Assembly: GCF_022045235.1 (NCBI RefSeq) | Contig: NW_027266330.1 | Coordinates: 45,942,001-46,006,000, forward strand | DNA from: Haliotis cracherodii | Taxonomy: Eukaryota | Direction of reading: 5' to 3' | Length of the DNA stretch: 64,000 bases | Shown: one piece after another, positions 1 through 64,000 of the stretch | Numbering within the stretch: the first letter of the stretch is position 1 | Layout: each line of letters begins with the position of its first letter | Notes under the pieces: model-generated | Databases searched by the model: none | The model's input: only the letters and a program-made list of their open reading frames with translations | What the model was told of the DNA's origin: nothing | Translations under genes and position numbers: made by a program

Positions 1-211
1 TGAAACGAAAATATTTGAAGATGTTTTTAAAAATTGTCTTTTTATGTAATAGAAAGGATTTCATAGACTCTTCACTTCAAGTATTGTAGACTTACTTGAG
101 ATAATTCGGATATCTTTGTTTCTATGAAAGACTAGAAATCTGTGTGTACTGGGATTCGACGGAGGGTTTGTGTGTGTTTCCAACCATATACTCTGCAATG
201 ACAGTTAAATA

Positions 212-456
212 TTGTTTAACGCCGCACTCAGCAATATTCCAGCTGTATAGCGGCAGTCTGTAAATAATCGAGTCTGGTCCAGAAAATCCCGTGATTGACA
301 TCATGAGCATCGATCTACCCAGTTGGGACATCATGACATGCATCAACTACGTCAGCGAGCCTGACCACTTTAGTCGCATCTTGCGATAAGCATAGTCGTC
401 TACTACGACAGGATTAGATTGCTGAAGACCGTTTCTAACCCAGATCTTCACGGGTC
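212..456 (-). mobile_element. SINE-like family A (non-tRNA head), full-length decayed copy
   Basis: Revcomp starts GACCCGTGAAGATC and ends GCTGGAATATTGCTGAGTGCGGCGTTAAACAA. Aligns by eye to the other family A copies. Confidence 0.85.
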
Positions 457-1234
457 GTCAGTTAAATGATGGTTACATGTAAATAAACGAGACCAAAAAC
501 AATGGGATGTTGGGAGTTGGTCTGTATCCCAGACCACAGAAAAGAAATTAAAAAAAGGAGTTTATCTTAAGTCTAGAATGATTTGGCAAGTCTAGATTGC
601 CTCAACTCTAGCCTGAAATTAAGGATTGTTCCTGGATCGAATTGGATATTTTCTATTTTGTAGATATATATTTTTAAGTAACATTACTTATTTCTGGGAC
701 TAAATGTCAGTCTAGATGGGGCACATTGAGACCGAAGAAGGTGCCATGTTCAAACGGCTACCAACTGCTGACATGTCTGACCCTATACATTTCCAAATCA
801 CGATCAACTGCAGTTATCACAAACATTCTTTTCAAGGAGCCATAAAAGAGAAACCTTCTCAGACTAATGCTCCATTACCCCTAGAACTACATGCAGAAAT
901 GAAGGCAACGATAAATATAAATATATATTCGATGTATCGAGACCTGAGCGAAACGTGTTAAATGATCAGTGTGTTCACATGGTGATCTTGCATATGCCCG
1001 GTGATATCACACAATCCATACTGTCACTTACAACACTGTAATTCCGGATTTCCGACACACACACCTTCCAGACAAGTACTGGATGTATATAAATGGTAAT
1101 AGTACAGGAAGTATCTGTAAATAAGCCATTTTAGGAAAGGAAGGAGACAGCTTTAACCCCACTGCAGTCGCTGTGTCGACGCCCATTATTCAATGGTTTG
1201 AGACAGGCACATCAGATTTTATAGGGGTCTGGGT

Positions 1235-1338
1235 GACTAACATATAGTCTCTGAAATGAACATATCTTACCGAAAAAACAGTTGTTAAATTATCTTAATA
1301 AAATATAATGAAAAAGGAGCCCAGAGACTCTCTTTTTC
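1235..1338 (+). repeat. Dispersed repeat family E (hairpin-ended), homologous in inverted orientation to 14482-14581
   Basis: TAGTCTCTGAAATGAACATAT..TGTTAAATTATCTTAATAAAA.ATAAT..AGCCCAGAGACTCTCTT matches the reverse complement of 14482-14581. Confidence 0.75.
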
Positions 1339-3261
1339 AGATACTACAATAATGTAGACTTGTCCACTACTATACCCCTGGGCTGTTTGGATATATTTGT
1401 TTCAGGGTCTGTATGACAGTCTAGGGATCTAGGCTGGGACAGATTGGCAGACCTGGACAAACGCTACCTCAACCGTTACGTTGTACATGCAGAGATAAGT
1501 TAATGATTACCCTATTTACATAGTCACGATTGTTAAGTTTCAAGCATTGTACCAATCACACCCAGACCTGGTAGGCACACAGCCGAATATTTTACTCTCT
1601 TATGTTATATTTCACGGATGCAAATGTCAATACATCTCTCCGTGCATACACAAGGATAGCCCTGCACCATGACCGTGGAATATATTTATTTCATGAAAAA
1701 GAAAGAAATCTAGAAACGCATACAAAAGCAAGTCTAGCCAGCTTTAGCTCGCTCTATTCCACATATTAGCATAGGGACTTTTTTTATTCTTAGAGTCAAG
1801 AAGGATATTGTGTAATATAAGATTTCAGAGACTAAATATTAGTCTAACACCAGGGCAGCATATCAAATACAGTCTCTCACTGACTGACTGCGGCAAAACA
1901 TAGCATTAACAAGTTCACACTCTCAAATACAATTCTGAAACATATATGGTACTTCGTGTGCATTGAGTTGATGAATATTATTGCTTTAAGCAACTCGAAC
2001 CCAAATATAAATCCTGGTATGCCAGTCCACGTGGCAATGTACAGGGCCATGTAAATTCGTGGACTATAAACATGAATAAATGATAAAAAAATTATAAAAA
2101 AAGTTACATGAGTTGATATGTCCTTTTATGAACTGACCCGAGCATAATTAGAACGTGTAACAAGACAGACCTCTCCAGTAGAAAGAAATGTCGTTCACTT
2201 TACACTCTCATCAGCACCTTGTCCATTAGACTAACGCTTAGTCTCTGAAACATATTCTTTTGATAGAAACAAAAAACTCCATTTAAAGCTTGAACAAATA
2301 TACACGCGGTGACTGAGGGTACACCCGGTATTGCCTCCAGTTCTACCCCGGCACCAAGATGGTAAAGTCTACGACTTGCATCTCCACCTCCCGGAGAGAC
2401 CATGCATGTTGATGTCCTAGATTCCTGACTGACGCTAAGGAAATTTTTGCCCTAAACCAACAGAAATTAAGACTTGCCTCATCTGTGTTTTGAAAAAGGG
2501 TTAACTGTATAACAATCACGGTGTGAGAGTTAGTTTGAATCATATTTCATTTCAACTGAGCGTGTGTTCTAAAATGTCGCTTTACATGAAACAGATGTGC
2601 TGTTACTACACAAAAAGTGGAAGTATTATTTTCCCCCCTTTTTTCAAAGAAACTAATTGTATATATGTTTCAGCTGATGTGAGGATATGTAAAGTTGATA
2701 TAACCACATTCCATAGTAACTAAAGAATATTTTGTGTTATGAACATTCTTTTTATCTATTATTGCAAATTTCAAGTTTTAGAGGTACATATAATTGTGTC
2801 ACTTTTTGCTGTAACTGGCACCTGGTTAATATATCTATTATCTGTACCTCCCCTGTATTTCTGTATGGAGGACAGACATGGCAACAGTGACAAATCTTTA
2901 TGGTGATAAACTCATTTAAAGCCTCATATGAAATTGGTTCCTGTGATGATCTTTCAAAATACTGTATGGAATGGTTTCAATGTCAGAGATTCAATACTTA
3001 TTCGTCACAGCATGATATATCAGTTACAAACTCAATCTATGACCAAATCAATTTGTTTTTGTAAGTACAGATACGTCAAAGAAACACAGTTAACACAGTC
3101 GCTCCCTAAGTCAGGATTCACTTGTACTTTGTTCGAATCCCACATCCGCCTCAAATTATGTGCCATGTTTTGTCAGCACAATAGTTGTAATCATGTTTTT
3201 TTACCAATGTGGAAAAAGTCAAATAACAACGCATCATGAATGATCAAGTGTATAGCCATTC

Positions 3262-3965
3262 CAAGGAAAACCAGGTTATGGTCGGATACGATGCTACACT
3301 AAGACAACTTGGTTAAGGGTTGAACGATGCTACACTAAGACAACTTGGTTAAGGGTTGTACGATGCTACAATAAGACAACTGGGTTAAGGGTTGTACGAT
3401 GCTATACTAAGACTACTTGGTTGAGGGTTGTACGATGCTACGCTAAGACTACTTGGTTAAGGGTTGTACGATGCTACTCTGAGACTACTTGTTTAAGGGC
3501 TGTACGATGCTACAATAAGACAACTGGGTTAAGGGTTGTACGATGCTACACTAAGACTACTTGGTTAAGGGTTGTACGATGCTACACTAAGACTACTTGG
3601 TTAAGGGTTGTACGATGCTACACTAAGACTACTTGGTTAAGGGTTGTACGATGCTACACTAAGACTACTTGGTTAAGGGTTGTACGATGCTACACTAAGA
3701 CAACTTGGTTAAGGGTTGTTCGATGCTACACTTGGACAGCAAGGTCATGAGTCGGGTACGATTCTACACTAGGACAACCAGGTTAAGGGTCGGGTACGAT
3801 TCTACACCAGGACAACCAGGTTAAGGGTCGGGTACGATTCTACACTGGGACAACCAGGTTAAGGGTCGGGGCCAATGTTACACTAGGAACACGAGGTTAT
3901 GGATCGGATACGATGCTACAACTAGGAAAAACAAGGATATGTTTAGGATACGATGCTACACTGAC
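3262..3965. repeat. 36-bp minisatellite (GTTGTACGATGCTACACTAAGACTACTTGGTTAAGG)
   Basis: Directly visible tandem units, homogeneous centre, diverged edges. Confidence 0.95.
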
Positions 3966-3999
3966 AGTGGGGGCAGAAGCGACCCAAGTAGTACCCTGA

Positions 4000-4650
4000 A
4001 AGCAAATGCTGCCAAGAAGACTCACGGAGGCACAAGGGATCCCCCAAGAAGACACCCCGGAGTCAAAAGAGGTCCAAGAAGACATACCGGAGGCAAAATT
4101 GGTCTAAGAAGACACACCGGTGCAGAAGAGGTCCAAGAAGACACACCGGGGCAGAAGAGGTGACACCCGTAAAAGAGATCCAAGAAGACACACCGGGGCA
4201 GAAGAGGTGACACCCGTAGAAGAGGTCCAAGAAGACACACCGGAAGCAGAAGAGGTCCAAGAAGAGACACCGGAAGCAGAAGAGGTCCAAGAAGACACAC
4301 CTGGGCAGAAGAGGTCCAAGAAGTCACCCCGAAGACAGAGGAGGTGACAGAAGAGACACCGGAGGCAGAAGTGGTCCAAGAAGACATACTGGGGGCAGAA
4401 GAGGTCCAAGAAGACACACCAGAGTCAGAAGAGGTCCAAAAAGACACATTCATAGAAGTGGTCCAAGAAGACACCCCGGAGGCAAAAGAGGTCCAAGAAG
4501 ACACCCCGAAGACAGAGGAGGTGACAGAACAGACATCGGAGGCAGATGAGATCCAAGAAGACACGTGCGCAGAAGTCCAAGAAGACATACCGGAGGCAGA
4601 AGTGGTCCAAGAAAACACAACGGGGCAGAAGAGGTCCAAGGGACTGCCAA
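4000..4650. repeat. 29/30-bp purine-rich minisatellite (GCAGAAGAGGTCCAAGAAGACACACCGGAG) reading AEEVQEDTPE in one frame
   Basis: Tandem units, with the frame broken by 29-nt units. Confidence 0.9.
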
Positions 4651-5222
4651 AAAGACGTCCCGGCGGCTGTGGTTAGCCAGCAAACGGAAGACACCAAAGT
4701 AGACAAACTTTTCAAATCATCTCTTCATGAAGAACACATGGCAAAAAGGCTTGAGTGCGATAGTTTCTTGTGTATAGTTTTCCCCAAAGAATTACAGCTA
4801 TGTAGACAGCGGTGGGTCGGGACATAACACACACAGACAATGATCTCGGATTATTTGTCACAACGCAAGAAACAATCCCCTGGTATTACGCTATCCAATT
4901 TAATAATTTTCATTGTATGCCAGTATATTGATCTTATTAATTTTATTTAAAAAATCATTCACTATTGTTTTCGAAGCTTATTTTTTGAGAAAATTATACA
5001 CGGTCAACTTTTAATACATGTAAGTAAAACAATAGCATAACGGGATCTACAGCCGACATTGTACATCATTATGTCCAGTGATGTTTCATCTAAGAGTTGA
5101 CATGACCACTGACCAGGTATGTTATCCCCCGTATCACCTACTGGCCAGTCTCTTATATGAAGGTGGAGTCTTATCAACTAAAATATTGTACTCAAATGAA
5201 GTGATTACGTTTTGCTGGACCA

Positions 5223-5390
5223 GTGTAGATCCGGGTAGAGACGTCTTCAGTAGCCCATGCTTACCGTGAGAGTCGACTAAGGGTTCGGGTGGTCAAAACT
5301 CGCTGGCTTGGTGGATGCATGGCATTATATCCCAATTGTGTAGATCGATGCTCATGAAGTCAATCACTGACAGACTCGATTATTTACAGA
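5223..5390 (+). mobile_element. Family A copy, 3' truncated
   Basis: GATCCGGGTAGA..GTCTTCAG..GACTAA..GGGTGGTCA..GATCGATGCTCATG..CTCGATTATTTACAGA. Confidence 0.8.
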
Positions 5391-5781
5391 GAGAATTGTG
5401 AGATATCAGTACCGGCGATGATGAAATATATGAGGTTTCTGCGCAATGTAACAATGTAAATTTTGTCCACCGTGTATGGGTATTCTGCAATAAGGAACCT
5501 TTCTCTCCCATTTTTTCTCTTTCCTATCCCGCGCCCCACCTCTGGAGATGAGAAACGCAAAAACGCAAGGACGCCCTTTTAATAAACAGTATCTTACAAT
5601 TTAGCATAGTATACAATAAAATGACCTGTTAGATATGAGATCTGCATGTCAACATGACTTATTTAGCGAGTTAACGGAAATGTGGCTTCAAGCAAGTAAT
5701 AAATACGTTTCAAGTAGAAATTAAATCTACCGCCACTGCCACAGAACCACAATAGCAAGGGATAGCATCTTTCGTCCATTA

Positions 5782-5902
5782 GTATATCGTATATATCACA
5801 TATATCATTCAGAAAGAAAGGCAGGGATGGTGTATATCCGATATATCACATATATCATTCAGAAAGAAAGGCAGGGATGGTGTATATCGGATATATCACA
5901 TA
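5782..5902. repeat. 50-bp tandem duplication (~2.4 copies)
   Basis: GTATATC..ATATATCACATA starts at 5782, 5832 and 5882. Confidence 0.9.
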
Positions 5903-7968
5903 CATGTACATCATTCAGGGTTTATATCGGATACATAATTTATTACATACTTCAGCATGATATTGATGCAGGGCAATGTAACCTTAGAAACCTGACACGA
6001 AGTAATATATCCAAATCGGATGTTGGCCATCTACCCTTATATACAAGTAGCTGGGAAGCTAAAACACGCGTATCTACTTACTATGTATAAAGTCGTATCA
6101 TATATGCTTGATGCGAGAACTGCAAGCTCAGGAATTCCACGTGCAGATCGAAGCGGTAAGACTGATATATGACTTATACATACGTGCACCAGTCACATCT
6201 AGACACCTCATGGACATTTTGCAGTAACTTCATCGTGTTTTAGAAACCGGACAGCGTCAATGTCAAATGTCAAATAGTCGTGTTTTCAAGATCTCAACAC
6301 AAATGTAGATGTAAAAATAATCAGTCGACTCTACACGCATCGTTTATACTGGGATTTGATAGAAACAAATAAATTGTTCCCGAAATTTCTTGATTAAAAA
6401 AAAAAATTGCCTTCCACAAAATTTACATTGTTGCAAGATGTTTTTTCCCTTTAAAAAGGCAGGCTCATAGTTCTCAATAAAACATAATAAAAACAGCAGC
6501 AAATGTTGACCTACACGGGCAGAGAGTAGCTACAGTGACTCGGTGCTCACACAAGTGTACTAGAACAAGGAAATAGCTCCTAGATCGGGAGAAATTGTTA
6601 TTTGAAAACTTTCTAGATTATCTAAATTATTTAAATATAAATATTTCATACCAAGTGGTCAAATATTTGTTGAGCAATTTCTTTCAAGAAAACAAGTAAT
6701 TGCTGAGATTAACGACATGAATTTAATTCCCTGAAAAGAAAAAATTATTAAAATGTTGACAGCAAACATCAGACAGATCATATGTACAAATGACAAAAGA
6801 TAGAATTCTCCAGTTTTTATTTGCAAAATATAGACTCTTTGTTATGCCGTCCGACGAACGTCATCAACTGTGTTCTGGAATAGTTTTGACACATTTAGTT
6901 ATATCGGTCCTTTATACACTGTACTTAATAAAACCTAGAAAAGGACGAAGTTATCTGCATGTTCACATGATGGAGAACATAACCAGACAATTCCTTAATT
7001 ACCTCCCTTTCTAAACAAAAGTCAGTGTGCCACTTTCACATTTTCACAAGCATTTTAGTAATGAGCTTTTTTCAATGATCCAAATGTATTTAGAGACACA
7101 TTTATTGATGACACGTCTAAATGCACAAGGCTGCTCGTGTTTTTTACCGAGTTTCTGATCTATTCTCTGGCCTTGTCAATTCTGAAATTTAAGCCAGCTC
7201 ATCGTTTTTTACAAACAAAGCCTATCATCGGTCAGTGTCACAAAATGACATATTGAATTGTAGTTTTCAGGTAACTAAACATTATATGTTATCAGGAAGA
7301 CTGTGGTGAAGGCAAAAGGGCGAAATTAACTCTTTATTAAGTTTGCAATAAAACACCGGGAGTTAATTGCGATGTTAATTTCGTGTGTAAAGCGAAACAC
7401 GTTTCGCAGATGTATAAAACGATAGGTAGGATCTGTCCCTACTACACGAGAGGTGCACATGCCTCGGTTTTCGCGTATGACGTCAGAATGATCTTTTCAT
7501 CCAAAGGGCATATGTCATGTGTGTTCCTGGTTTTGTGCACTGATATTATCTATACTTGGGGAAACCTGGAATATAACATTTCGTTGAAATGCCTAGCAGT
7601 TTGACAAATTCCCCATTTTCCATAATGAAAGAAACATGTTTAGTATGTAGTGCAATAACGGAGTGCACCTGCATGGAATCTGTGGAAACCTTAAGTCAAG
7701 AAGTGCACGTGCTTAAAACCCCCCATGCAAACATCATGTGTTCAAGTATCTCTACTTGACGTGAACGTTTAACTGCCCTGAGCGTTAAGTGTGTACATGT
7801 TTATGCTGCACTCAATAAAGTCGGCTATCATGAGTTGTCCAACACAGAGATCATATACCGGTATATGCATGTTTGTATCAATATATACATATATACATGT
7901 ACTTATATACATACACACAATTGAAGGCAAATCTTCAGGTGTTTCCACATTCAACCTGTGTGTGTCTT

Positions 7969-8131
7969 NNNNNNNNNNNNNNNNNNNNNNNNNNNNNNNN
8001 NNNNNNNNNNNNNNNNNNNNNNNNNNNNNNNNNNNNNNNNNNNNNNNNNNNNNNNNNNNNNNNNNNNNNNNNNNNNNNNNNNNNNNNNNNNNNNNNNNNN
8101 NNNNNNNNNNNNNNNNNNNNNNNNNNNNNNN
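7969..8131. other. Assembly gap (163 N)
   Basis: Run of N. Confidence 1.
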
Positions 8132-8477
8132 AACCTGATTTCCATATGTAGGAATATTCATATGAAAATTAAAACGAAAAGAAATTATTCCTCATTTCAA
8201 ACACTTACATGTTAAATTCCTTTTTAAACTAATTGCAAAGACAATGTTTAGCCTCCAATTTTAACCAGGTTTATTTCATATCCGCGGAGTGATATTGATA
8301 GTGGGCATTAGGACAGTACACAACTTTAATGAGGAAGTGATGTTCCAGGCCATCATCTGTCCAGCTACAGTCTTGACCCCTAGCCAGATATACAGATCAG
8401 GCGTTATCTTATCTGACCACTCACTGGCTAGATGATTCCTGTCAACAGCAGTAGAATTGGTGTGCCCTTCTGATCAC

Positions 8478-8590
8478 TCCCCCCCTCCACCCCAACCCCA
8501 ACCAGCACCCCCAATCCAGCACCCCCACCCCCACCCCCCCTCCACCCCCCAACACCCCCACCCCCAACACACACACTATCCTCCCATCCC
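8478..8590 (-). other. C-run cluster (G-quadruplex potential on the minus strand)
   Basis: About ten C-tracts of 4 or more nt with short spacers. Confidence 0.7.
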
Positions 8591-8744
8591 GACATCTGGT
8601 TTTATGATGATATAGATAGGCATCTAGAGCCCACGTGCTAGCCCAGGCATTCTCCCTTGAGAGACAGTAGCCAGCTGGTCACTCGCCCAGCTCTTTCTGT
8701 AATACAAAAGCTCTGCATGAAGCAAGTCTAGATATTCTTCTGAA

Positions 8745-10075
8745 AGATTTACAAGGCAAACTTTTGTGATGTCACCTTGTCCTTAAACATATTTACAAAT
8801 CAATATTGTGTCATGTAACTATATGGCCCTGAACATATTTACAAGACAAACTTGTGTGATGTCACCTTGTCCTTGAACATATTTACAAGGCTCAGTTTTG
8901 TGTTACGTCACGTTGTCCTTGAATAGATTTACAAGGCAAACTTGTGTGATGTCACCATGTCCTTGAACATATTTACAAGGCAAACTTGTGTGATGTCACC
9001 ATGTCCTCGAACATATTTACAAGGCAAACTTGTGTGATGTCACCATGTCCTTAAACAGATTTACAAGGCAAACTTGTGTGATGTCACCATGTCCTTAAAC
9101 AGATTTACAAGGCAAACTTGTGTGATGTCACCATGTCCTTAAACAGATTTACAAGGCAAACGTGTGTGATGTCACCTTGTCCTTAAACAGATTTAAAAGG
9201 CAAACCTGTGTGATGGCACCTTGTCCTTGAACAGATTTACAAGGCAAATTTGTGTGATGTCACCTTGTCCTTGAACATATTTACAAGGCAAACTTGTGTG
9301 ATGTCACCTTGTCCTTGAACGGATTTACAAATCAATATTGTGTCATGTAACAATATGGCCTTGAACATATTTACAAGGCAAACTTATGTGATGTCACCAT
9401 GTCCTTGAACATATTTACAAATCAATATTGTGTCATGTATCTATATGACCTTGAACAGATTTACAAGACAAACTTGTGTGATTTCACCTTGTCCTTGAAC
9501 ATATTTACAAATCAATATTGTGTCATGTATCTATATGGCCTTGAACATATTTACAAGGCAAACTTGTGTGATGTCACCTTGTCCTTGAACGGATTTACAA
9601 ATCAATATTGTGTCATGTAACAATATGGCCTTGAACATATTTACAAGGCAAACTTGTGTGATGTCACCATGTCCTTGAACATATTTACAAATCAATATTG
9701 TGTCATGTATCTATATGGCCTTGAACATATTACAAGGCAAACTTGTGTGATGTCATTATGTCCTTGAACAGATTACAAGGCACATTTGTGTGATGCCACT
9801 ATGTCCTTGAACAGATTACATGGCAAATTTGTGTGATGTCACCTTGTCCTTCGGCAGATTTACAAACCAATATTGTGTCATGTACCCATGTCCTTGAACA
9901 GATTACAAGGCTAACTTGTGTGACGTCACTATGTCCTTGAACAGATTACAAGGCAAGCTTGTGTGATGTCACTACGTCCTTGAACGGATTACAAAGCAAA
10001 CTTGTGTGATGTCACTACGTCCTTGAACAGATTACAAGGCTAACTTGTGTCATGTCACCTTGTCCTTGAACAGAC
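8745..10075. repeat. 43/44-bp minisatellite (ATTTACAAGGCAAACTTGTGTGATGTCACCATGTCCTTGAACAT) with an alternating variant unit
   Basis: Period 44 (8941, 8985), A/B dimer structure at about 9280-9730. Confidence 0.95.
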
Positions 10076-10825
10076 GACAGTGTCGAGATGATCACTTTAC
10101 AGGATGTCTTTGATCCACCAGATGACCAGAGATGTCCTATCTAGTCACAACAGTATATCCGACAACAGCCCTGTGTGACGGTCGAGACACTCGTCGGGGG
10201 ATGGGCAATCAAACAGGGTCTGTGGTAAGGGACATACATTGTACAGCTATCGTGGTTCGAGGCCAGATATGAGTGGACTCGGTGTGTATGAATCACTCAC
10301 CAACAATTCGTATAGCCGTTCCCAGCTGCAAGCCCGACCTGGGTTACGTTCAGTGTCTCCGGTTTTGCCTCACACGACCTGGACAGGACCAGCACACCGT
10401 GTCGGGGCGGCCGGAGTACAGGCCACGCACACAAGGGTGTTGTTTTGGGACAATACTTTTCGACAGTTTGCATTGCCACCCTTTCTACTTCTCGTCGTGT
10501 CAGTATTCACATCCAGCCCTCCCTTATCCGTCTCCACGACCAAGTTTCCTCCATCTCAATCTCAAAACACAACGAAACCATCCTCGTTGCAGAAACCCGA
10601 ATCATCCCTTTCCCAAACCCTATTTAATCGGAACACCCATGTCAGAACCCATCATCCAACGTCGTTTTTAACATTATTTCATTTATATCACGGAGTAACA
10701 GCTTCATGTGAGAAGAAATGCCAAAATGATGTTCGCCATTTGAGAATCGAACCGCGATCACAGAATTCTGGCGCACCTAAGGGAACCAACTCTGCACACC
10801 GAGAATTGATTACTGAGATAACAAA

Positions 10826-10961
10826 TGATTGAGTGAGTATGGTTTTACACCGCTTTTAACAGTATTCAAGAAACATAATGGGCTTCACAGACTGTACCCA
10901 TGTCAGAAATCGAACCCGTGTGACGAGTGAAAGCTTTAACCACTAGGCTATCGGACCACCC
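10826..10961 (-). mobile_element. SINE family B copy with TSD
   Basis: Same head and tail as the 39080 copy. 15-bp TSD TACTGAGATAACAAA at 10811-10825 and 10962-10976. Confidence 0.88.
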
Positions 10962-11334
10962 TACTGAGATAACAAAAATACCCACAACAAATGGTATTTA
11001 CGTGTGTAAGGTGGGCAAATAGTTCTGACTTCATGCAGTGGGGACATTCATTGACCATAAAGCGAGTGTGTGAATAGTATTTTGTGCCTCTCTGCATACA
11101 CGCAATACAGGATGTAGCACCTGATCAGAATCCCACACAACAATGTGTACATGCAGTCCTCCTAACACTGTAAATGTGGGCATTTGGGGCTGTTCCCGGG
11201 CACAAAGGCTGCTGTATCCTGGGATTAGGTATTGCTAGGCTAGTCAAGGTCACACTGACTGTTTCATTTTGCCATGGTAATTGTGTGTCAGTATAAACCA
11301 ACAGTGGCAACGGCTCACTCTATCAACCACTGAA

Positions 11335-12705
11335 GCGGGATAATGACAAGACTGACGTATGGCAATGTCGTAATATGACGGGTGATAATGACAAGACTGA
11401 CGTATGGCAATGTCGTAATATGACGTGTGATAATGACAACACTGACGTATGGTAATGTTGTAATATGACGTTTGAAAATTACAACACTAACGTATGGTAA
11501 TGTCGTAATATGACGTGTGATAATGACAACAATGACATATGGTAATGTTGTAATATGACGTGTGATAATGACAACACTGACGTATGGTAATGTCGTAATA
11601 TGACGTGTGATAATGACAACACTGACGTATGGTAATGTTGTAATATGACGTGTGATAATGACAACACTGACGTATGGTAATGTCGTAATATGACGGGTGA
11701 TAATGACAAGACTGACGTATGGTAATGTCGTAATATGACGTGTGATAATGACAACACTGACGTATGGTAATGATGTAATATGACGGGTGATAATGACAAC
11801 ACTGATGTATGGTAATGTTTTAATATGACGTGTGATAATGACAACAATGGCGTATGGTAATGTTGTAATATGACGTGTGATAATGACAACAATGGCGTAT
11901 GGTAATGTCGTAATATGACGTGTGATAATGACAAAAATGGCGTATGGTAATGTCGTAATATGACGTGTGATAATGACAACACTGACATATGGTAATGTCG
12001 TAATATGACGTGTGATAATGACAACAATGGCGTATGGTAATGTCGTAATATGACGTGTGATAATGACAAGACTGACGTATGGTAATGTCGTATTATGACG
12101 CGTGATAATGACAACACTGACGTATGGTAATGATGTAATATGACGTGTGATAATGACAACACTGACGTATGGTAATGTTGTTATATGACGTGTGATAATG
12201 ACAACAATGGCGTATGGTAATGTTGTAATATGACGTGTGATAATGACAACAATGGCGTATGGTAATGTCGTAATATGACGTGTGATAATGACAACAATGG
12301 CGTATGGTAATGTCGTGATATGACGTGTGATAATGACAACAGTGGCGTATGGTAATGTCGTTATATGACGTGTGATAATGACAACAATGGCGTATGGTAA
12401 TGTCGTTATATGACGTGTGATAATGACAACAATGGCGTATTGTAATGTCGTGATATGATGTGTGATAATGACAACAATGGCGTATGGTAATGTCGTTATA
12501 TGACGTGCGATAATGACAACACTGAGGCATGGTAATGTCGTAATATGACGTGTGATAATGACAACACTGACGTATGGTAATGTCGTTATATGACGTGTGA
12601 TAATGACAACAATGGCGTATGGTAATGTCGTAATATGACGTGTGATAATGACAAGACTGACGTATGGTAATGTCGTATTATGACGTGCGATAATGACAAC
12701 ACTGA
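11335..12705. repeat. 45-bp minisatellite (TGTGATAATGACAACACTGACGTATGGTAATGTCGTAATATGACG)
   Basis: About 30 tandem units. Confidence 0.97.
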
Positions 12706-12993
12706 GATGCAGATACTAGAACGTAACTTCTTATTGTAATCTTCGTGATACATTTGTTCATGCTAAATTCGATTGGAATGATATCATGATAAACAAGAAA
12801 GGCAGATACTTATCACGAGAAAAAATACTCTTAGGATTTTTGTCCAATATTCCAAAGGGTGTCTTAGATGAACATCAATCCCAGTTTGTATGTTCTGTTT
12901 AGGGCCCTATTCGGGCTGTGTACCTATTTTAATCTTATTCATCACACATGTTTTCTCATTCGTTAGTATATATAATTATATATATACACACAC

Positions 12994-13228
12994 ACACACA
13001 ATCTGTGTAACACATTACATGTTGCGGATCATGTGAGATTTGGAGAATATCTTGTGTGTCAGCACCAATGCGTGGTGAACGTGCAGAGACAGTTTCAGTT
13101 GAAACTCCTTATGAGACAATATATGTATATATTGTCTCATAAAGAGTTTCAGCTGGTGCTGATACACAAGATATTCTCCAAATCTCACATGATCCGCAAC
13201 ATGCAATGCGTTACACAGATTGTGTGTA
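12994..13228. repeat. Long near-perfect palindrome (foldback) with a ~30-nt insertion in the left arm
   Basis: About 100-bp arms centred near 13124 with few transitions, adjacent to a (TA)n(CA)n microsatellite. Confidence 0.92.
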
Positions 13229-14237
13229 CCCCTTGTGTTTATGGATCTGTGACCTTTGTACAATGACGTTTGTATTGAATTGACAGTGGTAAGATGATAC
13301 TGCATGTGCAATTACTAAGTTTAAAGTGGAGACTTCCGAATTTCAAATTTGAAATGTACTTAATCATTGTTCTGAACCCATACCACTCAGTGTGTATCTT
13401 CACACACACCAAAGAGTTCGCGTTTATTTTTTAAATAATGGACTGGTGATATGGTGATGAATACCGCGTGTTTGAGTGGAGAGCGATGTTACCTTTAGAC
13501 CTGCGTTGAATCAAGTGCCATCAAATGTTTCCTGGAGATATGATGGTGCGAAAGTGCATTCCGACCACAGTACAAAATCCCATAATTGTAGGCAGTGTGA
13601 GTCTATGAAGATTTTCTTCCGCCAAATAAGTTAATGAAAAGTCATCGACAACAGGAGACAAAAAGCATATTTGAATTAAAAGTTTGACATTGACTGATAG
13701 TAATATTGTCAGATACACTTGGGAGTACTTTTAAATCACTTAAAGTTTGGACGTATATACAGTCAGTCTTGGACTTCCATAGTTGACATTCGTGGTCGCA
13801 TTCACATTTAAACGACTAACAAATCTGACAAAATTGTTCAGTAAATAATAATACGATCATTAGAAATATGTCGTGTTGTTGTTAGTTTATAAAAGTTCTA
13901 CTGGTTTTCGCTCTCAGCAGGGCAATTTAGCATCCGCGTGGGGTGAAGAAAAGTGGGTTTATTTTGATTGTGAACGAGATAATTTCCCCAAACGCAACTC
14001 TAAATTGTTTCACATACACAGTTGAGATTGCGACGTTTACAGAGTTATATTTAAACACATGTGTATTACGTAGCTTAACATCAGTGTCAGAACTGAATTA
14101 ATGGCCCTCCCGTGGCTGGAGTGATTGGCCACCGGAAGTGGATGGCGATCCCTCGTGGCACTGTACCGGCGGATACTACAGCTCCCTGCGCTGGAGCGGG
14201 TGAGTCATGTATCTATAGTGTCATACAGACCCTGAAA

Positions 14238-14412
14238 CAGTAAACTACGTTTATAACGAACACGCTTATAACGAACTGACCTATATAACGAACTTATTTT
14301 GTAGTCCCGGACATTTGTTGTAATCATGTTGTAGATATGCTTATAACGAACTACGGTTTTTACGAACTAAAATTAGTGGTCCCTTTGAGTTCGTTATAAC
14401 CGTAGTTTACTG
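14238..14412. mobile_element. Tc1/mariner(pogo)-type MITE, copy 1
   Basis: TIR CAGTAAACTACG(T/G)TTATAACGAAC, internal repeats of TATAACGAAC, TA at the right flank. Confidence 0.82.
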
Positions 14413-15134
14413 TATATCCAATACAGCCCGTGCAAGTCTATATTAATGATCAAGTCTAGACAACTGAGGTTTCAGGAAAATGAAGAGAGTCTCTGGGCTT
14501 CTTTTTATTATGTTTTATTAAGATAATTTAACAGTCTTTTTATATAAAATATGTTCATTTCAGAGACTAAGTGTTAGTCTAGGACAATGTATCTGCACAA
14601 CACGAACACGATAGCATGTTTGCAGAGATCATCCCCCAATTGCACAAGAAAACATCGAAGTTCCCATCTAAGGGTCGACCGTCAAATGAATGTAATTAAA
14701 TGTACTTTAATGTTACATTACTCTCACAACTGACCAACACTAGTGAAGGTATAGTGCAGAGATGTACACCACCCCGATATCGGTATATGGTCACGCAGAT
14801 ATGTTAGTACAATGGATTTCTCAGAGATGCAGTGCGTCCATTCCTAGGTTGAGGTTAATGGTTTGAGCAGATAGTGTGAGCCTTATACACCGGACTGACA
14901 TGTTTTAGCAACCCACGACTTCGATTAGGACAGTGTCGTAATTTGTGACCGAACCAAATACTATTCACAGATCGGGGTTCGAATCCCATATTCGTCCCGA
15001 TTATGACCCTTGGTTTGTCAGTTCCTTTGCCATGTTTTTTAAACCAAAGCTGTAAATGGTTACAACCTAACGCTTGTGTTTCACTCGACATTAAGGTGAC
15101 ACGACGTATCCCCCAGTAGAGGTTGCACACACAG

Positions 15135-17500
15135 GTTGTCACACACTGTCTACGTTGAGCCACGTCACACCTCACTGACCACATTACACATACGTCACAC
15201 ACTGTCTACATGTAGTCCACGTCACACGTCACTGACCACATTACACATACGTCACACACTGTCAACATGTAGTCCACGTCACACGTCACTGACCACATTA
15301 CACATACGTCACACACTGTCAACATGTAGTCCACGTCACACGTCACTGACCACATTACACATACGTCACACACTGTCTACATGTAGTCCACGTCACACCT
15401 CACTGACCACATTACACATACGTCACACACTGTCTACATGTAGTCCACGTCGCGCCTCACTGACCACATTACACATACGTCACACACTGTCTACATGTAG
15501 TCCACGTCACACCTCACTGACCACATTACACATACGTCACACACTGTCTACATGTAGTCCACGTCACACGTCACTGACCACATTACACATACGTCACACT
15601 CTGTCTACATGTAGTCCACGTCGCGCCTCACTGACCACATTACACAAACGTCACACACTGTCTACATGTAGTCCACGTCACACCTCACTGACCACATTAC
15701 ACATACGTCACACACTGTCTACGTGTAGTCCACGTCACACCTCACTGACTACAGTACATAACAGTCACACACTGTCTACGTGTAGACCATGTCACACCTC
15801 ACTGACTACAGTACACAATAGTCATACACTGTCTGCATGTAGATCACGTCACACTTCACAGACTACATTACATAATAGTCATACATTGTTTGCATGTAGA
15901 CCATGTCACACCTCACTGACTACATTATATAATAGTCAATGACATACACTGTCTGCATGTAGACCACGTCACACGTCACCTTCGACATTCCACATACGTC
16001 ACACAGTACTAGTGTCTGCATGTAGACCACGTAACACGTCACTGACTACATTCCACATACGTCACACAGTACCAGCGTCTGCATGCAGACCACGTAACAC
16101 GTCACTGACTACATTCCACATACGTCACACAGTACTAGTGTCTGCATGTAGACCACGTCACACGTCACTGACTACATTCCACATACGTCACACAGTACTA
16201 GTGTCTGCGTGTAGACCACGTCACACGTCACTGACTACATTACACATACGTCACACAGTACCAGCGTCTGCATGCAGACCACGTAACACGTCACCGACTA
16301 CATTCTGCATACGTCACACAGTACTAGTGTATGCATGTAGACCACGTCATACGTCACCGACTACAGTACACATACGTCACACAGAACGAGTGTCTGCATT
16401 TAGACTACATTCCACATACGTCACACATTCCTAGCGTCTGCATGTAGACCACGTCACACGTCACCTACTACATTCCACATACGTCACACAGTACTAGTGT
16501 CTGCATGTAGACTACATTCCACATAGGTCACACAGTACTAGTGTCTGCATGTAGACCACGTCACTGACTACATTCCACATACGTCACACAGTACTAGTGT
16601 CTGCATGCAGACCACGTCACACGTCACCTACTACATTCCACATACGTCACACAGTACTAGTGTCTACCTGTAGACCACGTCACACGTCACTGACTACATT
16701 ACACATACGTCACACAGTACTAGCGTCTGCATGTAGACCACGTCACACGTCACTGACTATATTCCACATACGTCACACAGTACTAGTGTCTATCCTGTAG
16801 ACCACGTCACACGTCACTGACTACATTCCACATACGTCACACAGTACTAGTGTCTGCATGTAGACCACGTCACACGTCACCTTCGACATTCAACATACGT
16901 CACACAGTACTAGTGTCTACATGTAGACCACGTCACACGTCACCGACTACATTACACATACGTCACACAGTACTAGCGTCTACATGTAGACCACGTCACA
17001 CGTCACCTACTACATTCCACATACGTCACACAGTACTAGTGTCTGCATGTAGACCACGTCATACGTCACCGACTACATTCCGCATACGTCACACAGTACT
17101 AGTGTCTGCATGTAGACTACATTCCACATAGGTCAAACTGTACTAGTGTCTGCAAGTAGACCACGTCACACGTCACCTACTACATTCCACATACGTCACA
17201 CAGTACTAGTGTCTACCTGTAGACCACGTCATACGTCACTGACTACATTCCACATACGTCACACAGTACTAGTGTCTACCTGTAGACCACGCCACACGTC
17301 ACCGTCTACATTCCACATACGTCATACACTGTCAACATGCAGTCAACAGTACATCTAAGTCGAAAAGTGTCTACATGTTACCACGTCACACCTCGCTGAC
17401 AACAGTACATATAAGAGTTTGTGACCACGTCACGCCTCACTGACTACACTGTCCAGGAGGGTCAGTGTCTACATGTAGACCACGTCACACGTCACTGATT
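15135..17500. repeat. 57-bp minisatellite grading into a 63-bp derivative
   Basis: 19-aa then 21-aa periodicity in the ORF track, with a 6-nt insertion from about 16000. Confidence 0.95.
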
Positions 17501-17619
17501 AATTTATCCAGCAGAGTCAGACAGTATCTCGAAGTAGAGCAGTGGCTGCGTCTGCCTATAGACAGGATCAATACTCCAGGTCAGTGCACCGAGGCCCGTG
17601 TCTACCTGCCTGACCGAGC

Positions 17620-20600
17620 TCCAGTGCCAGCTTCCATCTACCAGCTTAAATGTTCCTGCTTCCATCTACCAGCTTCTACCTTCCAGCTTCTATCCACCAG
17701 CTTCCATCTCCCAGCTTCCATCTTCCAGCTTCTATCTTCCAGTTTCCACCTACCAGCTTCTATCTACTAGCTTCTATCTACCAACTTCTATCTACCAGCT
17801 TCTATCTACCAGCTTCTATCTACCAGCTTCCATCTCCCAGCTTCCATCTTCCAGCTTCCATCTTAGAGCTTCTGTCTTCCAGCTTCTGTCTTCCAGCTTC
17901 TATCTTCAAGCTTCTATCCACCAGCTTCTATCTCCTAGCTCCGCTCTTCCAGCTTCTATCTCCCAGCTTCTATCTCCCAGCTTCTATCTACCAGCTTCTA
18001 TCTACCAGCTTCTATCTCCCAGCTTCTATCTACCAGCTTCTATCTACCAGCTTCTATCTACAAGCTTCTATCTCCCAGCTTCTATCTTCGAGCTTCTATC
18101 TACCAGCTTCCATCTCCCATCTTCCAGCTTCTATCTACCAGCTTCTATCTACCAGCTTCCATCTACCAGCTTCTATCTACCAGCTTCTATCTCCAAGCTT
18201 CTATATACCAGCTTCTATCTACCAGCTTCTATCTACCAGCTTCCATCTTCCAGTTTCTATCTTCCAGCTTCTATCTACAAGCTTCTATCTCCAAGCTTCT
18301 ATCTTCGAGCTTCTATCTACCAGCTTCTATCTACCAGCTTCCATCTCCCATCTTCCAGCTTCTATCTACCAGCTTCTATCTACCAGCTTCCATCTACCAG
18401 CTTCCATCTACCAGCTTCCATCTCCAAAGCTTCTATCTTCCAGCTTCTATCTCCCAGCTTCCATCTCCTAGCTTCCATCTCCCAGCTTCTATCTTCCAGC
18501 TTCTATCTCCCAGCTTCCATCTCCCAGCTTCCAGCTTCTATCTTCCAGCTTCTATCTACCATCTTCGGTCTTCCAGCTTCTGTCTTCCAGCTTGTATTTA
18601 CCAGCTTCTATCTCCCAGCTTCCATCTCCAAAGCTTCTGTCTTCAAGCTTGTATGTACCAGCTCCTATCTCCCAGCTTCCATCTCCCAGCTTCTGTCTTC
18701 CAGCTTCTGTATTCCAGCTTCTATCTTCCAGCTTCTATCTACAAGCTTCTATCTTCCAGCTTCTATCTACCAGCTTCCAGCTTCCAACTTCCAGCTTCCA
18801 GCTTCTATCTTCCACCTTCTATCTACCAGCTTCCATCTTCCAGCTTCCAGCTTCTATCTACAAGCTTCTATCTTCCAGCTTCTATCTACAAGCTTCTATC
18901 TTCCACCTTCTATCTACAAGCTTCTATCTTCCAGCTTCTATCTACCAGCTTCCGACTTCCAGCTCCTATCTTCCATCTTCTATCCACCAGCGTCTATCTC
19001 CCAGCTTCCATCTCCCAGCTTCCAGCTTCTATCTTCCAGCTTCTATCTACCATCTTCTGTCTTCCAGCTTCTGTCTTCCAGCTTGTATCTACCAGCTTCT
19101 ATCTCCCAGCTTCCATCTCCAAAGCTTCTGTCTTCCAGCTTGTATGTACCAGCTCCTATCTCCCAGCTTCCATCTCCCAGCTTCTGTCTTCCAGCTTCTC
19201 TATTCCAGCTTCTATCTTCCAGCTTCTATCTACAAGCTTCTATCTTCCAGCTTCTATCTACCAGCTTCCAGCTTCCAACTTCCATCTTCCAGCTTCTATC
19301 TTCCACCTTCTATCTACCAGCTTCCATCTTCCAGCTTCCAGCTTCTATCTACAAGCTTCTATCTTCCAGCTTCTATCTACAAGCTTCTATCTTCCACCTT
19401 CTATCTACAAGCTTCTATCTTCCAGCTTCTATCTACCAGCTTCCGACTTCCAGCTCCTATCTTCCATCTTCTATCCACCAGCGTCTATCTCCCAGCTTCC
19501 ATCTCCCAGCTTCCAGCTTCTATCTTCCAGCTTCTATCTACCATCTTCTGTCTTCCAGCTTCTGTCTTCCAGCTTGTATCTACCAGCTTCTATCTCCCAG
19601 CTTCCATCTCCAAAGCTTCTGTCTTCCAGCTTGTATGTACCAGCTCCTATCTCCCAGCTTCCATCTCCCAGCTTCTGTCTTCCAGCTTCTCTATTCCAGC
19701 TTCTATCTTCCAGCTTCTATCTACAAGCTTCTATCTTCCAGCTTCTATCTACCAGCTTCCAGCTTCCAACTTCCATCTTCCAGCTTCTATCTTCCACCTT
19801 CTATCTACCAGCTTCCATCTTCCATCTTCCAGCTTCTATCTACAAGCTTCTATCTTCCAGCTTCTATCTACAAGCTTCTATATTCCACCTTCTATCTACA
19901 AGCTTCTATCTTCCAGCTTCTATCTACCAGCTTCCGACTTCCAGCTCCTATCTTCCATCTTCTATCCACCAGCGTCTATCTCCCAGCTTCTATCTCCTAG
20001 CTTCCATCTTCCAGCTTCCAGCTTCTATCTTCCACAATCCATCTTCCAGCTTCTATCTACCAGCTTCTATCTACCAGCTTCCAGCTTCCCTGCTTCTATC
20101 TTCCACCTTCTATCTACCAGCTTCCAGCTTCCAGCTTCCAGCTTCTATCTTCCAGTTTCTATCCACCAGCGTCTATCTACCAGCTTCTATCTACCAGCTT
20201 CCATCTTCCATCTTCCAGCTTCCAGCTTCTATCTTCCACAATCCAGCTTCCAGCTTCTATCTTCAAGCTTCTATCTACCAGCTTCCATCTTCCTGCTTCT
20301 ATCTTCCAGCTTCCATCTTCCAGCTTCTATCTTCCACCTTCTATCTACCAGCTTCCAGCTTCCAGCTTCCAGCTTCTATCTTCCAGCTTCTATCCACCAG
20401 CGTCTATCTACCAGCTTCTATCTCCAAGCTTCCATCTTCCAGCTTCTATCTTCCACAATCCAGCTTCCAGCTTCTATCTTCAAGCTTCTATGTACCAGCT
20501 TCCATCTTCCTGCTTCTATCTTCCAGCTTCCAGCTTCCAGCTTCTATCTTCCACCTTCTATCTACCAGCTTCCAGCTTCCATCTTCCAGCTTCCGACTTC

Positions 20601-20750
20601 CAGCTTCTATGTATCAGCTTCCGACTTCCAGCTTCTATCTACCAGCATCCAGCTTCCAGGTTCTGTCTTCCAACTTCTATCTTCCTGCTTCTATCTTCCA
20701 CCTTCCATCTTACACCTTCTATCTTACACCGTCTATCTACCAGCTTCCAG
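17620..20750. repeat. 7/14-bp pyrimidine-rich satellite (CCAGCTTCTATCTW) with a 491-bp higher-order repeat
   Basis: Marker TCTCCAAAGCTTCTGTC at 18625, 19116 and 19607. Confidence 0.95.
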
Positions 20751-21639
20751 AGATCAATATCAACCACCTCGTCACGGACACTTATCTCCATTACAATCAA
20801 ACTTTAAAATCCATCTCTGTGGGTTCCAACGAGTTCATATCCAATCAATTGCTATAAAGGGAACAATTAAGTCACTCAAAGCATATTTTATGTCGGTTAA
20901 CCGATAACGACAACTGGATTATACAGGTGCAGGAACAGACATTTTTATCGCATGAAAAAAATCTATACACAGCCGCGGGGTCTAAATGATGCATCTACTT
21001 CCCTGTGCCATGCAACCGTGCTCACGAAAGTAGTGTCTGGTGGTGGAGTGATAGCTTTGTTACAATGTCCCCGTGATCCTGCCTGCATGCCCACCAGGAA
21101 TATAGCCATATACCCCTCACACAGACTGACACCAGTACACAGAGATCGTCAACGATGAGAGCTGGTACCGTTTGAAAATTACGTTCTGCAAAACTTTGTA
21201 AAAACTATATAATATAATATAACTGACCTTGAAGTAATTTGTCATTTCGAATCAGACCAACTGTGCCAACGAATGACAATGCGTCGATCACTTCAATGAC
21301 GTACCCAACAATCGCTCTCTGTTGTGCATTGAGCGTTTGCATTTTACGTCATGACAGTCCCGTAAAGCAAGAGGGTGTCTTGTGTGGAGTACTTATTGAC
21401 AAACGTGGTGATGAACGTTTCAGATGAAACAACACTGAATACGTGAAATATTCCTTAAGGTGACAGGAACAAACAGGGAGTGATGCGAAAACAATGATGG
21501 AATTCAGGTTGTAGGTAGCTTAAGAGTCTCACATTTTGTCCTTGTTTATATATTGAGCAGCATGACTGAATATATAATACAGTTCACATATTCCGTCCAT
21601 ATTTTCAAAATGGTCATGCAGCCACAATATGGACGGTTG

Positions 21640-24610
21640 ATAAAGACAGTCCGGATACAGCCAGAATATAGACCGTCCGGATACAGCCAGAATATAGACA
21701 GTCAGGATACAGTACCAATTGAAACAGTCTGGATTCAGTCAGAATACAGACAGTCCGGAAACCGTAGCAATGGAGACAGTCCGGAGTGTCAGAATAAAGA
21801 CTGTCAGGATACAGACGGTCAGGATACAGACAGAATACAGACGGTCAGGATACAGGCAGAATACAGACGGTCAGGATACAGCCAGAATACAGACGGTCAG
21901 GATACAGCCAGAATACAGACGGTCAGGATACAGGCAGAATACAGACTGTCAGGATACAGGCAGAATACAGACGGTCAGAATACAGCCAGAATACAGACGG
22001 TCAGGATACAGGCAGAATACAGACGGTCAGGATACAGACGGTCAGGATACAGGCAGAATACAGACGGTCAGGATACAGACGGTCAGGATACAGCCAGAAT
22101 ACAGACGGTCAGAATACAGCCAGAATACAGACGGTCAGGATACAGGCAGAATACAGACGGTCAGGATACAGACGGTCAGGATACAGGCAGAATACAGACG
22201 GTCAGGATACAGACGGTCAGGATACAGGCAGAATACAGACGGTCAGAATACAGCCAGAATACAGACGGTCAGGATACAGCCAGAATACAGACGGTCAGGA
22301 TACAGGCAGAATACAGACGGTCAGGATACAGGCAGAATACAGACGGTCAGGATACAGCCAGAAGACAGACGGTCAGGATACAGCCAGAATACAGACGGTC
22401 AGGATACAGACGGTCAGGATACAGGCAGAAGACAGACGGTCAGGATACAGACAGAAGACAGACGGTCAGGATACAACCAGAAGACAGACGGTCAGGATAC
22501 AGACGGTCAGGATACAGACAGAAGACAGACGGTCAGGATACAACCAGAAGACAGACGGTCAGGATACAGCCAGAATACAGACGGTCAGGATACAGCCAGA
22601 AGACAGACGGTCAGGATACAGACGGTCAGGATACAACCAGAATACAGACGGTCAGGATACAGACAGAAGACAGACGGTCAGGATACAGACGGTCAGGATA
22701 CAACCAGAATACAGACAGTCAGGATACAGACAGAAGACAGACGGTCAGGATACAGACGGTCAGGATACAACCAGAATACAGACGGTCAGGATACAGCCAG
22801 AATACAGACGGTCGGGATACAACCAGAAGACAGACGGTCAGGATACAGACGGTCAGGATACAGACAGAAGACAGACGGTCAGGATACAACCAGAAGACAG
22901 ACGGTCAGGATACAGACGGTCAGGATACAACCAGAAGACAGACGGTCGGGATACAGACAGAATACAGACGGTCAGGATACAGCCAGAATACAGACGGTCG
23001 GGATACCACCAGTAGACAGACGGTCGGGATACAGACAGAAGACAGACGGTCGGGATACAGACAGAATACAGACGGTCGGGATACAGACAGAATACAGACG
23101 GTCGGGATACAGACAGAAGACAGACGGTCAGGATACAGACGGTCAGGATACAACCGGAAGACAGACGGTCAGGATACAACCAGAAGACAGACGGTCGGGA
23201 TACAAACAGAATACAGACGGTCGGGATACAGACAGAATACAGACGGTCGGGATACAGACAGAAGACAGACGGTTAGGATACAGACAGAAGACAGACGGTC
23301 AGGATACAGACGGTCAGGATACAACCAGAAGACAGACGGTCGGGATACAGACAGAATACAGACGGTTGGGATACACTCAGAATACAGACGGTCGGGATAC
23401 AGACAGAATACAGACGGTTGGGATACAACCAGAAGACAGACGGTTAGGATACAACCAGAAGACAAATTCAGAATAAAGACAGTCCGGACACAGACAGTCC
23501 GGACACAGACAGTCCGGACATAATCAGAAGACAGACATTTGGTTGTACAACCAGAATACAGACAGTCAGGATACAGACAGTCCCGACACAGCCCGAATAC
23601 AGACAGTCCGGACACCGTAGCAATGGAGACAGTCCGGAGTGTCAGAATAAAGACTGTCAGAATACAAGCCAGAATACAGACGGTCGGGATACAGACAGAA
23701 GACAGACGGTCAGGATACAGTCAGAATACAGACGGTCGGGATACAGACAGAAGACAGACGGTCAGGATACAGACGGTCAGGATACAACCAGAAGACAGAC
23801 GGTCAGGATACAACCAGAAGACAGACGGTCAGGATACAGACGGTCAGGATACAACCAGAATACAGACGGTCAGGATACAGACAGAAGACAGACGGTCAGG
23901 ATACAGACGGTTAGGATACAACCAGAAGACAGACGGTCGGGATACAGACATAATACAGACGGTCAGGATACATCCAGAATACAGACGGTCGGGATACAAC
24001 CAGAAGACAGACGGTCAGGATACAACCAGAAGACAGACGGTCAGGATACAACCAGAAGACAGACTGTCAGGATACAACCAGAATACAGACGGTCAGGATA
24101 CAACCAGAAGACAGACGGTCGGGATACAGACAGAATACAGACGGTCGGGATACAGACAGAATACAGACGGTCAGGATACAGACAGAAGACAGACGGCCAG
24201 GATACAGACGGTCAGGATACAACCAGAAGACAGACGGTCGGGATACAACCAGAAGACAGACTGTCGGGATACAGACAGAATACAGACGGTTGGGATACAG
24301 ACAGAATACAGACGGTCGGGATACAGACAGAATACAGACGGTCAGGATACAGACAGAATACAGACGGTTGGGATACAACCAGAAGACAGACGGTTAGGAT
24401 ACAACCAGAAGACAAATTCAGAATAAAGACAGTCCGGACACAGACAGTCCGGACACAGACAGTCCGGACATAATCAGAAGACAGACATTTGGTTGTACAA
24501 CCAGAATACAGACAGTCAGGATACAGACAGTCCCGACACAGCCCGAAAATAGACAGTCCGGACATAATCAGAACACAGACATTTGGTTTACAGTCAGAAT
24601 ACAGACAGAC
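21640..24610. repeat. ACAGACGGTCAGGAT-based compound satellite with block duplications
   Basis: Mixed short and long units. Diverged block duplicated 950 bp apart (23539 vs 24489). The GTAGCAATGGAGACAG marker occurs near 21764 and 23617. Confidence 0.95.
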
Positions 24611-27600
24611 CCATGCATCATCTCACACAAGTAGGCACAGAAGAGCGCACAGCTATCATTTGCGTGCGCCAAAGACATATATAGACATACATACGTCTTT
24701 GTGTGAGCATAATTGACAGTGTAAAAAAAAACCCAACACGACACACATCGATCTATTTTTTTGTAAGGCAGATGAAACCATTCTCTTTCTGTCTCATCCT
24801 AGACATGGCGATTGATTGTTCGTCCTGCTGAGCCATGGCCGTGCCGTGATACACTGAGTGCGCATGCGTGCACTTGACGTTAAATAGCGTGACGGACTTG
24901 CTGATCGATCTCGTGCAGCACGTGCACTAAGATACCGTAGAGGAGGTACTAATCCCAGTTTGCAGGTCGTGTGAGTGGACTTGACGATGCCTGACGGGAG
25001 ACAAAAGATAACAACACCGTCAGTTTGCAATATGCATGGGATGTCGCGTTAATGATACCGTATGAAGTGTCTGATCATGACGGTAAGACTCGCAGCGTAC
25101 GTTTGGTGTGTCAACCATGACAATCTCATAGAAAGGGACTTTGTTAAGCAAGTGCAGCCGAAGGCCACAAAGACATCTTGACAAAATAGAGCGACAAAAG
25201 ATCTGACGGGAAGTCTTGATATTTGATTGATTTGAATCTTGTCGATTAGAAAATTGATGAACCTTTAACGACGCAATGACTATTCCGTTATGTGCTCAAT
25301 GATTTCGCCCACAAAGCAATTAACGCTACTCTGTTTTTATAACCGACAATCACATAAACATACGTAGTCACCTGTCATGTCTCTTAAGGGGCCAGGACGT
25401 CATTAGATAGGTCTTAATTTAAAGCACCTGTTGCACAGAGTGAGTTTTCAGCCTGAATCAGGACTGTCGAGTTGTTCCATACTCAAAATCCATTATGTAC
25501 AATTCTATCATACCCCAAGTGACAAATACAGAGTAGAGTCATTTATTAATTTAAACGCTTTAGACATGACAAAAACACACCCCTTATCAATGTAACGAAT
25601 TCGAGTATATACTAGAATCTCACCAGTCTATTAATATCAAAACTTGAAAACATGTTGCAAAACTGCGAGGCTTCATATAAAATAAACAAGGGCGAGATTT
25701 TATCAAATCAAAATTATTCTTAATCATTTATCACGATAAGAATATTTTGTATTTGGCATTTAGGTAATGTTGAGGGCATCTTAAAATTGTTAAGTGTAAG
25801 AAAATATTGACGTGCCTGTTTTAAATTCAAAAGAAACTTTCATGGTCGTTTACATGCAAAAATCTTTATGAGAATACTAATGCGTTGCAGATGCTTGTGA
25901 TCATACTAAAAAACATCAACTCCAACAACATCGCCTTCTCTTGTATAGGTATAAAATGTAACTCGATTAAGCTATGACTTGTTGTGAAACACGGTTGGCA
26001 TCGTGTAGGAGAGACTACATTCCTGCATATCATGACACTAACCCAGATTCCTCAAGGCCAAAGATGCATCTATTCAGACGGTTATCTCGTCTTACTGTTA
26101 AGGTAAACTTAAGGAAAAATGGATTTTAAATAAATTGTTGTCATAATTAGAATATCTTTGGTTAGATTTGAACATTGATACCTCACGCTGACCAGAAAAT
26201 GATCAGGAAATTGATCAGGACACCAATCAATACTTAGAAACATATCTATCCAAACGAAACAGTGGAGTCTTCAGAACAGACTTGTGTAATACACCTTCAG
26301 TGTCGTGCTGGCCCAAGCATGCATGGACGACGGGTGTGACAGAAGCCGTGCCTCTGAGAATAACAAAAGAGAAGATTCTTTATTTTCTTCTCCAAAAATT
26401 GTATTTATTAATTACACAATGCGTTATGTTATACACAAAAACGCACAGTATATATATATATATATATATATTTCTTGACGTTACAGACATTCGCCATATT
26501 TGACCAGGCCTTGACTATTTAAGTAACTCCCCGCCATTGTCGTTGTTCCGTTTCTCATTAAGCCATCAACATCATCCATGTGATAGTTGTAATGCTACAA
26601 CATCCATCACTGGTGCATCTCAATGCCATACTTCCGTCATGAGCAGGGAACAGCGAGGTAATCAAGGGGATTAACAAAAGGAGGATGAATTATGGATGAA
26701 ACACAGGCACGTATGTATCGTCTGCTCTGAGAGGGGTCAGCCACCGGAAGTGGTGGTCAAAATAGCGACAGGAAGCAAGTTACTTGTCAATAATTGGATG
26801 ATAATTGTTTACTGATTATTCTATATGATTATAGAGCTATTATAATAATTGTGATATTTTGATTTGGTAATGTAATTTCATCTTGATTTGTACACACCAA
26901 ATGCTAGGCTTTTTCCAAACCAGTAATCTTTATTTTAGGCGTTTTCAAACATCCAGCATACCCAGACTATTCAATACATCAGCCCGGCTACTCACAGCTC
27001 TGTAACACTATCATACAAGTTCACGTAATAAAAGTGATATTAAAAGAAAATAATAAATTGTCCTGCTCATTTGTCTCCAAGCAAGAGATGCTCGAGATCC
27101 AAGATGCAACCAGGGAACAAAACCTTTCATTGTGTCATGTAGAGATGATGTAGATAGATTACATTTCAGTTGTATTGTAGATCGTTGGCCCGTGACATAA
27201 ATGTGACTGTGTGATTATTGGAGTTCGAGGGTCATAACACACGCATAGCTTTAACAATGTACATAGCTAAATGCTTTCCAGTGAATACATTTGAAGATGA
27301 CATTAATCTGTATCCTAGGTAGGAGAAGCTCACTGCAGCCAGACATGTTGCTACTATTGTAAAGCTGTCTGTAACGTTAATGCCCCTGGAGTGGAAAAAT
27401 CGAAGTTGTGAGCAAAGATACACATCCTCGGGATAGAACTGCTATCAGCCAGATCCAATTTTTCCGTTGGTTTTACTTGGGTGTACATTCCTGTTCAGTC
27501 CAGTCAGCCCCTTTGTGTATCGGATTCCCGTTTTAGTCCACTCCTACCCCTCCCTACCTAGGGGGCTGGGGACCTATTCATCACGATACTTCCAACGGGA

Positions 27601-29808
27601 GTAACATACGATCATAGATAATTGAATGTGACTGCTGTAGCTGTGTGTAGAATCGCTGCGGTTGTCATATATCATGTGTTCAGTCTCCCGACTTAGTGTT
27701 AGAAGACATGGACTTTGATTACGACTCTGAAATAAAATTTACAAGGCGCATATGCGAGGGACGCGTTAGGATATACTGAACCATACACGACTTAGGCCAT
27801 ACATAGTTCAAATCTGATGTCATCTGTAGCAGGACATTCGGTGTATAAGTATTCAATATGAATAAGTTAAGACAGGGTTACCTAGGAACCTTGTACAAGA
27901 GCTTCAGGAGACCTCGCAACCATGGGCGCAAGAGACAGTCTGTAGATATATCTGCACGTTTACCATATGAAGCCAGATATATGTATGCATGTAAATGTTT
28001 AACTAACGGCCAGCCCTACTGCCGTGCCCTTGTCTTATTTCTGCTACTAGTGACCTGTGTACCGATACTCGAGTCATAAACAAAATCAATAACAATGGAG
28101 GCTATTTTTTATCATTAGCTCTATCATAGCCCAAACCACAAACAAGCAGGTCTATCGATCTGTCCCATCTGTCTTTGTTCCAGCTCCCGCATCTATGCTG
28201 TACCTAATTATTCTGTAGCTATAGGCCATACCTGAATTATCCCCGGTCCACAAAACGCTACGACTATCGTACTGCACTATACAGTTTGGTAATATTAGCA
28301 GGATGAGTCGTGGCGGGAGATATGGCATTTCTTCACTGGCTCCATTTTCTTAGCAAATGGAAAGCGAAACCGGTATTGGAAACAGACACGAGACTGATAT
28401 TTGTTGAAATGCCATTTGACGATGCACAACGAAGCACAAAATGTGGCTCTCGAGAAGACATACCACGACACGTACGAATGGCCTCAAATTATCTCATGCC
28501 TGTTAACCCTCCTTCCTAACTGTAATCAATTCCCATTCGTAATGACTCAAACGTTGGGGGTATCCGTGTATTTATATGATCTATTTATATGACTATGGTG
28601 GGTGAGTGCATACACTCGGACACAGTCGCTTGCCTTGGACTGTGCCTGGTAACGTCATCCTTGCCGATAACAGTGATAAGATTGATGGCTGGGACGTGGG
28701 TGTTGCAGGACGGGAATAGCCGATGGCTGATATACGGGCATTCCTTGGGAAATATATGATTGAACGACCATCAGCCGTGATCACGTTTGATAACACACAT
28801 TTGTATTAACCTGTATAAAACCGTTTTTCTGACAATAATCGTGCTCACATTGGGGTCATATTCTATTGTGTGTGTACAATGGAAGCCGATATTAGATCAA
28901 ACATATTATATTTAACGTTTATCTTTATTCTAATGGTAATTTTATTTACATTCTGTTTATTCAATCTTTTCTGTCCAAAAAGGTAAAATCACTGAACCCG
29001 CACTTAAAGTAAATAATTAGTAACTGGGATTTGGAAAATGTATTATTCGGGAGTTGACATTGAGGGAAATGCTGATATCTGCTTTATAGCAACTGTAACA
29101 CATAGGTAGGCCACAGAACCACTTCCTTGGCCGATTACAGTGAAGCCCGACAAGCGCAATCAATTAGTTACTACCCCGGACGTAGGCACACAGTGTTGAT
29201 TAATTACCAGTTGATAATGTGAAGCGATAGGCGATGACAAATAATACCGCGGCGCACTTCATATCAGTACTATTACTTATTCAGGAGAAATAACCAGGGA
29301 GGCCACCGTCCTCTGTCCGTGTAGAAGTGAGCCTCGAGCACTTAGCTTAAGCACTTCACTAAACATTGCATTCCCTACGGTGGTTGGCCGGGAATATAAC
29401 TGCATCTTCCCAGTTGAAAAGTGTTGTAAAGTACGCGTCGTAATCTCATTACCCAGGGGTGTAATTATCCCATAAGTACTCACTTTGTACATGTGCCTTT
29501 AATGTATCAGTGGCTAGGCTGACCCTAATGCTGCAACTGCTTCCGCGCAGATAGCGCCTAACGGGTCACAGTGACCTTTAGACATTGATAATGGAAGCTC
29601 GTCGTCAGATCTCTCAGTTACTTACATGACAGAAGGGTATAAACTCATGTAACTAAATCATCCGTTTGAACATTGAAAGCCGATGTCTAGAGGGCCGTGG
29701 TCACTTCAAGTGTACATGTTCACGTGTTTCGCTATATTCCCCTTGTGTCCAACCTGAACTGCATGTGTGCTCCAAATTCTCAAGTGGATCTTGGCTTCCC
29801 CGAGAAGT

Positions 29809-30084
29809 GTGAGTGAGTGAGTGAGTTGGGTTTAACGCCGCTTTAAACAGTATTCCAGTTATCTCAGCTTAATTTGGGAGGAAAGCCCGAAGTGATGCAG
29901 GTATCAGACGTTTACCACTTCGGTGAAACCCACGAGCACGGGTATGGTGCAGACAAACCTAGAAACATAATCTGGGCGAACCGGGATTCGAACCCACAAT
30001 CATAGGTTCCTGGCGTGCCCAAGGGACACAACTCTGCACAGCGAATCGCGGCGCCTTAGACGACTGAGCCACCCGTGCCCCCTC
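29809..30084 (-). mobile_element. tRNA-derived SINE family D (long A-B box spacer)
   Basis: Revcomp GGGTGGCTCAGTCGTCTAAGGCGCC ... GTGGGTTCGAATCCC ... CTGGAATACTGTTTAAAGCGGCGTTAAACCCAAC(TCAC)n. Related pieces at 10741-10806, 46322-46465, 47027-47066 and 50626-50759. Confidence 0.82.
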
Positions 30085-30460
30085 CCCTAGAAGTGAATCA
30101 TGGAGCTTCTTGCTGCTTAGCCTAACGCTTGTTACCCAACATATAAATTTTGATGGAAATATATATAACTCCATTTAAATTCAAAAGGAGCCCCAGTTCC
30201 AGCTTGTTTACCCTGACTTGCTGCCTTGACGGGCTTTCTGGGTTTGTCTCAACACGGTATGATATACTAGTACATAACATTGATGCAGTACTGGATTGTG
30301 GTTTACTTACAGTTAGTTTGTTGTAATTATAGGGTGCAGATGGTAGGAAATGAAAACCAATACCTGTACACCAGTATCACAGTATACGGACGTTAATGTC
30401 AAGCTGCTGGATGTGCTAGTCCAGTCGATTGTCACATGTGTGGTGGAGGCTGAGTTTTGT

Positions 30461-30662
30461 TTTTTATCACGGCACTCAGCAATATTCCAGCAGTCAATAA
30501 TTGAGTCTGGACCAGACAGTTAAGTGTTTGACATCATGACCATCGATCTACGCAATCGGGATATGATGACATGCATCAACCAAGTCAACGAGCCTGACCA
30601 CACGTTAGTTGCCTCTTACAACAAGCAAACATGGTTGCTGAAGACCTATTCTCACCCGGATT
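30461..30662 (-). mobile_element. Family A copy
   Basis: Revcomp matches the family A head, body and tail with internal deletions. Confidence 0.8.
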
Positions 30663-30965
30663 ATCCCGCCATACAATGAACACACTCACCCACACCATCA
30701 GTGTCACGTTACCAGCATATTTTAATAATCACTGGAAAAGGGAAGCGTCTTGTGTTATGTTAGAAAAATTATTCACTGAATCGTTTCATTATGTATAAAC
30801 TTGACATGTATCCTTGGTATACAGGCAACGGAATCAGTTATTCCCGTCTGTGTAAATGAAATAGATAATGGTTAACATAACGTTGTATGTATAATTCAGG
30901 CGAGGTGAAAGCAACCTTATGAGTGAGCCATTGGAAGATTTAACGTGACATCTGCCAGTACATCG

Positions 30966-31240
30966 GACCCGTGAAGACCCGTGGTAGAATAGGTCTTCAG
31001 CAAACCCTGCTGATCAGAAGAGGCGACTATGCTTGTCGTAAGAGGCGACTAACGTGATTGGGTGGTCAGGCTCGCTGACTTGGTTGATAGACGTCATCGT
31101 ATCTCACTTGCGTGGATCGATGCTCATGATATCAATCACTGGATTGTCTCGTCCAGATTGGATTATTTACAGACTGCCGTCATAAAGTTGGAATATTAGA
31201 GTACGGCGTTAAAGAGAAAAACAACAACCAAACAAACAAG
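30966..31240 (+). mobile_element. Family A copy, full length
   Basis: GACCCGTGAAGACCC...GCTTGTCGTAAGAGGCGACTAA...GGCGTTAAA followed by an (AAAC)n-like tail. Confidence 0.87.
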
Positions 31241-31899
31241 TATAAATCGGTCACATCATGGCCATCTTGCCGAGACACAGATATAACTGACTATAAAAGT
31301 CCATTGGAAATTTCAAGGCACATCGGCAGTATTTCGGTCATAGCGAGACTAGAATAACTTTATTATCACAGATTTATAATGAAAGCTAGTTTGAGATCAT
31401 TAAAACATATGACTATTACACTACAATTCATTATGAAAACGGGCTCAAGACCACATCACGATTTACACCCTCCCTTTGGTCGCTGTCGACTGTCGACAAG
31501 CTTAGTCATAGATTAAAACAAACAGCTACTGGTATTCTGCGCTTGTAACAGCGGTAGATATAATATACATTTAAAGACGTGGTCTTACATATTCTCTGAG
31601 GGGGACATCTAGTTTACGCTACTTCATCCCCTACACCCACAGCCACTAACAATATCAGTTATCAAAATGTACTCAACCAGTTCCTGAAATGATCGTTTAT
31701 AAAATTACAAAATACATTAAAAAATGTTTCACGAATGTTTCTGACAACGCAAAGGGCGCGCGCGTATGTGTGCGTGGGTGGAGGGAGGAGCCCAACGTGG
31801 CGCAGGATTTTATTATTGACCCGTCAGGTCGCAAGATGTTTTCATTTTAGACGAGTGTTGACATTTACAACCTTTTCACTGTCATAATAAATATATATA

Positions 31900-32023
31900 C
31901 TACTCAAAAGAAGTTAAAGAACACCCCCAATTGGAAGGCTGTGTGTTTCAATACACACCAGCCATGACAAATTTACTGTAGTCATGTGAGCAAATTGGGT
32001 GTTCTTTAACTTCTTTTGAGTAG
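31900..32023. mobile_element. 124-bp Tc1/mariner-type MITE
   Basis: Perfect 27-bp TIR CTACTCAAAAGAAGTTAAAGAACACCC, flanked by TA on both sides within a (TA)n context. Confidence 0.88.
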
Positions 32024-32071
32024 TATATATAACACGATGAAGCTCGCGAGAAAGAAATTCTGTTACATGTA

Positions 32072-32182
32072 TCGTAAACTACGCTTATAACGAACCGACA
32101 GATATAATGAACTATAACGAACCACGATCACCACCAACTAACATTAGTGGCCCCTTTATGATTGTATAACCGTAGTTTACTG
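32072..32182. mobile_element. Shorter decayed copy of the 14238 MITE
   Basis: GTAAACTACGCTTATAACGAAC at the left end and TATAACCGTAGTTTACTG at the right end, TA flanks, shared internal ATTAGTGG.CCCTTT. Confidence 0.78.
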
Positions 32183-32694
32183 TATATTGAAAATGGAACA
32201 GATTTAATCTCTGCATGACATTGATTAGAAAACTATTCAAATTACTTTCAAATCACGACAGAAAATTAATACGCGTTTAATTATTCATATGTGCTTAGCA
32301 CGCTGGAAGATAGGGAGGCCAACAAGACACCCAGGTCGTTAAGCAGCCACTGGAAGCATCACTGTTGCATCACCATCTGTACCATGCATGAGCGGTTGTT
32401 GACGTAAGTTCCTCAAATTAACCACAGAATGAAAGGTTATAAACATGAAGATACCACAATACGCTAGTTCCAGGAAGGCGAAGAGCGGCGGATTTTACAC
32501 AGTCGACTGCTTGTCCGTGTTCGATCGATGCTGCCATACCTGCATGGAAGCGCGTGTTCGGGGGCAAGATGGTACGAGTGCAAATGCAGTGATGATATCA
32601 TTAACCAGTGACGTCACGTTAGCATAATGTGCATGCTGTGAGATGGGAAAACAATCAATATATCGGTCAACGTAATGGTGTAAACGCATGCATC

Positions 32695-35435
32695 ACAATG
32701 CTACAAGTAGAACACGTCCGGCAATACCACAGGTAGAACACGTCGGCCAATAATACTACAGGTAGAACACACTGGGCAATACGACAGGTAGAACACGTCG
32801 GGCAATACTACAGATAGAACACGTCGGACAATGCTACAAGTAGAACACATTGAACAATACTACAAGTAGAACACTTTGGGCAATACTACAGATAGAACAC
32901 GTCGGACAATGCTACAGGTAGAACACGTTGGGCAATACCACAGGTAGAACACATTGGGCAATACTACAGTAAGAAGACTCGGGCAATGCTAAACTCAGGT
33001 AGAACACATTGGGCAATACTACAGTTAGAACACGTCGGGCAATGCTACAGGTAGAACACGTCGAGAAATGCTATAATTAGAACAAGTTGGACAATGCTAC
33101 AGGTAGAACAAATTGGGCAATACTACAGATATAACACATCGGGCAATACCACAGGTAGAACACGTCGGGCAATGCTACAGGTAGAACACGTCGAGAAATG
33201 CTATAATTAGAACACGTTGAACAATACTACAGGAAGATCACGTCGGGCAATACTACAGGAAGAACACATTGGGCAATGCTAAACTCAGGTAGAACACATT
33301 GGGCAATACTACAGTTAGAACACGTCGGGCAATGCTACAGGTAGAACACGTCGAGAAATGCTATAATTAGAACAAGTTGGACAATACTATAGGAAGAACA
33401 CGTCGGGCAATGCTACAAGTAGAAAACTTTGAGCAATACTACAGATAGAACACGTCGGACAATGCTACAGGTAGAACACGTTGGGCAATACCACAGGTAG
33501 AACACTTTGGGCAATACTACAGATAGAACACGTCGGGCAATTCTATAAGTAGACCACGTTGGGCAATACTACAGGAAGAACACGTTGGGCAATGCTACAG
33601 GGAGAACAAGTTGGGCAATACTACAGATAGAACACGTCGGGCAATACTACAGATAAAACACGCCGGGCAATTCTATAAGTAGAACACGTAGGGCAATGCT
33701 ACAGGGAGAACACGTCAGGCAATACTACAGATAGAACAAGTAGGGCAATGCTACAGGGAGAACACGTTGGGAAATTCTATAAGTAGAATACATAGGGCAA
33801 TACTACAGGTAGAACACGTGGTGCAATTCTACAGGTAGAACACGTGGTACAATACTACAGGTAGAACACGTTGGGCAATGCTACTGGTTGAACACGTCGG
33901 GTAATGATACAGACAGGACACGTCGGGTAATACTACAGCTAGAACACGTCGGGCAATACTATAGACAGAACACGTCGGGCAATACTAAAGGTAGAACACG
34001 TCGGACAATGCTACAGACAGGACACGTCGGAAATGCTACAGACACAACACGTTGGGCAAGACCACAGGTAGAACACGTTGGGCAATACTACAGATAGAAC
34101 ACATCGGACAATGCTACAGGTAGAACACGTCGGGCAATACTACAGAAAGAACACGTTGGGCAATACTACAGGAAGATCACGTCGGGCAATACTACAGGAA
34201 GAACACGTCGGGCAATACTTCAGGAAGGACACGTCGGGCAATACTACAGGAAGAACACGTCGGACAATGCTACAGCTAGAAGACGTCGGACAATGCTACA
34301 GACAGGACACGTCGGGCAATACCACAGGTAGAACACGTTGGGCAATACAACAGATAGAACACTTTGGGCAATACTACAGGAAGAACACACTGGGCAATGC
34401 TACAGGGAGAACACACTGGGCAATGCTACAGATAGAACACGTCGGACAATGCTACAGACAGGACACGTCGGACAATGCTACAGACAGGACACGTCGGACA
34501 ATGCTACAGCTAGAACACGTCGGACAATGCTACAGACAGGACACGTTGGGCAATACCACAGGTAGAACACGTTGGGCAATACTACAGATAGAACACGTCG
34601 GGCAATGCTCCAAGTAGAACACTTTGGGCAATACTACAGGAAGAACACACTGGGCAATACTACAGGAAGATCACGTCGGGCAATACTACAGGAAGAACAC
34701 GTCGGGCAATACTTCAGGAAGGACACGTCGGGCAATACTACAGGAAGAACACGTCGGACAATGCTACAGCTAGAAGACGTCGGACAATGCTACAGACAGG
34801 ACACGTCGGGCAATACCACAGGTAGAACACGTTGGGCAATACAACAGATAGAACACTTTGGGCAATACTACAGGAAGAACACACTGGGCAATGCTACAGG
34901 GAGAACACACTGGGCAATGCTACAGATAGAACACGTCGGACAATGCTACAGACAGGACACGTCGGACAATGCTACAGACAGGACACGTCGGACAATGCTA
35001 CAGCTAGAACACGTCGGACAATGCTACAGACAGGACACGTTGGGCAATACCACAGGTAGAACACGTTGGGCAATACTACAGATAGAACACGTCGGGCAAT
35101 GCTCCAAGTAGAACACTTTGGGCAATACTACAGGAAGAACACACTGGGCAATGCTAAACTCAAGTAGAACACGTTGGGCAATACCACAGGTAGAACGCGT
35201 TGGGCAATACTACAGTTAGAACACGCCGGGCAATGCTACAGGTAGAACACGTCGGGAAATGCTATAAGTAGAACACGTTGGGCAATACCACAGGTAGAAC
35301 GCGTTGGGCAATACTACAGCTAGAACACGTTGGACAATACGACAGGTAGAACACGTCGGGCAATACTACAGCTAGAACACGTCGGGCAATGCTACAAGTA
35401 GAACACGTTGGGCAATACTACATGTGGAACACGTC
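32695..35435. repeat. 26-bp minisatellite (GTAGAACACGTCGGGCAATACTACAG) with a 494-bp (19-mer) duplication
   Basis: Near-identical ORF translations offset by 494 bp (34078/34572, 34338/34832). Confidence 0.96.
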
Positions 35436-35614
35436 AGCTTGTGTAATCTGACCTGGATCCGGCAAACAAATGATCGATGAAGTGAACATCGATGCACGAC
35501 ATACGATGACATACTGAAAAAGCCAAGTCAAAAACAAGGGTCATTGCCAGTGAGGACAGACCTTATCACACGTCTTCTGACGACCAACACCTTACTCTGA
35601 TGACAATAATGCTA

Positions 35615-35852
35615 CGCTTAAGAAAATCATGTTACACTTAAGACAATCATGCTACACTTAAGACAATCATGCTACACTTAAGACAATCATGTTACACTTA
35701 AGACAATCATGTTACATTTAAGACAATCATGCTACACTTAAGACAATCATGTTACATTTAAGACAATCATGCTACACTTAAGACAATCATGCTACACTTA
35801 AGACAATCATGTTACATTTAAGACAATCATGCTACACTTAAGACAATCATGT
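35615..35852. repeat. 20-bp minisatellite (TAAGACAATCATGYTACAYT)
   Basis: About 12 units. Confidence 0.96.
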
Positions 35853-36534
35853 AAGTTAATTTGCAAGCACATGGTTCACTGATGACAAGCATTTTAGCCT
35901 GACGACAATTATTTAACTCAAAAGACATTTATGTTGGTCTAACGACATGCATACCACTCTGGAGACAATCATATCCGTATAACGACAAATGACAACCATG
36001 TCACTTTAAGGTGGCACGTGGTCCTGTGTACAGCGCACAGATCACAAATCGGTTTTGGTTAAGCAACGCTGGCCGTCGACAGTAGATGGATTCGGCAGCT
36101 TGACTCCTGAGAGTTTCTAGGGCTTCGGTCAAGCCACACACTGAAGCACATTTTGCACTTGTGGTGTCTCCCAAAGCAGGTGACTTTGTTCGAAATATGC
36201 ATATGTTCACCCAGCACTGAATAGGTACCCGGTCGAGTGAGATGGTAATGTGACTGTTAACCTTCTGACACCTTCCAGGCAGCAGGGAATTGAGAATCAG
36301 AGTGCACACTGATCCATTGAACGGAGTAATAATGTAGCGCTTTGAGCATGCTTTAGGGTATCGATCTGGCATTAAATTACATCACAAGGGAGAGAGTTTA
36401 CATTACATCAGTCTGACGACAATCAATATAATTCTAAAGACATTTTTTGTTCACTCTTATGACTCAAACTGTAACGGTTATACAATTCACACTTAAAAGA
36501 AGCATGCTACTGTAAAGATAGACCAGATAGCGTA

Positions 36535-37180
36535 AACGACAAATATGTTATTAAGGATGTTCATCTGGCGATAAACTTGTTATTAAGCATGTGGATCTTT
36601 CGACAGGCACGTTATTTAGCATGTGGATCTGGGGACAAGTATGTTATTAAGGATGTGGATCTGGTGACAAACATGTTATTTAGCATGTGGATCTGGTGAC
36701 AAACATGTTATTTAGCATGTGGATCTGGTGACAAGCATGTTATTGAGTATGTGGATCTGGTGACAAACATGATGTTAAGCATGTGGTTCTGGCGGCAGGC
36801 ATGTTTTTAAGCGTGTGGATCTTTCGACAGGCATGTTATTAAGCATGTAGATCTTTCGATGGGCATGCTATTAAACATGTGGATCTTGCGACAAGCATGT
36901 TATTAAACAGGTGGATCTGGCGACAAACATGTTATTAAGGATGTGGATCTTTCGACGAGCATGTTCTTAAGCATGTGGATCTGGTGACAAGCATGTTATT
37001 AAGCATGTTGATCTGGCGAACAGCATGTTATTGAGGATGTGGACCTGGCGACCAGCATGTTATTAAGCATGTGGATCTGGCGATAAGCATGTTATTATGG
37101 ATGTGAATCTGGCTATAAGCATGTTATTAAGCATGTGGATCTTGTGACAAGCATGTTATTAAGCTTGTGGATCGGCAGGC
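36535..37180. repeat. 32-bp minisatellite (TGTGGATCTGGTGACAAGCATGTTATTAAGCA)
   Basis: Period 32 (36621, 36653). Confidence 0.94.
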
Positions 37181-38115
37181 ATGTAAGTCAAAGACAGACA
37201 TGCATGTTACTCAAGAATCAAGCACAACGCTTAAACCAGCATGCTACTCAAACGTAGGACCAGTCTGTTGTACGGTACGTAGCAGAATCAACATGTGGAG
37301 ATAGAGGCCTTACTCCGAAACCTGCAAAGAACTGTGTGTGGACAACGTGTATGTTATGTATGTATGTCGACACGGGACTTGATGTGCGATCATTAAACAT
37401 GCAGTGATTTGAGACTGCTTCAACCAGGTCGATCATGCAGTGAGAAGTGAACCAACACGAGAACGGTTACTGTAGCAACACGGTGAAGGCGTAGTCATGT
37501 TCCCTTGGGAAACACAAGTCTCATTTAACGACTAGTCGTCTAAGACCTGTGATAGCCACCTGCCACTGTGGAAGTAAATCATACAATGGTTCGCTAATAT
37601 GTCATCTGATTACTCGGGGAGGGAACCAGTCTATACCAGTGTTCAGCAAAGGCACGTTACTCGATCATAGCTGTCACAATGACACCCACCATATGTTCCC
37701 ACGTGCAAGGTCAATCCTGCAGTTAACTTGGCCCGTTAACGCGAAGTCCCATCGACACGTATACGAATCATCGCTATTTCTCCACAAGTCAACGCATCCG
37801 TTCAGAATTCTATCGATGTCGTTTTTACGATCGTAAAATGTATTCAAATAATGTCTATTACACCAGTGTCATCTTAATGTCGAATCACATATTCGACCTG
37901 ATTTTGCTTCGAGGTTTGCCAGTACCACACATCCCACATAAAGGTAACACGACGTAATAAAACTAAAATAAATGTTAAAACAGCGTTAAACCGAAATTCA
38001 CTCACTAATTCAATGATAAGTCATCGATCGTCATTACGAAACATTGCCATATTTTACCGTCCAATAGCACACGGAGTCCTCTACACATCCGTGCTATATA
38101 TAGTGAACTCGAGGG

Positions 38116-38395
38116 GAGGTGAAGTGGGATTAACGTCGCATTATATATTATTGCACTTATATAGCGTCGCGCGCATGCGTGCGTGCGTGCGTGCGTTTGT
38201 GTGTGTGTTTCTCCTAGTCCGGACTAATGCTAGCCCACTGGGATACACTCCGCATGGATACCAACTCACACACAGTATACTGGCTCCGAGACGACTATAC
38301 CCTAATGTCGAGCGCCAGGCAGGGTAACAGCTCGTGACGCGTTTTAACGTTTATTGGTATTGACGCGGCCAGGGATCGAACCATCGACCTTCCGC
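38116..38395 (-). mobile_element. Older, 5'-truncated SINE family C copy
   Basis: Colinear with 60681-61024: TTAACGTCGC..ATTATTGCACTTATAT, microsatellite, CACAGTATAC, GAGCGCCAG.CAGGGTAACA, TGACGCGGCC.GG.ATCGAACC. Confidence 0.82.
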
Positions 38396-39079
38396 CATTT
38401 TTGATCATGTGCAACTACCTTTGTTAAAAAAATGTAAATACCACATGGCTAAAAAAAGGGCACATCTTTAATTAATGCTGGCTTAGGGTCACGGATTATA
38501 TAGCAGCATGCTATTTACGCCGAATTATTAGGTGCCTATACAGTGACCCTTCACATCTTGTATACACGTCTTATGTCTTGTTCAAATTTCACTGAATTCA
38601 CTGACACCATACATCAATAGTGTCATATACGTTTGTATAACAGAATAGATAGAGGATTACTTCATTTTTTATCAAGGGGTTAATCCATTGTATTCTCCAC
38701 AATGGTTACTGTGTGAAGCCCATTGTACGTGACCCTGTCGTGACATGGTGCACGTGTCTTCACGTGTCCTCACGTGTCCTCACGTGTGAAATGTCTGTAT
38801 TAGGGCATGTAGCCTTTAATTAAGAGCATACAGGGAAACCATGTCATATTCTGATGTATCATCATTTATCATATATTTACATATATTTACTTCATACATA
38901 AACCTGACATATGACATGTAACATTGGTATTGGGACACTTCAAGGGTTGTATCGTCAATCCGTTTGTACCACATCTCTAAACAATATACAGTACAAGGCT
39001 ATTGCCTTATTTGGTGTAATTTACTAGAACGCACGATATTATGTGAGGCATAATGTGTCAGAAGTGCGGCAAAGTATAA

Positions 39080-39241
39080 GTGAGTGAGTGAGGTTTTACA
39101 CCGCTTTTAGCAGTATTCCAGCAATATCATGGCGGGGGACACCGGAAAATGGGCTTCACACATTGAACCCATGTGGGGAATCGATCCCGGGTCTTCGGCG
39201 TGACGAGCCAACGCTTCAACCATCAGGCTACCCCACCGCCC
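39080..39241 (-). mobile_element. tRNA-derived SINE family B, full length with TSD
   Basis: Revcomp GGGCGGTGGGGTAGCCTGATGG (A box) ... GGATCGATTCC (B box) ... GCTGGAATACTGCTAAAAGCGGTGTAAAAC(CTCA)n. 13-bp TSD CGGCAAAGTATAA at 39067-39079 and 39242-39254. Confidence 0.92.
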
Positions 39242-40049
39242 CGGCAAAGTATAACGGACGATATGGTTCTTCTATATGCATGTATAAATGACATCACTGA
39301 ATGAAACACATGGGTTCTACTGCTTACTCACACTTACTCAGAGCGGTATGCCATTACTATGAATCAGCCACGAGAGTGCCACCGAGAGGATTCATGCTAC
39401 ACGTGTTTGGCGATGTAAGCTCATTTAAAATCGGGTACTCTCCTGGATTCTCGTCATCCCACGCGCACCGACACAGGGTCAAGAGTGGCGTTTGTCTTCC
39501 GATCCAATGAATATATGAATACCGACTACGGCTGGTGTAATTGGCCACCAATTCCCAAGGTTGAGTGTGAGGAATATTGATCGTTGTGAGGGAATAATAT
39601 GACATGATTTGACCAGCCAGCAATATTCGCATAGACAATCTACACGAGTTCCACTGTTTGGTTGGACCCTGCATGAAGAGAATGATGCCATTACACGGCA
39701 CAATTAGTATTTAAATGCTCCAACTGTTGTCGTTGTGGTAATTCCATTAGTTGGATGCTTGCTGAAGCAGCCTCCCTGAGGGGTCATGTGTCATATCAAC
39801 ATGACAGATGGAAATGTAGTCAATAACAGTCGCATGCTAATGGTAACTCAAAGCCAACCCATTTATACGTGGCTTGTACAGTATAAAGTGCAGGAATATA
39901 GCGTCTCCGAGCTACTTGTATTTCCAACGACATTCGAGTGATTCCATGCATGGGTCATGTTTGTATAAATACATATTTACAAGGTGGAATACAACAAAGA
40001 ATTTTCTACATTTCTTGGAGGGATATACAACGATGAATGCGCATGGGAG

Positions 40050-41450
40050 GAATATACAAGGGAAATATATGTGGAGAGTGTCAGACATACAAGAAGGGGG
40101 GAAATATATGCGGGAAACAATCAGACATACTAAGAAGAGGGAAATATATGTGGGAGAGCGCGAGACATAATAGAAAGAGGGAAATATATTTGGGAGATTG
40201 TCAGACATTCTAGGAAGAGTGAAATATAGGACATACTGTCCGACATACTGGAAAGGGGAAATTTCTGAGGAGAGGTTCACATATGCTGGAAAGGGGGAAA
40301 TATATAGGAGAGGGTCAGACATTCTGGAGATGGGGAAACATCTGAGGAGAATGGCAGACATACTGGTGGAAATAGGGAAATATATGCAAGAGAGTGTCAG
40401 ATATACTAGAAAGGGGGAAATATCTGAGGAGAGTGTCAGTCATACTGGAAAGAAGGAAATATATGTGGAAGATTTCAGACATACTAGGAAGAAGGAAATA
40501 TATGTGGGAAATTGTCAGACATACTAGGAACAGTGAACTATAGGAGCGAGTTTGTCAGACATATTGGAAAGGGGAAATATCTGAAGAGAGGTTCAGATAT
40601 ACTGGAAAGGGGGAAATATATGGAGAAGAGTGTCAGACATACGAGAAAGGGGGAAATATATGTTGGAGAGGGACATACATTCTGGAAAGGGGGAAATATC
40701 TGAGAAGAATGGCAGACATACTGGTGGAAATAGGGAAATATATGTAAGAGAGTGTCAGATATACTAGAAATGGGGAAATATCTGAGGAGAGTCTCAGTCA
40801 TACTGTGTAGGGGAAATAGCAGAGGAGAGCGCGAGACATACTAGAAAGAGGGAAATATATGTGGAAGATTTCAGACATACTAGGAAGAAGGAAATATAGG
40901 AGCGAGTTTGTCAGACATATTGGAAAGGGGAAATATCTGAAGAGAGGTTCAGATATACTGGAAAGGGGGAAATATATGGAGGAGAGTGTCAGACATACGA
41001 GAAAGGGGGAAATATATGTTGGAGAGGGACAGACATTCTGGAAAGGGGGAAATATCTGAGAAGAATGGCAGACATACTGGTGGAAAGGGGGAAATATATG
41101 TAAGAGAGTGTCAGATATACTAAAAATGGGGAATATCAGACATTCTGGAAAGGGGATATATCTGAGGAGAGGGTCAGACATACTGGAAAGGGGAAATATC
41201 TGAGGAGAGGGTCAGACATTCTGGAAAGGGGATATATCTGAGGAGAGGGTCAGACATACTGTAAAGGGGAAATATCTGAGGAGAGGGTCAGACATACTGG
41301 ACAGGGGATATATCTGAGGAGAGGGTCAGACAAACTGGAAGGGGAAGTATCTGAGGACAGGGTCAGACATACTGGAAAGGGGAAATATCTGAGGAGAGGG
41401 TCAGACATTCTGGAAAGGGGAAATACAGGAGCAAGAATTGTCAGACACAC
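40050..41450. repeat. 38-41-bp purine-rich minisatellite (TCAGACATACTGGAAAGGGGAAATATCTGAGGAGAGGG) with a ~356-bp higher-order repeat
   Basis: TAGGAGCGAGTTTGTCAGAC at 40541 and 40897, homogeneous 38-mers at 41150-41420. Confidence 0.93.
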
Positions 41451-42204
41451 TATATGAATTACAGGAACTTTATGAAGATCAGGTACACGATCGGGGAGTC
41501 TAGTAAACTCTGAAAAATGAGGGACGGATAATAACAAGCGTAAAATGTATTCAACATAGAGAGGCACGTGGAAATAGAAATATCATACAGATAGCGAACC
41601 ACATAGAGATAAGACAGCTGTATGTCTAAAAAAATACTTCATTTTGATATGTTTTATTAATCCTTGTTACAAAAAAGGGCGTGGAGTATGAGATTTAGAG
41701 TAGTAGAACCTTGAGTTCTGGTTCCGCCCACTTGTTGATACCGTGGCAGTGAATGTGATACAGAGCCCGTCCACCAGCAACTACCAGCCTGCCATGTCAA
41801 GACATTCCAGTGTCTGGGAAATATGGGACCTTCAACGACCTGAAATATGGACATATGTTTGCGTCTTAATTCTCAGCAAGATGGCTCCGGGAGCCCGTCA
41901 GCCCATTTTTTTCTGTCCTTGGGCACGCCTGTAAGTAAACTGTAAACACTTAAAGGGTTAACACTGATCAGCAACAGCATGTGCTGGGTGACACACCGAG
42001 TCATATGTGAATAAAACATGAGAGACGACGGGGAAAAAGCACGCTGTCGAGCAACACAGTTGCTTTGATTACACCACAGCCGCTTACTTGAAGGGCTGCG
42101 TTTCTGTTTCACGATCAACAGTTTGTTTTAGTTACTTTCGGAAAGCTTCATTTTCTGTAAGAATATGAATTAGTCTGTGCTGGTTCTTCTCACACAAGCA
42201 ACCA

Positions 42205-44015
42205 TTATACGGCTACTTCATGCCACATCGACTGTCTACCCGCAATATGGTACTTCATGCCACCCCGACTGTCTACCCGCGATATGGTACTTCATGCCAC
42301 ATCGACTGTCTACCCGCAATATGGCTACTTCATGACACACCGACTGTCTACCCACATCGACTGTCTACCTGCGATATGGCTACTTTGTGACACATCGACT
42401 GTCTGCCCACATCGACTGTCTACCCACATCGACTGTCTACCCGCGATATGGCTACTTTGTGACACATCGACTGTCTACCCGCGATATGGCTACTTCATGA
42501 CACATCGACTGTCTACCCGCAATATGGCTACTTCATGACACATCGACTGTCTACCCGCATTATGGTACTTCATGCCACATCGACTGTCTACCCGCATTAT
42601 TGCTACTTCATGACACATCGACTGTCTACCCACGATATGGCTATTTCATGACACACCGACTGTCTACCCGCAATATGCTTCTTCATGACACATCGACTGT
42701 CTATCCGCAATATGGCTACTTCATGACACATCGACTGTCTACCCGCAATATGGTTACTTCATGACACACTGACTGTCTACCCGCAATATGGCTACTTCAT
42801 GACACATCGACTGTCTACCCGCAATATGGTTACTTCATGACACATCGACTGTCTACCTGCGATATGGCTACTTCATGACACATCGACTGTCTACCTGCGA
42901 TATGGCTACCTCATGACACATCGACTGTCTATCCGCAATATGGCTACTTCATGACACATCGACTGTTTACCCGCGATATGGCTACTTTATGACACATCGA
43001 CTGTCTAACTGCGATATGGCTACTTCATGACACATCGACTGTCTACCCACAATATGGTACTTCATTCCACATCGACTGTCTACCCGCAATATGGCTACTT
43101 CATGACACATCGACTGACTACCCACGATATGGCTATTTCATGACACACCGACTGTCTACCCGCAATATGCTTCTTCATGACACATCGACTGTCTACCCGC
43201 AATATGGCTACTTCATGACACATCGACTGTCTACCCGCAATATGGTTACTTCATGACACACTGACTGTCTACCCGCAATATGGCTACCTCATGATACATC
43301 GACTGTCTACCCGCAATATGGTTACTTCATGACACATCGACTGTCTACCTGCGATATGGCTACTTCATGACACATCGACTGTCTACCTGCGATATGGCTA
43401 CCTCATGACACATCGACTGTCTATCCGCAATATGGCTACTTCATGACACATCGACTGTCTACCCACATCGACTGTTTACCCGCGATATGGCTACTTTATG
43501 ACACATCGACCGTCTAACTGCGATATGGCTACTTTATGACACATCGACTGTCTACCCGAGATATGGCTACTTCATGACACATCGACTGTCTACCCGCAAT
43601 ATGTCTACTTCATGACACACCGACTGTCTACCCGCGATATGGCTACTTCATGACACATCGACTGTCTCCCCGCAATAAGGCTACTTCATGACACACCGAC
43701 TGTCTACCCACATCGACTGTCAACCCTGCGATAATGCTACTTTATGACACATCGACTGTCTACCCGCGATATGGCTACTTGATGACACATCGACTGTCTT
43801 CCCGCGATATGGCTACTTCATGACACATCGACTGTCTACCCACATCGACTGTCTACCCGAGATATGGTTACTTCATGACACATCGACTGTCTATCCGCAA
43901 TATGGCTACTTCATGACACATCGACTGTCTACCCACATCGACTGTCTACCCGCGATATGGCTACTTTATGACACATCGACTGTCTACCCGCATTATGGCT
44001 ACTTCATGACACACA
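42205..44015. repeat. 38-bp minisatellite (TATGGCTACTTCATGACACATCGACTGTCTACCCGCAA)
   Basis: Period 38 with occasional short internal units, grading into a degenerate related array to about 44215. Confidence 0.96.
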
Positions 44016-44578
44016 CATTCGTCATACTCCGGCTACTAGTCAGGTGGAAACTGTATTCTTCTCACACACGGCTACTAGACACGTGGATCCTATATTCTTC
44101 TTACACACGCTACTAGACACATTGATACTGTATTCTTCTGACACACGGCTATTGGATACGTGGATACTGTATTCTTCTTACACACGGAAACTAGACACGT
44201 GAATACTGTAGTCTTTGCATACATCAAAAGTCCATACATACATCCCATCCCATCCAGTGCTTAGGTTATAGCCTGTTCTGACACAAACACAGCTCTTTCA
44301 TGCACAGATTTCCGTATCCCAATCCAAATTTAAAGCCAATTTTAGATTGCCATCACCACAATAGACGAGTTATTGCATTATCTCTGTTGAGTGTCACGTT
44401 GACATGACGTCGTGAAAATCAATGCGTGGAAGTTTGGCCTTATGAGGCATGGTGTTACCATTTAGACGCTGGGGACACCAGGTGACCAGGTGTCCAACAG
44501 CATCCCGCATAGGCATGTAGTACCAGGCATAGACACGTGTTTGATCAGGGATTGAACTGTACCACGCATAGAAACGTA

Positions 44579-44751
44579 TTTGGGTGAGGGAATAATATTT
44601 TACGCCACTGTTAGCAATATTCCAGCAATATCACGGCGGGGGACATCAGAAATGAGCTTCGCACATTGTACCCGTGTGGGGATTCGAACCCGGGTCTTCG
44701 ACGTGACCAGCGAACGCTTGAAATTTAACCACAGGGTTACCCCACCATACC
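44579..44751 (-). mobile_element. SINE family B copy
   Basis: B box GGTTCGAATCC, family body, 8-bp TSD GAAACGTA. Confidence 0.87.
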
Positions 44752-44883
44752 GAAACGTACCCTGCATAGATGGAACGTATTTGATCAAGCAAGACTGAAC
44801 AACACTGAACAGTTCCACGCATAGATCGAACGTATTTGATCAAGCTTGACTGAACAAATCTGAACTGTATCCCGCACAGAAAC

Positions 44884-45041
44884 GTGAGTGAGTGAGTAAG
44901 GTTTTACGCCGCATTAAGCAATATTCCAGCAATATGACGGCGGGGACACCAGGGCTTCATACATTGTACCCATGTCGGGAACAGACCCGTGTCTTGGGCG
45001 TGACGAGCGAACGCTTTAAACATTTGCTACCCCACCCTGCC
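44884..45041 (-). mobile_element. SINE family B copy
   Basis: (GTGA)n tail, GCAATATTCCAGCAATA, GGGGACACCAG, CATTGTACCCATG and a decayed tRNA head. Confidence 0.85.
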
Positions 45042-45795
45042 GACATGTATTTGAACAGGTATCGTAATGTAGACATATTTGCTTAAGCTGTTTTACAAAT
45101 ATATTGTACTCAGATCTATGTAAGTACAAGAGAGTTACCTATCTTATTTGTACATCGCTAACAGATTTACTAAATCGGTACATGAAGATAATTATTGCTT
45201 TTAGCTCTAACTTAGTTGAGCTATTAGCATAAATATGTGGGATTTAAATACATCATATATTAGCTATAGTAATTAACGTTTATTTTCTGCGAGACCTAGT
45301 TCCATCAAATAACTATTATAAACAATTATTTAAAGCAGTCTGGATTCTGTTGATGAAAAAGTAATACATGCAAAGTATGGTTACATTAAAAGATAATGTG
45401 CATACCTCGTGTGATATAAGAAGTCTGATTAAAGTGAGGTTATTCGTCTGCATTTGCACAACGATTTTATATAAACAAAATAACTGAAAAAGTCACACTA
45501 AAAAATCAATATGCAGATAAAATACACAGCTTGCCAGCACAAGACCCGATTGTTAACCACACTTATTTCCGACTACACGAATGTTGCTGAGTTAACTCTT
45601 CTTTGACCGCCAAAGAGCGAATTGCGACGTTCCCCCGAAAATATCTGACCTGCGGCTTGCATTGGTGTGTAACTTAACATGTATTGAACAACCCTGAACA
45701 ACATCTCTAACAGACGTGTAACTGAATATGTATTGAACACCCGGGAACAAAATATCTAACAGGCGTGAAACTGAACATAAGTACATACACACAAC

Positions 45796-46038
45796 ACCCG
45801 TGAAGATCCGGGGTAGAAATGCTTCTCATGCTTGCCATAACAGGCGTCTATGCTTGTCGTAAGAAGGGACAAACGTAATAGGGTGGTCAAGACTTGGTTG
45901 ATGCATGTCATCGTATCCCAATTGCATGGATCGATGCTCATGGTATTAATCACTGGATAGCCTGGCCCAGATTCGATTATTTACAGACCACCGTCATACA
46001 GCTGGAATATATTGGAGTGCGGCGTTAAACAAACAAAT
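45796..46038 (+). mobile_element. Family A copy
   Basis: ACCCGTGAAGATCCGGGGTAGAA start, GCTGGAATATTGGAGTGCGGCGTTAAACAAACAAA end. Confidence 0.85.
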
Positions 46039-46321
46039 CTTGTGACGTTGCATAAAGGTATATTACGTGCGCTTCATTTACTTTGATATTCGTATGTTTG
46101 ATAAACACAACGAACATTTATTTTTTGTTAGATGATAAAAACACAGAAACTTGAAGGTAGAGGTACTTTACAACTCTATTCGTCTTGTAGTTATACTGAT
46201 ACTTTACTGAATCAGCATGGTGAGGCTGTCGAAGTGTACAAACTGTTGGCAGTGGTTAAAACATTAAAAAATGCATATGTGTATACATTTCATGACTTCG
46301 AATTCTCAAACCAATGATAAT

Positions 46322-46465
46322 CCTTTGGGCAAGCCAGAAACCTATGACTGAGGGTTCGAATCTCGGTTCGCCCGAATATGTTTCGGACTGTCCTTTCACA
46401 AGCCGATACGCCTTAATATAACTGGAATACTGTTAAATGCAACGTAAAAGCCCAACTCACTCACA
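46322..46465 (+). mobile_element. SINE family D fragment (B box joined to the shared tail)
   Basis: AACCTATGACTGAGGGTTCGAATCTCGGTTCGCCCG..ATGTTTC then CTGGAATACTGTTAAATGCAACGTAAAAGCCCAACTCACTCAC. Confidence 0.72.
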
Positions 46466-46716
46466 AAGTATAATGATAAGTAATGGGTTGAACAAGTGAT
46501 GGTTTCCAAAAATTTATATTGGATTGTGAAATAACGCAGATCAGGCAGCGTAGGATTGGTAGCACCATGGATGTCTGGTGACATCTGCGAACAATGTCCC
46601 CGGTGAAGTCGGCGTGTTGGATGTGCACGCGCAGTAGGCCAATAGATCATGCAGTATAGATGAGAAAGTGCCCACAGCTTGAAGGCTGTGTGTCCTGTAC
46701 GGAGACATATGCTTTT

Positions 46717-46960
46717 TTATTTGTTTGTATGCTGTTTAACGCCGCACTTGGCAATATTCCAGCTGTATGAAGGAAGTCTGTAAATAATCGAGTCTGGACC
46801 AGACTGACATCATGAGCATCGATCCACGATACGAAGCCATGCGTCAACCAAGCCAGCAAGCCTGACCACCCGATCCCGTTAGTCGCCTCTTACGACAAGC
46901 ATAGTCGCTTTTTATAGCAAGCACGACTTGTTGAAGTTCCATTCTACCCCGGACCTTCAC
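46717..46960 (-). mobile_element. Family A copy
   Basis: Revcomp GTGAAGGTCCGGGGTAGAAT...GCTTGTCGTAAGAGGCGACTAACGGGATCGGGTGGTCAGG...GCGGCGTTAAACAG. Confidence 0.85.
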
Positions 46961-47872
46961 ACATAAGGGGTCCTTATAGAGAAATTCATGTTTGATGTCA
47001 GAACGTTCAGTAGACTAACATTTAGTCTCGCGGCGCCTTAGACGACTGGGCCACCTGTGCCCCCTCGCATATCATGAAGATTAGTGATAAATAATGAATA
47101 AAGTAATTGTATTTCAAATATGCAACAGAAAAACAATTCTTCCTATTAAATTTTCGTTTGGTTACAGTAACGTATCTATTTGGTTGATTTCATAGCTGTC
47201 ATGGTGCTAAACTAACTATTACGCCGCCCTCAGCCACAGATGTAACATCGAAAATTATACAAATAGATCGATTGCATTAAGGCGCATTGGCAAAGAAAAA
47301 CCCTTTGAAGTTTAATATATTACCAACACACTATAATCAACCAAGCTAAAGCATTGAGGCTGTAAGTAAGTGATTATCAGGACGACTTACACAGCGTGAG
47401 TACCTTCTTTCATTTGGACGTGACGCACTTCCAACGTGAAACAATAAGTTAACCCAGAAATCCATATGCTAAAGATTACAGTGTGAAACCAACACGTAAC
47501 AAAATAAATGCTATACAATTAAGTCGTATAGTGTACAGTTAGCTAGGTTTACAAACCAATACAAATTACTGCAATGTAATTACAATGGCAGTACAAAATT
47601 CAACAGCAGTGGTAAAAGCAATAACGTCGAATATAATAATATTCACCTAACAGCAACAGTGGTCGAGCTTCCAAAATTGGCCTTGGCTGGATATCCAGAG
47701 TGAAAATGTGATACAGGCCTTGTAGCATAATCAGCAGAGTCCCAAACCTTTACAAGGTCACAACTCTCAACAGTGTCACAATCTGATACAATATATCTTT
47801 GGGAGTAACAGTGGCAATACACTGAGAAGGTACGTTCTCATTTCCTTCATTCCTTACTCACACGCACTCACT

Positions 47873-47985
47873 CTTTTGTCCTGAGATGCTTTCAAATTAT
47901 CCCTAGCAATTTCACAATCTTTAGTAAGCCATGACCGAAATGATACTCCAATAAACTCATTTCAGACCTATCATTAAAACCCTTT
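47873..47985 (-). pseudogene. Fragment of Gypsy-type LTR retrotransposon pol (post-integrase-core helix)
   Basis: Frameshifted translation FNDRSEMSLLEY / SFRSWLTKDCEIARDNLKASQDK resembles the LLEYVS.FR.RL..A.E.AR.NLK.SQ.KMK segment of invertebrate Gypsy pol. Confidence 0.6.
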
Positions 47986-48261
47986 CCAAATTGATAAGAA
48001 GTATCTGCCGAAAGAGATTCCGACTCATCAGGAGCATGTGCAATGAATCAAATCGTGATGATACCAGGTGTTCGCAAAAGGGTGAACGTATCCAGCCCCA
48101 TCGGTGGCACCCGTCACAAACACATGCAAAGGCTAGTCAATTGTCAACCTGAAAAATAAACACGGGAACATATGTAAGTAAGGATACGAACAACTTCTTT
48201 ATTACAATTAGGCGAGGCGTTTCGGTGTAGGTTCTAACAGTTTCTGGTTGCGCATCTTGTG

Positions 48262-49300
48262 ACGTCTGTTGTCTGATCGAGCGTGGCGTCCTTTGGTATC
48301 TGGTCAAGTTGTCGCATCTGTTATCTGGTCTAGCGTCGTGGCGGCTTCTATTGTCTGGTCTGACGTCATGGCGGCTTCTATTGTCTGGTCGAGCGTCGTG
48401 GTGGCTTCAGTTGTCTGGTCGAGCGTCGTGCCGGCTTCTATTGTCTGGCGGAGGGTCGAAGTGGCCTCTGGTGTGTGGTTGACTGTGATGGCGGTTTCTG
48501 GTGTCTTGTTGGGCATTGTGGCGGCTTCTGGTGTCTGTTTGAGCATCGCGGCGTCCTGTTGTATCTGGTGAGTGTTGTGGCGGCTTCTGTTATCTGGCTG
48601 AGCGTCGTGGCAGCGTCTTGTGTCTGTTTGAGCGTCGTGGTGGCTTCTGTTGTGTGGCCTAGCGTCGTGGTGGATTCTGTTGTCTGGCCTAGCGTCGTGG
48701 TGGCTTCTGTTGTCTGGCCTAGTGTCGTGGTGGCTTCTGTTGTCTGGCCTAGCGTCGTGGCGGCTTCTGGTGTCTTGCTGAGCGTCGAAGTAGCCTCTTG
48801 TGTGTGGTTCAGCGTTGTGGCGGCTTCCGGTGCCTGGTTGAGCGTCGTGGCGACCAATGGTATCTGATGAGAGTTGTTGCAGCTTCTGTTGTCTGGTTGA
48901 GCGACGTGGTGGTGTCTGTTGTCGGGGCTAGCGTCGTGGCTGCTTCTGAATTTGGACAAGCGTCATGGCGGCTTCTGACGTCTGGTGAGTGTTGTGGCGG
49001 CTTCTGTGATCTGGTCTAGCGTCGTGGTGGCTTCTACTGTCTGGCTGGGGATCGAAGTAGCTTCTGGTGCCTGGTGAAGCGTCGTGGCGCCTACTGGTGT
49101 CTGGTAAAGTGTCGCGGTGGCTTCTGTTGTCTGGTCAAGCGTCGTGGCGTCCAATGGTATCTGGTGAGTGTTGTAGAAGTTTTAGTTGTCTTGCTGAGCG
49201 TCGTGGTTCCTTCCGGTGCATGGTCAAGCGTGATGGCGGCTTCTGTTGTCTGGTTGAGTGTTGAAGAAGCCGTTGCTGTCTGGCCAAGTGTCTGGAGTAT
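48262..49300 (-). repeat. Diverged 30-bp minisatellite reading as mucin-like TEATTTLDQT on the minus strand
   Basis: 10-codon units with recurrent 29-nt units that shift the frame. Confidence 0.88.
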
Positions 49301-50285
49301 GCTACAATCTAGTCCTGTTCAGATATCATTTTCTTAAGAAGTCGTCTAGGTGTGGAACTACGATCAACACCAACATTTCTTTATGTGGTCATTGTCTGAT
49401 ACATGAATGGTAGCTGAGGTTCTTCTAGAATTGCGCAAAGTTAAGTCCCTTTGATGTCCTGAAGTGCCAGTCGGATGCGTTATTGTCACCCAACCATCAC
49501 ATTGGAAGATTTAATGTCAGCCAAGGGTCTTAATACTGACGTTATGGTAAGACGGTAGGTCTTATCCTTAGCAGAAGCCGTAGAAAGTTCCTTAGTCGAC
49601 AGTATGGACGAAAGCAAGTTTCCACTAAACTAGCCTTTTCAACAGAGGAAATGACAATGCGATGCCAGTATATTGAAGTAGGTTAATTATGCCATCGGAG
49701 AAGAGGATGGACGGCGGACAAGCATGTGAGGGGAGTCAGATGAACTAAAAAGATGGCCTTACATAGGAAATACGTTAAAATTGCTTACTTAGAATTTTGT
49801 CGGAGATGTTGAAAACAAATGCTACGAAAATTCAGTGTCTGTGATGCATGTGTATAACACAGAACACACGGTCCTGCCAATAGACGTTGATGAAATTATA
49901 TGCATGCAGAACCAGAAGCACGGCAATGTATTCTTGTTTGCTTGTTAACACATCCTTCCGTCAAAATATAGTATCGGAGAATTTGGTATCCCAAAGTAAT
50001 GTGTGTCATAATAAAGTAATTTATCATCCAAAACTGGCTCCCACAGGAGATATCGCTTGGATTAGATCAAGCGATATCTACACTGTAGATATCGCTGCAA
50101 TGGAATTGCATCACAATGCTTTGCAGACCATTGTGACGTCACTGGTTACCATGACGTCACAAACAAATGACATCACTAATGGCTTTGCTACTGAAGCTGT
50201 TAGCAGTACTTTTTACACTGAAGACACTGCTAATTACTGTCTACAATTTGAAAAAGTTGGAAAAATGATGTTCGATGATAAATAA

Positions 50286-50429
50286 AATCTCACCCTCGTG
50301 TCTTTTGATATCAAATATATCAACACTCGTTGATAAAAGAGTAAAAAATCCTCGGCAAGCCACGGATTTTTTCCACTTTTATCAACTCGTGTTGATATAT
50401 TTGATATCAAAAGACACGAGGGTGAGATT
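50286..50429. repeat. Long hairpin, probably the end of a non-autonomous DNA element (~49990-50435)
   Basis: AATCTCACCCTCGTGTCTTTTGATATCAAATATATCAACAC has a perfect reverse complement ending at 50429. Central loop CTCGGCAAGCCAC. Confidence 0.88.
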
Positions 50430-50625
50430 CTCTATGTGTCGCTAGTGTCTTTTAGCCGTGTGTGCTAGTTGGTTCCTACACCTGATGCTGATACCTATTC
50501 ACCAGAGAATTCCACGTATTTACCAAGATGTCATCATATCATGAGTTATGTCGTTAATTTCAGTGAATAACTCTCCAGACAGAGCACTGTTGTATTATGT
50601 TGCCTCTGTGACATGCAAGGTCTTT

Positions 50626-50759
50626 GACGTTTACCACTTTAGTGAAACCCACGAGTACTGGTATTTTGCTGTAAAACCCAAAAACATAATCGGGGCGATC
50701 CGGGATTCAAACCCACGATCATAGGTTTTGACTTTAGACGACGCCACCCGTGTCCCCTC
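50626..50759 (-). mobile_element. SINE family D copy with the spacer deleted
   Basis: GACGTTTACCACTT..GTGAAACCCACGAG, AAACATAAT, CGGGATTC.AACCCAC.ATCATAGGTT and GCCACCCGTG.CCCCTC shared with 29908-30084. Confidence 0.8.
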
Positions 50760-51186
50760 AGCATGGTAATCACGGCCCATTTGTTCGTTATTTGAGCAGT
50801 TGAACCAATCTGATGAGTTTTCCCACATGGCGTTGTTATCCTGGCTTTGCTGTATGCAATTAACAGCAAATTGACATGCACGTTTGCACTGAAATGATTA
50901 CGTGTCAGATATTTATCCATCAGCGTACATCATGTACAAATGGTAACAAGTTATCCCTCCTGTTACCGCGTGTTTCGGATAAACAGTCATATAAACTCCA
51001 TATTGAGTGCACGATACAGTTTGATATATGACAGTATGTTAATTAATTCCCAGGTACCTGTCCGTGGTAGCACACCTCCATGCCACCTGAACATCCAATC
51101 ATTAGTTCCCCCTATTAGTTTGGCCGCTGGTACTCTTTTCCTGTTATTGGGGTGTGTAAATGGCTGTTGATTACGGCTACTATATA

Positions 51187-52277
51187 CTACTCAAGGTATG
51201 CTAAGGATCATCACTGTAAAAAGTAATATGTTAAATTGTGTACATCTGTTGCAATAGCCAAAGACAATATTGCGTGAAGACATTTTAAGTAAACCAAGAT
51301 CCATTGTCATATGTCACACAATGCTAACACATGTAAACAAATCATTGTCCAAAAAACAACAACTGTACCACTCTTCAGTAAAACATTGCCGAGTTCTGTA
51401 GAGGTGCCGGAGTGAAACGGCGATCTGCAGTTCGTTCGACATGTGTTCGTTAAGGTTGATGTCTGTGTGACTGACTGTCAACTCCATGCGGACAGTGGTC
51501 TCCTGTGGGAATCTTGACATTTTTCTTCTTGTCTACGCCACACGTGGCAACAGCGATCTGTTAGTCTAGACAGTATCCCGATCCATCGGTGAAAGTACTG
51601 GTTCTCAGTCCTGATCTGTCCAATTGACCTGTTCTTCATCCCAAGGTGCGTGCCTGTGCTGTGGGTCAGTGGGATGCGAATGCATGCCCTCCGTGACCTG
51701 AAACAATTTCACGAAGACGATAACGCACTGTCTAAGTATAAACGCTCACGCCATTGGCGTTCCGCAGGTCATTTCTGAGTGTGATGGCAGTCACAAAATG
51801 ATGGCGTCTTGCTGCAATCAGGACATACCTTCCTTTCCGCTGTGTGGTGGAATGTTGTCGACCACTTGCACGTCGGTTGGTAGCTGCTCATCACACTTAA
51901 TCACTCGTACTAAAGAAAGTTGCAGAGTGACGTGTGTTTACCCAGTTTCAAGCATATCATTGGATCTGGCGAATTCTTCGGTCGTCAAACGACTACTTTG
52001 AAGCTGAGGGGTAGAAGTGCATTCACTTGTTACAATCCTCAGCAGCAAATGATGTTGTGCTCTCTGATAATGATGTGCTGTCTCCAAACATCCTAACACA
52101 GGTTCTTAATCACCTAGCACACACTGTGCTCATGACTTCATGCCACTGTCCGTTTACTATTGGATTGAAGTCATACAGGGCTTACCCAATCATTTTGCAT
52201 CGGGATATTTCAATCTTTATTTGTTGAATGTTTTTTTTTATATAATCAAAACCTGATCCTTAACAAACTTTGAGTAG
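51187..52277 (-). mobile_element. Decayed, internally deleted Tc1-family DNA transposon (~1.09 kb)
   Basis: 24-bp imperfect TIRs (CTACTCAAGGTATGCTAAGGATCA / revcomp CTACTCAAAGTTTGTTAAGGATCA), TA on both flanks, and a transposase relic on the minus strand. Confidence 0.9.
51365..52000 (-). pseudogene. Tc1 transposase pseudogene
   Basis: Frameshifted translation gives SRLTTEEFARSNDMLETG (first HTH), SGRQHSTTQR (GRPR linker), RYVLIAARRHHFVTAITLRNDLRNANGVSVYT*TVRYRLRE..RSRRACIRIPLT (second HTH), VNWTDQD*EPVLFTDGSGYCLD (W..VLFTDES motif), VWRR, and VRMELTVSHTDINLNEHMSNELQ (decayed WPARSPDLNPIEH.W). The region containing the second catalytic Asp is deleted. Confidence 0.88.
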
Positions 52278-53690
52278 TATATGTGAATTGATGAATAACA
52301 ACCCTCGGTTGTCACCTGCTTGATGCAGTTTTTCCTCATTCTTAAAAGCCCTGACACAATAATATTTTAACTCTACATTTCGAATGATACTTTTAATTAT
52401 AAACTGAAGACCTTGTGCATGATATACCAAGATTGTATTGCAAAACCGGTGTGTTAGAACACTGGTCCTCAGTAGGGATTTAAGGTTAGGCTTGGTCCTT
52501 AGGAACCTATGCCGTCACTGATGCTGAATATATAGCTTAAATATTGCTTAGTGAGGCATTAAACAACAAAAAACATTTTTTTTATCTATCTTGACTCAGT
52601 GTAATTCCACGGATCACTGAGTGGTTTTACTAATTGTGAAGTACTTCCTTACGTGGATTGACACTTATTCTACTTCTAAACAAATGCTCACACAATTTCG
52701 GGTTGATCTAACGAAAGATGTTTTTTTTCATCATTGTGAAGAATAGCGTCATCCAGCGGTCTTCTCGGGTATTGATAACCAGGGTCAACATCGTGGACAC
52801 TGTGAGTGATCAAATTTATTGCACCTTATCGTAGGTCGATCATTGTGACCCACTGGAAGTATAACACTATAAGTAGCTTGTGTCAGCATCAGTGAACATA
52901 AGTCATGAATAATTAACATGTCTTTTTAATTGATAAAAGTAACACTTTTCAATAGTTTAATTTCTCCTTTTTTCAAATGTATTTTCTTGGAGTTGTCACT
53001 CATATTTACAATATTGACGTCGAGAAAATAAGGGATATGCAATGCTACAGTATGGACGTCATGGTTCTTGTGCAAATGTTAAGCTTTATTTTATTTCCCA
53101 TGATCTGGCGACATGACGGTCATATTCATGTTGGTGTGTTCTAACAGGATGCTGCTTCTAAATGGTGACAACTGTATGGATTGCTCAATGCACAGCTGTG
53201 CGATAATACTGCATCACGTGAAGAGCAGGTTTTTTTCCGAGAAACGGATGTAAATAACGAGTCACGATCCCGACTACCTGCATTTCATTTGTCATGTTAA
53301 ATAACCGTGATGATGAGTTTATCACTTTATTGAGGAACCAGTTCACTATAAATGTTGGTTGGTCGGAGCACTATTTCCAGTACCCCAGGCAACTGTCGTC
53401 GGAATTCTACAGAGAACACCAGATCCGGTAAGTACTGATTGCACGGATGATATTTACAGAACAACTTTATTTACACTCAGGCCGGAATATACACAGAAGA
53501 TAGTGGGATGGTTTAGGCGGAAGATTTTACAGTTTTCAAAATGATATTACAGAGGTTTCCTTATAACATTTATTATTTAACAATTAAAAAGTTCTATAAA
53601 TTTAAGCATTTTTTGGTTTCTAAAATATGAATTTTGAACAAGTATGTTCCGTTGGTGTTTTAAACGAGGACAACAACGTGCTTGCATTTT

Positions 53691-53853
53691 TAGTGTGTGA
53701 GTTTGATTTTACGCCGCTTTTAGCAATATTCCAGCAATATCCCGGCGGGGGACACCAGAAATGGGCTTCACACATTGTACCCATGTCGGGAATCAAACCC
53801 TGGTCTTCGGCGTGACGAGCGAACATTTAACCATTAGGCTACCCGACCGCCCC
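53691..53853 (-). mobile_element. SINE family B copy
   Basis: Full family sequence with an 11-bp TSD GCTTGC(A/G)TTTT. Confidence 0.9.
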
Positions 53854-54825
53854 GCTTGCGTTTTAAAAACGATTGTGGCATTGATTGGGATAACACGCAT
53901 GTCTTTATAGGAAGGAGCTCTGTATAATTTGTCGCGAAAAAAATCTTAAATTTTTTTTTATTATGCTTCAGACTGTTAAAAATATAATGCTCACCACATT
54001 CAAGTATTCAAGCACATGATTGTTAAAAAAAACTGTCTGGGATTGCTGTCGTAGCTGAAAAATATCTAATCTCGGTACAAAACCCCAGGATGGATGCTCC
54101 AGTTCTGCCATCAGTGGTCCCTTCGAAGTGTGACATTGTTCTCGAAGGTGCTTGTTTATGAATGAGCGTACTCGTGAACTTTCTATGTATCTAACCTCAC
54201 TTTCGCTTGGTCAGAAACGATAGAAAATCCACTCGTTTCGTAGAAATGTCTCTTGCGGGACAAAGTGTAATATTCCCTCTCTCGACACAACATTATCGAC
54301 GTGGTCAAACAGTGAGACCAGTTCAGCTCATCGACAGTAGCGGACGGATTGCACGGCTATTCGCGGTGACGACAATGGCCGCCGTATCACCAGCGACTAC
54401 GTCGGCGATAGATAATCGCCGTCAGCCTGAGTGTAAGTGACAGAGCGAGTCCCATCACCGGGAACATTGGCGACTCGGTCCCGGCATGGGTTCTGTCACG
54501 TGATTGTCAACCTGAGCCTTTTCAACCTTTATTCTCCCATCTAACTGGCTGTTGTCGCCTATAACTTCAGCCCAACCGAGAATAAACGCGTGATCTTGGA
54601 CCTACATAGCGACCGTTGTTATTCTACATGTATGCAGCCATCGATGTTGAAGGTCAGACTAAGTCAAATAGGGAAGATGTTTGAAGATTCAGATGTTGGC
54701 TGATAAAATAAATATTCAGTACCCCACTTCTAGACGAATTGCTACCTAATAGCTATTACATGATGTAAGCATTCAAACGTCAAGATACAAAATCGATGTT
54801 TGTGATTATTTGTATTGCAGGTACA

Positions 54826-54909
54826 ATGGAATCTATTGCCGTCATCCTATGTGTGCTGTCTTTGATAATGACTTTGAGCCCAAGCCTTAGTGGAGCGGCG
54901 ACCATCAAG
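54826..54909 (+). CDS. Coding exon A of a small secreted Cys-rich protein (FGFBP-like): signal peptide MESIAVILCVLSLIMTLSPSLSGAATIK
   Basis: Acceptor ttatttgtattgcAG ends at 54820. ATG at 54826 in acaATGg context, 28 codons with a hydrophobic core and small residues (SGA/AA) at a plausible cleavage site. Phase-0 donor AAG|GTATTG at 54909/54910. Confidence 0.82.
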
Positions 54910-55222
54910 GTATTGATTCAATAACATTTAGCACAATATTTTATATGTATGGTCAACAGTAGTTATGCGTTCCCCGTGCCAGGAGCCACTGGCCGTTTGT
55001 CCCAACAGCAGTTCTTCATCGATTACGATCCTAGGTCTGTGCGAAACCTTTCCAGTCACTCAAAAACCTTCGCCCGTTAGCTCCATCCGAGTGTTAACGT
55101 CTTTGAAATGTAACCCATCTCGTTTTCATGCCACATTAAGCTGCCACACTCTAATTGTAATTAACCATCGTTGTTAAACCCTTTCCACTATCTCACTGTT
55201 ACGTTTATACTCGTCATTGGAC

Positions 55223-55488
55223 GTGAAGATCCGGGGTAGAATAGGTCTTCAGCAACCCATGCTTGCCGTAGAAGGCGACTATGCTTGTCGTAAGAGGCGA
55301 CTAACGGGATCGGTTGGTCAGAATCGCTGACTTTGTTGATGCATGTCATCGATCCCAATTGCGTGGATCGATGCTCATGATAATAATCACTGGATTGTCA
55401 GGTCCAAACTCGATTATTTACAGACCGCCGTCATATAGATGGAATATTTCTGTGTGCGGCGTTAAACAACAAACCAACTAACCAAGCA
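55223..55488 (+). mobile_element. Family A copy inside the intron of the FGFBP-like gene
   Basis: Best-preserved copy, flanked by a degenerate TSD actcgtcattggac / acttgtcctggac. Confidence 0.88.
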
Positions 55489-55522
55489 ACTTGTCCTGGA
55501 CAATCTCCCTCCTTTCACACAG

Positions 55523-55822
55523 GGCACAATAAAGGTCGGGGACGTCTCATGTAGCTATGCGGAGATCAAATACAACTCTGGTGGTGGACCCCGAGGATTG
55601 CGTCTCTTCAGCTGCAAGAACAACGGCGGCAACATGAACCTTGACTGCTACTACTACCCCGACAATCCACACGACTGCGCTTGGTACAATAAAAACCAGT
55701 CTCAATACTATAAACTTCTGGCAAAAAGTGCTATGAATAATGGCCAGCCATGCCGTATGGGAAACATTTCTGAAAGAAAATGTCACAAGACCTACCCATG
55801 CGAGAAAGGAAACTGTATGTGA
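55523..55822 (+). CDS. Terminal coding exon B of the FGFBP-like secreted protein (GTIKVGDVSCSYAEI...CHKTYPCEKGNCM*); spliced product 127 aa
   Basis: Pyrimidine tract and acceptor tctccctcctttcacacAG ending 55522, phase 0 matching exon A. 99 open codons plus TGA, 8 Cys in the mature chain, sequons NQS and NIS, AATAAA about 45 nt after the stop. Confidence 0.87.
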   Translation, partial: GTIKVGDVSCSYAEIKYNSGGGPRGLRLFSCKNNGGNMNLDCYYYPDNPHDCAWYNKNQSQYYKLLAKSAMNNGQPCRMGNISERKCHKTYPCEKGNCM

Positions 55823-55865
55823 GATGTAAAATGAATTCATGATTCCAAACTTCTTCTTACATCAG

Positions 55866-55871
55866 AAATAA
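55866..55871 (+). terminator. Polyadenylation signal AATAAA of the FGFBP-like gene
   Basis: Canonical hexamer shortly after the stop codon, followed by a GT-rich element (ctgttgtgtc) about 25 nt downstream. Confidence 0.65.
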
Positions 55872-55991
55872 ATGCTCGACAACAAGACTAATCCTGTTGT
55901 GTCATCATATATCGTAGAATCATGCTGTACACATGTTTGTATAGAAATGTATCACTGAACACTGAGTGTTGAACTACTTCATGTCAGTGAA

Positions 55992-56120
55992 AGTGAGTAA
56001 GTTGGGTTGTATGCCGCTTTAAGTAATATTCAAGCACTATCATGGCGGGGGACTCCAGAAATGGGAATCGACACCTGGTCTTCGGTCTGAGGAGCCAGCA
56101 CCTCAGCCACTTGGCTACCT
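55992..56120 (-). mobile_element. SINE family B, internally deleted copy
   Basis: Tail and head present, part of the body missing. Confidence 0.75.
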
Positions 56121-56464
56121 CAGAATAAAAATATGTCTTCAGAAAAGTATCGACTTTGACCAAAGTACAGCGTAAAAGAAATATAATATAATTTTAAAAT
56201 GTGACCTATTTTAGCACTTGGTCGGTAGGATTGTTTTCTATAGTTTTGGCGTCCACGAGAGTTTGGACTGTACAAATCCTCTTCTTCATGTACAATGCTG
56301 TGATATTGCTGGGATATTTCTACAATTGTCAGTTACTCTGTTCTCTGTGGTTATTTCTTAACCGTATCCCCTGCCGTGAAACAGTAAACACAGCCATGTT
56401 ATAACACAGGGATTCATAACCGCATGCTTACAAAACGAGAGTTGGAGAAGCAGCTCGCTTAGCA

Positions 56465-57153
56465 GGGGTACCACTGTACACGACCAACCCACACAACCAC
56501 ACAAGACCTGAGTGAACAAACAGTCGGTTTATTAACTGCCACAGAATCCATATATAATCAGTCAAATAGAAATGTTTACAATCAATTTTTAAAGCATGTT
56601 GACAATCAGTTGTAGAAGTACATACATCTGAAGAACATTAGGTGAACATGATATAGAATCATTACACAAGATACATACTACATTAGTCACGATACAGTTT
56701 ACATATGATTGAATCTTGTACATTAACCTAGTGGGCATTCACACAAGATACATTCAGTTCAGCTACAATACATATTCCAAACGGTAAACAACGTGCTAAG
56801 CTAACAGAATTGTCATAATCTATACACAGAAGTAGTACATGGGAATATTTAAGATATACACACACGTGTGACACTTACAGTTTCCAATTAAACTTGCAGG
56901 TATTGCCAAGGGTAATAACATATAGTTAAGAATTAACAAAGCACAAGATAGTAACGTTTCTTTCCTAAGTGAATAAACAGTCAGTTTGTTAGGCAGGCGC
57001 AGAATGATTTGTGATCGTCTGTCGTCCGTATTTATACCTATTCTGGCTGCTACAGATAATCTTATTTACTGATTAAACTGACGATAAAGTTGTTATTGCG
57101 AACTTTAGTGGCGCTATCTAGACAGAAATATATAATTTAGTTTGACCGAGACA
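56465..57153 (-). mobile_element. Probable LTR (~680 bp) followed by a primer-binding site
   Basis: Minus strand: TGT start at 57153, TATAAATA near 57030, TCATT initiator about 30 nt downstream, AATAAA near 56530, GT-rich stretch, ..GTGTACA end at 56475, then G and TGGTACCCC (56473-56465). No second LTR or TSD found. Confidence 0.45.
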
Positions 57154-59034
57154 TTGATGATAAAGGTGTTTATGAGTGAAGTTTAATCAGAATAATAGTT
57201 TACCAGTTGCTAGTATACCATGAATGCATACGTGGTACCTGTGATTTGATAAGGGTGGATGGTAAACAGCTGTAGATACAGATAATCCGACCAGCACCCT
57301 GAGAGATGCTGGTCCTGTCCGAAATGCGTTATCGGGTTGACCCTTGGCCGTCTAAAGATAATGGAACGTGGTCCTTAGTTGTAATATTCTCCTATTTCCA
57401 ATTCTTAATATGTGGCATGTAACGTGATAAAATGCTTGTAGAACTCTGTCCATTTTCCCCATGTCAACACTTATGATACAGTTGGAATCGTTCAGTCAGA
57501 TTTTGCATAGATTTCTTATTTAACATAATGGGTTTTGACGCTTTTATCTAACCTGCTCCTGTGTCACGTTAACGCGCCTTTTCAAAAATACATTTAAACG
57601 TTTTTTCATCCACACCTGACGCCCGAAAGTAGCCAAGTGACTGTACCAAACAACATGTTACAAAGTGTGCAAACAGAACACGCAATTCATGAATGCTGAC
57701 GAGCCATTTTTATACCATCATTCGCTGTATACTGGATTACGATGGACCTTTTTTGTGTTTTCACATATGTTAAATTGTTCAGAGAATATATTGCATATAG
57801 GGACTCTTGAGGAGCCTAGCGGATAAAGTGGTTGCTCTCCACGTCGAAGGCCCGGTTTGATTTCTTAGACCTTACATTATCATCTCAATTACATGGACTG
57901 TTTTTAATAATAATAATGATAATAATAATAATACAGATTTATAATAATCTACAGATTTATATAGCACTGGTATCCAGTTCGAAGAACTTCTCAAAAGCGC
58001 TTCATTTGAGTCTACACAAAACAGAGACATCACACAGCTAGGAAAACACAAAGCTGATATAAGTTGTTGTTTTTTTATTGTGTCTCACATCGAACACAAT
58101 CAACATCACTTTATACTGGATTCTCTCATTGATTTTGAGCCAGTGGAGGTTCCGTAGAATCGATGTGATATGGTCAAACATTTTGATTTAGTAACAAGCC
58201 TGGCAGCACAGTTTTGAACTTTTTCCAAAGTATAATGCTATTTGGTGTTTATAAATTGGGTACTGCTGATATAGCTGATGGAGTTTTAAATACACGTATG
58301 CCAAAAATGCAATTATATTAATTTCATTTCTCCCCAAAAATAACAACACCGTGTAACATTTCACCAAAGAAGCAAAGATATTCCTAAAAACTATTTCAGA
58401 TGTCACAAATCCATGGCAGAACAACACGAAGCATGGCGAACAGGCTGTGTGAATGTCACGGACTCCAACAAGGATTCATAAGAGTTGTTTCCCTTTGACC
58501 ACTATTGACACTATTGTATGTGGCAGGGAGCTCCCGTGCAGCAATTAACAGCTAAATATTTCAGAGAGAATGTCTGTTAAAACACTCGATTGAATCAAAT
58601 ATGCACACGTATTACATGTTTTGATATTTCTACTCTGATTAATTTAAGCTTCATTAGATACTCATATTTTCTAAAATGCAGGCAGTTCTATAAAAGAGAT
58701 AGATAAACTTAATGTGTTTTGAAATTGGATGTAGTCCCACTGCAGGTTTGATAATTTTATTTTTGTTTGGAACTGAGCGCTTTAGCGGTGTCGTTTTGCA
58801 AATTAAAATAAGAGAAATACCATAAGCTACAGGGGGTGTACATGTAACTTCAAAGTAGGTTTTTAGCTCAAATTCTACCACCACGACGAGACGACAAGAC
58901 GTAGTCTTTTGGAACGCGTAATTAGAGATGGGTACATAGGTTAGCAATCTTAGAACGTTCCGAAAGGGGGTCACAGGTAGTGATCAAGTGTCTCTCCACC
59001 CCGAACGTCGACCTGGCTGAACTTGACCTACTTA

Positions 59035-59744
59035 TGGGGCCTCAACACAGGATGGCGACCTTTGTGCCTTCCCATAAAATTCGCCAGGTCGTCGTTGGCG
59101 GCCCAAAGGAGGCAAAATGGTTGCCTAGGTCGTTCCAAGGTGGTACACAGGAGGTTCAGACATCGCCATGGTCGCCGTGAATTTTTGAACATATTCAAAA
59201 CAGTCGCACAAAGGTCGCCGAGGAGGTTGGTTGCTCAAAGGTGGCTCAAAGGAGGCAGAAGCGAGGCACAAGCATTGCCGTTTTTGCAGGATGAAGGCAC
59301 AGGGGTCGCCCAATAGTCGCCAGGTAAAAGATGCCTTCTGCTGCAATTTTCCCCCGTCAGTCTGGGCGATGCTTCTGCCTCCCTTGTGCCTCCTTGGGGC
59401 GACCAACATGAATGATGATTTAATGATGATTGTGGCGACCGCCGTGCCTCCATTCAGCGACCACGGCAACCCTTGAGACACCATGGCAATTCTTCTGCCT
59501 CCTTTCTGCCTCCTTTGAGCTACCTGTAGTGCCACCTCAGCCTGCATATGAATAGAGGGCTTGTACCTGCAATGTTTCATTGTGGTTGCAGATGCTGAAC
59601 AACTCGAGCAGTTACTGCTGAACAGCTGCTGGAGCAGTTACATAGAAACATGATTTTCTGGGTTTAGGCGACGATTGAGCGTCCTGGCCAGTTTTTGATC
59701 GCTCATAGGTGGCACAAAGGTCGCAGCCCTGTGTAAAGGGGGCT
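59035..59744. mobile_element. PIF/Harbinger-type non-autonomous DNA element (~710 bp)
   Basis: Imperfect TIRs sharing ACACAGG...GCGACCTTTGTGCC, TTA direct repeat on both flanks (59032-59034, 59745-59747), internal palindrome TTTTGAACATATTCAAAA and GC-rich internal inverted motifs. No transposase ORF. Confidence 0.72.
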
Positions 59745-59904
59745 TTACTCTTCACTGTCCATGGCTGCCAACATGGTTGTTCACGGTGACAGTGCTGTTT
59801 ACACATGTCATTAGCCAGAGGGCAATCCCGATCAGTAGTTATATGTATCATTAACCTGATGCTGCACTGGTGGAATGTGAGCCTTCTTGTACAACCGTGG
59901 CCAG

Positions 59905-60150
59905 TAGCATGGCTGAATGTACCGCCGTCTTAGCAGCAGACGGCGACACGAGAGAGACGTCTCATGTTTGTGACGTGACCCTGCTACTAGCATGGCTGAA
60001 TTTACCGCCGTTTTAGCAGCAGACGGCGACACGAGAGAGACGTCTCATGTTTGTGATGTGACCCTGCTACTAGCATGGCTGAATTTACCGCCGTTTTAGC
60101 AGCAGACGGCGACACGAGAGAGACGGCTCATGTTTGTGATGTGACCCTGC
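59905..60150. repeat. 83-bp tandem repeat x3 with an internal hairpin
   Basis: TAGCATGGCTGAAT at 59905, 59988 and 60071. Confidence 0.95.
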
Positions 60151-60680
60151 CACAGTGGTTCGTGTGTTTTACTTCATTGTGTGTGTGTTCTTAAATAAAT
60201 TTCATCAGGTTCGGTAAGCTGTTGTTCTGATATCGAACGTATACAATATTCTATTGGGTTATCGGCCGCCACTGTTATATGCATCGATGTGAAGGCTGTC
60301 GATAAATTGATGTCCTCTTACGCACGTTTTTTGTGTGAAAATTTAAAAGAGGTATCAGTAAAGAGGTATTGGCCAGAATCAAGCATTCTTCTATGTCATG
60401 GTAAAATTCTTTATAACCCAGTGGGAACCCGGATTAAAATAGATCCCTAGGACGCTCTCATAAGAGGTGGTCTGGCTTGAAGGTGCTCGATTAATCAAGA
60501 TCGAAGCACCCGTCGTGGAAGCTGGCTTCGATCGGGTGGTCTCACTTGGTCTCGCAGTAGGTTTTACTTGTAACTGTCCAGCTGTATAGTTACTTCTTAG
60601 ATAATCCTATGTATCCCGAACCAAGAGGCATTGTTTCTTTGAGAGGCATATAGAAGTTGAAGTACGAAATAAGGATAAGA

Positions 60681-60739
60681 GGTGAGGTGAAATGGGGTTT
60701 AACGTCGCGTCAAAGATTATTGCACTTATATGGCGACGC

Positions 60740-60770
<31 letters not shown>

Positions 60771-61024
60771 GCTTTTTGTACAAGTCCGAACTGATGCCGA
60801 TTTGATGCACACTGAGATACCGTACCGCAGTTTAACATGAATACCCCACTTAGACACAGTATACAAGCCGACCTGTCCTTGTTTAGCCCCTTAATGCCGA
60901 GCGCCAGACAGGGTAACAACAAGTACCACATTTTAACGTCTTTTGGTATGACGCGGCCGGGAATCGAACCTCGGATCTTCCGCTCTCCGGGCGGACGCTC
61001 CACCATTTGACCACGGAGGCGGTC
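60681..61024 (-). mobile_element. tRNA-derived SINE family C with a Meta/MESC-like central domain
   Basis: Revcomp has A box GTGGTCAAATGG and B box GGTTCGATTCC, then GTCATACCAAAAGACGTTAAAATGTGGTACTTGTTGTTACCCTGTCTGGCGCTCGGCATTAAGGG, which resembles the Meta/MESC SINE core as I recall it. Internal (CA)n, tail ending GCGACGTTAAAC, and GGATAAGA repeated at both flanks. Confidence 0.85.
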
Positions 61025-61026
61025 TA

Positions 61027-61187
61027 GTAGGGATAAGATATATGGATGAACAACATCCTTATTACAATTAGGAGCGACGTTTCCTTGTAGCTTCTAACAC
61101 ATGCTTGATAACAGTGTCAGAACCAACAACGAAACTTCACTCCTAATTGTAATAAGGATGTTGTTTTTCCATATATCTTATCCTTAC
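61027..61187. mobile_element. Palindromic Penelope-like (pseudo-LTR) remnant
   Basis: About 70-bp inverted arms around CTTGATAA. Each arm reads ..GTGT(T/C)AGAA..GAAAC..CTCCTAATTGTAATAAGGATGTTGTT outward. A single-arm relative lies at 48180-48240. Confidence 0.6.
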
Positions 61188-61372
61188 CAAGAAGCACTGG
61201 TATTCATTCTGAAATCCATTTGAATTATGTTGTTCTCTAGCTTCCCCGGGTATGTTTTCCATGTATTCAATTCCTGTTGGGGATCCGGGGTAACGAACCT
61301 GTTCCAAATAACCATTACTTATGAGTGTAGGCTAAAATTAGTCGGGTGGTCAGGCTCTGTGATACCCGAATC

Positions 61373-62772
61373 ACCCTGTAGTGGGTACAGGTTGAGGTAA
61401 CAGTCACCTGTAGGGAGTACAAGATGAGGTAACGGTCACCTGTAGGGAGTACATGATGAGGTAACGGTCACCTGTAGGGAGTACAAAATGAGGTAACAGT
61501 CACCTGTAGTGGGTACAGGTTGAGGTAACGGACACCTGTAGCGAGTACAAGATGAGGTAATGGACACCTGTAGGGAGTACAGGATGAGGTAACAGTCACC
61601 TGTAGGGAGTACAAGATGAGGTAACGGTCACCTGTAGGGAGTACATGATGAGGTAACGGTCACCTGTAGGGAGTACAAAATGAGGTAACGGTCACCTGTA
61701 GGAAGTACAAGATGAGGTAACGGTCACCTGTAGGGAGTACAAGATGAGGTAACGGTCACCTGTAGGGAGTACATGATGAGGTAACAGTCACCTGTAGGGA
61801 GTACAGGATGAGGTAACAGTCACCTGTAGGGAGTACAGGATGAGGTAACGGTCACCTGTAGGGAGTACAAGATGAGGTAACGGTCACCTGTAGGAAGAAC
61901 AAGATGAGGTAACGGTCACCTGTAGGGAGTACAGGATGAGGTAACAGTCACCTGTAGGGAGTACAAGATGAGGTAACGGTCACCTGTAGGGAGTACAGGA
62001 TGAGGTAACGGTCATCTGTAGGGAGTACAAGATGAGGTAACGGACACCTGTAGGGAGTACAGGATGAGGTAACGGTCACCTGTAGGGAGTACAAGATGAG
62101 GTAACGGTCACCTGTAGGGAGTACAGGATGAGGTAACGGTCACCTGTAGGGAGTACAAGATAAGGTAACGGACACCTGTAGGGAGTACAGGATGAGGTAA
62201 CGGTCACCTGTAGGGAGTACAAGATGAGGTAACGGTCACCTGTAGGGAGTACAAGATGAGGTAACGGTCACCTGTAGGGAGTACAGGATGAGGTAACGGA
62301 CACCTGTAGGGAGTACAAAATGAGGTAACGGTCACCTGTAGGGAGTACAAGATGAGGTAACGGTCACCTGTAGGGAGTACAAAATAAGGTAACAGTCACC
62401 TGTAGGGAGTACAGGATGAGGTAACAGTCACCTGTAGGGAGTACAAAATGAGGTAACGGTCACCTGTAGGGAGTACAAGATGAGGTAACGGTCATCTGTA
62501 GGGAGTACAAGATAAGGTAACGGACATCTGTAGGAAGTACAAGATGAGGTAACGGTCACCTGTAGGGAGTACAAGATGAGGTAACGGTCACCTGTAGGGA
62601 GTACAGGATGAGGTAACAGTCACCTGTAGGGAGTACAGGTTGAGGTAACAGTCACCTGTAGGGAGTACAAGATGATGTAACGGTCACCTGTAGGGAGTAC
62701 AAGATGAGGTAACGGTCACCTGTAGGGAGTACAAGATGAGGTAACGGTCACCTGTAGGGAGTACAAGATGAG
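61373..62772. repeat. 32-bp minisatellite (GATGAGGTAACGGTCACCTGTAGGGAGTACAA)
   Basis: About 43 highly homogeneous units. Confidence 0.97.
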
Positions 62773-64000
62773 CCAAATAGTATTTCCTCTAAATCACTAT
62801 TAGGCATAAACATTTGAAACTGCTCCTGTTTTCTTTGAGCCAACTCCTTTGACCATCTATGTTAGAAATGCGAGGGTTGATTGATAACAGCCTCACATAG
62901 AAGGAAGTGAGTGGTAATGAAATCTAGTAGAGTGAGTAGAAATGATATCATAGAGTAGTGTCCACGAAAACGTAAGTCAATCGAACAATTATGTTCGCTG
63001 TGACCATGTCAGTAAATTAAGCAGGGTTCTTTAATCAAATACGTGGTCTCGGAACATCTGCCAATCCTTGTAATGTAAATAATAGGCATCAATTTCATAC
63101 AATTTCATGAGTTGCATAATTGAAGGGAAGTAACTCTTCCAGTAAGACGCTGGTTTCAGTTATACGGAAAATGTAAAATGACGCAAGTGTCCGTATAAAC
63201 GAGGCACGACTGTACCATATTGGGTGTCATTTACACAAATTCCATGCCTAAGTATTATGAGGTACCACTGAATATTTTCTTGGTGCTGGGAGTTCCAAAT
63301 AAAATGGATAGATACAGATTCTTCACACAAAAATCGCCTCATACTGAGTTATGTTACGTATTAGGCTAGAAACTGCCTTGGTCGTGTTTTCAGTTGAACT
63401 GATATTGTGTAATGACTGAATCTGTAGAACATATATTCAAGTATAGTATGAATACATAATTCATCAATATACAATGTTATGTTTTTAGTTATTTATGTGT
63501 AAAGATACTGACCATGTATGATCAATTCTTGAATAATGTTCCTAAAACCAGACACCCTTCATTTGCAGATTATAGACTGTAACAAAATTATTGAAACAGA
63601 TTATCGTTCACTGATATTGGCCTCATTTCTAGGTATAAACACACTATCTATAACCTGCCACATACCTTTTCATTAAAGATACGTTTTCAACTACTGGTTG
63701 AGAGAATTAGGTTTTTGGTTATTAAATATAACCGCCCATCTCTGGATTGAATGATGGCAATAAAACTTGACTCAGGGTTAGCGGAAACTACTCAACGCTT
63801 ATTTGGTAAAATATGTACAACGATTTGATAAACGGATCACCCTTAGGTGCAACTATCGCTGACTTGGTGCACCAGCCGTTTAATAGCCAAGTGCCGACTG
63901 CTACTTTGTGCCACGATATGAAAAAAATATGTTTCGCCTGAAAAAATGTTTACGTTGGATATGAATATATATCTGTGTTCCCACAGACTTTTAAAACCGC

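What the first reader, a model, noticed from the sequence alone, without database searches (positions are those of the whole stretch)
54826..55822. Spliced gene for a compact invertebrate FGF-binding-protein-like secreted protein
Seen: splicing two phase-0 exons gives MESIAVILCVLSLIMTLSPSLSGAATIKGTIKVGDVSCSYAEIKYNSGGGPRGLRLFSCKNNGGNMNLDCYYYPDNPHDCAWYNKNQSQYYKLLAKSAMNNGQPCRMGNISERKCHKTYPCEKGNCM (127 aa). Mature Cys lie at 38, 59, 70, 80, 105, 115, 121 and 126 (C-x20-C-x10-C-x9-C-x24-C-x9-C-x5-C-x4-C). From memory, the vertebrate FGFBP1 N-terminal domain has C-x16-C-x8-C-x8-C-x23-C-x11-C with motifs KG..C.W, C.F.GNP..C, YWKQ.A and C.K.FP. These line up with KG..CSY, CYYYPDNPHDC, YYKLLA and CHKTYP here. 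Inference: a stand-alone FGFBP N-domain protein lacking the linker and C-terminal FGF-binding module of vertebrate FGFBPs and carrying an extra C-terminal Cys pair. It may therefore have another role (glycan or matrix binding, mucus, shell or defence). The ORF track shows only its last 74 aa.
Basis: partly seen in the sequence, partly recalled or inferred. Interest (0 to 1): 0.8.

Follow-up and report, generated by a model that had tools for sequence, protein, structure and literature searches.

The report
Abalone nacre protein, FGFBP-like domain
This is a real, spliced black-abalone gene for a small secreted cysteine-rich protein related to the front half of vertebrate FGF-binding proteins; its greenlip-abalone counterpart was already found in mother-of-pearl, so it is a sound but fairly ordinary addition to a known kind.

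Summary
The exons 54826-54909 and 55523-55822 join through a GT..AG intron. Spliced contigs from four public runs show the junction. So does the RefSeq model of this same genome, XP_071085925.1, Haliotis cracherodii, "uncharacterized protein".

The FGFBP reading also holds, by transitive evidence. The protein itself scores below the Pfam FGF-BP1 cut-off (15.2 bits against 25; the H. rubra orthologue scores 23.8). A profile of the abalone family finds compact 100-200 aa proteins of brachiopod, limpet, bivalves and a springtail. Eight of ten of those tested pass the cut-off, always on profile positions about 40-126 of 228. hhalign links the two sets at 99.5% probability (E 6e-23) with six cysteines aligned. 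The abalone clade adds a C-terminal cysteine pair and lacks the C-terminal FGF-binding half.

- The H. laevigata orthologue is an accepted, minor, "uncharacterized" nacre matrix protein with two MS peptides (Mann 2018).
- A compact FGFBP-like nacre protein, HcN13, was reported from a freshwater mussel in 2025.

New here:
- the link between that abalone nacre protein and the FGF-BP1 family;
- a confident AlphaFold model (pLDDT 94) with no neighbour among solved structures;
- KDEL-type tails on the paralogues.

The mechanism, polyanion or matrix binding rather than FGF carriage, is inferred.

The parts
53352..53427 (+). Upstream exon (5' UTR, or an alternative N-terminal extension of 25 codons plus 1 nt). 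Its ATG at 53352 is in weak context (T at -3, T at +4). The donor GT is at 53428.
   Evidence: tblastn of the P0001 N-terminus gives 100% identity over 26 aa. Sequence and splice sites were read. Contigs of X1 and X8 carry 126 and 28 further letters upstream of the next exon. The true 5' end was not determined.
53428..54820 (+). Intron 1 (GTAAGT...GCAG). It is spliced out in runs X1 and X8. Contigs of X4 and X5 instead run unspliced from at least 54302 into the next exon, so this is either retention or an internal start.
54821..54909 (+). Signal-peptide exon. The conserved start ATG at 54826 is in strong context (ACAATGG). The exon encodes MESIAVILCVLSLIMTLSPSLSGAATIK.
   Evidence: In H. laevigata the upstream frame is closed by a stop.
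54826..54897 (+). Predicted signal peptide of 24 aa, with cleavage after ...SGA. Mean Kyte-Doolittle hydropathy of residues 4-17 is 2.99.
   Evidence: Mann 2018 Table S2 gives a signal peptide at aa 1-22 for the H. laevigata orthologue, which is 2 residues shorter and has the same site. No SignalP tool was available.
54910..55522 (+). Intron 2, 613 nt, phase 0, GT..AG. It holds a highly repeated SINE-like element at about 55222-55490.
Evidence: The joint was seen in 4 of 4 runs. Repeat depth is 1e5-1e6.
55523..55822 (+). Coding part of the last exon: the 99-aa FGF-BP1-like N-domain with 8 Cys, N-glycosylation sequons at NQS (58) and NIS (81), pI 8.9, and stop TGA at 55820-55822.
55823..55885 (+). 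Short 3' UTR with AATAAA at 55867-55872. Contigs of X1 and X8 end at 55885 and 55875. The X4 contig runs on past 56300, giving a longer form.

Best explanation
This is a three-exon gene of the black abalone, Haliotis cracherodii. It makes a mature secreted protein of about 103 aa that is basic (pI about 9) and disulfide-locked. The protein is a stand-alone copy of the N-terminal cysteine domain of the FGF-binding-protein family (Pfam FGF-BP1).

Shown:
- the gene and its splicing;
- orthologues in five other abalone species and one paralogue 5.85 Mb away;
- homology to compact FGF-BP1-domain proteins of other invertebrates;
- absence of the C-terminal half that carries FGF binding in vertebrates;
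- physical presence of the greenlip-abalone orthologue in nacre matrix.

Inferred:
- After signal-peptide cleavage the protein is released, probably by the mantle among other tissues, into the extrapallial space.
- There it binds polyanionic partners through the part that corresponds to the heparin-binding half of FGFBP1. Candidate partners are sulfated or acidic glycans, acidic matrix proteins and possibly the mineral surface.
- It is then occluded in nacre as a minor matrix component, in the way reported for the mussel homologue HcN13. It is not expected to ferry FGF.
For: Gene and junction.

Orthologues and paralogue. The intron sits just before the GT(I/K) residues in both the window gene and the paralogue L002.

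Homology:
- FGF-BP1 is the only Pfam hit for exon 2 and three orthologues.
- The profile search gave 29 relatives at E<=1e-3 in 1.84e9 proteins.
- 18 of 25 aligned sequences (the window's exon 2 plus 24 of those relatives) hit FGF-BP1 at E<=0.01, and 8 of 10 relatives tested pass the curated cut-off. Precomputed PF06473 tags agree.
- hhalign gives 99.5% probability.
- BLASTP gives 36% identity to a unionid-mussel member (E 8e-11) and 44% to Lottia V4A983.

Fold: the AlphaFold2 model has pLDDT 93.8 and pTM 0.85, one compact beta-sheet plus helix domain covering all 99 residues.

Nacre: Mann et al. 2018 (PMC6003135) Table S2 lists Tri_128009/comp71699 as an accepted nacre protein. It is called "Uncharacterized", has a signal peptide, pI 9.0, best match V4A983_LOTGI and 0.020% iBAQ, with peptides GTIVVGQVTCSYAEIK and NQENYYNLLAK. 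The first peptide starts at the first residue of the second exon and follows a Lys, as the spliced model predicts.

Mechanism background, all from review PMC13732962:
- KLK6 cleavage at Lys149-Leu150 removes the heparin-binding domain.
- HcN13 is an FGFBP homologue linked to shell formation.
Against: - The window protein itself is below the Pfam cut-off (15.2 bits), and no vertebrate FGFBP sequence could be aligned directly.
- Nacre presence is shown for H. laevigata, not for this species. It is minor (0.02% iBAQ) and rests on two peptides.
- One of the two H. laevigata transcripts comes from a hemolymph and tentacle library, so expression is not mantle-specific and occlusion in shell could be incidental.
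- No binding partner has been tested for any invertebrate member in the sources I could read. The HcN13 paper itself is not held.
- The tissue of the RNA runs is hidden behind coded names.
Confidence: 0.68

Rival explanations
1. It is a true growth-factor carrier. The compact domain binds abalone FGF, or another heparin-binding factor, in hemolymph or extrapallial fluid and regulates mantle cell signalling. Nacre merely stores or traps it, as proposed for the IGFBP-like nacre protein perlustrin.
For: - It belongs by homology to the FGF-BP1 family.
- Perlustrin, with an IGFBP domain, sits in the same nacre table.
- The review notes that the predicted FGFBP2-FGF2 interface is central rather than C-terminal.
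Against: The protein ends at about profile position 126 of 228, so it lacks the C-terminal domain to which FGF binding of FGFBP1 and FGFBP3 is mapped. No FGF-binding data exist for any stand-alone N-domain.
Confidence: 0.12
2. It is a hemolymph or epithelial defence or mucus protein, for example microbe or glycan binding, that gets into shell only as a contaminant of extrapallial fluid.
For: - The H. laevigata transcript comp71699 comes from the hemolymph and tentacle transcriptome.
- Abundance in nacre is very low, 0.02%.
- It is a small, basic, Cys-rich secreted protein. The language-model atlas places the H. rubra orthologue nearest tick salivary 8-Cys proteins, though with scores below 0.9, which the tool rates as leads only.
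Against: - It was found in nacre fractions after several cleaning protocols (three protein-group files).
- A mussel homologue is reported as shell-associated.
- It shows no similarity to known antimicrobial families.
Confidence: 0.15
3. It is an orphan abalone cysteine-rich protein. The FGF-BP1 resemblance is convergence of cysteine spacing and a few motifs.
For: All direct Pfam scores of the abalone proteins are below the curated cut-off. The six-frame FGF-BP1 search of the genome gave only two chance hits and did not return this gene.
Against: - The same family and the same profile region are hit by four abalone sequences.
- The relatives found in an unbiased search of 1.84e9 proteins pass the cut-off.
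- hhalign gives 99.5% probability and E 5.9e-23 over 112 columns, including the non-cysteine motifs GPR, NPH.C..YN..Q..(F/Y)Y..LA.
Confidence: 0.04

Closest known systems
Haliotis laevigata nacre protein Tri_128009 / comp71699 (Mann et al. 2018, Proteome Sci 16:11, Table S2, "Uncharacterized")
   Same: It is the orthologue. It has the same signal peptide, the same 8-Cys domain and the same length class (125 aa), and about 80% of residues are identical by eye over the mature part. Its pI is 9.0. It was detected by two MS peptides in nacre matrix.
   Different: It comes from another species. It was never assigned to a family; its best match was given as Lottia V4A983 at E 1e-4. The link to FGF-BP1 is made here.
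HcN13 of the freshwater mussel Hyriopsis cumingii (Jin et al. 2025, Mar Biotechnol; cited in PMC13732962)
   Same: It is a small molluscan protein reported as an FGFBP homologue associated with shell or nacre formation. Unionid relatives in my set (Sinanodonta P0017 and P0038, Potamilus P0039) are 131-143 aa, pass Pfam FGF-BP1, and are 36% identical to the window protein.
   Different: I could not read the paper or the HcN13 sequence, so the identity of HcN13 with these unionid proteins is assumed. The mussel proteins have six core Cys. The abalone clade has eight and falls below the Pfam cut-off.
Vertebrate FGFBP1, FGFBP2 and FGFBP3 (Pfam PF06473)
   Same: They are secreted and share the N-terminal cysteine-rich region, profile positions about 40-126. 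According to the review, that region lies in the half holding the heparin-binding domain.
   Different: The vertebrate proteins are about twice as long and carry the C-terminal FGF-binding domain, which is absent here. The abalone protein has an extra Cys pair at its C-terminus.
Perlustrin (abalone nacre protein homologous to the N-terminal module of IGF-binding proteins)
   Same: This is an analogy, not homology. It is a compact, stand-alone, Cys-rich N-module of a vertebrate growth-factor-binding protein family found in abalone nacre. It is listed with an IGFBP domain in the same Table S2.
   Different: It belongs to a different fold and family and is much more abundant in nacre (0.3-1.4% iBAQ against 0.02%).

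Membership tests
FGF-BP1 (Pfam PF06473) | Score at or above the curated Pfam cut-off (25 bits) for the protein itself | tested here: not met
   Exon 2 scores 15.2 bits with E 0.019. Orthologues score 13.4, 23.8 and 20.9 bits, and the paralogue gives no hit. This is an operational threshold, not a biological trait. I therefore file the protein as a divergent relative of the N-domain rather than as a Pfam-called member.
FGF-BP1 (Pfam PF06473) | Significant homology to proteins that do pass the cut-off | tested here: met
   The abalone profile finds proteins at E 1e-10 to 4e-4 in 1.84e9 sequences. Eight of ten tested pass with 25.9-38.1 bits. hhalign of abalone against those gives 99.5% probability and E 5.9e-23.
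FGF-BP1 (Pfam PF06473) | Six conserved cysteines of the N-terminal region in conserved register | tested here: met
   C10, C31, C42, C52, C77 and C87 align with the six invariant Cys of the 14 invertebrate members. The register against vertebrate FGFBPs was not tested directly. The disulfide pairing was not testable because no coordinates are given.
FGF-BP1 (Pfam PF06473) | N-terminal signal peptide; secreted | tested here: met
   The N-terminus has a hydrophobic h-region with small residues at -3 and -1. The orthologue was recovered from an extracellular matrix, nacre.
FGF-BP1 (Pfam PF06473) | C-terminal FGF-binding domain (profile positions about 127-228) | tested here: not met
   The protein ends 12 residues after the last matched profile position. 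All hits cover profile positions up to 126 at most.
FGF-BP1 (Pfam PF06473) | Binds heparin and FGF | not testable with these tools
   This needs recombinant protein. Only the net basic charge is known: pI 8.9, 13 K+R against 7 D+E in exon 2.
Molluscan shell (nacre) matrix proteins | Identified by mass spectrometry in cleaned shell matrix | tested here: inconclusive
   This is met for the H. laevigata orthologue: accepted in Table S2, with 2 peptides, in several nacre fractions. No proteome of H. cracherodii was examined. The H. asinina shell-proteome main text has no matching motif.
Molluscan shell (nacre) matrix proteins | Expressed in mantle | tested here: inconclusive
   One H. laevigata/rubra transcript comes from a mantle transcriptome, and another from hemolymph and tentacle. 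The four runs that hold the spliced mRNA are coded, so their tissue is unknown.
ER-resident proteins with KDEL-type retrieval signal | C-terminal [KRHQSA]-[DENQ]-E-L | tested here: not met
   The window protein ends ...EKGNCM. The paralogue L002/P0004 ends KEEL, and other relatives end RDEL, HDEL or KQEL.

The most novel reading that the evidence does not exclude
The FGF-BP1 N-domain is an old bilaterian stand-alone module, found here in brachiopod, gastropods, bivalves and a springtail. It has two cellular fates. Copies with KDEL-type tails (KEEL, RDEL, HDEL, KQEL) would stay in the ER. Tail-less copies, such as this gene, are secreted and were recruited into nacre. On this reading vertebrate FGFBPs arose by adding the FGF-binding C-terminal module to this domain, so FGF binding is a late add-on and the domain's ancestral job, in the ER or on glycans, is still unknown.
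Probability: 0.3. Interest if true: 0.55.

Novelty: new member of a known kind. Interest (0 to 1): 0.36.

Why it matters
The result gives a family name and a confident structural model to an abalone nacre protein that has been listed as "uncharacterized" since 2018. It also shows that compact FGFBP-like proteins occur in the shells of both gastropods and bivalves. That supports the view that stand-alone growth-factor-binding-protein modules, as with perlustrin and IGFBP, recur as minor nacre components.

It further suggests that the heparin-binding half of FGFBPs predates vertebrates as an independent domain. The gene offers a small, easily expressed protein on which to test what that domain binds. 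The practical gain is modest: better annotation of abalone genomes and one more candidate for shell-formation studies in an endangered species.

Tried and rejected
- **Structure searches.** VIA-align against 48,161 chains gave best Z 4.8, which is below the tool's noise level. A PDB sequence search with the family profile gave nothing.
- **Protein atlas.** It was closed for new sequences. On the H. rubra orthologue it returned tick Salp15/ixostatin-like clusters at 0.79-0.89, which the tool rates as leads only. I rejected this as generic small-Cys-rich resemblance.
- **Six-frame PF06473 search of the abalone genome.** It gave two weak hits, L004 and L005 (E 0.28 and 5.6), with no sensible ORFs, so I rejected them as chance.
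- **Word search for vertebrate FGFBPs.** I used an alignment headed by a 198-aa member. Only invertebrate proteins came back.
- **Closed or unavailable sources.** The HcN13 paper is not held.
- **Literature and database searches.** Searches for Lottia 157812/V4A983 and for FGF-BP1 in shell proteomes found nothing further. Rfam found nothing in 53-57 kb.
- **Tree of 33 family members.** It could not decide whether the ER-type tails are ancestral.
- **Joined model.** All searches used exon 2 alone, which holds all but 4 residues of the mature protein. Exon 1 is only the signal peptide and was translated but not searched.

Full report
**What is in the sequence.**
- The stretch 54826-54909 reads MESIAVILCVLSLIMTLSPSLSGAATIK.
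- The stretch 55523-55822 reads 99 residues ending ...CEKGNCM plus TGA.
- Between them lies a 613-nt intron that starts GTATTG and ends in a pyrimidine tract followed by CAG. Both boundaries fall between codons.
- The eight cysteines of the second exon sit at 10, 31, 42, 52, 77, 87, 93 and 98.
- The mechanical ORF list holds only the last 74 codons.

**Is the junction used?** Yes.
- I laid the contigs of four public runs (four coded organisms, four studies) on 54300-56300. Each holds a contig that skips 613 bases with GT..AG ends.
- In X1 and X8 the contig starts at the acceptor just upstream of the ATG and carries 126 and 28 further letters that lie outside the laid stretch. It ends at 55885 and 55875, just after the AATAAA at 55867.
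- In X4 and X5 the contig runs unspliced from at least 54302 into the signal-peptide exon and continues past 56300.
- The runs are labelled only "RNA?", but a contig without the intron can hardly be genomic DNA.
- The collection also holds XP_071085925.1, "uncharacterized protein [Haliotis cracherodii]", 154 aa (P0043). Its residues 28-55 and 56-154 are 100% identical to the two exons. The gene is thus already modelled in RefSeq for this very genome.
- The genome identity follows from this protein, from the paralogue P0004 and from two earlier notes of the scan.

**The 5' end.**
- The RefSeq-type models of H. cracherodii, H. rufescens and H. asinina start 27 codons further up. tblastn places that piece at 53352-53427, with donor GT at 53428 and acceptor AG at 54819-54820.
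- That ATG has a poor context (T at -3 and at +4). The ATG at 54826 has a strong one (ACAATGG).
- The H. rubra model starts at the signal-peptide Met.
- In the H. laevigata transcript the upstream frame is closed by a stop...GNCR*RKSSVKSRSGTMVAVIL....

The long form may or may not be made in some species. If the signal peptide is cleaved, both forms give the same mature protein.

**Relatives.**
- The word search found orthologues in H. rufescens (90%), H. rubra (82%) and H. asinina (78%). With the alignment as query it also found a second abalone clade, 50-58% identical.
- The own-genome search found one paralogue 5.85 Mb downstream on the same chromosome (L002, 57%). Its intron sits at the same place, immediately before the GT(I/K) residues. 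No other convincing copy turned up.
- Because word search and family scan left the family open, I ran the profile of nine abalone sequences against the 1.84-billion-protein library. It gave 29 hits at E<=1e-3, nearly all 90-200 aa.
- Named hits are Lingula anatina, Lottia gigantea V4A983, the unionid mussel Sinanodonta woodiana, the clam Mactra antiquata and the springtail Folsomia candida.

**The FGFBP question.**
- Pfam gives one family only for exon 2: FGF-BP1, E 0.019 and 15.2 bits against a cut-off of 25, on residues 30-89 and profile positions 69-126 of 228.
- The orthologues hit the same region with 13.4, 23.8 and 20.9 bits. The paralogue does not hit. Taken alone this is suggestive, not proof.
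- The relatives found by the abalone profile settle it. In the 25-row alignment (the window's exon 2 plus 24 relatives), 18 hit FGF-BP1 at E<=0.01.
- Of ten relatives scanned singly, eight pass the curated cut-off (38.1, 33.2, 31.2, 30.9, 28.9, 28.3, 27.7 and 25.9 bits), always on profile positions about 40-126. The collection's own precomputed tags agree.
- hhalign of the abalone alignment against 14 of these proteins gives 99.5% probability and E 5.9e-23 over 112 columns. The six core cysteines are in register, as are the motifs GPR, NPH-C, YN..Q..(F/Y)Y..LA.
- Pairwise BLASTP gives 36% identity to the unionid protein and 44% to Lottia V4A983.

The abalone family is therefore a divergent branch of the compact invertebrate FGF-BP1-domain proteins. 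It keeps only the N-terminal part of the vertebrate architecture. The abalone proteins carry one further Cys pair, C93 and C98.

**Structure.**
- With nine sequences AlphaFold gave a poor model (pLDDT 65). With 33 sequences it gave a confident one (pLDDT 93.8, pTM 0.85).
- The fold has four strands, a helix pair at 53-71 and a final hairpin at 81-96 that holds the extra cysteines.
- Neither Foldseek (best E 0.36) nor VIA-align over 48,161 chains (best Z 4.8) finds a solved neighbour. The family profile finds no PDB sequence either.

This domain has no experimental structure so far. Coordinates are not given to me, so the disulfide pairing stays untested.

**What it does.**
- The most telling evidence is published. 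In Mann et al. 2018 (PMC6003135), Additional file 1 holds the H. laevigata transcript comp71699_c0_seq1_1, plainly the orthologue.
- Table S2, the list of accepted nacre proteins, carries [quoted passage not shown]. It lists two peptides and 0.020% iBAQ.
- The entry stands in three nacre protein-group files. The peptides GTIVVGQVTCSYAEIK and NQENYYNLLAK are in three peptide files.
- The first peptide begins at the first residue of the second exon and follows a Lys. That fits the spliced protein and not the unspliced reading, which has Gln there.
- The review PMC13732962 reports that HcN13 of the mussel Hyriopsis cumingii is an FGFBP homologue tied to shell formation. It also says that FGFBPs have a heparin-binding domain separate from the C-terminal FGF-binding domain, the former being removed by cleavage at Lys149-Leu150.

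From this I infer the following. The abalone protein is basic (pI 8.9), has two N-glycosylation sequons and is homologous to the half that holds the heparin-binding part. It most likely binds polyanionic matrix components and is built into nacre as a minor constituent. It is not expected to carry FGF, because the FGF-binding module is missing. I hold the gene, the homology and the secretion as shown, the nacre location as shown for a sister species, and the binding mechanism as inference at about even odds.

**Rivals.**
- A true growth-factor carrier is possible but lacks the mapped binding domain.
- A hemolymph or mucosal defence protein trapped in shell fits the hemolymph and tentacle origin of one transcript and the low abundance.
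- Convergence without homology is now very unlikely.

**Novelty.**
- The gene is annotated, though unnamed.
- The orthologous protein is a known but unnamed nacre component.
- A mollusc FGFBP-like shell protein has been published.

What is new is the bridge between these: the family assignment of the abalone nacre protein, its eight-Cys variant, a confident model of a domain without solved structure, and the observation below.

**Seen in passing.**
- Seven members end in KDEL-type signals: the abalone paralogue clade (KEEL, KEEL, RDEL, DDEL), Lingula (KSEL), an unnamed protein (KQEL) and Mactra (HDEL). The window gene's clade ends GNCM.
- A tree of 33 members places the abalone clades with Lingula (94/95 support). 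It scatters the tails, so it cannot say whether they are ancestral.
- This hints that part of the family works in the ER and that the nacre protein is a tail-less, secreted offshoot.

Noticed in passing
L002:1414-1836 (G000:C67:51846834-51847130) and proteins P0004-P0007, P0009, P0010, P0022: The paralogue clade and several distant family members end in KDEL-type ER-retrieval motifs (KEEL, RDEL, DDEL, KSEL, KQEL, HDEL). The window gene's clade does not. This suggests ER-resident and secreted branches of the compact FGF-BP1-like family. The tree could not decide whether the tails are ancestral.
   Followed up: partly
window 55222-55490 (inside intron 2): A SINE-like repeat shows enormous k-mer depth (1e5-1e6) in all four runs, with many contigs ending at 55222-55224. 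Rfam finds no family there.
   Followed up: partly
window 55975-56108: A second repeated element lies just downstream of the gene, with depth 1.6e3-2.2e4 in all runs against 0-1000 beside it.
   Followed up: no
window 54302-54907: In two of four runs (X4, X5) the spliced contig runs unbroken through the last 500 nt or more of intron 1 into the signal-peptide exon. An in-frame ATG at 54796 would add MFVIICIAGT. This is either intron retention or an internal promoter in those species.
   Followed up: no
window 20001-24414, 32696-37173, 40060-44215, 48317-49258, 59905-62772: The gene lies in a stretch packed with minisatellites of periods 14-93, up to 105 copies. Several produce long pseudo-ORFs, for example the Thr-rich 173-aa ORF at 48438-48959 on the minus strand.
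   Followed up: no
window 55547-55840 (minus strand): A 97-aa ORF runs antisense to the coding exon. Nothing supports it, so it is most likely a by-product of the codon composition of the real gene.
   Followed up: no
P0035 / P0008 (H. rufescens LOC124152614): H. rufescens has a third abalone paralogue clade, ending ...GNCLLSTI, about 55-59% identical to the window protein by alignment. The own-genome search finds no separate copy of it in H. cracherodii.
   Followed up: partly
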